From: Azolla caroliniana
Lineage: Eukaryota > Plantae > Polypodiophyta
Direction: 5' to 3'
Length of the DNA stretch: 64,000 nucleotides
Assembly: GCA_043228905.1 (NCBI GenBank)
Contig: JBHGNT010000012.1
Coordinates: forward strand, 20,026,001-20,090,000
Part shown: positions 1 to 64,000 of the stretch, in pieces
Layout: every line of letters starts with the position of its first letter
Numbering within the stretch: the first letter of the stretch is position 1
Made by a program: the position numbers and the translations under genes
The notes under the pieces: model-generated
The model's database searches: none
Told to the model about the DNA's origin: nothing
What the model saw: only the letters and a program-made list of their open reading frames with translations

Positions 1-284
1 CAACCTCTCTCCAAAGTCCTGTACCATAAGCCACCATATCCATTTTTATTAACTGAGACCCCTTGTATGGGTCATCACAAACCAACCTCTATCCACTATA
101 TATTCCCGATGACCAACCAATACAAACCAACCAATACTTTGCAGCAGCCAAGATGGCTAGTAGATCGCTATGGACTTCTGGACAAGCATATGTGTAACTA
201 TATCATAAAATTCAGGCTAGAGATAGGTCACTATGTAGAATGACTGAAAGCAGCAGGAGATAGGAAAGCTAGTATGTTGGTTTG

Positions 285-1176
285 TACCTCAAGAACTCAA
301 AAATAATTTGGAAATGAGGTATTAGTTCACTATTCTCCATATGTGCAAAAACTCAATTGAACGAAGACAATGTGGCATCTTCAGACAACCAGCTGTCATC
401 AAGACTCCGCGTGTTTTTTTTTTGTTTGAACATATGATTCCGCATATTCCAATTGAACCATAGCCCCCAATACCTCAAGAACTCAAAAATAATTTGGAAA
501 TGAGGTATTGGTTCACTATTCTCCATATGTGCAAAAACTCAATTGAATGAAGACAATGTGGTATCTTCAGACAACCAGCTGTCATCAAGACTCAGTGCGT
601 TTTTTTTTGTTTGAACATATGATTCCGCATATTCCTATTGAACCATAGCCCTCAATACCTCAAGAACTCAAAAATAATTTGGAAATGAGGCATTGGTTCA
701 CTATTCTCCATATGTGCAAAAACTCAATTGAACGAAGACAATGTGGCGGCATCTTCAGACAACCAGCTGTCATCAAGACTCAGCGTGTGTTTTTTTGTTT
801 GAACATATGATTCCACATATTCCTATTGAACCATAGCCCTCAATACCTCAAGAACTCAAAAATAATTTGGAAATGAGGCATTGGTTCACTATTCTCCATA
901 TGTGCAAAAACTCAATTGAACGAAGACAATGTGGCGGCATCTTCAGACAACCAGCTGTCATCAAGACTCAGCATGTTTTTTTTGTTTGAACATATGATTC
1001 CGCATATTCCTAATGAACCATAGCCCTCAATCAAGAACTCAAAAATAATTTGGAAATGAGTCATTGTTTCACTATTCTCCATATGTGCAAAAACTCAATT
1101 GAACGAAGACAATGTGGCATCTTCAGACAACCACCTGTGATCAAGACTCACCGTGTTTTTTTTTTTGTTTGAACAT
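285..1176. repeat. Tandem repeat, ~186-bp unit x ~5, in intron 1 of the TFIIIC-subunit-like gene
   Basis: Units start TACCTCAAGAACTCAAAAATAATTTGGAAATGAG at ~285, 471, 656, 844 and 1031; copies are nearly identical. Confidence 0.95.
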
Positions 1177-1264
1177 AAGTACATGAAGCCCAAATTCCCT
1201 AATTGTAAGAGGAAACGTAAGGACTACGTATACTGGAGAGAAAGAAAGAAAATGGAAATCTTAC

Positions 1265-1666
1265 CAAGATAGTGATGAGTTGAGAGGTAGCCACAGCGAT
1301 GAGGTTGTCCTCCGACCACTTGATGGCGTTAGGGTAAGAAGCAGCACCGACGAGATGAGCAGAGAAAGCAGCGAGGGGACCTCCGGCGTCATCGTCTTCT
1401 TCTTCCACGGTCCGGTCTTCCTTCAAAGAAACGCGAAGTTCTCCTTCGCCGTCCACCTCGTCCTCTTCTTCTTCCTCTTTTTCTTCTTCATCTGCAACTG
1501 CATCTGCATCTCCATCTGCATATCCTTCTGCCTCTTCTTCTTCATCGTTTTCTTCTTCTTCGGCCCGCGCGCAAAAGCTATCAATTCCGGGTCCGCCATG
1601 GCCGCGTCTGCGTCTGCGGCTGCGGCTGCTCTCGCTTTCGTCTGATTGTCGACGCTTTGGCGCCAT
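1265..1666 (-). CDS. First coding exon of a TFIIIC 90-kDa subunit (GTF3C4/Tfc8-like, TFIIIC_delta N-terminal WD40) gene; the gene continues off the left edge
   Basis: ATG at 1666, then a basic NLS-like stretch and an acidic stretch, then AHLVGAASYPNAIKWSEDNLIAVATSQLITIL, which matches the remembered plant TFIIIC-delta N-terminal motif (SYPNAVAWSSENLIAVA). GT donor (TTG|GTAAG) at 1264-1263. Confidence 0.75.
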
Positions 1667-1674
1667 GGAAGCTC

Positions 1675-1675
1675 G

Positions 1676-1751
<76 letters not shown>

Positions 1752-1778
1752 GTCTCTCTCTGTCTCTCTCTGTCTCTC
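1675..1778. repeat. (CT)n/(CTGT)n microsatellite in the 5' leader/promoter of the TFIIIC-like gene
   Basis: Seen directly; reads GA-rich on the sense strand. Confidence 0.95.
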
Positions 1779-1785
1779 GTTCCAC

Positions 1786-1806
1786 AGGTCGCAGGTTCGA
1801 ATCCTG
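1786..1806 (+). promoter_or_regulatory. Isolated Pol III B-box / tRNA T-arm fragment (AGGTCGCAGGTTCGAATCCTG)
   Basis: Exact GGTTCGAATCC at 1794-1804, with CAGG/CCTG stem and an AGGTC variable-loop-like lead-in. No A-box is visible upstream. Confidence 0.6.
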
Positions 1807-3049
1807 AATGTGTACACTACTAATACTTGTGTGTCTCTTTAGTTAAAGAGTTAAATTTAGGAATCCTCCTCCATATCAAATTGGCCCCCCTTCTTCATCT
1901 TTTTTATCACTGTTTTTAGAGCTTCTTCCTCCTGTAGACCTACCCTATATTTGACCTCCCGAAGACGATAATAAAATCTACCTATCCATGCATTGGCCCA
2001 CACCATGTGCCAATCAATCCTTCCGCTCTTCGTTCAGGCGACGAAAAGTAAACGTTTCCCAAACGGGCGAGAACCCGTCTCGGTTGCTCCTGCCCACTCG
2101 TGCCACGACTCCGAACATGTGGGCATTGGTGTGTGGAATTGCTCGATCTTATTGACTAGCATAACCATGGATTTTGAGTGTTTGAGCATGAAGTACGAGG
2201 AAAGGCACATGTGCATTTCCCCAATGTGCATGATTCTAATGTTTAACACGATTGTGGGTCCAAGACATGTATGAGGATAGTCATCGATTAGGTTGAACCT
2301 AATATTGGGATGACATCTACAATGACAATGCTCCTAATTTGTTGATGTTTATGCTTGGAAGAACTCGAACAGAAGGTCATTTTAACATTATAGCTCATTG
2401 AACCTAAAGTCTACTCACATCTTGAGTTCCTTAACTTAGTTCTTTTTGTCCTTTCATCTCGTTGGACTCCAATTATCCCATTTTTTACATCACCGTCGAG
2501 TGTTTCGTGTTCTATAGTTAAAGTGCAACATGTGCTTTTCAATTAACGATAAGAGGATGGAAGTTGCATTCGTCAAAGCTTGACATTTTGAAGACTAACG
2601 TGTGCCTAAATTTAGGTTGAGTTAACTAGAAGACCACATAGAAGGTGTGCAAGTTCATATTCAATGCTCAAAGAATAACGCGTATTTGTTTATGTCTAAT
2701 TAATCGAGTTGTGTGTACTCAAGTTTGATACTAAAACGAAAACTCTTATTTAAATTTTAGATATAGGTCCTCTATATGTTTAGCTTTAGAAGAATACAAT
2801 GTAGAAGTTGGATGCTTTCAATTTCAATATTCAAAGATACTTGCGTGTTCAAACATTAATGTTTAAAGACTATTAGATGTTTAGATTGACAAGCGGAGGA
2901 TATCAATGATGTGTGTTGTTTGAGTCCAATATTTGAAAAATAATTAATGTCTAGCTTTAGATTAAGTTAATTTACTCATTAACAATCAAGTTTGATGCTT
3001 GAAGAGTAACACATGTTACATGTACTTCAAGGGTAATAATTTCCCAAAT

Positions 3050-3733
3050 GAAGGTCGCAGCCGAACAAGAGCCCAAGCACTCTGCAGAAGTGGCTCGTGA
3101 CCCACGATGGCTGAAAGCAATTGACCCAAGCCTTCGTCACAGGCTTGAGGGGGAGGAATCGAAAGAACCGAAATTGCCACGACGCAGAAGCTAACACCGA
3201 AAGTCACACAGAAGCCGACATTGAAAGCAGGACAATGCCGAAAGCAAACCAGATGTTGGACGCCTCACACTTGAGCTTGAGGGGGCGTGTTGAGAGATCA
3301 AGCTCAACGTAGTTTAGTTAGTTAGTCAACCATGTAACTTCGTAGTTACTTAGATAGAATCTAGTTAGAAGTGTTGACTATAACGCCTTAAATAAGACCT
3401 TTTACTTAAGTGGGATATTCTAGATCCTCCACTCCTAAGTACATTTAATATAAGAGTCAAGACTTACACCTTTGTACCTATATTCTCCTTACACATGTGC
3501 ACCCTTGCACATGAGATCTATATATACCTCATTATAGGTATTTTTGTATTTGATGATGATGTTGCTAATTTAATATAGAGTTTATCATCCCCCATCTTGT
3601 GTTCTTCATAAGTGTATCTCCCTCTCCCTCTCCCTCTCACACACATACACACACATATCACATAATCTTCCGCTTAGCTTAATCACATAATTAGGTACTA
3701 ATTAACCCTTGTTTAATTACCTATTTCTTAACA
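3050..3733 (+). mobile_element. Truncated Ty1/Copia 3' remnant with PPT and 3' LTR (LTR 3288-3733)
   Basis: EPKHSAEVARDPRWLKAI (pre-RT-like) and ...HLSLRGR (RNase H C-terminus-like); PPT GAGGGGGCG immediately before TGTTGAG...TTAACA. Confidence 0.7.
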
Positions 3734-4262
3734 GACCAAGTTGCATAGTTGTGTATGTCAAGCTTCTCTATCGGAAGCGAACTTGCCATACTTCTGTCCA
3801 TCTTTCGTTCTTTACCGGATGTTAGGGTTTGTCTTCAGTAATCGCTTATCGGCTGCAGAGGTTCTCAGCCCTCGCACTCTAATACCATGTGAAAGTAAAC
3901 ACGTGGAAGCTTATGACAAACTGGTTCCACTGGATAACAACAGAGAGAGTGCATGTTTAATGGAAACCTTGCAAGACGCAGAGAGAGAGAGAGAGAGTAG
4001 AACCAAAAAACTAAATTCAAGATAATAACACTCTGTACATACAATGTGCTCAGTGAGGACTTTTATACAAGTCCTTAAAAGGACTGATAGAAGTACTGAC
4101 AAGTACTTCAATGCTCATAGGAGCGACTGACAAGTACTTCAATGCCCACGTACTAGGCTATATTCGTAGGCCTCTAATGGCCTACCAGTTACAATCGGGT
4201 CCGTCTCTCTGATCCGGCTCTTGGTTTTGGATACCGATCTGGTTGAGCTTGTCCGCTCAACA
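3734..4262 (-). mobile_element. Ty1/Copia 5' remnant: LTR (4262-3888), tRNA-Met PBS, gag N-terminus
   Basis: Minus strand reads TGTTGAGCGG...CTTTCACA, then TGGTATTAGAG (PBS, 3887-3877), then MDRSMASSLPIEKLDIHNYATWS (Copia gag N-terminal motif), cut at 3734. Confidence 0.75.
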
Positions 4263-4759
4263 CTTGGCCGAAAAGGTATTGGTGCATCTTGTATTCCCAA
4301 GATGCAAAGTTCGATCTATTGAGTTTCTCGATAGGAAAAGCGCTTCCCATCTGAGTGTTTATGGTGTCATTTTCTTCTTTGTTGTTGAACCTGTTTTGTT
4401 TTACTGTCAGTGTGTGACACAACACTGTTGCACGAGTTTTGATTAGATTACCACACACTTTGATACCATGTAAAGGAATGGATAGTGTAGATGATCTTGT
4501 GCAGCGGAATAAAATTGTGTGTGTGTGTGTGTGTGTAAGACAGAGAGAGAAAGAGAGAGTTTAGATTGACAAAGAACAAGAAGCTATATTAGCAAAACTT
4601 GAAAGTACATCCAACAATTACTTGGTTACAAAAGAGTTGGTTTAAATACCAACTAACTTAGGGCAACTGCCATTTCTACTATTTACAAAACTAGCCTAAA
4701 CCTAGAGTGTCCATTTGTGAAAGTCATTCCATTGGGGAAGTTGGGTTCGACTCTCAACA
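4263..4759 (-). mobile_element. Ty1/Copia 5' remnant: LTR (4759-4469), tRNA-Met PBS, gag N-terminus
   Basis: Minus strand reads TGTTGAGAGTCG...CTTTACA, then TGGTATCAAAG, then MGSAFPIEKLNRSNFASWEYKMHQYL. The LTR is clearly similar to the LTR at 45284-45587. Confidence 0.8.
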
Positions 4760-7700
4760 ATTATAAATCTTTCCTTAGTATGTTAATGTTTTCATATATA
4801 CAATTTACATTTCTATGGTTGTCCCCTTTCCCTCCTTTTTCTATTCTTAACCTTTGGCCACATCACAACAACGTAGGCATCAATGAAACACTAAAAAAAA
4901 GGGGCTAAATGGCTACCCAATGTGAAAGAGACCAAACTTCCTTGTAAAAGCTATAAAAGTAACTTTTGGTGAATTTTGTAGTGCATCCCTTTTGAGTTTT
5001 CTCTCCTCGTATAACCTAAACTTGAGCTCTCTCTTCTCACACCTTAGTCTTTCACTTGAGTGAGTAGATTTAAGCGCTAATTGGTTATACCTTAATCACT
5101 CCTCTGTTTTTATGTGTTTGTCAACTCGCATATTAATTGAGACAAGGTCACCATTAACACATATATTGTCTGTCTTACTTATATGTGTGTATGTATACTT
5201 TTTAAACTTTTATTAAGACTTTATTAACATGAGTAAGTGTGAGTGAGATTTCATGAGAATAGGGTTATGACTAGAGGCTCAAGAGTGATTGATTGGTGAC
5301 CACTCTTGTCCAGTTCACTACCAGTAGTGTATATGGCAATCCTAATCCTTTGGCTCACAACATCAACTTGGAATAGAAAATAGAGAAAAGATAGAGAAAG
5401 AGGACAAATACAGAATGTGTATGTATCAATATGAAAACAATTACTGAGGTCCTCCACACATAAATATGACAACACTTACCTGTAGCATAAATAAAGGGGA
5501 AAAAGCTCAAAATGACATAAGGTGCAAGTTATGCAAGTTGAAAACTGTGGAGATAACACACTTGACTACTTTATGTGAATTGGTAAAGTGATAACACACT
5601 CAAAGATATCCCACACTCTAGATTTGAAAATTACAATTCATACCCTTGTTCTATTCGTAATTATCCCACAAGTACTCACCATAAGATTATGAAAAACTAT
5701 GGAAAACCTATCTCATGATCAGTTATGTCTTATGAAGAAGCATATGCACACGCCCTTCAACTCTAGACACATCACCCACCCCATCTTGACACTTCTCTAG
5801 CTCCCGGTTGGGAGGACTATTTGCTACCATGATGCCTATCTATTGCCACCATTGCATCACCACATTACTTCCCATGTTGCACCCCACACATTCTGATACC
5901 CTCTGAGGGCCCAATCTTCCCCCAATGAATCTCCCTTCACACACACCACATCACGATACCGCAATAAAATTGCATTCATTATGCTCATCCATTGTGTATC
6001 TCGTGGACAATACATCATGAATGATACATAATGGTCACCATATGTATCTCATTGATTATAAAGTATGTTTTTGACAGTGGTATTCAAGTCCAATTGTCAA
6101 TAAATGAGGACACAATCAAGAGAGGTAAGGTCTATTATCAGGAGAAGGAGATTTTATATAGGTTCCTCTCTTATTCAAGTATTACCTACTTAGCTAAACG
6201 AGTCATCTCAATAATGCTAAAATATCAAACGCTTAAGAGTCATACATGACTACCAAAAAATCAAGCAACAAAATGTTCAATTTAAGTGAAGAGGGGAACA
6301 TTATATTATTGCATGGTAACAACACATTAAATTTTATCTTTGTTGTCGTCATGTTTGTTACAAATATTTATATCAAGGTTCTTGTTGCCTAGGGCGGCAT
6401 GTAACGGTCATTTGCCCTATGATAGTAAATGATCATCCTCTAATAAATATCATGTGACACATAATTAGGTCCTTGCATTGAGCTTATGTTTGGGTACTTT
6501 TTTTGTTTATAATTATTTACCAAGTTTTATGTCCCTAGTGGGAAAGCCAACAATAGTTAGTCCATAATAAACAAATTATCACATTATTAAGTCTTACATT
6601 TGATTGATTTCTTATTTGTGCTATATAATCATATGTAAATATTTAACCAAATGAAAGGATTAGCACCAAGAAAAATGTAAATTAAACTCTATTATATGCT
6701 ACTTAACAACGGTGTTTAAATCAAATGGAAACGACAAGTGGTACATTGAACAAAAAGGGCACATAGTAGATCACAAAATAATACCTTGCATAACACGTTT
6801 GAGTAATTTTTCGCTTCATCTTCCTTGCATGATTTTCATGCATTTAACAAGCATACAATTGTATACAATTGTCAAGTGGATTTGTGTACAATATATCCTT
6901 TCTTTTTCCTTTGATTTCCGTACATCACATGAACAACATTGGTAATATCTTACAATGTTGTGAAATATAGTAATATCCAACATTCTTTATGATTGCATGA
7001 AGAATTGAATGTGTTTGGCTAATGCATTATGTAAATTCTTCTTTTCGTATTTACACAATGCACCTTTTGTAGAGAGGAAATATCGTCCTATCAACTTTTG
7101 ATCACCTCTTTATACGGCGTATAGATGTGCACCTTTTGAGACAAGGCAAATTAACGAAAGGTTTTCTAACCTTATTATGTTTTACAACATGAGCTTTTGA
7201 TATTGTTTCAAATTGATTCACGGGCTTAGAGAATGACAAAAGGAATGATTCGATGTAACTCAATTGGTAGCCTTTAGTGAAGAAAAGTAGGAGTTCCTAC
7301 ATCTGTGTCAGTGCACTTCTTACATCATAATTGAGAAAACTTGTCAAATGGCAAGCGCCAAATATTGTTTTGCCAAATAAGAATAGTGTTGTGGGAACTT
7401 TATGAAAGAAAGCCACGATTTTCATGGCAAAAACTTTGACAATTTAGATTATGCGAAAGAAACAAATACATTGAATTTATTTAAAATTACCATGCACATT
7501 TGTGAAGGACTTCAATTTCAATTTAATAATTTTACTTGATTGGATAGGATGGTTCACATGGCAAGAGTCCACTTAAAGTAGTGTCCTTTATATCTTCATG
7601 CTTTTGGCATTATTCATGGAAAAAGAACCACTCGAGTGTATCCAATGTTTGCCACCATGTTGTTATTTCCTAAAAAGCGCTCTTTAAACCTGTAAACTTT

Positions 7701-8596
7701 TAGATATGCGGGGAATACAAAATATTTTGTAGATAGAAAATCAATGGATTGTCGTATCTATAATGAAGGGCTTCTAAATTGATTGTGCATGGGGATATGA
7801 CATTTTGTATGAAACACATGGCATGCTCTCATAATCAACGTAATTTCAATTATAGTAGCTTACGGATAGATCTAACTAATTAGATACAAGGAATGACTCA
7901 TATGTGTGAGTGAACAACTAATCACTTGTAATAGTAATAGATATAAATGACTCTTTAAGTGCATCACTTCATACATGTAAATAGAGTTAACCTAGCCACA
8001 ATTCTTAATACAAATGCATTCACTACTAACATTCGTTGGGTGTGTATCATATTGATAGATTGAATGATTAGTTGAGTATATACCTATATAGAACAAGAGA
8101 TTGTAGAATGGTTGTGGCCATGGCCAAGGACAAGGTTATGGATGGAGAGGAGAATATATATGTGGTGTGTCACATAATTTAATGATCGAGGTAGCACACA
8201 TATATCTATAAGTAGTTGTGTTGTCGCTAAAGCAAGAATTCCAATTGATGAATAAGGCTACTTGATTGAAAAGTAAAAAAGCAACCTAAAATGTTTGGTT
8301 GGTAGTTTAAGAAGGTACAACATTGATTGGCGTTTATTGCTCGGCTTGCCAAAAGGGTAAAAGTTAATTAGCTCTAGCACACAATCTACTTGTAACATCA
8401 ACACCCCCAAAGTAGATAGGAATTCATGAATGAATGGCATTACTACCAATTTGGGGAAATAAGGTGAAGTGCAAAAGAACACTAATGGAATACCTATGTG
8501 CAAAGCTTAGCAAGTTGCAAATGAAAAACTAAGCTCCATCTATAGATTTATCCTTCCATAACACATGGTCAAATGAAGATGTGCATTAATGCTTTG

Positions 8597-8850
8597 AAAC
8601 ATTATAACGAACATTAAATAGTAGACAAATAGAAAAGGCTTCATAAAACATCACCATCATCCTATGCATGCATATATGATCATGACATGCGAACAACGTA
8701 ACACAATGTTGTTAAACTATCATAATAAACATTATAACGAACATTAAATAGTAGATAAATAGAAAATGGTCCATAAAACATCATCGTCATCCTAGGTGTG
8801 CATATACGATCATGACCTGCGAACAACGTAACACGAGGTTGTTAAACTAT
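8597..8850. repeat. Direct duplication, ~130-bp unit x2
   Basis: AAACATTATAACGAACATTAAATAGTAGA...GAACAACGTAACAC...GTTAAACTAT occurs at ~8597 and ~8727. Confidence 0.85.
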
Positions 8851-9249
8851 GCATACAATTTGCCAATAGGAATATGTGAACGAAATCTAGCCACTTTCTT
8901 GACGAAGGGAAAAACGGGGTGGGCATGCCACAAAACTAGAATGCTTAAATATAGAGTTTGTGAATTTACGGACATCTTACTTATGATTTTACTCCTTGAT
9001 GAATGATGCATCCAATGGTGTATAAAGAACAAGTTTCCGTATCAACAAAAAATACATGATAATTCTAGTACATTTATCACATATAGGACCTAAAGTCATG
9101 TGTTTGAGATTGTTTAATGTTAAAAATCACGGTCGGTCTTACTCCTCGAAGTTGGGGGGGGGGGGGGGTTTCAAAGCCTCACATGAATTCATCTTATCGA
9201 TAAGTGGTACCATTCATTATCGGAGGAGACATACACTACATAAAGAAAA

Positions 9250-9900
9250 AGAAGAAGTAAAGGAGGGGTATCAATTGAGAATAATGAAAAGCAAAGGTTA
9301 GAGGGAGAGAAGAGGTATGTTCTTTTTTCTTTTTAAACAAGGAGGGGTATCGGTTGAGAATAATGAAAAGCAAAAGAAGAGGTATTATTATTATTATTAT
9401 TGGCAAGGGTGGGGGGTGTTAGAGGGGTAACTGAGGAGATAAAGGAAAACGAAGGAGGGGCATAAGTTGAGAATAATGAAAAGCAAAAATCCAGAAGGGA
9501 GAGAAGAGGTATTTGCTTTTTTGCCTTCTTTTTTTTTTTTAGGTGGGGGGAGGGGGGTATTTGAAGAGATAAAGGAAAAGGAAGGAGGGGGTATCAATTG
9601 AGAATAATGAAAAGCAAAAACCTCAAGAGGGAGATATAAAGGAAAAGATAAAGGAAAAGGAAGGAGGGGTATCAATTGAGAATAAAGGAAAGCAAAAACC
9701 TCAATGAGGGAGAGAAGAGGTTTTTGCTTTTTTTTGCTTCCCTTTTTATTTTGTTGGGGAGGGGGCTGGATAGAGGGGGGTAACTGAGGAGATAAAGGAA
9801 AAGTAAGGAGGGGTATCAATTGAAAATAATGAAAAGCAAAACCTTCAATGAGGGAGGGAAGAGGTTTTTGCTTTTTTTGCTTTTTTGCTTTTTTTGGGGA
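9250..9900. repeat. Degenerate purine-rich tandem repeat upstream of CRK
   Basis: About 6 copies of GGAGGGGTATCAATTGAGAATAATGAAAAGCAAA with variable spacers. Confidence 0.85.
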
Positions 9901-10139
9901 GTTTTGATTTCCTGCACGTATATATATGTAGGTATATGTATATGCTGCATTGCTGTAGCTCGTTTTCAAAAGCTTCAAATTCTTTTCTCAGAGAGTGAGA
10001 CACACACTCTCTCTGTCTCTGTCTCTGTCTCTCTCTGTCTCTCTCACGCACAAACAAATGGAATGGAATGATTCTCTCTCTCGCTTGGCTCAATAGCTAT
10101 GGATCTTCTCATCACATAGATCCTCACTGTATTCACTCA

Positions 10140-13100
10140 ATGGGTATTTGCTATAGCACAAAGACGTCTGAAGAAGAAGTAGATGAAGACAAAGAAGAAG
10201 AAGCTGAAGGAGAAGGAGAAGGAGAAGGAGATGGAGATGGAGATAATTATGATAAAGAAGAAGATCATGAAAGCTTAGAAGAAGGAGAAGGAAATGGAGA
10301 TGGAGATGGAGATAGAGGAGGATTTGCCATACCCTCGGAATTATTAAACCTAAAGAGTAATCAAATCCAAGAAACCATTGATTATGGGCGATCAGAAAAG
10401 CAGAGGAAATCTCCTTCCTCCTCCTCCTCCTTCTTGAAACGGTCTTCACACTTCAGAGTCTTCTCTTCTTCGTCGTCGCCATTCAGACCTTCACCATTTA
10501 GGTTTTCTTCACCATTCAGAGCTTCACCTGGAAATGGGTCCTCTGTTAATTGTGTGAAAAGGCCATTTCCTCCTCCCTCTCCATCAAAACACATTCAAAT
10601 AGCTCTGTTGAATCGCCATGGAATTCAAACAGGTCTTCCGAAACTTGGATTGAGAACAGAAGAACAAAGTTACGAGTCGTTGTTTGGTTTTAGTAAGGAC
10701 TTTAGCGTGAATTATGATATTGGCAAAGAGATTGGAAGAGGCCATTTTGGTCATACTTGTAGAGCTAAGATAAAGAAAGGTAGGATGAAAGGCCATGACG
10801 TTGCTGTGAAGGTTATCTCTAAAGCTAAGGTATGTGGTTTTCTTTCTTTGCTTAATATGCTTTTGGGTCTTTCCAACCCCCTCTATGAATTGATTCCATG
10901 GAGTTTTTGATGTGTATGCAATTATGTTTTCATATTGAGGTTATGTTGTTTTTTCCTTTTCCACATTTAAGACCTTAGAGTATTGACGTGAATGATCTTT
11001 GTGTTGTTAGTTTTTTTGTTTTGTGGATAACCATATAAATTTTCTCCATTTGAAAGATCTTGTGTTGTTTGGTTGATGTCATATTGCATGTTTGGATGTG
11101 AAGAACCTTGTGTGTTTTAATTGATTTACATTGTTTATTTTGATGTTGTGTGTTTGATTGATTGAATTATGTGCTTTAAATCTTGTGTTGTTCAATGGGG
11201 TTATAATATTGTTTTCGTTACCCATGTATCTAAGAAAGGGAGCGTTTTTACATGAAGAATCTTGCATTGTTTGAATTGAGTTATATTCTATTTTTTATGT
11301 GAATGGTCTTGTTTTGAAAAGTCATTATTATTGTCTTCTTCAGCTATATATCTAAAAAGGCCAGAGCTTAGATGAATAATATTGTGTTGCTTTAATGAGT
11401 TATGTTGTGGCATATGAATGGTACATGTGTTATTTGACACCTTTTCCTCTCTCAATCTTTCCAATTGTTGATCTCAACATATTTCTCTCTGTAATCCACC
11501 ACAGATGACCACAGCTATTGCCATTGATGATGTGAGAAGAGAGGTCAAGATATTGAGAGCCCTCTCTGGCCACAAAAACCTAATCCGATTCTATGATGCA
11601 TATGAGGATGATTGGAACGTGTACATGGTCATGGAGTAAGTTTGTGTGTTTGATAGAAGACTTTCAAATTTGAGTTCTCAATCTGATGAAATACTGGTGT
11701 AGTGTGGTTGTTTACTAATTTATTTGGCACCTCTCTCTCTCTCTCTCTCTGCACAGGTTATGTGAGGGCGGTGAGCTGCTCGATCGGATACTGGCAAGGT
11801 ATTGTTATACCATGGAATTAATTGTCATTTACATGCTGATTTTACACTGGAAATCACTGGATTCCTGCAGATATTCTAGTGTGAGTCTCATGAGAGAACC
11901 AATTGTTAACACAAGTAATGCTATTTTTTAATACCCTTTGAATTAGATCTCACACACCAGAAAATTCATACTGATGCTCACGAACACGGGAAGATGCTGC
12001 ACATTTGCCTACATTCATGCATTTGTGTTTCAGTGCTATCTACTTGCAGAGGATCTCAAATGGTATAGTTTTTTATTCATACAATCAATGTGTTTGTGCC
12101 TTCAGAGGTGGAAGATATTCTGAAGAAGAGGCGAAAGTCGTCATTGTGCAGATTTTGGATGTGGTGACGTTCTTTCATCTTCAAGGGGTTGTGCATCGTG
12201 ATCTTAAACCAGAGGTACCTTACACTGATCATGGCTGCTCAAATAAAATTCTCCTAATCTTATATGTATCAAGTAAGCTATTAATAACTGTATTTATATA
12301 ACTTTCATCAACTATACATGCGTCAAGTAATCTTGTATTGATTGTATATGTACCAGAAAAGCTTCTGTTTATTTTATGCATATCAAGTGAACTTTTTGTT
12401 GAAGGTATATGTAATGCTTTCTGGACTCTTGTAAAGGTTCTTGCCATTCCTAGTGAAATAGATAGATTTGTAATGGCTATTTGATATTTTTTAGCATGTG
12501 GGAAAGCATATGAAAACTGTTCAGTTCGTGTACAGAACTTTTTATATACCACCAAGGAAGAGAATGCGAAGCTTAAGGTCATTGATTTTGGGCTATCTGA
12601 TTTTGTGAGGCCAGGTGAAATAGAAGAGATCTTAAACCCATTATTGTCTTCTTAATCAAACCTACGTGAAAATGATCAAGCTTATTCGTGGTGCTCTTTT
12701 GCATATGTAGATGAGAGGTTGGATGACATTGTTGGAAGTGCTTACTATGTTGCACCTGAGGTCCTTCGGAAGTCATATAGCATAGAAGCTGATGTATGGA
12801 GCATCGGTGTCATAACATATATTCTACTATGTGGTAGTCGGCCATTTTGGGCACGTACAGAATCAGGCATATTCAGGTCGGTCTTGAAGACAGATCCAAG
12901 CTTCGATGAGGTGCCATGGCCTGCAATATCGGATGATGCAAAGGATTTCGTAAAGCGTCTTCTGACAAAAAATCGGCACAAGAGAATGACAGCTGCTCAG
13001 GCACTGGGTAAGTCCTATCTTTGGCTTGTATGTAGCAACTGAAATTTTCTCTTCTACAACTTCACCTATATTTATGCCAAATCATAGCATATTATCAATG

Positions 13101-14801
13101 CATTATTGGGAACATAACATTTGAGTTACTGTAGCAAAATCTTTTTGTTCAATGTAGGAATGCCTGTTTTAAGGATTTTCAATATGAACTTAACTATGTG
13201 TATTTGTTCTTGTATTGGATCAGCACATCCCTGGGTTCGTGGATATAAAAGTATACCGCTTGATATATTGGTATTTAGATCTGTTAAATCTTACTTTTGC
13301 TCCTCAACTGTTAGACGAACAGCTCTGAAGGTAATGGATAAGAAATTCATCTCCCTTGACATGGTAGCATGTATGCATCTTTTTATGCCATATATATATC
13401 ATAAACAAAAGTATCCAGTGATGAACAAGAGGGGGTCCATAAAGTCTAATGAAGGCAGGAATCCATCCTTCAAGCCATGAAACCCTGCAAGAACATTACT
13501 CTGAACCAATGCCAATTTCTTTGTAGTTTGATGGTATTATTTGTTCTATTAACTTCCATGCAAGGAATATTTAGGGCTTTTATTTCGATATATGTATGTA
13601 CAAAGTATTAAAATCTTGATTTGTAACCTCTCCTATCGGTGTGCAGGCCTTCTCAAAAACATTGTCAGAAGATGGCTTGTTTTACTTACAAGCTCAGTTT
13701 CTTCTCTTGAGGCCCAGTAAAAATGGACGAGTATCATTTGACAACTTCAAATCCGTGAGTGCTTGAGCATGACTGCATCTTTTTTGGATTATATTACGTG
13801 GGTGTGCAATATGTACCTTCAACTGTATTTGATGAAATGTGATCATCACTAGCACAATCCTCACATACTCTATGCTTTTTTGGAAGTAGGCTCTTATGAA
13901 AAATGCAACAGAGGCGATGAACATATCTAGGATACTTGAGATGATGGCATCGGTATGTATTTGGATGTTCGCTGTTTGTGTATCTATAGGTATGTCTATA
14001 TATAGAGAAAAACTCCAAAGACATCCCTCACACTATTTGTTGGTATTTATCAGTATACCCATAGTTATTCCAAAAGTTGTGGTAGTTTATGTATGACAGA
14101 GGAGTACTTTTTGCAATTCTTCAAAATGGACAGGGTATATTTGGGTGGGTGATAGGCTTTGTGTGGATTGATGGCAGATGAATAAACTTCATTTCAAGAT
14201 GGACTTTGAGGAGTTCTGTAGTGCAGCTATTAGCACACCTCAATTTGAAAGATGGGAGTGGCAAGTAGACAATGCCTATGAAATCTTCGAAGATGAAGGA
14301 AATCGGGTTGTGATGATTGAAGATCTTGCTAAGGTAAGATCTACATCTTACATGAATCAGTCATTAGATAATAAATTAGTAAAATCATACACACATATAG
14401 TAAAATAGCTAATATAAGGTATTCAGCATTTGTTCTTCTGATACAATAATAACTATCGTCTTGCTTGAATTGAACAATTTGACCATTCTTGAACAGTCTG
14501 ACAAAAAGATACACCAATTTTTTATTACTAAAAAATTGTGGTATTTGTTTTTCTTAATTTCCTTTGCCCATGAAAATTCAGCCAATTAGATTACTAGAGA
14601 AACAAAGCAAAGTCCCAAATTTTTCTCCCACACTTAATGGGCATTTGACATTTTGCATTGCTTCAGGAACTCGGTGTACCATCCACGCTACCAGCACACC
14701 TGGTTTTACGTGATTGGGTTCGGCATAATGATGGGAAATTGAGTTTTTTTGCTTTCAAAAACTTGCTCTTAGGAATGTTGCCACAAAGTAGACCTTGCTA
14801 A
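10140..14801 (+). CDS. CRK: CDPK-related protein kinase (CRK), 11 coding exons: 10140-10829, 11505-11635, 11757-11798, 12106-12214, 12536-12614, 12711-13007, 13224-13330, 13647-13754, 13890-13952, 14178-14333, 14667-14801
   Basis: MGICYS myristoylation/palmitoylation start; [13 protein letters not shown] and FGFSKDF CRK signatures; [32 protein letters not shown] and [13 protein letters not shown]; degenerate EF-hand tail. All introns are GT-AG and the frame is consistent to TAA at 14799-14801. Confidence 0.93.
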
Positions 14802-14832
14802 TACTATATATCTACCTATCTATATATATGGT

Positions 14833-15215
14833 TATTGCTTCTAAATGGGGATATATAACTACACTTGGATAAGCTGCACAACTTCCTAGTGGCTAACCAA
14901 TTGTTACCAAGTGGAGATATATAACTTAATTTGGATAAGCTTTGCCCAGATTGTACTTAACTAACCACTTGCTACTAAATAACTTCATCAGGACAAGCTC
15001 CCCCATTTTGTAGTTAATTAACCAGATATTGTTGCTAAATGGAGACATAGAACTAAATTTGGAGATGCTGCCCAATTTGTAAATAATTAACTGAATTGGT
15101 TGGTAAATAGAGGTACACAAATAACTTCATTTTTAACCAGATTGTTTCTAAATGGAGCTATACAATTAACTCCATTTTTTGTTGAGAAGTTGTTGCTAAA
15201 TGGAAATATGTTAAC
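14833..15215. repeat. Degenerate ~65-70-bp tandem repeat downstream of the CRK stop
   Basis: Recurring TTG(C/T)TAAATGGAGATATATAACT...TTGGATAAGCT motif, 5-6 copies. Confidence 0.6.
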
Positions 15216-17449
15216 TTCAGTACTCCCTCGACTTCAGGATATGATCAGACATAGCATTCCCATTACATTGCGAAATTTGCATTGGATTACTCCCAAAGAG
15301 CTTCTTTGTCAAGTGGTTTTGTTGAATTTGAGGTTTTCACACATTGGCAAGATCATCACAAGTTTTTCCTTTCATTCAATATTGCAGAAAACCATCCTGG
15401 GAGCCTAGAACTCTTGAATTTTTATACAATTCCAAGAGTTTTCTCTACATCCTTTATATTCATTATTTTCCTTCTAATTTGGCTATTTATTTACATACCC
15501 AAACTAAATCCACAAATTTACTCGTACTAATCACTGACAATGAAGATACTATTATGAAAATATGAAAGATTAGCCAGATGTTGCTAGTTATTTGATAAGC
15601 AATTACACCCCTCAGCTGAGTGAGAAGATGAGGGTGAGAAGCATTATGATGTAACCAATGGTTAAGGATTTTGTATATTAAAGAAAAAATGTGATCAAGT
15701 AAAGAATTTTTTTAAATGAAAAATAAAAAAATATGCTATGACAATAATAAATTCTATATTTAAAAATAAGAAAACAAATGTATTTAATAAAAAAACAAGC
15801 GAAATTATGAGATTGAGCATATGTATGGATAACTTCGAAAAGAAAAAAGAAAAAGAAAAAATCAACTAAAAGAGATCCATATTTAATGAACGGAAAATCA
15901 CAAAATTGAATGAAAATCATCTTTGTGGAGTCTTTGATGGTAAATTTGAACTCATCTTTCTTTTATGCCCAAGGTTTACTTGAAATGTGATCAAATGTGA
16001 ACATTTGACTCAACATTGAAATGTTTGCCCTCAAGAACCTAGGGTTGATTTTGGCATCATCTTCAACAAAATTATTACAATTACCATCATGACCTTGCAA
16101 CTTGTCGGAAAAAATGGGCTTATTCTTGGACAATTTTAGCTATAGTATGGATGGAGAGAAATAAACATGAGGTGCATTTCCCACCTTGGTCTCAAAAGCT
16201 TATATATTCTATGTGAGTAGGTAGATAGAGGATATTTTTAGTGTGGAATCTTAAAGTTACACCACTTGTGCCCTAGTCTAAGACTTTGACAATAAAATAG
16301 TCTTAAGGCATGGCAATAAGGTAGGATGATGACATCAAGTATAGTTGAATAGATAGTAGCTAGCTTCAAAAAACCTTGCCCTGCTATTTGTCAATATTAT
16401 GGAACAAATGATGGTGCAATTTGAAGTACACTTTCGTGTTCAACTATGCCTCCTACAAAGAGCCTCTTGTAAGGGATAGGTTGATTGGTGGAGCTCATGT
16501 TCTTGAAGGCAAACTTTATAACAAAAGTACACTAGTGAGTGTAGTATGTGTGATGAATAGCCTCTAGATTGAGAGGATATGGCATGATTGCACCAATGAA
16601 ACCAATGGCATAAAACGAATAATACTCGCCTTGAAGAACAACATGGATGGGTGCGAGGAGTTTGGACATATTTTGATATGGTAGATGATGTATATAGCTT
16701 GCATATAAAATTGTTGGAATTAAGTTGTAGAGGTTTAGGAATATATTGGGTTATTCCAAAAGCTCATATTTAAAAAGTATGTGGCATAGGTAGGCCAATA
16801 TTGAAAGTGTCATTTCATAACAAACATCTTGATCTTATGAACTTTCTCAAGGTAATGACATGACACTAAATAGGCCAATAAGATGGTTGTACTGCTAATT
16901 ACGCAAGTCTTTCTCGTCCAAATATGCAAATGCATTACATACTGTTACTAAGTATTAATAACATGCATATTTGTATGATAGATGTTATAATTGTGTTATG
17001 TTTATGACTTTGCCACAAGGCATTGAGTGTTGTTGGGATGTATGCAAATTACAATGCCCCATATCTTTTTCGAAGGTTGTCATTCTTTTTTCAATAAAGA
17101 CACCAACCTCTAGGGAAGCTGTACTCCTAATAATATATAAGCCTACACTATATTGTCCACATGCTCAATTGGAGGGTCGATCTAGAGTCATCGAATATCT
17201 CCATGGACGATATCTCTATGACAAAGATCACAAGTCTTGGATTGGTGTGACTTTGGAAAATGTCCTACGTCAAGAAAAGACAAAGAAGATTTCGAGGGTC
17301 AGCCTAGTGCATCGTAGGTCCGTATTCGAGTTAAGAAGGAGAAGACGCGCTAGCAAGTGAAGAAAAGTGAATTCGAGAAAAGTGAAAATTTAACTCTATA
17401 GAAGGAAGGGGCGGGGTGCTTTACTCTACCGATCTATCATGAGGGAGTG

Positions 17450-18022
<573 letters not shown>

Positions 18023-19558
18023 ATATATTAACGTCTTCTAAGGCCAAAATTGGCCCATGAGACAAATGGTGTACAACAAAAATGGGATATTTACCCATTC
18101 ATCGAAAGTAAAAATAAAAATAAGATAAAATAGAGTTTAAGCTAAATAGTTCTAAGAAAACAGTAGGGATTTGGTGGGGATGCTCCCAGCAGGGGGGCAC
18201 GGGAGGGGGGGGGGGGGGGATGGGCGTCAGATTTGACGGCCGTTTAGACGGCCGACGCTTCGGCTTCCATAACGGCCCCCCCTCAAACGTTGACGGCGCT
18301 TGCAGCTGCCGTTATAAAAAAAAAAAAAACACATCAATCAAAATAATAATAAACATTTTGCCCACGTGCTTTAAAAAGTGGTGATGTTTTGGAGGAGAGA
18401 AGGAAAAAAAAAAAACGATCCTATTATTAATAAATAAATAAATAAAACAATTTTGCACTTTATTTATTTTCCACATTATTGGGGTGTGTGTGTGTGTGTG
18501 TGTGTATTGTATGTGTATGTGTGCATTGTGCATGTATGTATTATGTATGTATTGTATATGTATGCATGTATGCATGTATCCATGTATGTTGTATTGAATA
18601 TTTATTTATGTATGTATGTATGTAATGGATGTATCGTAGGTAGGTTAGGTCGGTAGGTATGTATGTGTGTGTGTGTGTAATCTCATGTACGTGCATATAG
18701 TTGCTAGTAGGGCTAGGCCTCGATGGTGAGTGTTTCTTTTGGTGATCTTTAAGGTTTTTTTTTGCTACGGGGTCATTGAGGCGAAGGAACATACCGTATG
18801 ATTGTTGTGCCCTTAGTGCGACCACATTTAGAGAGTTGTGAATTGGCAAGCCGGATAGTTAAAAAGCTACACCTTTCAGGCAGAACATTCGATCTTGCAT
18901 GCCATTTAAAACCCCTAAACCCTGGACGTTAAATGGAACATTTGAGGCTTCATTCGCACATGCGTGCATTGTGCAGGTATGTTTGTAGTTGAACCAACTG
19001 CAACGCTAGCAAAGTGTTGGTTTAGAATACATGCAGGCGAACATCTCCGGATGAGAGAATTCACATTCTCGAAAGAGGGTGCTTCGGATGGCCGAAACGG
19101 ACACGACAACAGGAGCATTCTGGCCGAAGGCTTTCACGGGCACTACATGTGTGAGGACGAAGCATAATTCGAGAACAAAAGACAAGGCTTGAGAAAGTCT
19201 TGACGGCATGAGTTGTGTGTCATGTGGATTGCTAGAGTACATAAGGTGGTAGTCGACAACGGCGAGGGGTCCATCTCTTTTCTTTTCTTTTTGGACCCCC
19301 TCTATCCGCGTAATAGATTTCATTCTTAATATATATATATATCTTTACATATACACATAGATATGATCTCTCCCTCCTTATCCTAGTCCTTGGTGTATAT
19401 CTTATGGGATCCTTGGGGTTCTTTAAGTTTTCTTTCTTTCTTCAATTCCTTCTTCCAATTTACATCTGTGGCCCCTTGACTTTTGGGGGCATTAAGGCAG
19501 GGAAAGGGTTTTGTAACGCCCAACTCCACTGAAGAAGCTCTTTTAAATGGGGGAAACC

Positions 19559-19602
<44 letters not shown>

Positions 19603-19940
19603 ATGCATGCAACCCAAGAGGGAACAACACTACCTTGTGTCTCTTCCCATCCTACACACACACACACACACACACACATCACATCACATATATAGTTGTA
19701 CCCACACCCCCCCCCCCCCCCTTCATTGTCTCCTAAGTAGCCCACATTCTCTTCACAATCATCATTTTCTTCTTCTTATTCTTCTTTTTCACTACTACAC
19801 TCTTTAGTTCCTCTACTTGTCCCCATTGTTTCTTCTTCTTCTTCACTACACACTCTTTAGTTCCTCTACATTGTGTCCCCATTTGTTTGGCCTCATCATT
19901 AGCATATATTCTCTCTATCTTAGGCTACTACAGTACACCA

Positions 19941-21260
19941 ATGGCTCCCTCATCTTGTCCTCGGGATCCCTCGACCCGCTTCTCCAAGAATCGGCTAACG
20001 GGCCATACCTGTCATTTCTCTCCACGGGCTCCTTCGCCCCCGCCCCGCCCCCGACCCCGACGCGGTGTCCACATCATCCACATAAAAGGCCCTAGGGTCG
20101 TCACGACCGACCCGCGAAACTTCCGGAGCCTCGTCCAAAACCTCACTGGCTTGAAAGCTCCGAGTAAACCGAATTCCTCGGCACCCCACCACCCCGTGGA
20201 CAAACAATTGTCGGCGACATCTACAACCCCATCACCAATGTCTAACGAATATCCGCAGTTAATGTCATCATTATCAAAACAAGAATCACCCATCACAACT
20301 ACAAATAAGCCAATTATACCTCCATCTCCATCTCCATCTCCATCTCCATCTCCATTCAATTCCATTTCCTCCTTTTCTAGCCAACCAATGGATCACAACA
20401 TATGCCCTAATCATAACACAAACAATGTTTTCATTAGTTTCCAACCTAATCATCTCCACATGGGCTTAAACAATCCATCCAATCCCAACATTAACAACAT
20501 TGCTCCTCTTAGTGAACCAATAACTCCTCATCTTCCTTTGCTACTAACTCCTCTGGCTTTTCAAGAGCAATTGCAACAAATTAACAACAACATTAATAAA
20601 ATCCCCAACAACAATAGTAATAATCTTCACTCTCCTAATACTAACCATTCTAATCCACATCATGTGAACCATGATCTTGATACGGCCTTCCTAATATGTG
20701 ATGATGATCATGAATTGGGCTTCTCTACATCAACACCCAACATAGTAGACTGCATTGAGATGAACACATCCCTAAATAGTATGGGTAGCTCTCCAACCAA
20801 TTCTTTAGTATTCTATGGTCCAGACAATTCTAGTAGTAGTAGCACTAGTTCTAGCACTAATGAGCTAAATGTAGAGAATTACAATTATAGCCCAACAATG
20901 GCTAGTCCAAGTACAAGACTGGATGATGATGATGGTGATGATCATGACCATGACAATGATGAGAGCACCACAGAGTGGGACATTATCTATGGACTCTTAT
21001 GTGATATTCCCACCAACATTGGCAACAACAACAACATCTATAACCCAACTATTCCTTCCCTTCAATGTAACTTCAATGTCACTACTACTAGAGACTTCAC
21101 CACCCCTTGTAGTACCACTAACTTTGGCCCTAGAGACTTCGCCACCCCTAGTAGTTGTCCCTCGTTCACTTCCTTGGTCCCTACTTTAAAAGCCCATGAG
21201 AACACCATCACGAGTTGTCACTACTACTCGAGCCGGAACATCCCCGCTCGATTTTTGTAG
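19941..21260 (+). CDS. VQ-motif-containing protein (intronless, ~439 aa)
   Basis: ATG at 19941, in frame with the 457-aa ORF. GPRVVTTDPRNFRSLVQNLTG matches the FxxxVQxLTG VQ motif; long S/N/P-rich disordered tail. Confidence 0.9.
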   Translation: MAPSSCPRDPSTRFSKNRLTGHTCHFSPRAPSPPPRPRPRRGVHIIHIKGPRVVTTDPRNFRSLVQNLTGLKAPSKPNSSAPHHPVDKQLSATSTTPSPMSNEYPQLMSSLSKQESPITTTNKPIIPPSPSPSPSPSPFNSISSFSSQPMDHNICPNHNTNNVFISFQPNHLHMGLNNPSNPNINNIAPLSEPITPHLPLLLTPLAFQEQLQQINNNINKIPNNNSNNLHSPNTNHSNPHHVNHDLDTAFLICDDDHELGFSTSTPNIVDCIEMNTSLNSMGSSPTNSLVFYGPDNSSSSSTSSSTNELNVENYNYSPTMASPSTRLDDDDGDDHDHDNDESTTEWDIIYGLLCDIPTNIGNNNNIYNPTIPSLQCNFNVTTTRDFTTPCSTTNFGPRDFATPSSCPSFTSLVPTLKAHENTITSCHYYSSRNIPARFL

Positions 21261-23502
21261 CCTTCGATTCATTAGTTCATTGGTAATTGAAAGCAATACT
21301 CAATTAACTTAAAATTCTGCCATGAACTCTCCCCTCTCTTGTGTCTTATGTCTTGGTGGGTGGGGGTGACACTTGGATCATTGGTTCATACCCCCCGTTG
21401 GTATTATAATTGGTGACACATATTCCAAGACACTTTTGCATACACATTCATAGGTCCATCACACAAGTTATGGATTTGTTTTTCATTCTAAATCTCGACA
21501 TCCAATGGCAATGGCCATATATATAGTTACATCAAACTTTTTATAAAGCTTGAGTTTAATTGGTTAAAATGCACACTCAAAAGCCTAGTTTTGATCTTTT
21601 ATTCACGATGCTCCTATTTAAAAGATGGAATTTAAGGTTTCCTTACCATTATTCCACAACTGCGCATGAACTTTATCGCCATACGTTATTCATCCTTGGT
21701 ACTGACTTTCATGTTGAATAAATTCACGAAGTTTATGTGATGATCAAAGCCTATCCAACTTTAGCCAAAGACAATCCATTTGTCATGGAAGCTTACTTCC
21801 AAAAACCTTTATTATAAAGTCTACTAAGTTGAGGGAGCAAAGTTTAAATATATAAAAGTTTATGAATCATTGTACATATTTGAGAATAAAGTCACTTGAT
21901 TGAGTAAAAGTCTTTAATCCTTAAAGAAACAACATAAAGATATCTTCCTCCATTTCAAGGCATGTTATTTTTCCTTTTAAAAAACAGCCTATTTGTTAGA
22001 TTTCTTCAATGGTTTTGTCACTTGTGTTCATGATACAATAACCTTGCATAATGCACATCGAGGCTTTCATCACTTATGACTCCCATACGTCAAATAGAAG
22101 AAGATATATGTCAAAAAGAAGATACTCCAGTTGTGCCTAGTGATGTATAGTAGGGCCTTATATTTACCATACTAGATTGAGGCTCACATGCAATATGGAC
22201 TAGAGGACATATTTCTACATACTTTGTATCATCCCTACAACTCTTCACAAATGAACAATTACTTGTATTAACTCTCGTAATGTAAACAAAAACATGTGTG
22301 CTCCGGTATAGATTACACAAGCTTCGAACCCATACATACATATATATAGCCTCTTTAAATGAGTACACTAGGATATACTCATTTGGATTCGCCGATCAAT
22401 GCCATTGGGATGTAGCTTAAGGCTTAGTCATGAGTTGTAAAATATAATGACATATAGTTACAACATTGCAAAGAAAACATATGTGATGTGTGGAGAAAAT
22501 ATAATTATAAATTGTTCTCTCAACTCACACCCCATCCCACAAGCATTAATCTTCTTCGCTCTTTTGGTTTTCACAAAGCACGACTATTCTTTCCTAGGAA
22601 GTTTAAATGTGTCTCTAGCAAGTCCAAGGACAATCCTAGTGTTCTCAGTGTAGAGAGTTTCCAATCCACTTAGTGCGGTTCATGCATAATTTCTCTTTCC
22701 AAATCATTCACCTCTTTTCCATGTAAGTGTAAGTCTTGAAGTAGAAACAAGCAAGTGCCACCATAGTTATCCGGGACAAGTTTGCTATAAGTTGATCATT
22801 GTGCATTAATGCACCCCATGTTCATCGAAGGACACACCTCAAGTTAGGAATATTTTCAAAGCAAGCAACTTATAATAACATCACCTAGCCTCGAGTCCCA
22901 TCTCTAGAGGCTTTGAACTATTTCTTAGATGTCTTACATGTTTCGATGTACATGAAACCAAAACACAACTTCCTCATTGAAATCATGCATATGAAATGAT
23001 CATGATCACATGACAAGATACAATCATCCAATGCAATGAAGTTATAGTTAAAGAAGAAATTTGATTCTTTTTCTTTGTGTGCACATATCTATATATGTCA
23101 AGTTAGCATTTAGATCAAAGCATTTGTATGACAAAAGAACTCGTATACCAAGTGTCGTGCCATGGCTACTAACCTCCGAGGGCTTGCTTTACTATATGTA
23201 GTTGTGTCTTTCGTGTAGAGTACATATGTGTATACTAATTTGCTTGTACCACGAGTTGGGCAGATGTATTTAATATGTACTCCAAATCACTTCTATACTT
23301 TCCATGAGAACTTAATTAGCTTTCTTGTTGGCATTCTAGATCCAAACTCAGCTTGGTGTGAAATGGCTTTCATACTTTCTTATGGTGGTCACTACCTTAG
23401 GGTTTTAAAAAAACTTTAATTCCTGACCTAGAAGGAGATGATCATTTCCCCTGGTTTGCTCCTAACTTATATGCATGCATTCATTCTCCACAATTAGGCT
23501 GC

Positions 23503-23853
23503 TATCATACCAATCCAATTGATCCTGTAATGGAAACCATGGGGAATTTCATTTTTGGTATTGTATGATGTAGAAGAGATTAATTCTTAGTTTGTTGATA
23601 ATGCAGGAGTTAATCTATCATACCGATCCAAATGATTCATGTAATGGAAACCATGGGGAATTTCAATTTTGGTATTGTATGATGTAGAAGAGATTAATTC
23701 TTGGTTTGTTGATAATGCAGGAGGAGTTACCCTATCATACCGATCCAATTGATCATGTAATGGAAACCATGGGGAATTTCATTTTTGGTATTTCTATGAT
23801 GTAGAATCTGAGATTAAATCCTGGTTTGTTGATGATGCAGAAGGAGTTACCGA
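23503..23853. repeat. Tandem repeat, ~115-120-bp unit x3
   Basis: TATCATACCGATCCAATTGATCATGTAATGGAAACCATGGGGAATTTC...GATAATGCAGGAG repeated three times. Confidence 0.9.
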
Positions 23854-24827
23854 TTAGCTTTATCCTGCAATGAGATTGACAAAAACATATAACAAGTTTT
23901 CGGCTTGTGCTTACGATCCGAACAGATCTTCTTCCGAGATCAGATCTCCTTCTACTTATTGTTTGGGTGCTCTAATCATGCTTTTTAAGCATCTTGTGGC
24001 TGACCATGATTCTGTTTGATATGCAACTTGTGATCTTGATTTTAGCTCTCTAAATTTGGCCAGTCTATCACCATGGCTGCATCGATACCACTACTACTAC
24101 TACTGTTTGCTTCACCATTCTCTCCTGGGGAAGCTTCCATAAGATCTGTTGATTGTTGTGGCCATTGTTTTGGGGCTGTGATTACGATGGGTTACACCAT
24201 TGCCAGATTCATTCTCGATCTCTACTCAGTTTTCCGGAAATTTGTCATTTCTCTCACTTTGTATTAAATCTGATTCTTAATCTACTTTTTCATTCATGTC
24301 TCGTTCCATCTCCACAAATTCTTCTTCGATTCTGAGTAAGAATCTCGCTTGAGTCACTTCAATTCCTTGGCTTCACTCAAGACTGAAGAATTTGTAGATA
24401 TCGAACAAGGCATGAAATTAAAAGCACCGGACTGCATTTCCAACCATTTCCTTGAAGCTTTGAGCAAAAATTTATTGAGATAATAATTTATCCCTAAAAT
24501 TTTACGGCCTGATTCCTTTTCAAAACAAGGAGCAATCAATGATTTCGCCAGATTTTCTTGCATCTCGTACCATAACCTGCAACCTTCTCCTAATTTCTCG
24601 AAGGGTTATGTATAAAATCCTTTTATTTGTGAGATTACTATTCTTTTTTAGTATAAGAAATTTTTAGTTTAAAATAATCATGGAAAATCAAATTCTGTAT
24701 GGATTGATTAAATGCATGATCATTAATCGTGATGATCAAAGAAATGCTAATTAATTAGTACAATGTGTTTGGAGTTCTTATTGAATCCGTGGATTCGGGA
24801 TTGCTAAATCTTAATCAAAATGTTGAT

Positions 24828-25016
24828 TCTAAGTTTGCTCAATTAGAGGCACTTCCATCAATCATGCCAAAATTTCCACTTCTAATCTTATCGAAACCGT
24901 TGACTCTTAAGTTGCTCAATTAGGGCTCACTTCCATTGATCATGCGAAATCTATCACTTCTCTAAGTTGCTCAATTAGAGCTCACTTCCATTGATCATGC
25001 GAAATCTATCACTTCT
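24828..25016. repeat. Tandem repeat, ~55-bp unit x3
   Basis: TAAGTTGCTCAATTAG(A/G)GCTCACTTCCATTGATCATGCGAAATCTATCACTTC repeated. Confidence 0.9.
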
Positions 25017-26321
25017 GGCACTCTTTAGCTAATAGAGTTAACACCATGCTAGAATATATAGTGTTTTGCATTGTTCATTATTGTCCTTTTGTCCGTCCCT
25101 AGTGAGAACCCACTTGCCGTAGTTCGACCCATAATGCCTAAGACAACAAGATACATAAGCTAGCAACATGTCAGTTGTCCGATGAAATAAGTAAAACTTG
25201 GTAGATCCAACTTAACTATAAATAAAGAAGCATCCAAGCACAAGCCTATGTATGGAAGGACCTAATTAGCATGGTATGGGTCACATGGTATCTATTAAAT
25301 TTCAATCATTCACATTTTTCTAGGCTTGCATAATTATAAATAGAAGAGTACCTAAACGTAAGTCTATATATATGTAAAGACCTTTTATGGGTAGCATGAC
25401 ATTTATTAGAGGACAATCATTTGCTTTTCAAAGTAAAGTGATGAATGTGCCACCCCACCCTAGACAAACAACACATTCAAGAAGATAAATTGGGTGTTAT
25501 ACTCAAAGATGTTTGTTACACTAGAAACTATAAGTAACAAAAAAAACACATAATAACTCAAATAATAATATACATATATGAGAAACCCAACATATATTTA
25601 CTTATATATGCTACATAAAGCATTTTATAAATATGAGCCATTTAAGTTCTTTGGTGTTGCCAATAGTGAAGGTCATGTTTCTCCTAGTATACAAAGAAAG
25701 ATCACAACCAAACCGAGAAAATTTATTTTTTCTTTTTTCATCTGTCAAGTTGCACCATTCACATTGTAGGGTTTCATAAACGGGCTTCTATTTCTTTTTA
25801 ACACATTTCACATTCAAATGGACCTCTCAAATAGCAGCAAAATTTCTGTGTATGTTCACCTGAAGTATGCAATAACAATTCCTCTATTATACAATGGGCA
25901 TCTACAGCATCCCCTAATACAAATGTATAGCAAAATACTGTGCCAATGATACACAATAATATGACCGTGACTCGCAACCAAAATAAAAGATGTTGATGTT
26001 GCCCAATATACAAAAATATGTACTGACTAAAAGAATTGCAAAATAGATTGACAGAAAAATCGCAAAAGCTTCAATGAGTAAAAAAATACAGAATACATTG
26101 ACAGAGGAATCATAAAGCTTTGATGGAATTTACTCAACATTCTATGAGAATGTTGCTGTACAGTTAACAAAAAGAACTTAATAATGCTGACCTTTCACTA
26201 TGTTAATAGTAAAGCTTCAAGATAATGATCTCTATCATTCCTAAAATATTTCATGTTCATATGAGATGGAATAGACTATGTAAAGAATTTACAAAACATT
26301 ACACAAGCTTACACATTTTTT

Positions 26322-29300
26322 CTACTTTTTTGGGGCTATAAATGCCCTACCCTTCACGATGTGTTCCCAACCGATCATTTGCTCACAAATATCACATTTC
26401 ACATATGCATTATTCTTTATATCCGAATTTACTAGTAGTTCAGCGTGGACTTTAGTTGAGCAACTAGAACGCAGTCCTCCTTGGACTCGATTGGCCCAAC
26501 TGTTTTGTACACAGGTCATAGTACATTGCGTACTAGGTTCGGACTCACCATCTACCCAATCAGGAATCGTGTTCTCGGTTATTCTTTTGAACTTCTCCCA
26601 TGCTAGATCTTGCTCTTCCAATGTAAGCTTTTCTTCCTCCCTATCTTCCAGTAATGTATCATGTTGATGTATCCTCACTATCCACCTACAACATGCCACA
26701 ACGATACATCATCACTCAGTGTATGCTTATCTTAGATCTTTCTACATCAATATCAAGAATACATATAAAAAATCTTGATACATCATCAACAACAATACAT
26801 ATCACAAATAAACAATACATCAGCATCAATAATACATATCACAAAGATAAAAGCAAATCATTTGAACAGATTTTGAGGATATTCCCTTTTATAAGGAAAA
26901 AACATAACATGGATTTACTAGCTGTGCACAAAATTAATAAGAATTTGTAGGGTGCCATAATTCAAGGATATTTCGTACTTGGGCGAATGATCGACCATCA
27001 ACTTTCTCATAATATCATCCTCTGGAGCATCCTGATCTGAGCAATGAACACCGAGATCATTACTATTACTACTGCACATCTCATTTGATCCATCTTCCAT
27101 ATTCTGCTTCTCCGAAAACTCCACCACATCATCATCCAACTTGAATAGAATCTTCAGTTCTTCCATTTTTGAATGCCGTTCAACTTGTTGGGCATCCAAA
27201 ACTCTTGCAGCTAAACCTTCTTTTGCCACCTAGAGAACATAGATGTGAGTATAATCAGATATGGAAATTACTGATTCAATTTTAGCTTGTTGTTGGGTTT
27301 ACAATAGAATAGAATGCATGAAAGGCATTTCCAATATAATCATTGTTGTTGATATATAGTGTTCTTACCTGCCGTTTGTAAATTTTCTCCTCAGCTGTGC
27401 CATATGCTAACAGTCGGTATACGAACACTGGCTTCTTCTGACCAAATCTGAAGAGCAATCATTTCGAAACACGTCAACAAAAATCACCATTTTGTATGAG
27501 ACTTAGCGCTCGAAACTAAACGTTACTGCATATCTAACTGTTAGGCTAAGTATATATGTATCACGCACCATCTATTGACAATTTCTCCAAAACGTACGGT
27601 TTCACAAATACATTCAGATTTTGTCCAGTGTGAGACATTAGTTACCTCCATGCTCGAAACAGTGCTTGTATGTCATGTGTGGGATTCCAAGACCCATCTA
27701 CAATCACAACCCTATTAGCAGCTTGTAGATTGATGCCAAGAGATCCAGCTTTCGTAGATATCAAAACACATTGAACCTTGAAGTTTGTTGGGTCATTAAA
27801 ACGCTTCACCAATTTCTGTCGATCTCTTGCTTTGGTATGACCATCAAGTCTGCGAAACATTAAAAGCCATAAAATGAAAGTGATATTTGAAATAGACACA
27901 ATAAGCAATCATTGAACACAAAATAATATGCCCAAGAGTGATGCAGCATATCTTCGCATTGAATACAATTGTTCTTATTACTCAAAACGACCATAGTACC
28001 TTCATACTGATTCCTGGGTAAGAACCTAATCAGCTCAACCAGAATCTTAAAATAACTGTCTTAATCAGACAAAATTTATTACTGCTCTTCCTATCTACTG
28101 ACAACTCCCAGTGCAACAACAAAAGCAACAAGTTCAAATGTGGCAATTTCCTACGAGAGATGGATAGTATTTCCTTTGGAATAAGCATTGTACTGCAAAC
28201 TGAAAACAAATGTCACTATAATTCTGGACAATTCTCATTTTCAAATTTGCAATATACCTGTACCACTCCTTATCTTTTCGCCAAAATCCAACTTTTCCTC
28301 CTGGTCGAGGAATTTTTCCAAGAAAGCTTTCAATAAGATTTAAAGTTGGAAGGCTTTGACTAAAGACAAGAACCTTTTCAGACTTGGCTGAGCTCATTGA
28401 CAGGATGTGTAAAAGCAAAACAAACTTCCCGCTGTTTTCCAAGACCTCATGATCCATGTCATTAATCAAGTCCTTGCACCAGTCAAAGCTCTCAATCTAT
28501 CACAATAACGAAGGATTAGCTTTGGTTCTTTTATCTTTAGGATACAACGATCCAAAAGCGAATGAAGCTTACTATCCTCATAATATCTGATTCCATCCTT
28601 TTGGAAGCTTTTTGACTCGTCCTTTTATCTACAAAAACATGTAGATAAGAAACTGATTATCCGATTCTCTGAGAAAATATCTTTTTCCTAGCAAAAAGAA
28701 ATTACAATCTGGATGGTGCAAAGCATGTTCAAATGTCTGAAGTCTGTATCTTTTGTAAATAACTCCATTTCATCTCCACACAATTATGATGTGTGTGTGT
28801 ATACACATACATACGATTAGGGCAAATGGAACAGTCCAGAACAAGGGCCCTCAAGACCATTGGCATAGTTTATAGATAAAATTGAAAGTTTTAACATTCG
28901 GTATTATGTAACACACTGATGAATGTGGTAAGCACCATTACAAATATATATATATACAGATACATCGTATGGTAACCTGGGAGTTTCAGATGAAATGGAA
29001 TGTTAGGGTTAGGTCAAGAGGAACAATCCAGAACAAGGCCCCCCCAGACAATTGGCATAGTTTATAGATAATTTAAGAATTGACCATTCTGAATTATGCC
29101 ATGATGTGATACACTGATGAATGTGCTAAACATCATTAGGAAATTAAATGAAGAATAATTGGATAGCTGGAATTATTTCCCATTAATTATACCAACTAAA
29201 ATCAAAGTATACTACCAACTAAAATGATTGATCAAATTATGCCGATGGATTGATTCAGATGACGTTTATATAATTCTAATAATAAGTGGGATGAAGATTT

Positions 29301-32300
29301 GATAATTAGCAGGTGCACAGGCAGTCATTCTGATCATTGATGGAACTTCATGTAATACTACACGAGTAAAATAGTACATCTCAAACGTTTGCCACAGAAG
29401 AGACCATATACCATCTCTCTCTCCCTTGTGCACATTCAATAGAAAGAATAAACAGTGCTATTGAAATTGAATGGAGACTATTTACATATATGTATTGCAT
29501 GAGTTGTTCCAACATTATTTTGCCTACAGCCTCAATAACCAGAAACCACTTTACCTAGCTTTTTTAGGCCATTGCTTTCATCCTCACTGGAGAGTCCATC
29601 TTCAGACAAAATGTCATCCATACTATCTTCACTCAGCACATCCTTTTCTTCCTTTGCCAGAATTAACAGATTCGGATGGTTCCACACCTGAAATACAACA
29701 TTAACTAGATTCTAAATACATACCTGCATATAAAAATAGGTAGAACACGCTAGCCAGTAGATGTTACCTTTGCGAGAGCATGATATGTTGGAAACAGACA
29801 TTTGCGATACTTCGCAGCTAAGGGAGGCTGTTCATTAGAAAGCCAAAAATACTGTACAAATCTATTGTACAACGCACGTTGCAACAGTGAAAGTCTGACA
29901 GATAGAACATATATAATTTTCTTCGGAAGCTCTTTCTCGACAACATTTACGCCCTTTCTTTGCACAAACCCCATTAACTGTTTGTGTAGCACATGTGTTC
30001 GTTCTTTCATACATCTAACATCATATTCAGTTGAATCTGCATGCTGACCATTTTCAATTGGATTTTGGAACCTGAACAGATATTTCGATCCTCAGTTTTT
30101 TTTTTAAGTTGTTTGATAAAACATATTGCAGTCTTACTGAAGGATTCACCTATTTTTGAAATCTTGAGGCCTTCCTAGAAATCCTTCTCTTACAAAATCA
30201 ACCATCTGGAAAATCCATCAAACTAATTGTTTCAAGGAATTCCTTATCAACTTCTTGTTACAGTAACTAAAACATGCTTACACAATAGTATTCCATCAGG
30301 TTATTTTGCAGTGGTGATCCAGTGAGTGCAATACGCCTCTGAGTCTTGACTTGCTTTAATGCCTGAGTGATATCAGCCTTCTTGTTCTTTATCATGTGAG
30401 CCTCATCACAGACAAGTATATCTGGACCAGGATTCTGCCACATGATTTATAAGATTAAGGGAAGAATTGGACTTTAATTTATTATTAGCCAACCTATGCT
30501 ATTCCACTAATTAGGCATATCTACAGGTATCAACTAACACAGTATTCAACAGTCTCAATCAAGAATTTTCACAGGCTATTAAAAGCAATGGACACAAATT
30601 GTTGTAGCTGGAATGTGTGTGTGCTATATCAATGTTATGAATCTTACGAATCATTTAATGTATATCAGAATAACAATGTAGCCCAATTCTGAAGGAAGTG
30701 CTAAGTGACTTAGGTCTCAAAATGGAAACAGTAAATATTCCGAATACCTGCAGTGATATGTCTACTGCCTCCCTCTCAAAGTCATCTTTAATATGTTTCG
30801 CTGATGACATTGTCCGGAATGCAGTATACCCAATCATCATAACTCCACCAGTTTTTTTCCATAAATTCAACAAATCTTTTCTCAAGTTCCTGCATGAAGT
30901 AACAATAACATGAACTTCTGATGATAAGCAAACAGTAATAGTTCCCCAATCACCACAAGGAATGCCTCCAAAACACTAGAAGTAAGACATGACTTTCCAA
31001 ATCCATCAGTGCTTGCGATAGAGAGAAAAATAAAGACACGACTTTCCAAATCCATCAGCATTTGCGATACAGTGAAAACTAGGCCACGCAATCTATGTAC
31101 ATAAACTAACAAAATCAATTGGGTCCCCTTACCATGTCTTTCTTATGAGCAATGGGCTTGTGTTAACTGTACCTAAAGGTTCCTCAGAATCACATGTGGC
31201 CTAATCCTGAAGTAAAGACTTACAAAGATACCTCATGGTCCCACAAGAAAATCTCGGCCATAATGAAAATTTTACACAGCCACCACAGGAAAATCATCTC
31301 ATTCAGGATGCTGAGTAGAGCTGTGCCCTATACCATATAAGACTTCCAAGAGTAAAATCAAAGAAACAGGATGAGTGCCCCCAACCTGCAACAAGAGCAT
31401 GCCATCTTTTCTCTGCTGCATTGAAAGAGCAATCCAACTCACACAGTACAGTTTTTGACATATTTCCCTATGTCCATGAAAATCAGTATTTTGATGTTTT
31501 ATTATTACATTCGGAATTTCATCATATCATTGAGATGACATTTTGTTCAAAATAAAACCGTTCATAGCCATAAACATATAACCGTGCACACACACATATA
31601 TACACACTCAAAATCAAGATTAAGAGTGAAAAACTAATAAGCATGCTTTCGAGATCTATGTGGGCTGAGGTTATAGCTTGCCAGAAAAAACTACAATTCA
31701 TGAATTGCTTATGAAAGTAGGAATTAAGATATTTTGAATTTGATAAAGCAATTGAGATGAGTTTATATGTAAGCAAAAAGCTCCCGGACATAAACAAGTA
31801 AAGATACCTGCTTACTTCATCCAGAACATAGACACGTATTTTTTTACACTCCGGAGGTTTCCACTTCTCAAATTCATCTGGCCAATTATGTAATACATTG
31901 ACAGGTGTCACTATCAAGGCTGTCCTTAAACCCAGATCTTTCCTCTTCAGTACCGTATATAAGAAGGCAATCACCTGCAGGCAAGTTTCTACTTAAGCGT
32001 ATGCCCACCAATCAAGAAATTCTTCAGAACTTTCAGAGCAAAGATATATTAGAATTGTAGATACAAAATAATTAACACGCTTACTTCTCAAAACATGTTA
32101 CCTGTAATGTTTTACCAAGACCCATGTTGTGTGCCAATATGCAGCCATTTCCTGGATCTCCTGATTTAACTTTCTTCACAGACTCAATGCAGTTCTCCCA
32201 CATAAACCGCACACCTTCAATCTGCACAAACACTGATAAATTTTGAAAAAGGAAACAATAGATGTTACACTGCATATGTATCCCTTTTACTCTATTTACA

Positions 32301-35300
32301 GTTACATTGTCATTACAGCACAATCAGAATAGCCTCTTCATATGTGATCACTGGTGATAAATCGCTGCTAGTGGTTTAGAGGTTATAAACTGGCCATTAT
32401 GTTGAAAGCGGGAAACTAGGATGAGAAGATTATTTTCAAACAGATTCAGTTGGGGTTTCACAAAACCAGCAAATTACAATAAAAGGTTTAGGCTAGAATT
32501 AAGATAGATAAATGTTTCAGGCTTAGATATGTATATGCATACATGCCGCTCGAAGCAGGATTTTGAACATGAGAATATGCAGGTTAAATGAAACCAATTC
32601 ATCCTAAAAGAATATGAGTTATAAAAATAAATGGAGAGAAGATTCAATTGGGGTTTTACAAAACCGACAAATTACAAAAAAAGAGAGATAAATGGTTCAG
32701 GCTTAGATATGCATACAAAGACGATATGAGTTATAAGAATTAATCAAGAGAAGATTCAGTTGAGGTTTTACAAAACCGAAAAAGTACAAAAAAAAGAGAT
32801 AGATGGTTCAGGCTTAGACATGCATACACATACATATACCCAATGCCAGCTTCACAAACATGTATTTCTATTCTCACTCAGTGTTTCTGCTGAACAATAA
32901 TGTGATATTCGATTACATGCACCTAATATGCAGTTACTTGAATGCGTTTGCTTCTTGTTTGTCTGTCTGCTTAACGTTTTAGAAGTTCATTTTCCTCTAG
33001 AAAGTTTCGTTTGTACCATCCAGTTGAGCCAATCCAGACCAAATGAAACCAAAATTAGTTTGATATTTAAGTCTACTTTCTGGCTGAGATTGAATTGGGT
33101 GCAGTAATCAAATTTCTGGGAACTGGTCAAAAATATGTAATTGCACTGTGAAGTTTAAGAATTTGGATGATTCCACCATCACAAAATGCATGTAGAATTT
33201 CTAGTACGAAAACATAACTCTTCTAAATATCAAGTATAAGTCAAAGGTAAGGTATTAAAGACAGGCTTTTTTACATTTAATCCAACAGACTTACATCGAT
33301 GCATATAGTCATACTTAGCTCTTTTCAGAGGTCAATGCTAGAGAATTTTCCTTGGTTTCTTAATGACAGAGACTTCATGTGGATGCTGCAAATAATATCA
33401 GCATTGAAACATAAATTGTTTGCTTTGTATTATTAAAGTGGAGCATATTCTAGGTGGACTCCAGGTTCTATTCTATTCCACCAATGTCCATGATAAAAAA
33501 GGAGTCCATGTTATTTGACAAAACGTAAGTACAATCAAAGCACAGATAGAAAACTAACCTGATGAGGTTTTAAGAATTTTGCAATTCCGAAAGGAATTAA
33601 AACCTCCTCCTCATCTGCATCCCTTGCAACATTGATCGGACATTCTTGCATTGAGGAGCTCATTGGCAATACGCTGCTATTTGTAGCAGATTCACGCAAC
33701 CTAGCCAATCGCTCCTTTCTCTCCTATTTGACCATTTAAAATCATTGTTCAGCCAATAAGAGAGTCGTTGTGAAGTAAAATAAATCAAAGTTCAAATAAT
33801 ATACAACATGTACACATATTTTATGAATTCCTGTAGGCTCTGGAACTCACAAACAAACCCCATGTCAAATCCACAATTGCTTAGGTTCAATTGTGTTTCC
33901 AGGAAAAAATTCTATATTTCATCATGTTTAATACTCCATTTTGGGAATCTTAAAACCATTTGCATAAATCTTACGTAAAAGTACTCACAACCATCTCAAG
34001 CTTTCTGATTTGAACATCTTCATTACAAAACATTGAAGGCCACTAAGAAAACAGAGCATGTATCCCTCTATTTCTAGACATTTATGCCAAGGAATGCCAC
34101 TGCGCACTTTCAAAATACTCTGATGTACTCAAATTTGGCCAATCTCTTAGGCAGTGATAGGTGTCTTTGTTTCTTTCCATCAACAATAGTTCAAGGATGT
34201 TAATTTCATCAAAGTTATCTAATTTCCTCTTGTCACTTCCTGGCAGATGCAGGTGGCTTTTGATACAAGGAGACACTTGCAATATTAAGTAACTTTGGGA
34301 ATTTGTACACACAAACAAGCAAGACAAACCTTCCAACACCTTGTGGGGAAGAAGAAGAGATCATATTTGGCTAAATTGAACCACATGTGTACCGTTTGTT
34401 CCTCGGACAAGAAAGTAAAAAAGCATGGAAAATGTTCGATGAGTAGCAACCTACCACACAACTGACCTCGCCTCAGGGGTTGCATGAATATGAAAATGTA
34501 CTATATGTTATCCCCATGCGGCTCACACCCACATGAATCCACCATTTTTACTCCACAAAATGTAAGAAAGGAAATTTATCAGTTGCAATTTGATAAGGCC
34601 CAAGATCATGATGGCTTGGTACATTAGCACTTTATCTATGATCGACACACCTTGCTCCCGTTGTTAGCACATACCTTTAATAGAGCTATATGTGAAGGAT
34701 TCCCTACTAGCTGGATAGAACATACCTTTGTGCCAATCTTCAAGAGTGTAGACTGATGATGGCAAGCAATTATAGGAAAATCATGATTGGACATTAATTC
34801 ACAAAACTATATGGCTCAATCCTAGAGTCAGAATTGTTTGTATGGGCAGAGAGGAATGGTTGCTGTTCAGCTGGAAAAATGGACTTTCCTAAGGTTTTCA
34901 CGACTTTGAATCACATACCACAGAGGGCAGAGCCCAAGGATTTATTGCTCCTTGGTGGATTTCCAAAAAGCCTTTCACATTCTACCACATGCACAGCGCA
35001 TGCAGCGGCTAGACACCCTTGGTATCCCCATAGATATAATACAATGGGGAATCTATGCAATGTTTGAATCCATTTCAGAAAAAGTGTGATCTCCCAATGG
35101 GTTATTAGCAGCTGTGGCTAGCACAATTGGAATAAAATAAGGATGCTCACTATCACCACTCTCTTCAGCCTCTAGATGAATGAGGTATCGCATTACATAG
35201 AGTGATTTGGTGGTCTGGGACCATGCCTAGCATGTATAGTTATACAGAAATTACAATATGCTTATAAAATCGTGCTAATCTCCTAATCTCAAGAACAAAA

Positions 35301-38300
35301 AAGACATCTAAACACCTTAACCATTTTACAAAGGTTTGTCGGTAAGCCTAGATAAAAGTGACGATGCTTAACACCAATCAAGCATGGGTAACGAGGTTAG
35401 AACCAGAATTTTTTGGACAGGAAAAAGATATGCACAATCCTACACATACCTAGAAATAACATTTATATGGCCTGAGTTCTCCTTATGGGAAGCTGCTTGT
35501 GCTTGACTTTCTCGTGGATATGCAGCCTTTGATTCTCTTGAGAGACAACGTGCACATTATCCGTAGAACATGAGCATCGTGCGGATTTTCACAGGAATAA
35601 ATTATGACTAAGCTATTGCGAGCTTTCTTAAATGCATGAAAGGTTTCCTCTTCTAATAGCATGATCTGTAATTCAAACACTGATGCCATACTCTAAAACT
35701 CCAATCAAATTTATTACAATTAACTAATCCATGAATATAAGGTATAATACCCTTTCAAGCTTTTGTTTGAGTATAGTAGACTCTTCAAGCTCATCATCAT
35801 CCAAAATTCTGCGGAGCCTTTTACGTCGTCTCTCATTTGTTCTGCATAAGACAATACAGATCACCAAATAGAAGGCATGTATATAAGAGACAGATATCCA
35901 TAAAATATTAGCCCAAATGCATCATGTTGCAAAACTTTCATCATCACTCTTAAACATTAACAGATAATGCAAGCTCTCGTAACATCTGTGAGGGGAACAA
36001 TGCTATCTTACATGCGTACTACTTATCCCATATATCGTGATGGCCTAGAATTCGTAACATACACACTATTTAAGAGGCAACACCTAACTGAATGAATAGC
36101 AGATGGCCTAAACTATTTTAACTCTGTGTGTGGCTAGCGATACTCCTCCATATCAAGTTTCAGATCTCAAAAACCCTCCATCAACTGTTAGTCCGTCACT
36201 AATACACGCATACAATGACCTTGCTTTATCGAAGGCAAAAACTCATATGTGAATACTGATGTTCTTGGTGGTTTAACAGCATTCACAATATCAACTACAA
36301 GTAGCATTCTCAGTGGTACAACCAAATCAAGCTATTGAAAATCAATTAAACAGTATTCTGATTCTCATTCAACATTTGGACAGTAAGAAACCCCAACATC
36401 TATCCATACCTCAATTCAAAATGATCATCATCATCCAAACCACCAAAGTTTGATGATGAAAGCTCATTTGCTTTCCTGAAAGATTCTATTTTAGGCTTCA
36501 TTACTTCATTATTGCAGCAGTAACATATCCATTCTTCGGTAGACATAATTCTTTCAAGCTCCCCTGCCCCAAAATTGAGGGTTATGCATTCACTACAAAA
36601 AACTTTATCACAGTGTTCACACATAATTACATTTCCACCGCATGCACACCAGCAGCATTCATTATATGATCCCGTTGAATCCTGCAAAAGACAAGGTATG
36701 TGATAAAGCTTTATAAATATATAAAGAACTCCAACACTTTATGAATTAAGCAATAAAATATCCACTTTTAACCTTAGTAAATCGAGCCTTTGAATATGAC
36801 TGTCTGCAAGACCGGCAAACAATAACAGATAAAAAAGGGTGCTTGTGCACCTGATGACAGTGTAACTTCTCGCCACAAACTGTACACATGAAGTCTGTGT
36901 CCCCCTCTTTAGAAATGATGGCAAGAGCATTACCATCTTGGCATAAATTGAAGCCATGTGGGACAATTGCAAGTTCTCTGCTTACTTCAATGTCCTTGCA
37001 GAAAGACTTCCCTTTATTATCAATCTCCATTGGAAAATTACTCATACCCATAGATGTTCTAGTTTTGTGTACACCATTCTCATCTGGGAAACTAAATTGA
37101 TTTCCTTCTTGGCAATATGCTGGTTTCCTTACTTCTTTTGGAACTTGCTCTTCATCACTCTCAATGTTGATGATAATTCTGTCGTTTCTCAAACAGAAAC
37201 TGGAATCTTCACCTGTTTTGCACATTTGTGATGGTTCCTGCAGAACATCCTAATTCAAGAACAGAAACCTTAAGAGCATATAAAAGCATCACACTTTCTT
37301 ATTCACTGCCATTTGTCTAATATTGCCTAACATATACCATTTGTGAGAGCTTGACACCTCCATTTGATGCAGCGTTTGAAGCCTTGGTCTGCTCATTAGC
37401 ACCTTCATCAAACTTTTTTTGAGAACAAATTAGATTAGCTATTTTTACCAAAAACTCAAGCAGTTACCAAATCATACAAAGGCTTTCAAACCTTAGTTTT
37501 CTTCTTCCGCTTGCGCTGCAATATAAAACGGTCGATTATTCTTGTTTTCTTGATATCCTCCTCTTCCCCAACCTGTCAGAAATTATTCATTGCATGATAA
37601 CCGTAAGCAAACAATGTTTTAACACTCATATACATATCAAAAGACAAGAGGTTAAACATATACTTTTCATATACCTTCCGGATATTTCTTTTTTGTTGCT
37701 CTGTAAATCCAATTTCCTTTTCACTGGCTATGGCTGCCGCAGTAAGAAAGTCTTTCTTACACTTATCCAGGTCTATTATTTCTTCTACCTGCAAAAGAAC
37801 ATGCAAAAAACTAATAAGTTTTGCACATAAACAAAGTTGCACAACATTTTGGTTTGCAAAGTTATCAATCAATTTTCCACATTAACTTTGAGAGCAATTT
37901 GTAGCAATTAAATTCAGAAAAAAAAAATCACAGATAATCAACTGTCCTAGCGATCCACAAGCAAGCAACATAAAGGGGATGGAATGAATGAGTTAAATAA
38001 CTGTATCATCAAAAGCCACACATATACATACATCATCAATCCTTGTTAGACAAGCTCCATTAATAAATAAAGGCATCCCTAATGGTGGGGGTTGAATCCG
38101 GAAATATATATATGCATAGTTGCTATTGCAACTGAAATGTAAGGGATCAACATTGGCAGAAATGGGGAGAACATGATCCCAAATGTTAAAAATGAGGTTC
38201 CTTTTTATTAATACACTGCTCATACAACCTTCAAAATAGCTAAGATACATGTCAAATTTATAGAAATGCATTGATCAAGGAGACAAAGAAGAAAAATCAT

Positions 38301-40272
38301 AAATAGATACAATGAGAAATTCATTAGCTGAGGTAGTTTGAGAAGAAATGCTAAAATCAGATAGGTTGGAAAAGATTATTTCATTTCTAATGACATAATA
38401 ATTGCAAATAACTTAAATATATAGCTAGGTAAGGCAACCAGTATTACTTTGTCCGCTCCAGGTACACCAAGGAGTGCCGCTTGCTCTGGTGTAGCAGCAA
38501 GATACACAGAGGCCCATGACTTGGTTCCAAAGCCACTCCACTTTTCTATCTCTCCTCCACTCTCAAATAGATCATCCATAGACTCCCATCCATCATTACC
38601 CTCTGCTTCCATCTTTGAGGTAGCCGAAGTAGAACCATCTAAAATCCTTTTCCTTAGAAACCCACTAGCTCCTTCTTCCATAGACTTTCCATGATGCCTT
38701 CAAAGTTCCAACATAACAAATTTTGATTTCACCAAAATGAAAACGAAAGGTATATTAATGTCTCTAAAAAACCATAACGACCTACATGACCTAACAAAGA
38801 TTACAATTGATGATGTTCACTTGCCATTACGAGTAGCAAAAGAGAAATCTCTTTCTACTCTAGCATCCTAAAGTTCAACAGCTTGAATATATGCAATAAT
38901 GAATGACTAATGTACATAGAAAGGAAGAAAGACTATATTCATGTCTCCTAGAGAGACATCTGGCCTATGAGATCCAAAAATATCACAATCACAATGTTAT
39001 GCAATACCTCATATTTTAAAAGAATACTCATCATTGAAGGAAGAAAGTACTTCTTTGAAGTGTGAATCACCTTTTCACTGGTCTACGAAGATTCAGATCT
39101 TGTTCAGCTTTTCTAATGGCAGTAGAAACTTCATCACTGGCATTCAACCCAGCCCAGTGAGTCCTTTTCCATGCTTCTGTACTACAACCTTGAGGTGCTT
39201 GTTTCTCGATCCATTTGAAAAGATCCGAAAGATCTACTCCAGCTGCATCAAGACTTTCCTATGAACACTTACAAGTTAATGATGGTGGAAGAATAGTTAA
39301 CCTTTAGACCATACTCAAAAACAAAATAAAGTTAAATCTCTCATTGGTAAACTAACTTGTAGAAGGCTGCTCTGATCTTCCAACTCATCAAGTGTTTCTT
39401 GCCATTGCTCTATGTAGGTGTGCATCTCCTCATCAACAGCTGTATCAAGCTTCTTTTTGCCAAAAGATCGACCAAGACAATTTAATATGATGAAAATGTG
39501 GATATCTTCCCAAAAAATCCTATAGAGTTCAATAATGTGATTTGTTCAACCTCATAATTAAGAACATTTGAAGAGAGTTCTTCCTTGATTTCAACCCTAA
39601 GAGCAGCTAAAGACTCTTCTTCAAGCATTTCCTGAGCTTCAGCTGCCTGTTAACACAGGCATCTAGTTAATAATATTTTGAACTACATTAAAACAATTTC
39701 AAGAACAGGGTGCCAACAAACCTTGCTCTCAACTACCAAAAGTTCATCTATAAGATCTTGAACTTCATCGTCTGTAAAAGCAACCTACATTTGAGTGAAA
39801 CACATAATCAACATTCCAGCAATTCCCTTCGAGAATAAGCAACGACAATACAAAATCAACAGTTCAATGATTCTCTTCAGACATCAGCAATCCAACGATT
39901 TATTTCATGAGCAATAACAGAATCAACAGTTCAACGAATCTCTTCAGAAATCAGCAATCCAACAATTATTTCATGAATAGCAATGACATAGAAAACCACC
40001 TTCCTGATCATTTTCGTCATGAATAAGGATGCCTCAATACAAAATCCATGTTCCAATGATTCTCTTCATGAATAAGTAATGACATTACTAAATCAATGTT
40101 CTAATGATACTCTTCATGAGTAAGCAATGGAAATACAAAAGGATCCCTGAGTTAGATTAAATACCTCTACCGTAGAATCCTCCTCTTCAGATGAGTATGA
40201 ATCTTCATCAAACTCACTCTCCTCATCACTGGTCTTTGTTTCAAAATCTTCCGATTGTCCATCTTCATCCAT
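26322..40272 (-). CDS. ATRX: ATRX / CHROMATIN REMODELING 20 SNF2-family helicase (more than 20 coding exons)
   Basis: ATG at 40272 with an in-frame stop upstream. Plant ATRX N-terminus DELLVVESK|[43 protein letters not shown]; ADD zinc finger ([16 protein letters not shown]; [19 protein letters not shown], 36400-36970); helicase motifs [61 protein letters not shown]; stop at 26322. Confidence 0.93.
39835..40140. repeat. Degenerate intronic tandem repeat in ATRX (~55-80-bp unit); further intronic duplications at ~28815-29135 and ~32440-32830
   Basis: Recurring CAATACAAAATC..GTTCAATGATTCTCTTCA motif. Confidence 0.65.
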
Positions 40273-41029
40273 TTTCTCTTCAGTATGGCAGAAAACTCAT
40301 TTAACTGGTATTAGCATCAATTCACTGCAATTACAAAAATGTTGAGAAAAAGATGATGTAAAAACACTTAGTGGAATGTCCCCAAGGATAAACCAAGTTT
40401 TTATTAATCCAAAGATCTGGATTTGAATGTCACTAATTTATGAAATGAATACAGAGTGTAGGGATTGAACTCGTGATATCTTGAGGCAACATTCCAAAGT
40501 TGTGGATTTCTATTATCAAGGATGGTTGAAACTCTTTATACTAGAGATATGCAGATTTAAAGTGGCGTTCTTGAAGAGAAACAGATCAGTACGTAGAGAG
40601 TCTATACAAAGGCAGACGTCAGACTTTTTACAAACCAACCAACAAGCATCTCAAAGAAGGATAGCTGGCTCGGTTCAGATGCATGTAGAAATATGAGGAC
40701 TCAAATAGTAGAAGGTGCCTACACCAGAGAATATATGGTATCATAGCTCAAGACCAAACACGACCTACTTGTAGATTTTCACTATGGACGTCCAAAACAT
40801 GTATTGCCATCCTATAAGACTTCTCTCTCATAGACACTGGTATTCCACTCACTGCCTAGCTCTCCCAAATTTATTTTTTGTATCCCTGGCATAACACATC
40901 ATGTAGGTTGTAACCACGGTCCCTATATCACTGTGCTTTGATCATAGTGTTGTTTATATCAGGTGAATTCCCTATTTGAAGGTGGATGTAACTTCATTTC
41001 ATTTCATTTCATTTCCCTCTGTAATAGAC

Positions 41030-41280
41030 CTTATGATACCTTTGTGTTGATCTACAACTCTCTGAAGGGCCTACAAAGATATCTAGATGCTTTAAAGTCG
41101 TTTTGTACAGACAAGGATTTGTCAGTCAATCTTCAGAAAACCAAAGTCATAAACTTTAACACCATTCAAGCACGGATAACAAGATCAAACGAGGAATTCT
41201 TGGGAGAGAAAAGGTTGGCATACACACGATCCTATACATACCTAGGAGTAACATTATCAAGGCTTTGGTTCTTTAAGTGA
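41030..41280 (+). mobile_element. Non-LTR (LINE) reverse-transcriptase fragment in the ATRX 5' intron
   Basis: DTFVLIYNSLKGLQRYLDALKSFCTDKDLSVNLQKTKVINF...YTYLGVTL matches LINE RT domains 6-7 (LQ..LD.L..FC...L.VN..KTKV; Y.YLG). Confidence 0.7.
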
Positions 41281-42895
41281 AGTTGAATAGAGTGATCCAA
41301 GCTGATATCGTTAAATTGGAAAGTGAAAGAACATGAATCAGCCCCACAAGATCTTTTGGTAGGAAGACTGCCCAGTACAAGACACCGTTATGTGGCTGGA
41401 TGGACTAATTATCAGGCCTTATGTGGGTACACATCTATCTCATGCACTCCGTAAAGTGACAGGAAGCTCAGGATCTCTTGCTGGACAATATCAGTACAAC
41501 CACAACAGCCCATCAACATATGCGAAATACAACTTGCTCATCAACATATGAAAAATACAACTTTCTTTAACCACGTCGCTGCTCAGGCTACAACTCAATT
41601 AAGTAGTGCACGCGTGGATTCTCAACCAAGACACTTGAAAGGGGTTCCAATAGATCAGGCAATCGCAATGTGTTGTACACGTAAACCCTAACCCCTAAAC
41701 CACAGCCTCATCACCCCTGTCACCTACAAATAAACACCATTACCACCCGGCACTGAAGACGGTTCTCTCGCTTTGGAAAACTCTCCATATTGGAGCACCC
41801 GATTTTGGAGATTTTGCAGACACAAAAATTTCATTGATAAAAGTTTTTAGATATATAGAATCTTTAATATCATATTTTTGGTTGTACTTATTTTGTTTGT
41901 TGTTCTCAGGGATGAGAAAACATTGTAAGATGTAATCTCTTGTTTTGTCTTCTACACCATTTAGCCTATTTAAAGACCTTAACATAGCTTTCTTTCTTTC
42001 TGTCTCTATGCATTACAGACATGGATCTTCACAAAAAGGACAGCCTACTTCGGAGGATGCAGGGAATCAGCGAGCATTACCATACAGGTTTCAGCCAGCA
42101 AATATCAACACCATCAGACAAAGTTTATGCAATGATTTTTTCCAACATTCTATTCATGTTATGTTCTTTCAAAGCAACATTTCTTCACTTCCCACATCTT
42201 CTATCTCTAGTTTTCTACTCATGGTAACTCTCTCATAGTCATGTTCTTTCAACTTTCTATCGGATATCACTACGCATCGACTTAAATGCTGGTCTCCTAG
42301 CTCTAGGATTCTTACTTCCTTTTTTCGTTGCATTATATCTGAAACTTCTATGATTTGACACATGATGGTTACAGCTTTGGTTTTACTTCTATATTTTTTG
42401 TTTCATTTTGAGGGTCATGCCCACAGTATAGTTTTGGATGTTCTGGACTAATGACATTATTTGTTGTAGCAATTGTTCATTTTAGGCCTCAAAAAAATGC
42501 ATTCGTTCATTTTTTATTTTTTGTTACTCTCCTAAAGTTTTTATCACACGATGATAGTAACTTTGGTCCTAGCACTACGATTTTCGTTTTATTTTGGGGG
42601 TGATGCCCACAGGTAGTTTTGGATGCTCTAGAATTATGTCATTGTTTCTCATAGCAATCACCTATTTTCGGCCTCCAAACAAATGCATTCGCTCTTTTTA
42701 TTTCTTCTGTTCCTCTCCATAAGCTTTTAGCAGGAACCATCAGGTGATATTCAAAAGCAGGGAAATACTCAAAAAACTGCCTTTCACACTCAGAATTTTT
42801 TTCTCTTTCTCTCTTAACTTCCGCTCTCCATACCTCTCTAATGAGTTCATCGAGACCGCGGGGGAATCAATAACTGAACTACATCTCTAAGGTTT

Positions 42896-42997
<102 letters not shown>

Positions 42998-43023
42998 CGC
43001 TCTCTGTATGTGATGACATTTAC

Positions 43024-43320
43024 CTGCGAGCGAAGACGTGGGGTGGGGATGGCTTTCGTGTGGACTAATCGACAGGGAGACGAGGATGCAGGAACAGAAA
43101 AATAGGGATGGAAATGAAGGAAAGGCAGTGTCTCCAATGGCGGGCGTGCTTCTTCGTCTTCTTCGTCTTCTGCTTCTTCGTCTTCTTCTTCTCTGTCATA
43201 GCTCCGAGAAGGCTGGAGATACCCCTGTGTTTTCATTATTTCCATCTGATGCCCTCGGTCAACCACTTCTACTTCACACGTCTCTCCTGTTGGAGGGTTT
43301 CGCCGAGGGCATATGGAGAA
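43024..43320 (-). other. Probable first (leader) exon of ATRX
   Basis: GC-richer island ending in a strong donor CAG|GTAAAT (GT at 43023-43022), followed by a microsatellite-bearing intron. The acceptor TTGCAG| at 40325 precedes the ATG exon. The 5' boundary is approximate. Confidence 0.5.
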
Positions 43321-43490
43321 ATAAAAGGAAACCTTATGATATGAATCATGATGAATGAATGAGGCATGAAGAACATCTGCGTCTCTGCCAGGGCCTTCCC
43401 GTCCCCCAAACAAATAACACTCCCAAGAAATAATTCGCCATACCTTCGAATGTTATTGTTACACGGGCGGGCTCCATGCATCGGCTCAAG

Positions 43491-43979
43491 CTGCAATCGA
43501 CAACGGAATCGAATCACGAAACCAAGGGTTAACGGTTTAAACGATTCGGTTCGGTTCATGTTCAAGGTTTTTTAAACGGTTCGTTTCGGGTTGGGGGCCA
43601 ACTGTTCAATTCGGTTTCAATGGTTTGACACCGTGGTTTAAACGGCTTGACAATTTAAGGTTGCCACTTGATTATTTTCTTAAATATTTTCCTGAGAAAC
43701 CTTTCATTTTTTACGCCTAAATTTGACATTTTAGGAAAAGTCTTTAAATTTTTTAAATATTGGAAATTATTTTTGAATTTTTGAATTTTGACCTAACTTG
43801 CAAACCGAAACCATGGGTTTTAACGCGTTGGATTTTTTGCAAGGTTCAGTTTGAAGGGTTTTGGTCTAAACAGTTTCAGTTAAAATGGTTTCATGGTTTT
43901 GTATAAGTTTCTTTTCTTTAATAATGATTTGAGTTTGACACTCTCGAACCAAATTGAACCGAACCGTTGCCGATTCTTA
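43491..43979. mobile_element. Non-autonomous hAT-type MITE (AACCG-rich subterminals) in the ATRX promoter
   Basis: Imperfect TIRs (..CAATCGACAACGG / CCGTTGCCGATT..) and an 8-bp TSD GGCTCAAG/TGCTCAAG; same family as 46153-46595, in the opposite orientation. Confidence 0.75.
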
Positions 43980-45283
43980 TGCTCAAGGTGTCTAAGTTTA
44001 TGATTATGCGTCGTGAATCGACACATCGTCCATCAATCGTGGAATTGGACGAACAATCGGGAGGTCATAATGCTTCTCAATGCGCTCTCATGTTGTCTAA
44101 TCCCATAAGAACAAAAGTGAGTCTCAAGGACTTATAATAAAACGAGTGCCGACATATTTACTATTGTATCCCCTCATATTCAAATGCTCGCAAATAATTG
44201 GGATCGAGATTTCATGAGTCCTTGATCTTCACATTTGAATGCGTAATGTGTGTATCGAGTCCCGCATGTTACCAAAACTATATCGAACTCCCAACTAGAA
44301 AACTTCTGTACATGCTTTCCTTCATGTCACGTGACAAATTTGAAGCACTTGGGAAAAGTGACATTCTCTTTGTTGTCCAAAGCCTATGTAGCATCTCAAG
44401 TACCTCAAGGTGTCTCGCACCAAGGGCATGTCATGTCTTTGATCCATAGGGATTCCCTCCTCTTATCGGATTCGTTGGTTGAGGGGGTCAAAGTCTAGAC
44501 CGTTATATGTCCTATAAGTGGTCGAGGGGCGAGAATGATCATCAGTCATCCTCGAGCCATTAGTTTCATCTACCCTAATATTGTGAATTCTCGCTTGCTT
44601 TTCCCACATGATAACTTAGGCAAAATGTTAACTAGAGCCTAGTTAGGGCTTAAGCATTAAGTACCAATATTGGTAAGACAATATCATACAATGAGATAGT
44701 AACCATGCACTTCGATTAAAATTCATTAGCACAATATATACAAGAAGAGGAATGGTTAAGGTTTGATACCTTATGGGTGGGTATTAGTAGTAAGACAAGG
44801 GAGTAAGAGGGTTGCAACTTAGATTGTAGAAAGGGCAAAAGTATAAAGATCGATGATGAAACTCGAGAGTCACAAAAAGTGGCTTTTATAGCTTTGAAAC
44901 ATGATGTTTTGCAAGCTTTCACATTCAAATGCCCTTTTGGCCTATAGCTTTAAAATGTTTTTCTCTTTTCTTTCCTACGTTTATTCCCTTTACTTGGTCA
45001 TTTGTATTCTTGCCAGTATTGATGTCTTCATTGGCCATGTTATGTTGTCATGAAGTAGGAAGGCTTCGCAATGTAAATCCACAGAAAGATAAATACATAT
45101 GACACTTACGTTATTAAAATAATGTTAAGCTAAAGTAAGATTAATGAATTATATGTAAAGACCATAAAATATTAAAATAATTACATTCATGTTATATTGT
45201 CTACATATTACGAGGGCAATGAAATAAAATGATCACGTAGAACATGAACCTATGGCGTCCACTTGAACCATAATATAGAAAAG

Positions 45284-48200
45284 TGTAAAGAAAGGAGAGT
45301 AGTTTCTGGGACCTTTGGGCTCCCTGGCTAGATTGTATGCAACAAAAGGATCGTGTGTGTGTGTATGTATGCAACTGAGAGAATGAGTGAGAGAGCTCTT
45401 TAACCAAGAGGACTGTATATTATCATCCAACAGAATACATCCACTAGTAACAAAGTTACAAAATGTTGGTTTAAATACCAACTAAATTAGGGCAAAGACC
45501 CTTTCTACTATTTACAAAACTAGCCCGGTATTTCCATGAGCTAGTGTGAAACCTATTCCTATGGGAAGTTGAGTTCGATTCTCAACACGCCCCTTCGAAC
45601 ACAACTTCCGGGTTTTTGAAGAGTTATTTCGGATCGGTCTTTGGAACACTTCGAATTTCGATTATTCAGTTTTTCCAGTTGCGTACTCCTTGTTCGGCTT
45701 TGATCAATCGATCGATTCACTGTTTTGTACTCCCCCTCAAGCTCGACTGGTCTAGAATAGATAGGCCAAGGTTCGTCGCGAACTGCCAAAGCTTGTCGAT
45801 ACCCAAGGCTTTCATGAAAATGTCGGCTACCTGTAAATTTGTGCTGATGTGTTGAAGTCGATATCTCTGGCCTGCACGTGTTCGCAAATGAAGTGGTAGT
45901 GCACTTCGACATGCTTAGTCCGCGCGTGGAATACGAGGTTCCGTGCTAGGTAGATATTACTCATGTTGTCGCAGTATAGACGAATAAGATCCTTCATTAT
46001 ATGCTTGAGCCATACGGCTTTGCACGCAGCGACCGTCGCGCCCCTGTATTCGGCCTCCGTGCTCGACAGTCCAACTGTCGGTTGCTTCTTGCTACTCCAT
46101 CAGATTGCTCCGTTGTCGAGGGAGAAGACAAATCCTGATGTTGACAGTCTATTAACAATCAACAATGATTTGGTTCGGTTTGAGAGGGTCCAAACCGAAC
46201 TATTTAAATTTTTTGAAACTTGAACCGAACCAAAATGAACCACGAAACTGTTAAACCTTTTTCAAACCTTTAAACCATTCAACCGTAAAAACCGCGGTTT
46301 CGTGGTTCGGTTTCGGTTTTCAACATAGGTCAAATTTTATTTTATTTTAAATTGATAATATTTCATTTTAATTTTTTTTTAAGATGTTCCTAAAATGTGA
46401 GAATAAGGTCTACAAATGAAAAGTTTGTTTAAAAACAATTTATATATTTTTTTTTTAAATTATTATTTTTTAAAAACAAATAAATAAAGAACCATTTAAA
46501 CCACGTTTTTTAACAGTTGAAACCGAACCGAACCGTTGAAACCATTAAACCGTGGTTTAGCAGTTCGGTTCAAACCGAACCGTTGCCGATTGTTACCGTC
46601 TATCCGCTTTATAACCTGCCCAACCTATGTTTGTGTACCCTTCGAATCGAATTGGTGTGGTCAATGCGTAAAGGATGACGTAATCCATTGTGCTCCTCAT
46701 GTATTATAATACTCGCTTAGTGCAATCGAAATGGATATCTCGCAGAGTTTGCACAATTTGGCTAAGTAGGCCGACTGAATAGCTGAGTTCGGGTCCCGTA
46801 ATGGTTAGCTAGATGAGGTTGCCGATCAATTGACGATACTGAGTTGGCTCGCACTCGACTATGCCAAAATCGACATCAAGCTTGAGATTACGGTCAAGCG
46901 GGGTGGACACAGGTTTGCACTCCGTCATCCCGAACTTGTAGAGTAAGTTGAGGACATAGTGTCGTTGTGAGATCATTATCCCGATTGGTGTTCAAATTAC
47001 TTCGATGCCTATGAAGTAATGGAGCTCATGCAGGTCTTTCGTTTCAAATCTGTCAGAGAGAAGTGTTTTGACCTTGTTAATCTCAGCGAGATCCTTTCCT
47101 CTGATGACCAAATCATCCATGTATAGGATGATGACAATCGGGCTATCCGATTCGTTTCGGATGTACAGAGAATTATTAGATTTTGACATTCGAAATCCAA
47201 TTTGATGAAGATATTGTGTGATCGTCGAATGCCACGCACGTGGTGCTTGTTTGAGGTCATAGAGTGGCTTCTTGAATCGGCACACGACATTCGGATGATT
47301 GCGTGATTCAAAGCCGGGTGGTTGAATCATGTACACTTCATCCTCTAATTCCCCTTGGAGGAAGGCATTCTTTACGTCCATCTGATGGAAGGGCCACCCT
47401 TTTGTTGTTGTGATTGCAACCACGGTCTGCACAATTGTCATCTTTTCCAATGGGGCAAAGGTCTCTTCGTAGTCAACTCCATGCATTTGTGCGTATCCTT
47501 TCGCACCGAGCCGTGCTTTGAAGCGATTTATGGAGCCGTCAGCATTGTGTTTCACTTTGTAAATCCATCTACAGCCAATCGCCTTCTTGTGCGGTCAGTG
47601 GGGGACAAGATCCCATGTCTTGTTTTTGGAGAGTGCTTGCATCTCCTCATTCATCGCTTCAACCCATCTGGGGTCCTTCGCAGCTTCGGAAAATGTTTCT
47701 GGCTCCCGTATTGTCGCTACCTTCATCATAAAGGCGTAATGGTACGCCATATAACCGTTATAGCCACATCAACTTACGGGGTTCTTTTCTTGGGTGGACT
47801 GGCATAGCTTTTCATTCATGGATACTAAGGCTTTCTTCACTCCATTTGTCTGGATGTTGAGGCCTTCGAACTCACTATCGAGGGAGTGAGTCGATTCATT
47901 TTCGTCGAAGTGATCGTCTTCATACTCCGGCATTTTCGCCTTCCCTTTGTCCAACTTCGGACTCGGCCGAGATGTGCTTTGATCGCTCAGAGGCTCTTGT
48001 GGCCCAGTAAGCCTCGTCGTAATTGGGCTTTCTTCGAACATGCGCGTGAGCCGATCTTCGGCTTCTATCTCTATTTCGACGGATTTAGGGTTGAGCGAAA
48101 TCAGAGTCGAAGCTGTCAGTGGTGCGTACCAGGATGCGAACTCGTTGAAAACAACATCTCGAATTGTTCGAACTTTTTGGGTAGATGGATTGTAGCATTT

Positions 48201-49958
48201 GTACCCCTTTTGTTCGAGCGAGTACCACACGAGGATACATTTCTCCGACTTCGGGTCGAGCTTTTGTCACGTATCATCGAAAATATGGACATGTGATAAG
48301 TCCGACTTCTTACCAAGAAGCTTCTCATTAGGGGTTGTGTCGTGTACTCCCGAGGTTGTGCACCTGTTCATGAGGTATATGACCGTGTTCGCCACTTTTG
48401 CCCAATATGATTTCGGCAAGTTCTTCTTGTTCATCATTGCCCGTGCAACCTCTACTATGTGCCGGCTCTTCCGCTCGGCTACGCCGTTTTGTTGAGGTGT
48501 GTGACGGCATGAAAATTCTCGTCGGGTTCCTTCCTTTTGGAGATACGCCATAAACTCATCCGAGAAATATTCTTTGCCTCCATTTGATCGAAGGTAGTGT
48601 ACGTGCCGACCCGTAGATTTTTCGACTTCCTTTGAACCTCTGGAAGTGTCTGAACACTTCGCTCTTCTGTCTCATCGGGTAGATCCATGTGTGCCTGGAG
48701 AAGTCGTCGATGAACGTGACGTAATATCGGCATCCGCCGAGTGTGGTTGTCTAGGACGGTCCCTATACATCTGAATGTACGACATCCAGGATCCCTTTGC
48801 TCACATTCCGCTCTTTCGGGAATGGATGTCGGTGTTACTTTCCGAACTAGCACGCTTCGCATACGCCTGTAATCTCCTTCTCGCTAAAGTTCGGGAGTTT
48901 GATTACAACTCCTTTCAATTGCATGTTCTGAAGCTTCTGGAGGTTGATGTGGCCAATTCTCTTGTGCCACAAGTTTAGGTCGGTTTTGACTTTGAGGCCC
49001 TTTGCAAACATGGCCGATTTTACCTCGTTCGATTTGAGGATAAACATACGGCCTTCACGATGGCCATGAGCTATGACTCGATCACCTCTTTCGATAAAAC
49101 ACCCATCATTGTTGAATCGTACTTTGCATTCCTTGTTCGATAATCGGGCCGACCGAGACCAGTTTTTCGTGATGGTAGGAACATGTAGTATGTTCTTGAG
49201 GTAGGTTTGTTCGTCGTCGTTTCCGAATGGGACTTTCCCGATATGCTATATTGGATGAGTCGTGTCATCACCTATCTCGACATATCCGGGACGTTCCGTT
49301 TTTTGTAATTCTCGAAACCAATCTTCATGAGACGTCATGTGGTTAGATGCTCCTGAGTCAACAAACCATACATTCTCTGAGGGCGTGGTGCTTGTTTCAC
49401 CTTGTGTCGCCATTGAGTGCACTTTGTGCCTCATCATGAACATTCCGCTACGATCGTCGTAGTCGGGATTCGATGCGTAATTCCTGAGTTGTCGGTTGGT
49501 TGAAGCCGACTCTCGCTTCTTCTTTCGACACTCCTCTTTGCAGTGACTGAGTTTTCCGCAATATCCACATTTGATTGGGTTATTATGATTTCTTGGTCTG
49601 GCGTGATGACTCCCCCTTCTGCTGAACTCTCTGGGATTGTTCCTGTCCGCTTGCCATTGGTGGGAGTTATGCTCTTGGGTCTGCCGACAGTGATGACCTT
49701 GTCTGAATTGAGCTCTATTTCCACGACCGAAATTTCTTCTAACATCCGATTGTGTGTAGAGCATATGACCCTCTGGTGCGTTGCTCCTTTGTCAGACGTG
49801 ATTTTCCTCGACCAACAATATTGACTGGAGATTGGAAAAGGTGGGAGGATTCTCTCTCGCGAGGACGACAGACCTTATTGCGCTGAATCGAGGTGTTAAG
49901 CCTCTGAGGCATATCTGCACCATTTCTTCGTCGTCAATGCCAACATTGATCGACCCAA
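45284..49958 (-). mobile_element. Decayed Ty1/Copia retrotransposon (partial gag-PR-IN-RT-RH, PPT, 3' LTR 45587-45284); 5' part displaced by a nested Gypsy
   Basis: UBN2-like gag, zinc knuckle CGYCGKLSHCKEEC, WFVDSGASNHMT, LWHKRIGH, TPQQNGVAERK, RFKARL..KGYAQ, QMDVKNAFLQG, LYMDD and RNase H WAG...RRSTSG, with many frameshifts. PPT GAAGGGGCG precedes TGTTGAGAAT...CTTTACA. Confidence 0.93.
46153..46595. mobile_element. hAT-type MITE inserted in the Copia RNase H
   Basis: TIRs TAACAATCAACAATGATTTGGTTCGGTTTGA / TCAAACCGAACCGTTGCCGATTGTTA; 8-bp TSD CAGTCTAT/CCGTCTAT. Removing it restores WAGYKADRR|STSGFVF. Confidence 0.88.
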
Positions 49959-52900
49959 TGTTATTGCTAGGGCCGGACAACAACCTAACACAGGGTGTCC
50001 ACTTAAGACACGTCACCAAAGGGTGGTACGACAGAATGACTTACGGCTCAACGCTTAATTAGACCTTAATCGATTACTTAGCCATCCGTAATTAACACGT
50101 GTAAGATATAACAATAAACACAAAACGGTAATCAACACTTGAAGATTAAGACAATACGCTTTATTAATTATCCGCTCCTGATTACATTGTAACCGAGCCT
50201 TTATATAGGTCTCCGATGCGAAATACAAAACGGTGTCAAACAGCACCTTTACGGAATCGTTCCAGATCCAGATCGGCACACCGATTCTGGTTCGTCCATC
50301 CACATCTTCTTATATAATAATATGTATATAGTAAGACTACTAATTACAACAGTTCCCGAATAACTATTCCTTTCACACTCTGGTTTGGACCTCCTTAAGC
50401 CTTCTTCGTCGGCCGGTAACACATGGCACGCCCGTGGGATAGTACCTTGTACGTCGAACCCACTATCCGGCCCTTTTACGCTTCGTCCAAAATGTCCAGA
50501 ATGCTTTGCTCCAAAATTTCCAATGGCTCGTCGGGAATCTGTTGTTCCTGATGTGGTTGTTGTTGTTGTTGTTCCGTTTGTGGCTGTGGCTGCTGCTCCG
50601 TTTATCGCTCTGGCACCGGTGTTTCCGTCGTTGGTTCCTCCGTCGGAGTTGTTTGTGGCTGACTAACCCCGGCATGTTCCCCCTCCTGTCTTTGCGCCGA
50701 CGACGGTTCCTCATCACTAAGGTTGACCGTTGTCGCTTTTCGCGCTTTTTCTTCTCGGAGCCGGGATCGCTCATAGCTTTCAAACTGGATTTGAGCCTCC
50801 AACCGATCATCGTCCAGTTGAGCTACGAGCTATCGGACCTGCACCAATTGTTCATCCGCCAGCTCCTCCCTGATGGTGGTGAAGTCCTCCAAGGTCAGCA
50901 TATAGCAGTCGTCGCCCTCCTTTCGCCGGTTTTCAACGTCCGCCCTAAGCAATTGGAGTTCCGCGGTATTCTACGCCCATTTTGCCCACCAACGCACACA
51001 ACTATCATCAATCAAGCTTTTGGTTTTAGTGAGCCATGACCGGAGGATGCACTAGATCCGTTCGGCTCCCATCTGTGATTTATTTTCTGCGGCTTGTCGC
51101 TCTTCCTTCAACTACTTGATGATTTGAACCGTGTCCACCTCCTGCTCCCTATAATGCGACAATTGAGTTTGATAGGTTGTTTGCAACCTTTGTAGTACCA
51201 TTGTTGCTCTTTCCTTGTCTTCATGGTTCTGTTTGTGGAGCTCCATCCGGTCATTCGCCGCTTCCTCCAATAGCCTGGAACTTTCCGCTCGTTCTTCGGC
51301 GAGTGCCATTGTGGCCTTATCAACCTCTTGCCAGAGCTCGGCCATCCGTTGTTGATGCTCCGTCTCCAGCTGCTTGTAGTCCCGATGCAGATGATCAAAA
51401 TCATCAGTCTTCTGCTTCAGCCTTTGGTTTATCTGACGGCGCGCGCGGTCCTCCCGGTTCTTCTGTTGCCGGAGCTCTTCCTTCAGCCGCTCAATTTCCG
51501 TTTCCGCCATCCGTCGCAGCTTGTCTTTTTCCTGCAGCACTTTCTCTTTTTCCTCCTTCAGCCGGTTGTAAGCATGATGTCCTTTACGCAGGTTTTCCTC
51601 TGCATGACGAAGGTTCTCAACAATCTTTCTTAATTCTTCTTTGGCCGCCTTCTTCAAGTCGCGTTCGCGGCTCCGTAATGCTTCTTGTGCGGCTAGCTCA
51701 TCTCGTAATTCTGCACGCTCTTGGGCTTGCGCCGCCTCTTTCTCTGGGACAGTTTGTGTCTCCGGGGTCTTATTCTTCTGTACATCAACCGGAGTCACCG
51801 GTGCTTGGACCTACGTTGCGGTTAAGGCCATTTTGGCCATATCTCCTGTGATATGATCCAAGTCTTGTTCGAGGCACCGGACCCTTGACCGGGCCGTCTC
51901 CAGTTCATCGGTTGTGACGAGCAACCGTTCCGTTTGCGCTCTTTCCTCCGCCTCTATGCATCCGACTACTCCGGAAATTTGGTCTCCTATCCACCGGACC
52001 ATTGGCTACCGGTGCACTATTGTTGCGCTTGTATGGAGAGTTGGCTGATGGGTTCACTCGCCGGTGGCTGGTCCCGCCTTTCTGCGTCAAGCTGCGCTTC
52101 TGGTTCTGCCAGCTGACCACTTTGCCGTTCCGGCTCTGAGTGTGTTTCATCTAGTCGCCCGTTGTCTGCTTGTTCTTGGTCGGCTGGGGCGGTTGGCCTT
52201 TGTATCTCCGGCTCTTGGGTGACGGGCCTTGCCGGTGCAGCCTGTTGTGTCAGGACTTCTGTGACCGGTTCCATCCAAACCGGTTCCGGTGCCTCCCTTG
52301 GCGTGGGTTGCTCAACGTGAGTTGCGGGTGTTCCATCCTTCTGTGGGTCCGAACGTTTCCCGGTTGATTCTGCGGTGCTCTTCACCGGCCGCCGCTTGAG
52401 GTGCTCCGTGGGTTCTTCCTCCATCTCTTCCGCCTGAGTCCCGACATTCATTCTTGCCGCCAAGGTGTCTATTTCCTGTTGCGCTAGTCGGTGGAGTGGG
52501 CTCTTCAAGGCCCGTGCCGGTGTCTCCTCATGCGTGTCTGTCGGTCGCTACCGGCCGGCGCGCTCCTTCGCCGCCTTCTCTGCTTCGGTAGTCTTCCCCT
52601 TAGTGGCCTTGGAGGCCAACAGTTGTTGCCGTTTCGAAGCAAGTTTCGGGGTGCCATCCGTTGCTCTTCCCCGCTTCTTGGTTTGGATGGGCTCGACCGA
52701 TGGCGTCAACAGGGTGAGCCATTGTGTCACCGCATGCCATACTTTCCGGCCTTCCTTGCCGTCCTTTCCCCTTACTATATCAATGGCCGTACACAGCCCG
52801 TCGGCGATCAGCACCGGCCAATCTACCTTGACCCCTTCGTACGTTGCGATGATCAAGCCTGCTCGGTTTTGAGGCATGACGGGGGGTCGAGGGTACACGT

Positions 52901-54046
52901 GGCCGAACTCGTGGAGCACATGGGCAATTTCCCGGAATAGCATATCTTCGCCGCCATGTGTCCTATAGCCCTTGCTGGCTAGAGAGTACTCATCGAAATA
53001 TTTGATGAGTTGCTCGGAGGTAGGATTGTCGATCGTGTAGATACCGCCCTCCGGAAGGCCTATTAACGCATGGATCGCCTCCTCCGTGATCACCTCCGTG
53101 TCGATTTATTTTATAATCTTCTCGGCCTCCTTGTGTGGTGCTGCCTCCATGATCGTTAAGAAACCCTCCAGACCGTGTTGTCGTAACCATTTCTTGGCGG
53201 CTTCAGACAACGTTTGGCAGTCCATCTCTGCGTCGAGGTCGGAGAGCGTTGGAGAGGTTTGATGGTGGGGAGAATGTGAGAGAGAAAGTTCTGAGGGAGG
53301 GGGTTCTTTGTGTGCGAGCTCTCTACGATTTATCTTCACGCGTCGCTCTGCGTCTGTTCTCCTTGGTTCGCGATAGGAGAAGGTCTCAATGCGTGGGGGT
53401 TTTTCTCTCTGCATCTTGGCGCCTTTTTCGAGCCTCCGCATGTGCATGTCGTGTACTATAATAGCATTGCGTGCCATGTGGCGGTGGTTTAATGTCCTAT
53501 TCATAGCTCCTCGTACCTTTTCGACGTGCCTCTTTACTCCACGTGTGCATGGCCGTTTCCACCACTCCTTTCCATGATTTATTTGATTCGCTCCTTTATT
53601 CTCTTCTATTTTTTTCTTTCTTTTTATTATTATTTAAAACTTACTTGTGTGGTTAGTTTTTCTCCGGTCTTGTCGGACCTTTGCCCGAAATGTGCAACTC
53701 GCCGGCCTCTTGTCGGTTTGTCGTCGTTCTGCTCTCCTCGGTTGTCGGCTCATGCTCCTCCTTACTGGCTTGGTGGTAGTCGTCGTCTTCATCGGTTGCC
53801 GTTATGGTTGGCCTGCCGACATCTAATTCGGTGGCGGCCCTTCGTTCAAATGGGTTCTTAAGCATAGGTCCTTTGTATGGTTTTAATCTAAATCTGTTGA
53901 CCCATTTGCCCAACACTTCTCCGGCAAGTGTCCCCAACTGGTAGGACCCATTGAACTCGCGTGTGATCCAGTACGGTCCGGTCCATCTAAACCGTAGTTT
54001 ACTTGGCATTTTGCCCATCCGGGTCTGGAACACGAGTACCGGCTTG
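49959..54046 (-). mobile_element. Athila/Tat-like (non-chromovirus) Ty3/Gypsy 3' half: integrase C-terminus, long extra ORF, 3' LTR (~50351-49959)
   Basis: KLRFRWTGPYWIT...GSYQL..L.GE.LGKWVNRFRLKPY (GPY/F integrase tail). TG at 49959 lies exactly where the Copia gag breaks; minus-strand TATATAAA near 50200. The inner LTR boundary is uncertain. Confidence 0.75.
50602..53504 (-). pseudogene. Frameshifted extra ORF of the Gypsy element (PMD/Transposase_32-like N-terminal part, P/E-rich linker, coiled coil)
   Basis: Consecutive same-strand ORF pieces 53504-53106, 53093-52548 (ITEEAIHALIGLPEGG; GVKVDWPVLI), 52508-52017, 52002-51811, 51798-51112 (heptad-rich) and 50802-50602. Confidence 0.6.
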
Positions 54047-54387
54047 TGTCATGGCAAGACTCGAACCCATGACCTTATGCTACATGGGTCGAGGTCTTAC
54101 CATTAGACTATACATTATAAGTTGTAGGATATTATTTTCATTTATGTTTTATTTTAGAAATTGATGTATATTCCAGATTTCTCTGGAACATTCTAGAAGC
54201 TTCAGGATTACTCTTAGAAATACTATAAAAGAGGGCACTAGGCGTTATGTTGAACCAAATTGGTTCAACGCCAGTCTTAAGCCTTCTAGCCACAGTTGTA
54301 CATTCTCTTCACGTAATACATATATTCCTCTCCCTCTTATCTCTCCCCTTTCCTACTAGTCTCTTAATTCCTCTTCTCTTTCATCCC

Positions 54388-55587
54388 ATGGCCACTGTTA
54401 GCGCTGAAGAATATCAATCCGTTTTTTCGGAGTTTCAATGTTTGAAGGAGAAATTTCATGCTTTGGAACAAGAAAACCAACGGTTGCTGGGGGATCTTCA
54501 ACAAATCTCCTTAGAAAAACAGCAAACGCAGCAACAGCATGGGGAACTTGCGTTACGCGTACAACAACTCGAAGCAACCATCGTGGCGATGCAACAACAC
54601 GGGCCCGCAACACAAGGAACTCATAAAGAACCCAAGATTGGCCTTCCCACGAAGTTTGATGGAACGCGATCGCAGTTTAGAGGGTTCCTTAATCAGGTAC
54701 GACTAGTTATTCAAATGCATCCTTGTCGATATCCCACCGATGCATCACGAGTGGGTTTAGTAGGAACTTTATTAAGTGGCTCAGCGTTGGCGTGGTTCGC
54801 TCCCCTATTAGAAAAGGAATCCCCGTTGCTCAATAATTTTGAAGAATTTATCGGTGAGTTTAAAGCATGTTTCGGAGATACTGACAGCATCAGAACCGCA
54901 ATCAACAAAATTCGGCGATTACGTCAAGGTGATCGTCCAGCCTCCGCATACGCTGCAGATTTTCGCCTACTCGCCGCCGATATTCCTTGGGATGATCAAG
55001 CGTTAATGGAGCAATTCCGTTACGGTTTACGCAACGATGTCAAGGATTTACTCTTGACCTTCCCCGAAGAGCCGAAGTCCTTAACAGAAGCAATTAGTCG
55101 CGCGGTAAGATGCGACAACCGTCTATTTGAGCGTCGTTCGGAACGACAACTACAGATGCCGAGGGCAAGATCGGAGCCCACCTACGCCTCAGTGACATCA
55201 AGACCTTTTCCGAGGGAGTCATACCTTGCACCTCCAGCGAATACTCCGACTCCGATGGAGATTGACACAACACGTCGTCGAGGGCCATTATCCGAAGAGG
55301 AAAAGCAGCGACGTCGTACAAATCGACTATGTCTTTACTGCGGTGGACCAGGACACATTGCAATAAATTGTCCCCATAGGCCAAAAAGGCAGGTAAACCA
55401 AATTACTGCTAGTACTAATAGTACTAAACCTGAGTCTATTGCCTTAGCTACGCATGATAGTTTTAACAGTACTAAAACCGAGTCTATTTCCCTAGGTGTG
55501 CATGATAGTCCTAATAGTACTTACAGTCCGAACCTAGCAAACAAATTTGATGTCCTTAGTCAGTTAGAAGAAGAGTTAAACGACTAA
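54388..55587 (+). CDS. gag: Gag (PEG10/Tcn1-like capsid plus CCHC zinc knuckle), chromovirus A
   Basis: MATVSAEE...EPKIGLPTKFDGTRSQFRGFLNQV...LRQGDRPASAYAADFR...PTPMEID...CLYCGGPGHIAINCP. Confidence 0.9.
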   Translation: MATVSAEEYQSVFSEFQCLKEKFHALEQENQRLLGDLQQISLEKQQTQQQHGELALRVQQLEATIVAMQQHGPATQGTHKEPKIGLPTKFDGTRSQFRGFLNQVRLVIQMHPCRYPTDASRVGLVGTLLSGSALAWFAPLLEKESPLLNNFEEFIGEFKACFGDTDSIRTAINKIRRLRQGDRPASAYAADFRLLAADIPWDDQALMEQFRYGLRNDVKDLLLTFPEEPKSLTEAISRAVRCDNRLFERRSERQLQMPRARSEPTYASVTSRPFPRESYLAPPANTPTPMEIDTTRRRGPLSEEEKQRRRTNRLCLYCGGPGHIAINCPHRPKRQVNQITASTNSTKPESIALATHDSFNSTKTESISLGVHDSPNSTYSPNLANKFDVLSQLEEELND

Positions 55588-57490
55588 GTCCAGCCAAAAT
55601 AGGAGCCGTTTGGTTGGACAGCCCTAGATCTGTGCAGCCCACTAGTGGTTCCATTTCCTCTAAGCAAGTTAGCAATGTGTTCGTAGCCCAAGTAGCCGTT
55701 AGTACTAAAAGTACCCCTCCAGTACATGTCTTAGCACTCCTAGATTCCGGAGCAAACTCTTGCTTTATGGATAAGAATTTTGCCCAAGCTCATCAGATAT
55801 CTCTTAGAAAACTCTCGTGTCCAGCCTCCGTAGTAGTCATTGATGGTCGTCCCATTGCTTCCGGAAATATCATAGAAGAATCAGAGCCCGTTAATGTTGT
55901 CCTAGATAATCTAGCATGTGTAATATCATTTAATATAATTAGTATTCCAGAACATCCCATAGTTTTAGGATTACCATGGTTTGAGTTACATAACCCAGAC
56001 ATAGATTGGAGGACAAGGAAAATTCAGTTTCGACAAACCCAAGGATCTACCCAGAAGATTGCAACCATTTCACTACATCAGTTGCGTGAGGAAGGGCACA
56101 AGGAGGACATGTTTCTCTTCGCAATATCAGTACAACCCTCCAGCACCACCAAAGAGGAGTCCATCGTTCAACTTCCCGAGAAGTATCGTCAGTATGCTGA
56201 TGTGTTCGATAAAATACAAGCCAACACACTTCCTCATCATCGACCGTACGATTGCCCCATCGATCTACAACCAGGAAAGGAGCCGCCATGGGGGCCAATC
56301 TACAATTTGTCACCTACGGAGCTAGAAGTCCTTCGAGCCTACATAGAGGAGAATTTGGCTAATGGTTTCATTCGGCATTCAAAATCTCCCGCAGGCGCAC
56401 CTATTTTCTTCGTCAAGAAGAAGGACGGATCTCTTCGCCTTGTTGTCGACTATCGTGGCTTAAATAAAGTCACCATCAGGAATAGGTATGCACTGCCCCT
56501 TATCTCAAGTCTTTTAGAACGGATCAATGGTGCCAGGTTCTTCACGAAGATCGACTTACGAGGAGCATATAACCTCGTACGAATTCGACCAGGAGACGAA
56601 TGGAAGACGGCGTTTCGTACTAGATACGGGCACTTCGAGTATACAGTCATGCCGTTCGGTCTCACTAATGCGCCGGCAGTCTTCCAGCACATGGCAAACG
56701 ATATATTCCGAGACCTGTTGGATAATTTTTTGATCATCTACTTGGATGATCTATTGGTTTATTCGAAGACCCAGGAAGAGCATGATTCTCATGTACTATC
56801 AGTACTAAAACGACTTCGAGAACATGGTCTGTATGCAAAACTAGAAAAATGTAGTTTCGGGTGCAACCAGGTGGAATTTCTCGGCTATGTCATCTCCTCA
56901 GAAGGCATCTCCATGGACCCAGCTAAAGTCAAAACGGTGGTGGATTGGCAGACTCCGCGTTCGGTGCGGGATGTGCAGTGTTTTCTAGGCTTTGCCAATT
57001 TTTACCGGAAGTTCATACAAGATTACTCAAGGATCGTTCTGCCTCTCACACAGCTTACCAGAAAGGGGCAAGCGTTCATTTGGTCTGAAGAAACAGACTT
57101 GGCTTTCGAGAATCTGAAAAAGGCGTTTACATCAGCTCCAATTCTGGGTCATGTCGATCCAGAAAAACCATTCATTATCGAAGCTGACGCATCGGATTTC
57201 GCATTGGGGAGCATTCTGTCACAACATGGTAATGACGAGAAGCTACATCCTGTGGCTTTTCATTCACGAAAGTTTGACGCCGCCGAAATCAACTACGAGA
57301 TACATGATAAGGAACTCTTGGCAATAGTGGATTCATTTATGCAATGGAGGCATTTCCTAGAGGGATCCCCTCACCCAGTCACTGTATTCAGTGACCACAA
57401 GAACCTTGCCTACTTTCAGGATGCTCGTGTGCTGAATCGACGTCAAGCCCGGTGGGCCCACTTCCTCACACGTTTCGACTTCAAAATTAC
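55575..57490 (+). CDS. pol: Pol (protease, RT, RNase H; integrase deleted), in the -1 frame relative to gag, chromovirus A
   Basis: LLDSGA, YLDD, ADASDFALG, YEIHDKELLAIV; the frame is open upstream across the gag stop. Confidence 0.88.
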
Positions 57491-57772
57491 TCTTAGAAAT
57501 ACTATAAAAGAGGGCACTAGGCGTTATGTTGAACCAAATTGGTTCAACGCCAGTCTTAAGCCTTCTAGCCACAGTTGTACATTCTCTTCACGTAATACAT
57601 ATATTTCTCTCTCTCTCTGTCTCTCTGTCTCGCTCACTTCTTCCTTCTCTCTCAAGAAGTTCTACACCCCTCATAGTACTAATCCTTCGTTTAGTACTAA
57701 TCCCTTCTCTGTAGTACTAATCCTTCGTTTAGTACTAATTCCGTCTCCGTCTTACTACTGATTCCTGACAGT

Positions 57773-58440
57773 CCCTCTCACTCGTTCCTTCTCTCAACGT
57801 TCTACACCTCTCATAGTACTAATCCTTCTCTGTCTTAGTACTGTTCTCAACAATTGTACTAATCCTTCTTTTAGTACTAATTCCTTCTCCGCCTAGGTAG
57901 CGTTCCTGACAGTTTGAACCGATTTGGTTCGAACTAATGCCTTGCGCCTCCTTTTATAGTGTCTTCAGGAATACTCCTGAAGTTTCTAGAATGTTCCAGA
58001 GAAATCTGGAATATACATCCATTTCCTAATAAAATATAAATGAAAATAATATACTTCGAATTACAATGTATAATATAACGGTAAAGACTCGACCCATGTA
58101 ACAACAGGTTATGGGTTCGAGTCTAGTTATGACACTTTTCAGGAGTATTCCTGAAGACACTATAAAAGGAGGCGCAAGGCATTAGTTCGAACCAAATCGG
58201 TTCAACGCCAGTCTTAAGCCTTCTAGCTGTTATTGTATATTTTCCTTCACCTAATACATATATCCTTCGTATCATCATTCTCTCTCTTTCTCTCTCTCTC
58301 TCCCTCTCACTCGTTCCTTCTCTCAACGTTCTACACCTCTCATAGTACTAATCCTTCTCTGTCTTAGTACTGTTCTCAACAATTGTACTAATCCTTCTTT
58401 TAGTACTAATTCCTTCTCCGCCTAGGTAGCGTTCCTGACA
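57773..58440. mobile_element. Scrambled LTR fragments of chromovirus B: U5 piece (+, 57773-57911), inverted U3 piece (-, 57914-58134), R-U5 piece (+, 58138-58440)
   Basis: By eye, each piece is identical to the corresponding part of 58138-58440 or 62709-62919, and each ends in TGACA. Confidence 0.88.
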
Positions 58441-59128
58441 GTGTTAGAACCGCCATCAACAAAATCCGGAGATTGCGCCAAGGTGAGCGGCCGGCCTCAG
58501 CTTATGCTGCGGACTTCCGTCTTCTTGCCAGCGATATTCCCTGGGATGACCAGGCATTGATGGAACAATTTCGCTTTGGCCTACGGAATGATGTTAAAGA
58601 TCTACTCTTAACTTTCCCCGAAGAGCCAAAATCATTGACCGAAGCAATCAGTCGTGCGGTGCGATGCGATAACCGCCTCTTCGAACGACGCTCGGAACGT
58701 CAGTTCCAAATGCCAAGGACAAGATCGGAGCCTACCTATGCTTCAATCGTAGCAAAGCCTTTTTCAAGGGAGTCCTTCAGTACATCTCCAACGAATACTC
58801 CGACTCCAATGGAGATCGACACCACACGTCGTCGCGGACCACTATCGGAAGAAGAAAAGCAGCGACGCAGGGCACATCGACTATGTTTGTATTGCGGGGG
58901 ACCAGGGCATATTGCAGTAAACTGTCCCAATAGACCAAAAAGACAGGTAAACCAAATAATTGCCTGTACTAATAGTACTAAACCCGAGTCTGTTTCCCTA
59001 GGTGTGTCTGATAGTCTTAATAATACTAAAACTGAGTCTACTTCCCTAGGTATGCATGAAAGTTCTAATAGTACTTATAGTCCAAATTTAGTCAACAAAT
59101 TTGATGTCCTTAGTCAGTTAGAAGAAGA

Positions 59129-62100
59129 GTTAAACTATTAAGTCCAGCCAAAATAGGAGCCGTTTGGTTGGACAGCCCTAGATCTGTGCAGCCCATTAGT
59201 GGTTCCATTCCCTCTAAGCAAGTTAGTGATGTGTTCGTAGCCCAAGTAGCAGTTAGTACTAAAAGTACCCCTCCAGTACATACCTTAGCACTTCTAGATT
59301 CCGGAGCTAATTCTTGCTTTATGGATAGGAATTTTGCCCAAGCCCATCAGATATCCCTCAGTAAGCTCCCGTGTCCAGCCTCAGTAGTAGTCATTGATGG
59401 TCGTCCCATTGCTTCTGGGAATATCATAGAAGAGTCAGAACCTGTTAATATTGTCCTAGATAACTTAGCATGTGTAGTGTCGTTTAATATTATTAGTATC
59501 CCAGAACATCCCATAGTTTTAGGATTACCATGGTTCGAATTACACAATCCAAACATAGATTGGAGAACAAGGGCAATCCGGTGTCGACAAACCCAAAAGA
59601 CAATGGCAACCATTTCGCTACATCAGTTGCGTGAAGAAGGGCGCAAGGAGGAGATGTTCCTTTTCGCAATATCAGTAAACCCCTCCATCACCACTAAAGA
59701 AGACAGTACTGTTCAACTCCCCGAGAAGTATCGTCAGTACGCTGATGTGTTCGATAAAGTACAAGCCAACACACTTCCTCATCATCGGCCGTACGATTGC
59801 GCCATCGACTTACAACCGGGAAAAGAGCCGCCATGGGGGCCGATCTACAGTTTGTCACCAACCGAGCTAGAAGTCCTTCGAGCCTATATAGAGGAGAATT
59901 TGGAGAACGGTTTCATTCGGCATTCGAAATCTCCAGCCGGCGCACCCATTTTCTTCGTCAAGAAAAAAGATGGCTCGCTTCGACTTGTTGTAGATTACCG
60001 TGGCTTGAATAAGGTTACAATAAGAAATAGGTATGCTCTTCCCCTTATCTCAAGTCTTTTAGAACGAATCAATGGTGCCAGGTTCTTCACGAAGATCGAT
60101 TTACGAGGAGCCTATAACCTCGTACGAATCCGACCAGGAGATGAATGGAAGACCGCGTTTCGCACCAGATATGGGCACTTCGAGTATACGGTCATGCCGT
60201 TCGGACTCACTAATGCGCCAGCAGTCTTCCAGCACATGGCGAATGATATATTTCGAGATCTATTGGATGATTTTCTGATCATCTATTTAGATGATCTACT
60301 GGTTTATTCAAAGACCCAAGAAGAACATGATTCTCATGTACTATTAGTACTAAAACGACTTCGAGAACATGGGCTATATGCAAAGCTAGAGAAATGTAGT
60401 TTCGGGTGCAACCAGGTGGAATTTCTCGGATATGTCATCTCCTCAGAAGGCATCTCTATGGACCCAGCTAAGGTCAAAACGGTGGTAGAATGGCAAACTC
60501 CGCGTTCGGTGCGGGATGTGCAGTGCTTCCTAGGCTTTGCAAATTTTTACCGGAAGTTCATACAAGACTACTCAAAAATAGTTCTGCCTCTCACACAGCT
60601 CACCAGGAAAGGACAATCATTTATCTGGTCTAAAGAAACGGACATGGCTTTCGAGAGTCTTAAGAAGGCGTTCACATCAGCTCCAATTCTAGGTCATGTG
60701 GATCCGGAACAACCATTCATTATCGAAGCTGACGCATCTGATTTCGCATTGGGGAGCATTTTGTCACAACAGGGTAATGACGAGAAGCTGCATCCTGTGG
60801 CTTTCCACTCCCGTAAGTTTGACGCCGCCGAAATCAACTACGAAATTCACGATAAAGAGCTATTGGCAATAGTTGATTCTTTTATACAGTGGAGGCATTT
60901 TCTCGAGGGATCTCCTCATCAAGTCACTGTATTCAGTGACCACAAGAACCTTGCCTACTTTCAAGATGCTCGTGTACTGAATCGACGTCAAGCTCGATGG
61001 GCCCACTTCCTCACACGCTTCGACTTCAAAATTACATATCGTCCGGGGAAGCACCAAGGGAAGGCAGATGCATTATCACGACGTTCGTATCTAACACCAC
61101 GTCCCGGGGAGCCAGCTTTCGATAACCAGAAGCAAGTAATCTTGGGACCAGCACGACTACAAGGAGCACAGGTCTTTGACATGCCCATGGACTCTGACGT
61201 CACCAATACTATACGTGAGGACTTGAAGACTGACGCCTTCGCCCAAGCTATACTAGCACAAATTGACCCCTGTCGAGCGTCATGTTCACAGTCACAACCA
61301 CCAGGTACTGACTATCGGCAATTTAAATACTGTGATGGATTACTCTTCTTTAAAGAACTTTTGTATGTTCCTAATGATTCTTGCCGCCTTCGAGTAGTAC
61401 AAAACTGCCATGACACATATACAGCAGGACATTTCGGTAGTACTAAAACATTAGATTTAGTACAACGATCATTCTGGTGGCCCCGTATGCAACAATTTGT
61501 CAAAGATTTTGTTCGGACTTGTGACACCTGTTGCAGAGCGAAAATGCCAAGGCATCATCCATATGGTTTATTAGAACCATTACCAATTCCAAGCAAGCCA
61601 TGGCAATCCATTGCTCTCGACTTCATCACAGATCTTCCAGTCTCTAAGGAGTTCAACGCGATTCTAACAGTGGTGGATCGATATACGAAGATGGCTCATT
61701 TCTTACCATGTACTAAGGAAATATCTAGTGAAGACACCGCCGAAATTGTCATGCGGGAAGTATGTCGGCATCATGGACTTCCCGATAGTATCATTAGCGA
61801 TCGTGGACCCCAGTTTGTATCCAAATTCTGGAAGCACCTTTTTAAGATGCTCAAGGTGACTTGTAACCTCTCCTCCGGCTACCACCCACAAACCGACGGT
61901 CAAGCCGAACGAACAAATCAAACATTGGAGCAGTATCTGCGGTGCTTTCTCAGCTATCATCAGGATGACTGGGCAGATATTCTTCACTTCGCCGAATTTG
62001 CCTATAATAACGCTATCCACGCATCGACTAAAGTTACGCCATTCTATGCTTATACGGGATGTCATCCCCGGTGGTCTGTCCTTGAAGTCCCAGAAGTGTC

Positions 62101-62716
62101 CACAAATCCGTGCGCGGAGGATCGTTTGGAGCGATTACGCAAGATACAAGAAGATTTATCTACTCAACTCCAGCATGCTCAACAATCACACAAGGACTAC
62201 GCAGATCGTCATCGACTTCCATCCAGTTTTAACATTGGGGATCGGGTGTGGCTGCTACGACGACACATCAAGACTACTCGCCCATGTGAAAAATTGGATT
62301 ATCGGCGATTAGGTCCTTTCCGTATTATCGGAAAGATTAATGATGTCGCTTTTCGTCTCGATCTACCTCCGCAACTTCGGATACATCCGGTATTTCATAG
62401 TTCCCTCCTTGAACCTTATCACGAGAGCACTATCCCAGGACGGATTACACAACCTCCACCTCCTATCGAGCTTGAAGATGGACCTGAGTATGAGGTTGCT
62501 GCTATCCTTGATTCCAAGATTGTTCGCAATAAGCTCTACTATCTAGTCGATTGGCTAGGGTATAGTCCCAGCAAGCGTACTTGGGAGCCGATCGAGAACG
62601 TGACCAATGCTCGTGCTCTTCTTGAAGACTTCCATCGTCGATATCCAGAGAAACCGGGTCCTCAATCTAAAACGACTCGTGGAACTCGTCGTTTTAAAGG
62701 GGGGATAGTGTCATAA
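59129..62716 (+). CDS. pol: Intact Pol polyprotein: protease, RT, RNase H, integrase, chromodomain
   Basis: 1182-aa ORF with LLDSGA, YLDD, HHCC (HDTYTAGH...CDTC), ALDFITDL/ISDRG/QAERTN (DDE), GPF, and chromodomain YEVAAILDSKIVRNKLYYLVDWLGYSPSKRTWEP. The stop lies inside the 3' LTR. Confidence 0.95.
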   Translation, partial: VKLLSPAKIGAVWLDSPRSVQPISGSIPSKQVSDVFVAQVAVSTKSTPPVHTLALLDSGANSCFMDRNFAQAHQISLSKLPCPASVVVIDGRPIASGNIIEESEPVNIVLDNLACVVSFNIISIPEHPIVLGLPWFELHNPNIDWRTRAIRCRQTQKTMATISLHQLREEGRKEEMFLFAISVNPSITTKEDSTVQLPEKYRQYADVFDKVQANTLPHHRPYDCAIDLQPGKEPPWGPIYSLSPTELEVLRAYIEENLENGFIRHSKSPAGAPIFFVKKKDGSLRLVVDYRGLNKVTIRNRYALPLISSLLERINGARFFTKIDLRGAYNLVRIRPGDEWKTAFRTRYGHFEYTVMPFGLTNAPAVFQHMANDIFRDLLDDFLIIYLDDLLVYSKTQEEHDSHVLLVLKRLREHGLYAKLEKCSFGCNQVEFLGYVISSEGISMDPAKVKTVVEWQTPRSVRDVQCFLGFANFYRKFIQDYSKIVLPLTQLTRKGQSFIWSKETDMAFESLKKAFTSAPILGHVDPEQPFIIEADASDFALGSILSQQGNDEKLHPVAFHSRKFDAAEINYEIHDKELLAIVDSFIQWRHFLEGSPHQVTVFSDHKNLAYFQDARVLNRRQARWAHFLTRFDFKITYRPGKHQGKADALSRRSYLTPRPGEPAFDNQKQVILGPARLQGAQVFDMPMDSDVTNTIREDLKTDAFAQAILAQIDPCRASCSQSQPPGTDYRQFKYCDGLLFFKELLYVPNDSCRLRVVQNCHDTYTAGHFGSTKTLDLVQRSFWWPRMQQFVKDFVRTCDTCCRAKMPRHHPYGLLEPLPIPSKPWQSIALDFITDLPVSKEFNAILTVVDRYTKMAHFLPCTKEISSEDTAEIVMREVCRHHGLPDSIISDRGPQFVSKFWKHLFKMLKVTCNLSSGYHPQTDGQAERTNQTLEQYLRCFLSYHQDDWADILHFAEFAYNNAIHASTKVTPFYAYTGCHPRWSVLEVPEVSTNPCAEDRLERLRKIQEDLSTQLQHAQQSHKDYADRHRLPSSFNIGDRVWLLRRHIKTTRPCEKLDYRRLGPFRIIGKINDVAFRLDLPPQLRIHPVFHSSLLEPYHESTIPGRITQPPPPIELEDGPEYEVAAILDSKIVRNKLYYLVDWLGYSPSKRTWEPIENVTNARALLEDFHRRYPEKPGPQSKTTRGTRRFKGGIVS

Positions 62717-62830
62717 CTAGACTCGAACCCATAACCTGTTGTTACATGGGTCGAGTCTTTACCGTTATATTATACATTGTAATTCGAAGTATATTATTTT
62801 CATTTATATTTTATTAGGAAATGGATGTAT

Positions 62831-62891
62831 ATTCCAGATTTCTCTGGAACATTCTAGAAACTTCAGGAGTATTCCTGAAGACACTATAAAA
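62831..62891 (+). promoter_or_regulatory. Heat-shock element array plus TATA box in the chromovirus LTR (also at 54171-54230, and inverted at ~57950-58012)
   Basis: In-phase nGAAn/nTTCn units TTC-GAT-CTC-GAA-TTC-GAA-TTC-GAG-TTC-GAA, then TATAAAA at 62885. Confidence 0.75.
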
Positions 62892-62919
62892 GGAGGCGCA
62901 AGGCATTAGTTCGAACCAA

Positions 62920-63019
62920 NNNNNNNNNNNNNNNNNNNNNNNNNNNNNNNNNNNNNNNNNNNNNNNNNNNNNNNNNNNNNNNNNNNNNNNNNNNNNNNNN
63001 NNNNNNNNNNNNNNNNNNN
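62920..63019. other. Assembly gap (100 N)
   Basis: Run of Ns. Confidence 1.
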
Positions 63020-64000
63020 ACACGTGGCCAGCATTTCACTATAGTAGTATTTTATCGATCAATTGGTCCGATTTGTTTGCACACACATTCAAGGGTGCGT
63101 ATCGCGTGTAACATTCATTCACACACACACACACACATATGAGAGTGTCTCTACTAGAGAACTTGCTTTTTGGCTAATGAAACAAGAAACCCAAAAGAAA
63201 GAAAAAGAAAAAATAAAATAAAATAAAATAAAGAAAAAGTGGGGGAGGGGGAGGGGGAAAAAACAAAGAAGTGTGACGACAATGCTGACATCACTCTCTG
63301 ACAGATAATACAGAAATAATAATAATAATAAATAATCAATTTCAATATTTTCTTTTTCTTTTCTCAAAAACAAAAACACAAAAAGCAATAAATGGTAATA
63401 AAATTGCCGGTGCTGACGTGGCGGGCGACCGCGCCGCCGCCAGCATTTAATCGAGGCTGACGTGGCGCCGCCCGGTGACGTCAGCGGGGCCACGGCACGT
63501 GCCCCCATTCAAAAAGAAAATAATAATAACAAATAAATTTAGTTTCGTATTTATTTTCGTTTCCTTTTTTCTTATCGTTCTTCCTCTCTGTCTCTCTCAT
63601 TTATTTTTTTGTTTTATTTTTCCGCCTTCTTATTTTTTATTGGACGGTTTTGGGTGCGACTCGAACCACCGACCTTCCTCTCTCTCCTCTTCGTTCATAA
63701 CAATGTTTTTTTTTTCACTTTTTTTTGTTTTTTTTTTTTTTTGCTTTAAATTTTAATAAGACCATATATTCCCATGGTTTTGTTTCGGGGATCAGGACTC
63801 ATGTGTCCATTTTTACATGACCCACAAAAGTGTTCATGTTTTCCGACAATTGCTCTTATATAACACTCGGACAATTCATATTGACCGACACATTAGCCGT
63901 CCTTTGATCTTATATGGCTCCCGTGTCCTAATATAACCTTTGTAAAAAGCATTGATGTCAGAAGTTTTATGTTTGACTCTTAAGCACCCACGAAGGGTAC

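Follow-up and report, generated by a model that had tools for sequence, protein, structure and literature searches.

Why should a Gypsy retrotransposon carry, at the start of its long terminal repeat (LTR), a tRNA-like promoter module that faces backwards? The question is posed by LTR-A of the window (the whole stretch of DNA analysed here, 64,000 nucleotides long), where the original prediction had read the minus strand of 54047-54117 as an A-box, an AGGTC segment and a B-box in tRNA spacing. The letters match that reading, and the three parts were found in this spacing at 54110-54100, 54075-54071 and 54067-54058:

54047..54117, minus strand: very probably tRNA-derived module (tRNA positions 1-72), antisense to the element, at the U3 5' end of LTR-A
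54100..54110, minus strand: A-box (positions 8-19)
54071..54075, minus strand: variable-loop segment AGGTC (44-48)
54058..54067, minus strand: B-box (positions 52-61)

Because the module points outwards, it cannot make genomic RNA, and since a backwards promoter cannot drive the element, it would be retained for some other reason.

We scored A-box, B-box and spacing with matrices built from 370 tRNAs of viral contigs only; viral-contig tRNAs matching the search pattern were removed before matrix building, which avoids circularity. With these matrices the LTR-A module reaches 26.1 bits, compared with a median of 24.6 for real tRNAs, and none of 200 dinucleotide shuffles equals it. No other A-box/B-box site on either strand of the 64-kb window scores as high; two LTR-B copies follow at 21.5 bits, and the best unrelated site has 12.8. 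The original prediction had staked its case on a similarity to tRNAs, and one was found: a profile made from 14 modules alone gave 49 matches at E<=0.1, 47 of which fall on real tRNAs in the same orientation, tRNAs covering 12% of the loci searched. In locus L009 the top Rfam match of the module is a tRNA (15.8 bits, E 0.4, under the gathering score), while the L006 module has no Rfam tRNA match. Likewise, Rfam gave no tRNA match at E<=10 for the window module with queries of 551 and 86 bases, and ARAGORN called no tRNA there; with relaxed thresholds its output was noise and the module was still uncalled. As predicted, the acceptor and anticodon stems are unpaired, and no tRNA cloverleaf was detected. 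By its sequence likeness, we consider the module very probably tRNA-derived; it is no tRNA gene, a cloverleaf with acceptor and anticodon stems being absent.

The CAT-anticodon isotype was enriched among the top matches, an effect that was gone once near-copies were removed (4 of the top 20 vs 40 of 448, p 0.09). An acceptor helix in the +1 register (5/7 in L006, 6/7 in L009; p 0.015 for Watson-Crick pairs over 8 families) was discounted as one of 32 uncorrected tests. As to a SINE source, no full-length non-LTR copy was found within 456 kb. Outside the LTRs of the window, short pieces like a tRNA 3' half do occur, at 1769-1809 (plus strand, E 0.03) and at about 63645-63670, perhaps as parts of a SINE-like repeat of the host.

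The module lies within 54047-62919, a region holding parts of two Gypsy elements, A and B, that are 87% identical over 2.6 kb:

54389..55587, plus strand: gag of element A (Pfam Retrotrans_gag, Ty3_capsid)
55560..57490, plus strand: pol of element A, ending at the RNase H end and joined to mid-LTR
59114..62716, plus strand: pol of element B (protease, RT, RNase H, integrase, SH3, chromodomain)
62696..62708, plus strand: polypurine tract (PPT) of element B, at the same position in relatives
54258..54268, plus strand: predicted R start, the putative self-primer pairing with the primer-binding site
57912..57924, plus strand: putative self-priming primer-binding site (PBS), directly after the LTR end
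62709..62779, minus strand: module in the 3' LTR of element B (21.5 bits; B-box intact, A-box weaker)
57914..58136, minus strand: inverted copy of the LTR-B U3, including module 58068-58134

Judged by their coding capacity, gag plus full pol, the elements are autonomous, and one relative, L001, is complete (LTR-gag-pol-LTR). Gag and pol share 55560-55587 in element A and 59114-59141 in element B, each read in its own frame, which suggests a -1 frameshift. The order PR-RT-RH-INT with a C-terminal chromodomain is that of Tcn1-clade chromoviruses (Tf1/sushi group), and we class the elements as Tcn1-type by this order and by predicted self-priming, the references in our tree being unnamed Ceratodon and Ceratopteris proteins rather than a named Tcn1. 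A site behind the LTR complements the R start over 9-12 nt, there is no tRNA primer site, and the R start and PBS co-vary between loci (L004:4489/4647, L009:4304/4454, L018:1368/1501). The elements thus appear to self-prime, the co-variation giving good comparative support for this in plant Tcn1-type elements, and since self-priming would run through R-PBS pairing, the module would be no primer site.

LTR-B had been predicted to retain the B-box and spacing with a weaker A-box, and this holds (21.5 bits), with 0 of 10 B-box differences between LTR-A and LTR-B. Two LTR-B copies had been claimed; the one at 62709-62779 stands, but 58068-58134 does not count separately. Positions 57924-58136 are an inverted 62707-62919, 100% identical over 213 nt and ending exactly at the start of an N gap, so that the two copies amount to one observation. 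Across 57912-58136 the sequence passes from the LTR end and PBS to the reverse complement of U3, switching via PBS/R complementarity; this inversion probably arose as a fold-back in the assembly, or perhaps through a genuine template switch. Further junctions at short shared sequences occur at 57490 (pol to mid-LTR) and 58441 (LTR end to mid-gag), a region that may be misassembled or rearranged. LTR-A is apparently without U5 and a primer site ahead of gag.

Relatives were retrieved with the protein sequence of the integrase C-terminus and chromodomain, and the best 80 of 542 metagenome loci were used; chosen in this way, the sample is blind to the motif. LTR starts were placed just after the PPT. 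Among these best 80 of 542, 13 loci have the module, 4 clade loci are too short and L050 is rearranged; the remainder comprises 42 outgroup loci and 20 with no clear LTR start or forming duplicate rows. L004, a near copy of L003, was excluded from box scoring and position alignment. The clade so defined (best 80 of 542) has 18 rows, namely element B, the 13 loci with readable LTRs and the 4 that are too short, with an SH-aLRT support of 95 from a quick tree search without bootstrap.

All clade loci with readable LTRs among the best 80 of 542 carry the antisense module, in a single register under plain MAFFT alignment. On the minus strand, the 14 of 14 clade LTRs from this best 80 of 542 score 6.5-26.1 bits, equalled by 0 of 200 shuffles each; their plus strands give at most -1.3 bits. 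Outside the clade, the 42 LTR starts (best 80 of 542) score no more than 4.5 bits, and with the search widened to as much as 600 nt, 6 of these outside LTRs reach 8 bits and none 15. The spacing from G53 to the LTR end is 20 nt in the two window copies and 25-58 nt in 12 relatives; the predicted coincidence of position 72 with the LTR terminus is true of the two window copies only and is not a family feature. Clade and host are confounded, as all 13 module loci come from one assembly series, and viral contigs yielded only 2 distant relatives. Several plant DNA runs contain the window's element family in high copy number.

Outside the clade, L062:1159-1230 has a B-box-like motif at the LTR start with a possible A-box remnant (1.9 bits), which the clade module profile missed; if real, the module predates the clade. 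In L004, tRNA-spaced box matches of 15.6 and 17.8 bits lie outside the LTR on the minus strand, near 1018 and 6342, and may be due to chance.

The surroundings of the elements bear on one possible use of the module. Integration targeting of Pol III start sites by Ty3-type elements is established, and offers a precedent for regarding the module as a landing pad for integrases with this preference, elements then clustering beside existing LTRs. We hold this to be very unlikely. Upstream of the module, 11 LTRs were readable and all are uninterrupted, in a small sample in which high-coverage contigs would hide rare insertions, and no tRNA-like site of at least 14 bits was found at the 3' junctions of L001, L003, L007 and L010 or at the 5' junction of LTR-A.

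Conservation within the module is concentrated on the letters that tRNAs keep. Across the aligned modules from the best 80 of 542 loci, T8 and A14 are present in 14 of 14 and G19 in 13 of 14, and A44, G46 and T47 are conserved despite lying outside the classical boxes. In comparisons of one family with another (26 of 28 pairs, with a protein identity of 0.63), the eight tRNA-invariant positions, anchors excluded, are 0.91 identical, whereas the remaining module positions reach 0.44, fourfold-degenerate pol sites 0.36, the anticodon arm 0.35 and the flank 0.38 (permutation p 5e-5 for the box-position contrast, six families). The boxes had been expected to be more conserved than the neighbouring U3, and they are; this comparison indicates that the box positions are under purifying selection.

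The same contrast largely refutes, at the level of sequence comparison, the idea of a neutral relic, in which a leftover of an inserted tRNA or SINE, or else a fortuitous resemblance, rides along as a passenger. The window copies without any Rfam or ARAGORN match and the several single-copy modules that have decayed would fit it, but boxes 0.91 identical beside fourfold sites and a remaining module near saturation would not, nor would a U3 enhancer part that is alignable between families in patches only; of all the readings we give this one the slimmest chance. An intact B-box core was seen in all 5 high-coverage contigs but in 1 of 7 with low coverage (Fisher p 0.015), a pattern that would follow if the module is retained by transposing lineages and dead copies decay.

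Variation within the window's family was read on L001. In two DNA runs, no variant of at least 2% falls in the first 36 LTR bases, among those listed. Among variants listed for depth-weighted contigs, those at G18 stay below 0.5% in two DNA runs, and those at A14 reach 7-11%. Run X3 has variants of 19-60% at positions 9, 10, 12, 36, 39 and 41, among those listed. L002 and L046 share T54C, so that the B-box has perhaps been lost in one subfamily.

The rest of the LTR places this module back to back with the element's own putative promoter:

54118..54167, minus strand: block rich in A+T (82%) on the upstream side of the module, with a TA-rich hexamer near -38 and CAA near -6
54171..54203, plus strand: heat-shock-element-like nGAAn/nTTCn repeats, read in the sequence; other motifs in some families
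54224..54230, plus strand: putative Pol II TATA box of the element, facing away from the module

The nGAAn/nTTCn repeats are what we take to be the heat-shock-element motif. The distance between the module and the TATA box, which is on the opposite strand, is 110-190 nt in 8 of 9 LTRs; in L014 the box was not located. The predicted downstream heat-shock promoter stands for 6 of 9 LTRs, the window included, with heat-shock-like repeats upstream of the TATA box, but not for the other 3, where CATGCA motifs occur instead and the module is still present. With the heat-shock repeats swapped and the module retained, the enhancer part appears to turn over around a constant module. The U3 of L007, L009 and L018 has CATGCA and GC-rich repeats, vs heat-shock-like ones in the window, L001, L003, L010 and L014.

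On the other side, A+T accounts for 78-90% of the 50-nt stretch that lies upstream of the module, in 11 of 11 clade LTRs (best 80 of 542); at a similar place, 3 of 35 outside LTRs (best 80 of 542) have 78% or more. Plant tRNA genes are described as having a TATA near -35 and CAA at -7 to -3 (PMC3082873), a layout that LTR-A fits, no exact TATA or CAA position being common to the clade. The block may be the seat of TFIIIB.

Folding of the module adds one more part:

54047..54109, no strand assigned: long rod hairpin, in the window's subfamily only

The whole 62 nt, the 'A-box' included, fold as one rod (-32.1 kcal/mol, z -5.8). The long hairpin of the original prediction is thus present, and longer than stated, but it is not family-wide, and the paired D-arm also predicted is missing from the lowest-energy fold because the entire 62 nt pair as a rod. 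Rod hairpins with z from -2.3 to -5.5 were found in the two window copies (winA, winB), L001, L058 and L014; the signal is absent in L003, L007, L009, L010, L018, L002 and L046 (z -0.5 to +0.8). Matches of the window or L006 to Rfam microRNA families are chance ones caused by the hairpin. The consensus structure of eight family representatives has 0 pairs, and cloverleaf pairing is no better than in shuffled columns (154/500). The lack of a conserved cloverleaf makes the module look like a DNA promoter rather than a tRNA.

These data weigh on the proposal that the module is a Pol III gene whose short antisense RNA, across the U3 start and the PPT, regulates the element, which we regard as unlikely. 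Both boxes and the upstream A+T block are conserved as it would require, the rod is present in the five copies named above and, in the window's subfamily, could be cut to small RNAs, and foamy virus U3 Pol III microRNAs, as described in the available text, are a precedent (PMC3993851). G18-T54 spacing is 36-37 in 13 of 14 modules (best 80 of 542), and T20, A22, T37, A44, G46 and T47 are invariant across 6 families. Yeast TFIIIC is described as tolerating A-B spacings of 32-93 bp (PMC12409998), so that this fixed spacing and the extra invariants exceed what a two-box promoter needs; they could mean constraint at the RNA level. Against the proposal, seven relatives have no hairpin signal and the sequence that would be transcribed is saturated. 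A T4 run follows in 10 of 14 LTRs, the first one at scattered distances, and none lies within 400 nt in 4 of 14 (best 80 of 542). In LTR-B the T4 run is 37 nt past the LTR end, no terminator position being common to relatives, and an antisense RNA into the chromodomain could start only from the 3' LTR. Two runs guessed to be RNA gave low-depth contigs over the module, in which strand and start are not shown.

Distinctly less probable is a role in reverse transcription or integration, played by folded or tRNA-mimicking minus-strand cDNA or genomic RNA near the PPT. The position would suit it, as the module lies no more than 60 nt from the PPT in 14 of 14 LTRs (best 80 of 542) and the minus-strand cDNA carries the tRNA sense; the D-stem pair 11-24, present in 14 of 15 rows as UA, CG or UG, and the first 36 LTR bases of the window's family, where no variant of at least 2% is among those listed, point the same way. 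Yet no structure is common to the clade, the conserved letters are those of tRNA loops and not of stems, the distance to the LTR end varies over 20-58 nt, and priming is already accounted for by R-PBS pairing.

A-box and B-box stand at a spacing workable for a type-2 Pol III promoter, and loop letters selected without stems, together with an A+T block at the putative TFIIIB seat, are by sequence the signature of one. That the module is kept as a binding site for Pol III factors therein seems probable to us; that its benefit is promoter protection rather than an RNA product is a tentative suggestion. We propose, with similar caution and as the likeliest of the readings considered, that the antisense tRNA-derived module is a TFIIIC/TFIIIB site that could keep the element's Pol II promoter open in silenced chromatin. 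An old tRNA-derived segment would sit antisense in the LTRs of an autonomous chromovirus clade whose chromodomain would direct the element into heterochromatin; its boxes, working as DNA, would bind TFIIIC, which would place TFIIIB on the adjoining A+T-rich block, and the bound factors would keep the Pol II promoter, 110-190 nt off and oppositely oriented, open. The segment may stem from a single ancient capture of a tRNA or SINE head, spread to both LTRs through reverse transcription, either by SINE or tRNA insertion or by a switch of template to a tRNA at an early stage of plus-strand synthesis, an event that would yield the observed orientation.

TFIIIC-dependent barrier activity is described for tRNA genes and ETC sites of yeast and animals (PMC12409998), and the available text of a review of plant barriers contains no plant tDNA-barrier example (PMC9540200). 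Against a barrier, related Tcn1-type elements outside the clade manage without the module, the A-box of LTR-B is weak, and L002 and L046 have T54C. The full account, in which a tRNA gene promoter was captured once and kept by self-priming chromoviruses as a portable TFIIIC chromatin barrier in heterochromatin, is possible but rather doubtful.

Several known systems share parts of this arrangement. Helenus TRIMs/TRIMp3, as far as the available text describes them, have tRNA-derived LTR sequence, conservation centred on boxes A and B and no functional tRNA, as here (PMC10886601). Boxes within the LTR are thus common to both, whereas autonomy, priming and orientation differ: Helenus elements are short (about 0.3-1.3 kb), non-coding and non-autonomous, where the present ones have gag and full pol; their primer-binding site is tRNA-complementary, ours R-complementary; and Helenus-1_SMo and two ToGe entries have the tRNA in sense, as the likely element promoter, in contrast to antisense in 14 of 14 here (PMC10886601). 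In the same text, Kojima (2024) argued that autonomous partners of Helenus require Pol II, and reported tRNA-like pieces in 'not a few LTRs' of Repbase (PMC10886601). The arrangement had been thought undescribed; this fails for tRNA-derived A and B boxes in LTRs, published for Helenus (PMC10886601), but the open literature searched, Repbase and subscription papers being outside its scope, yielded no description of the autonomous antisense form.

Cassandra and Ajax TRIMs, in the available description, also have the Pol III promoter of a small-RNA gene in both LTRs; they are 5S-derived and non-autonomous, and the Cassandra promoter drives its element's RNA (PMC10886601). Foamy virus is, like the present elements, an autonomous retroelement with U3 Pol III promoter elements beside a Pol II promoter, but its cassettes have hairpin microRNAs and terminators, neither of which is clade-wide here, and a tRNA origin is not mentioned in the text available (PMC3993851). 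Tcn1-clade chromoviruses of non-seed plants share the lack of a tRNA primer site, predicted self-priming and group-I-like chromodomain aromatic residues, the last read by eye here; the accessible parts of these papers mention no tRNA-like LTR module, which is also absent from our 42 outside LTR starts (PMC6317226, PMC2864245). The tRNA-gene and ETC barriers likewise have TFIIIC-binding boxes adjoining silenced chromatin, but those described are yeast and animal host loci and not transposon-borne (PMC12409998).

The range of LTR Pol III promoters would be extended from tiny non-coding TRIMs, in which they are taken to drive the element, to elements of full length that have a Pol II promoter of their own. 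A barrier would offer an answer, open to testing, to how chromodomain elements remain active in silenced chromatin and, if true, would be the first transposon-borne tDNA insulator that we have found described in plants. The clade would then be a ready, high-copy natural system for plant tDNA barrier function, and a high-copy family would scatter many TFIIIC sites through heterochromatin.

Element A is itself inserted in an older, decayed, non-chromovirus Gypsy-like element (51112-54046, minus strand), and an older decayed Copia-like element lies at 46992-49791 (minus strand), both recognized by eye. Host genes occupy 1199-1816, 9999-10910, 19737-21260 and 31522-37249; they include an exon of a CDPK-related kinase, whose nearest named relative is in Ceratopteris, at 54% identity, which makes a fern the probable host. 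A VQ-motif gene and ATRX-like exons were recognized by eye alone.
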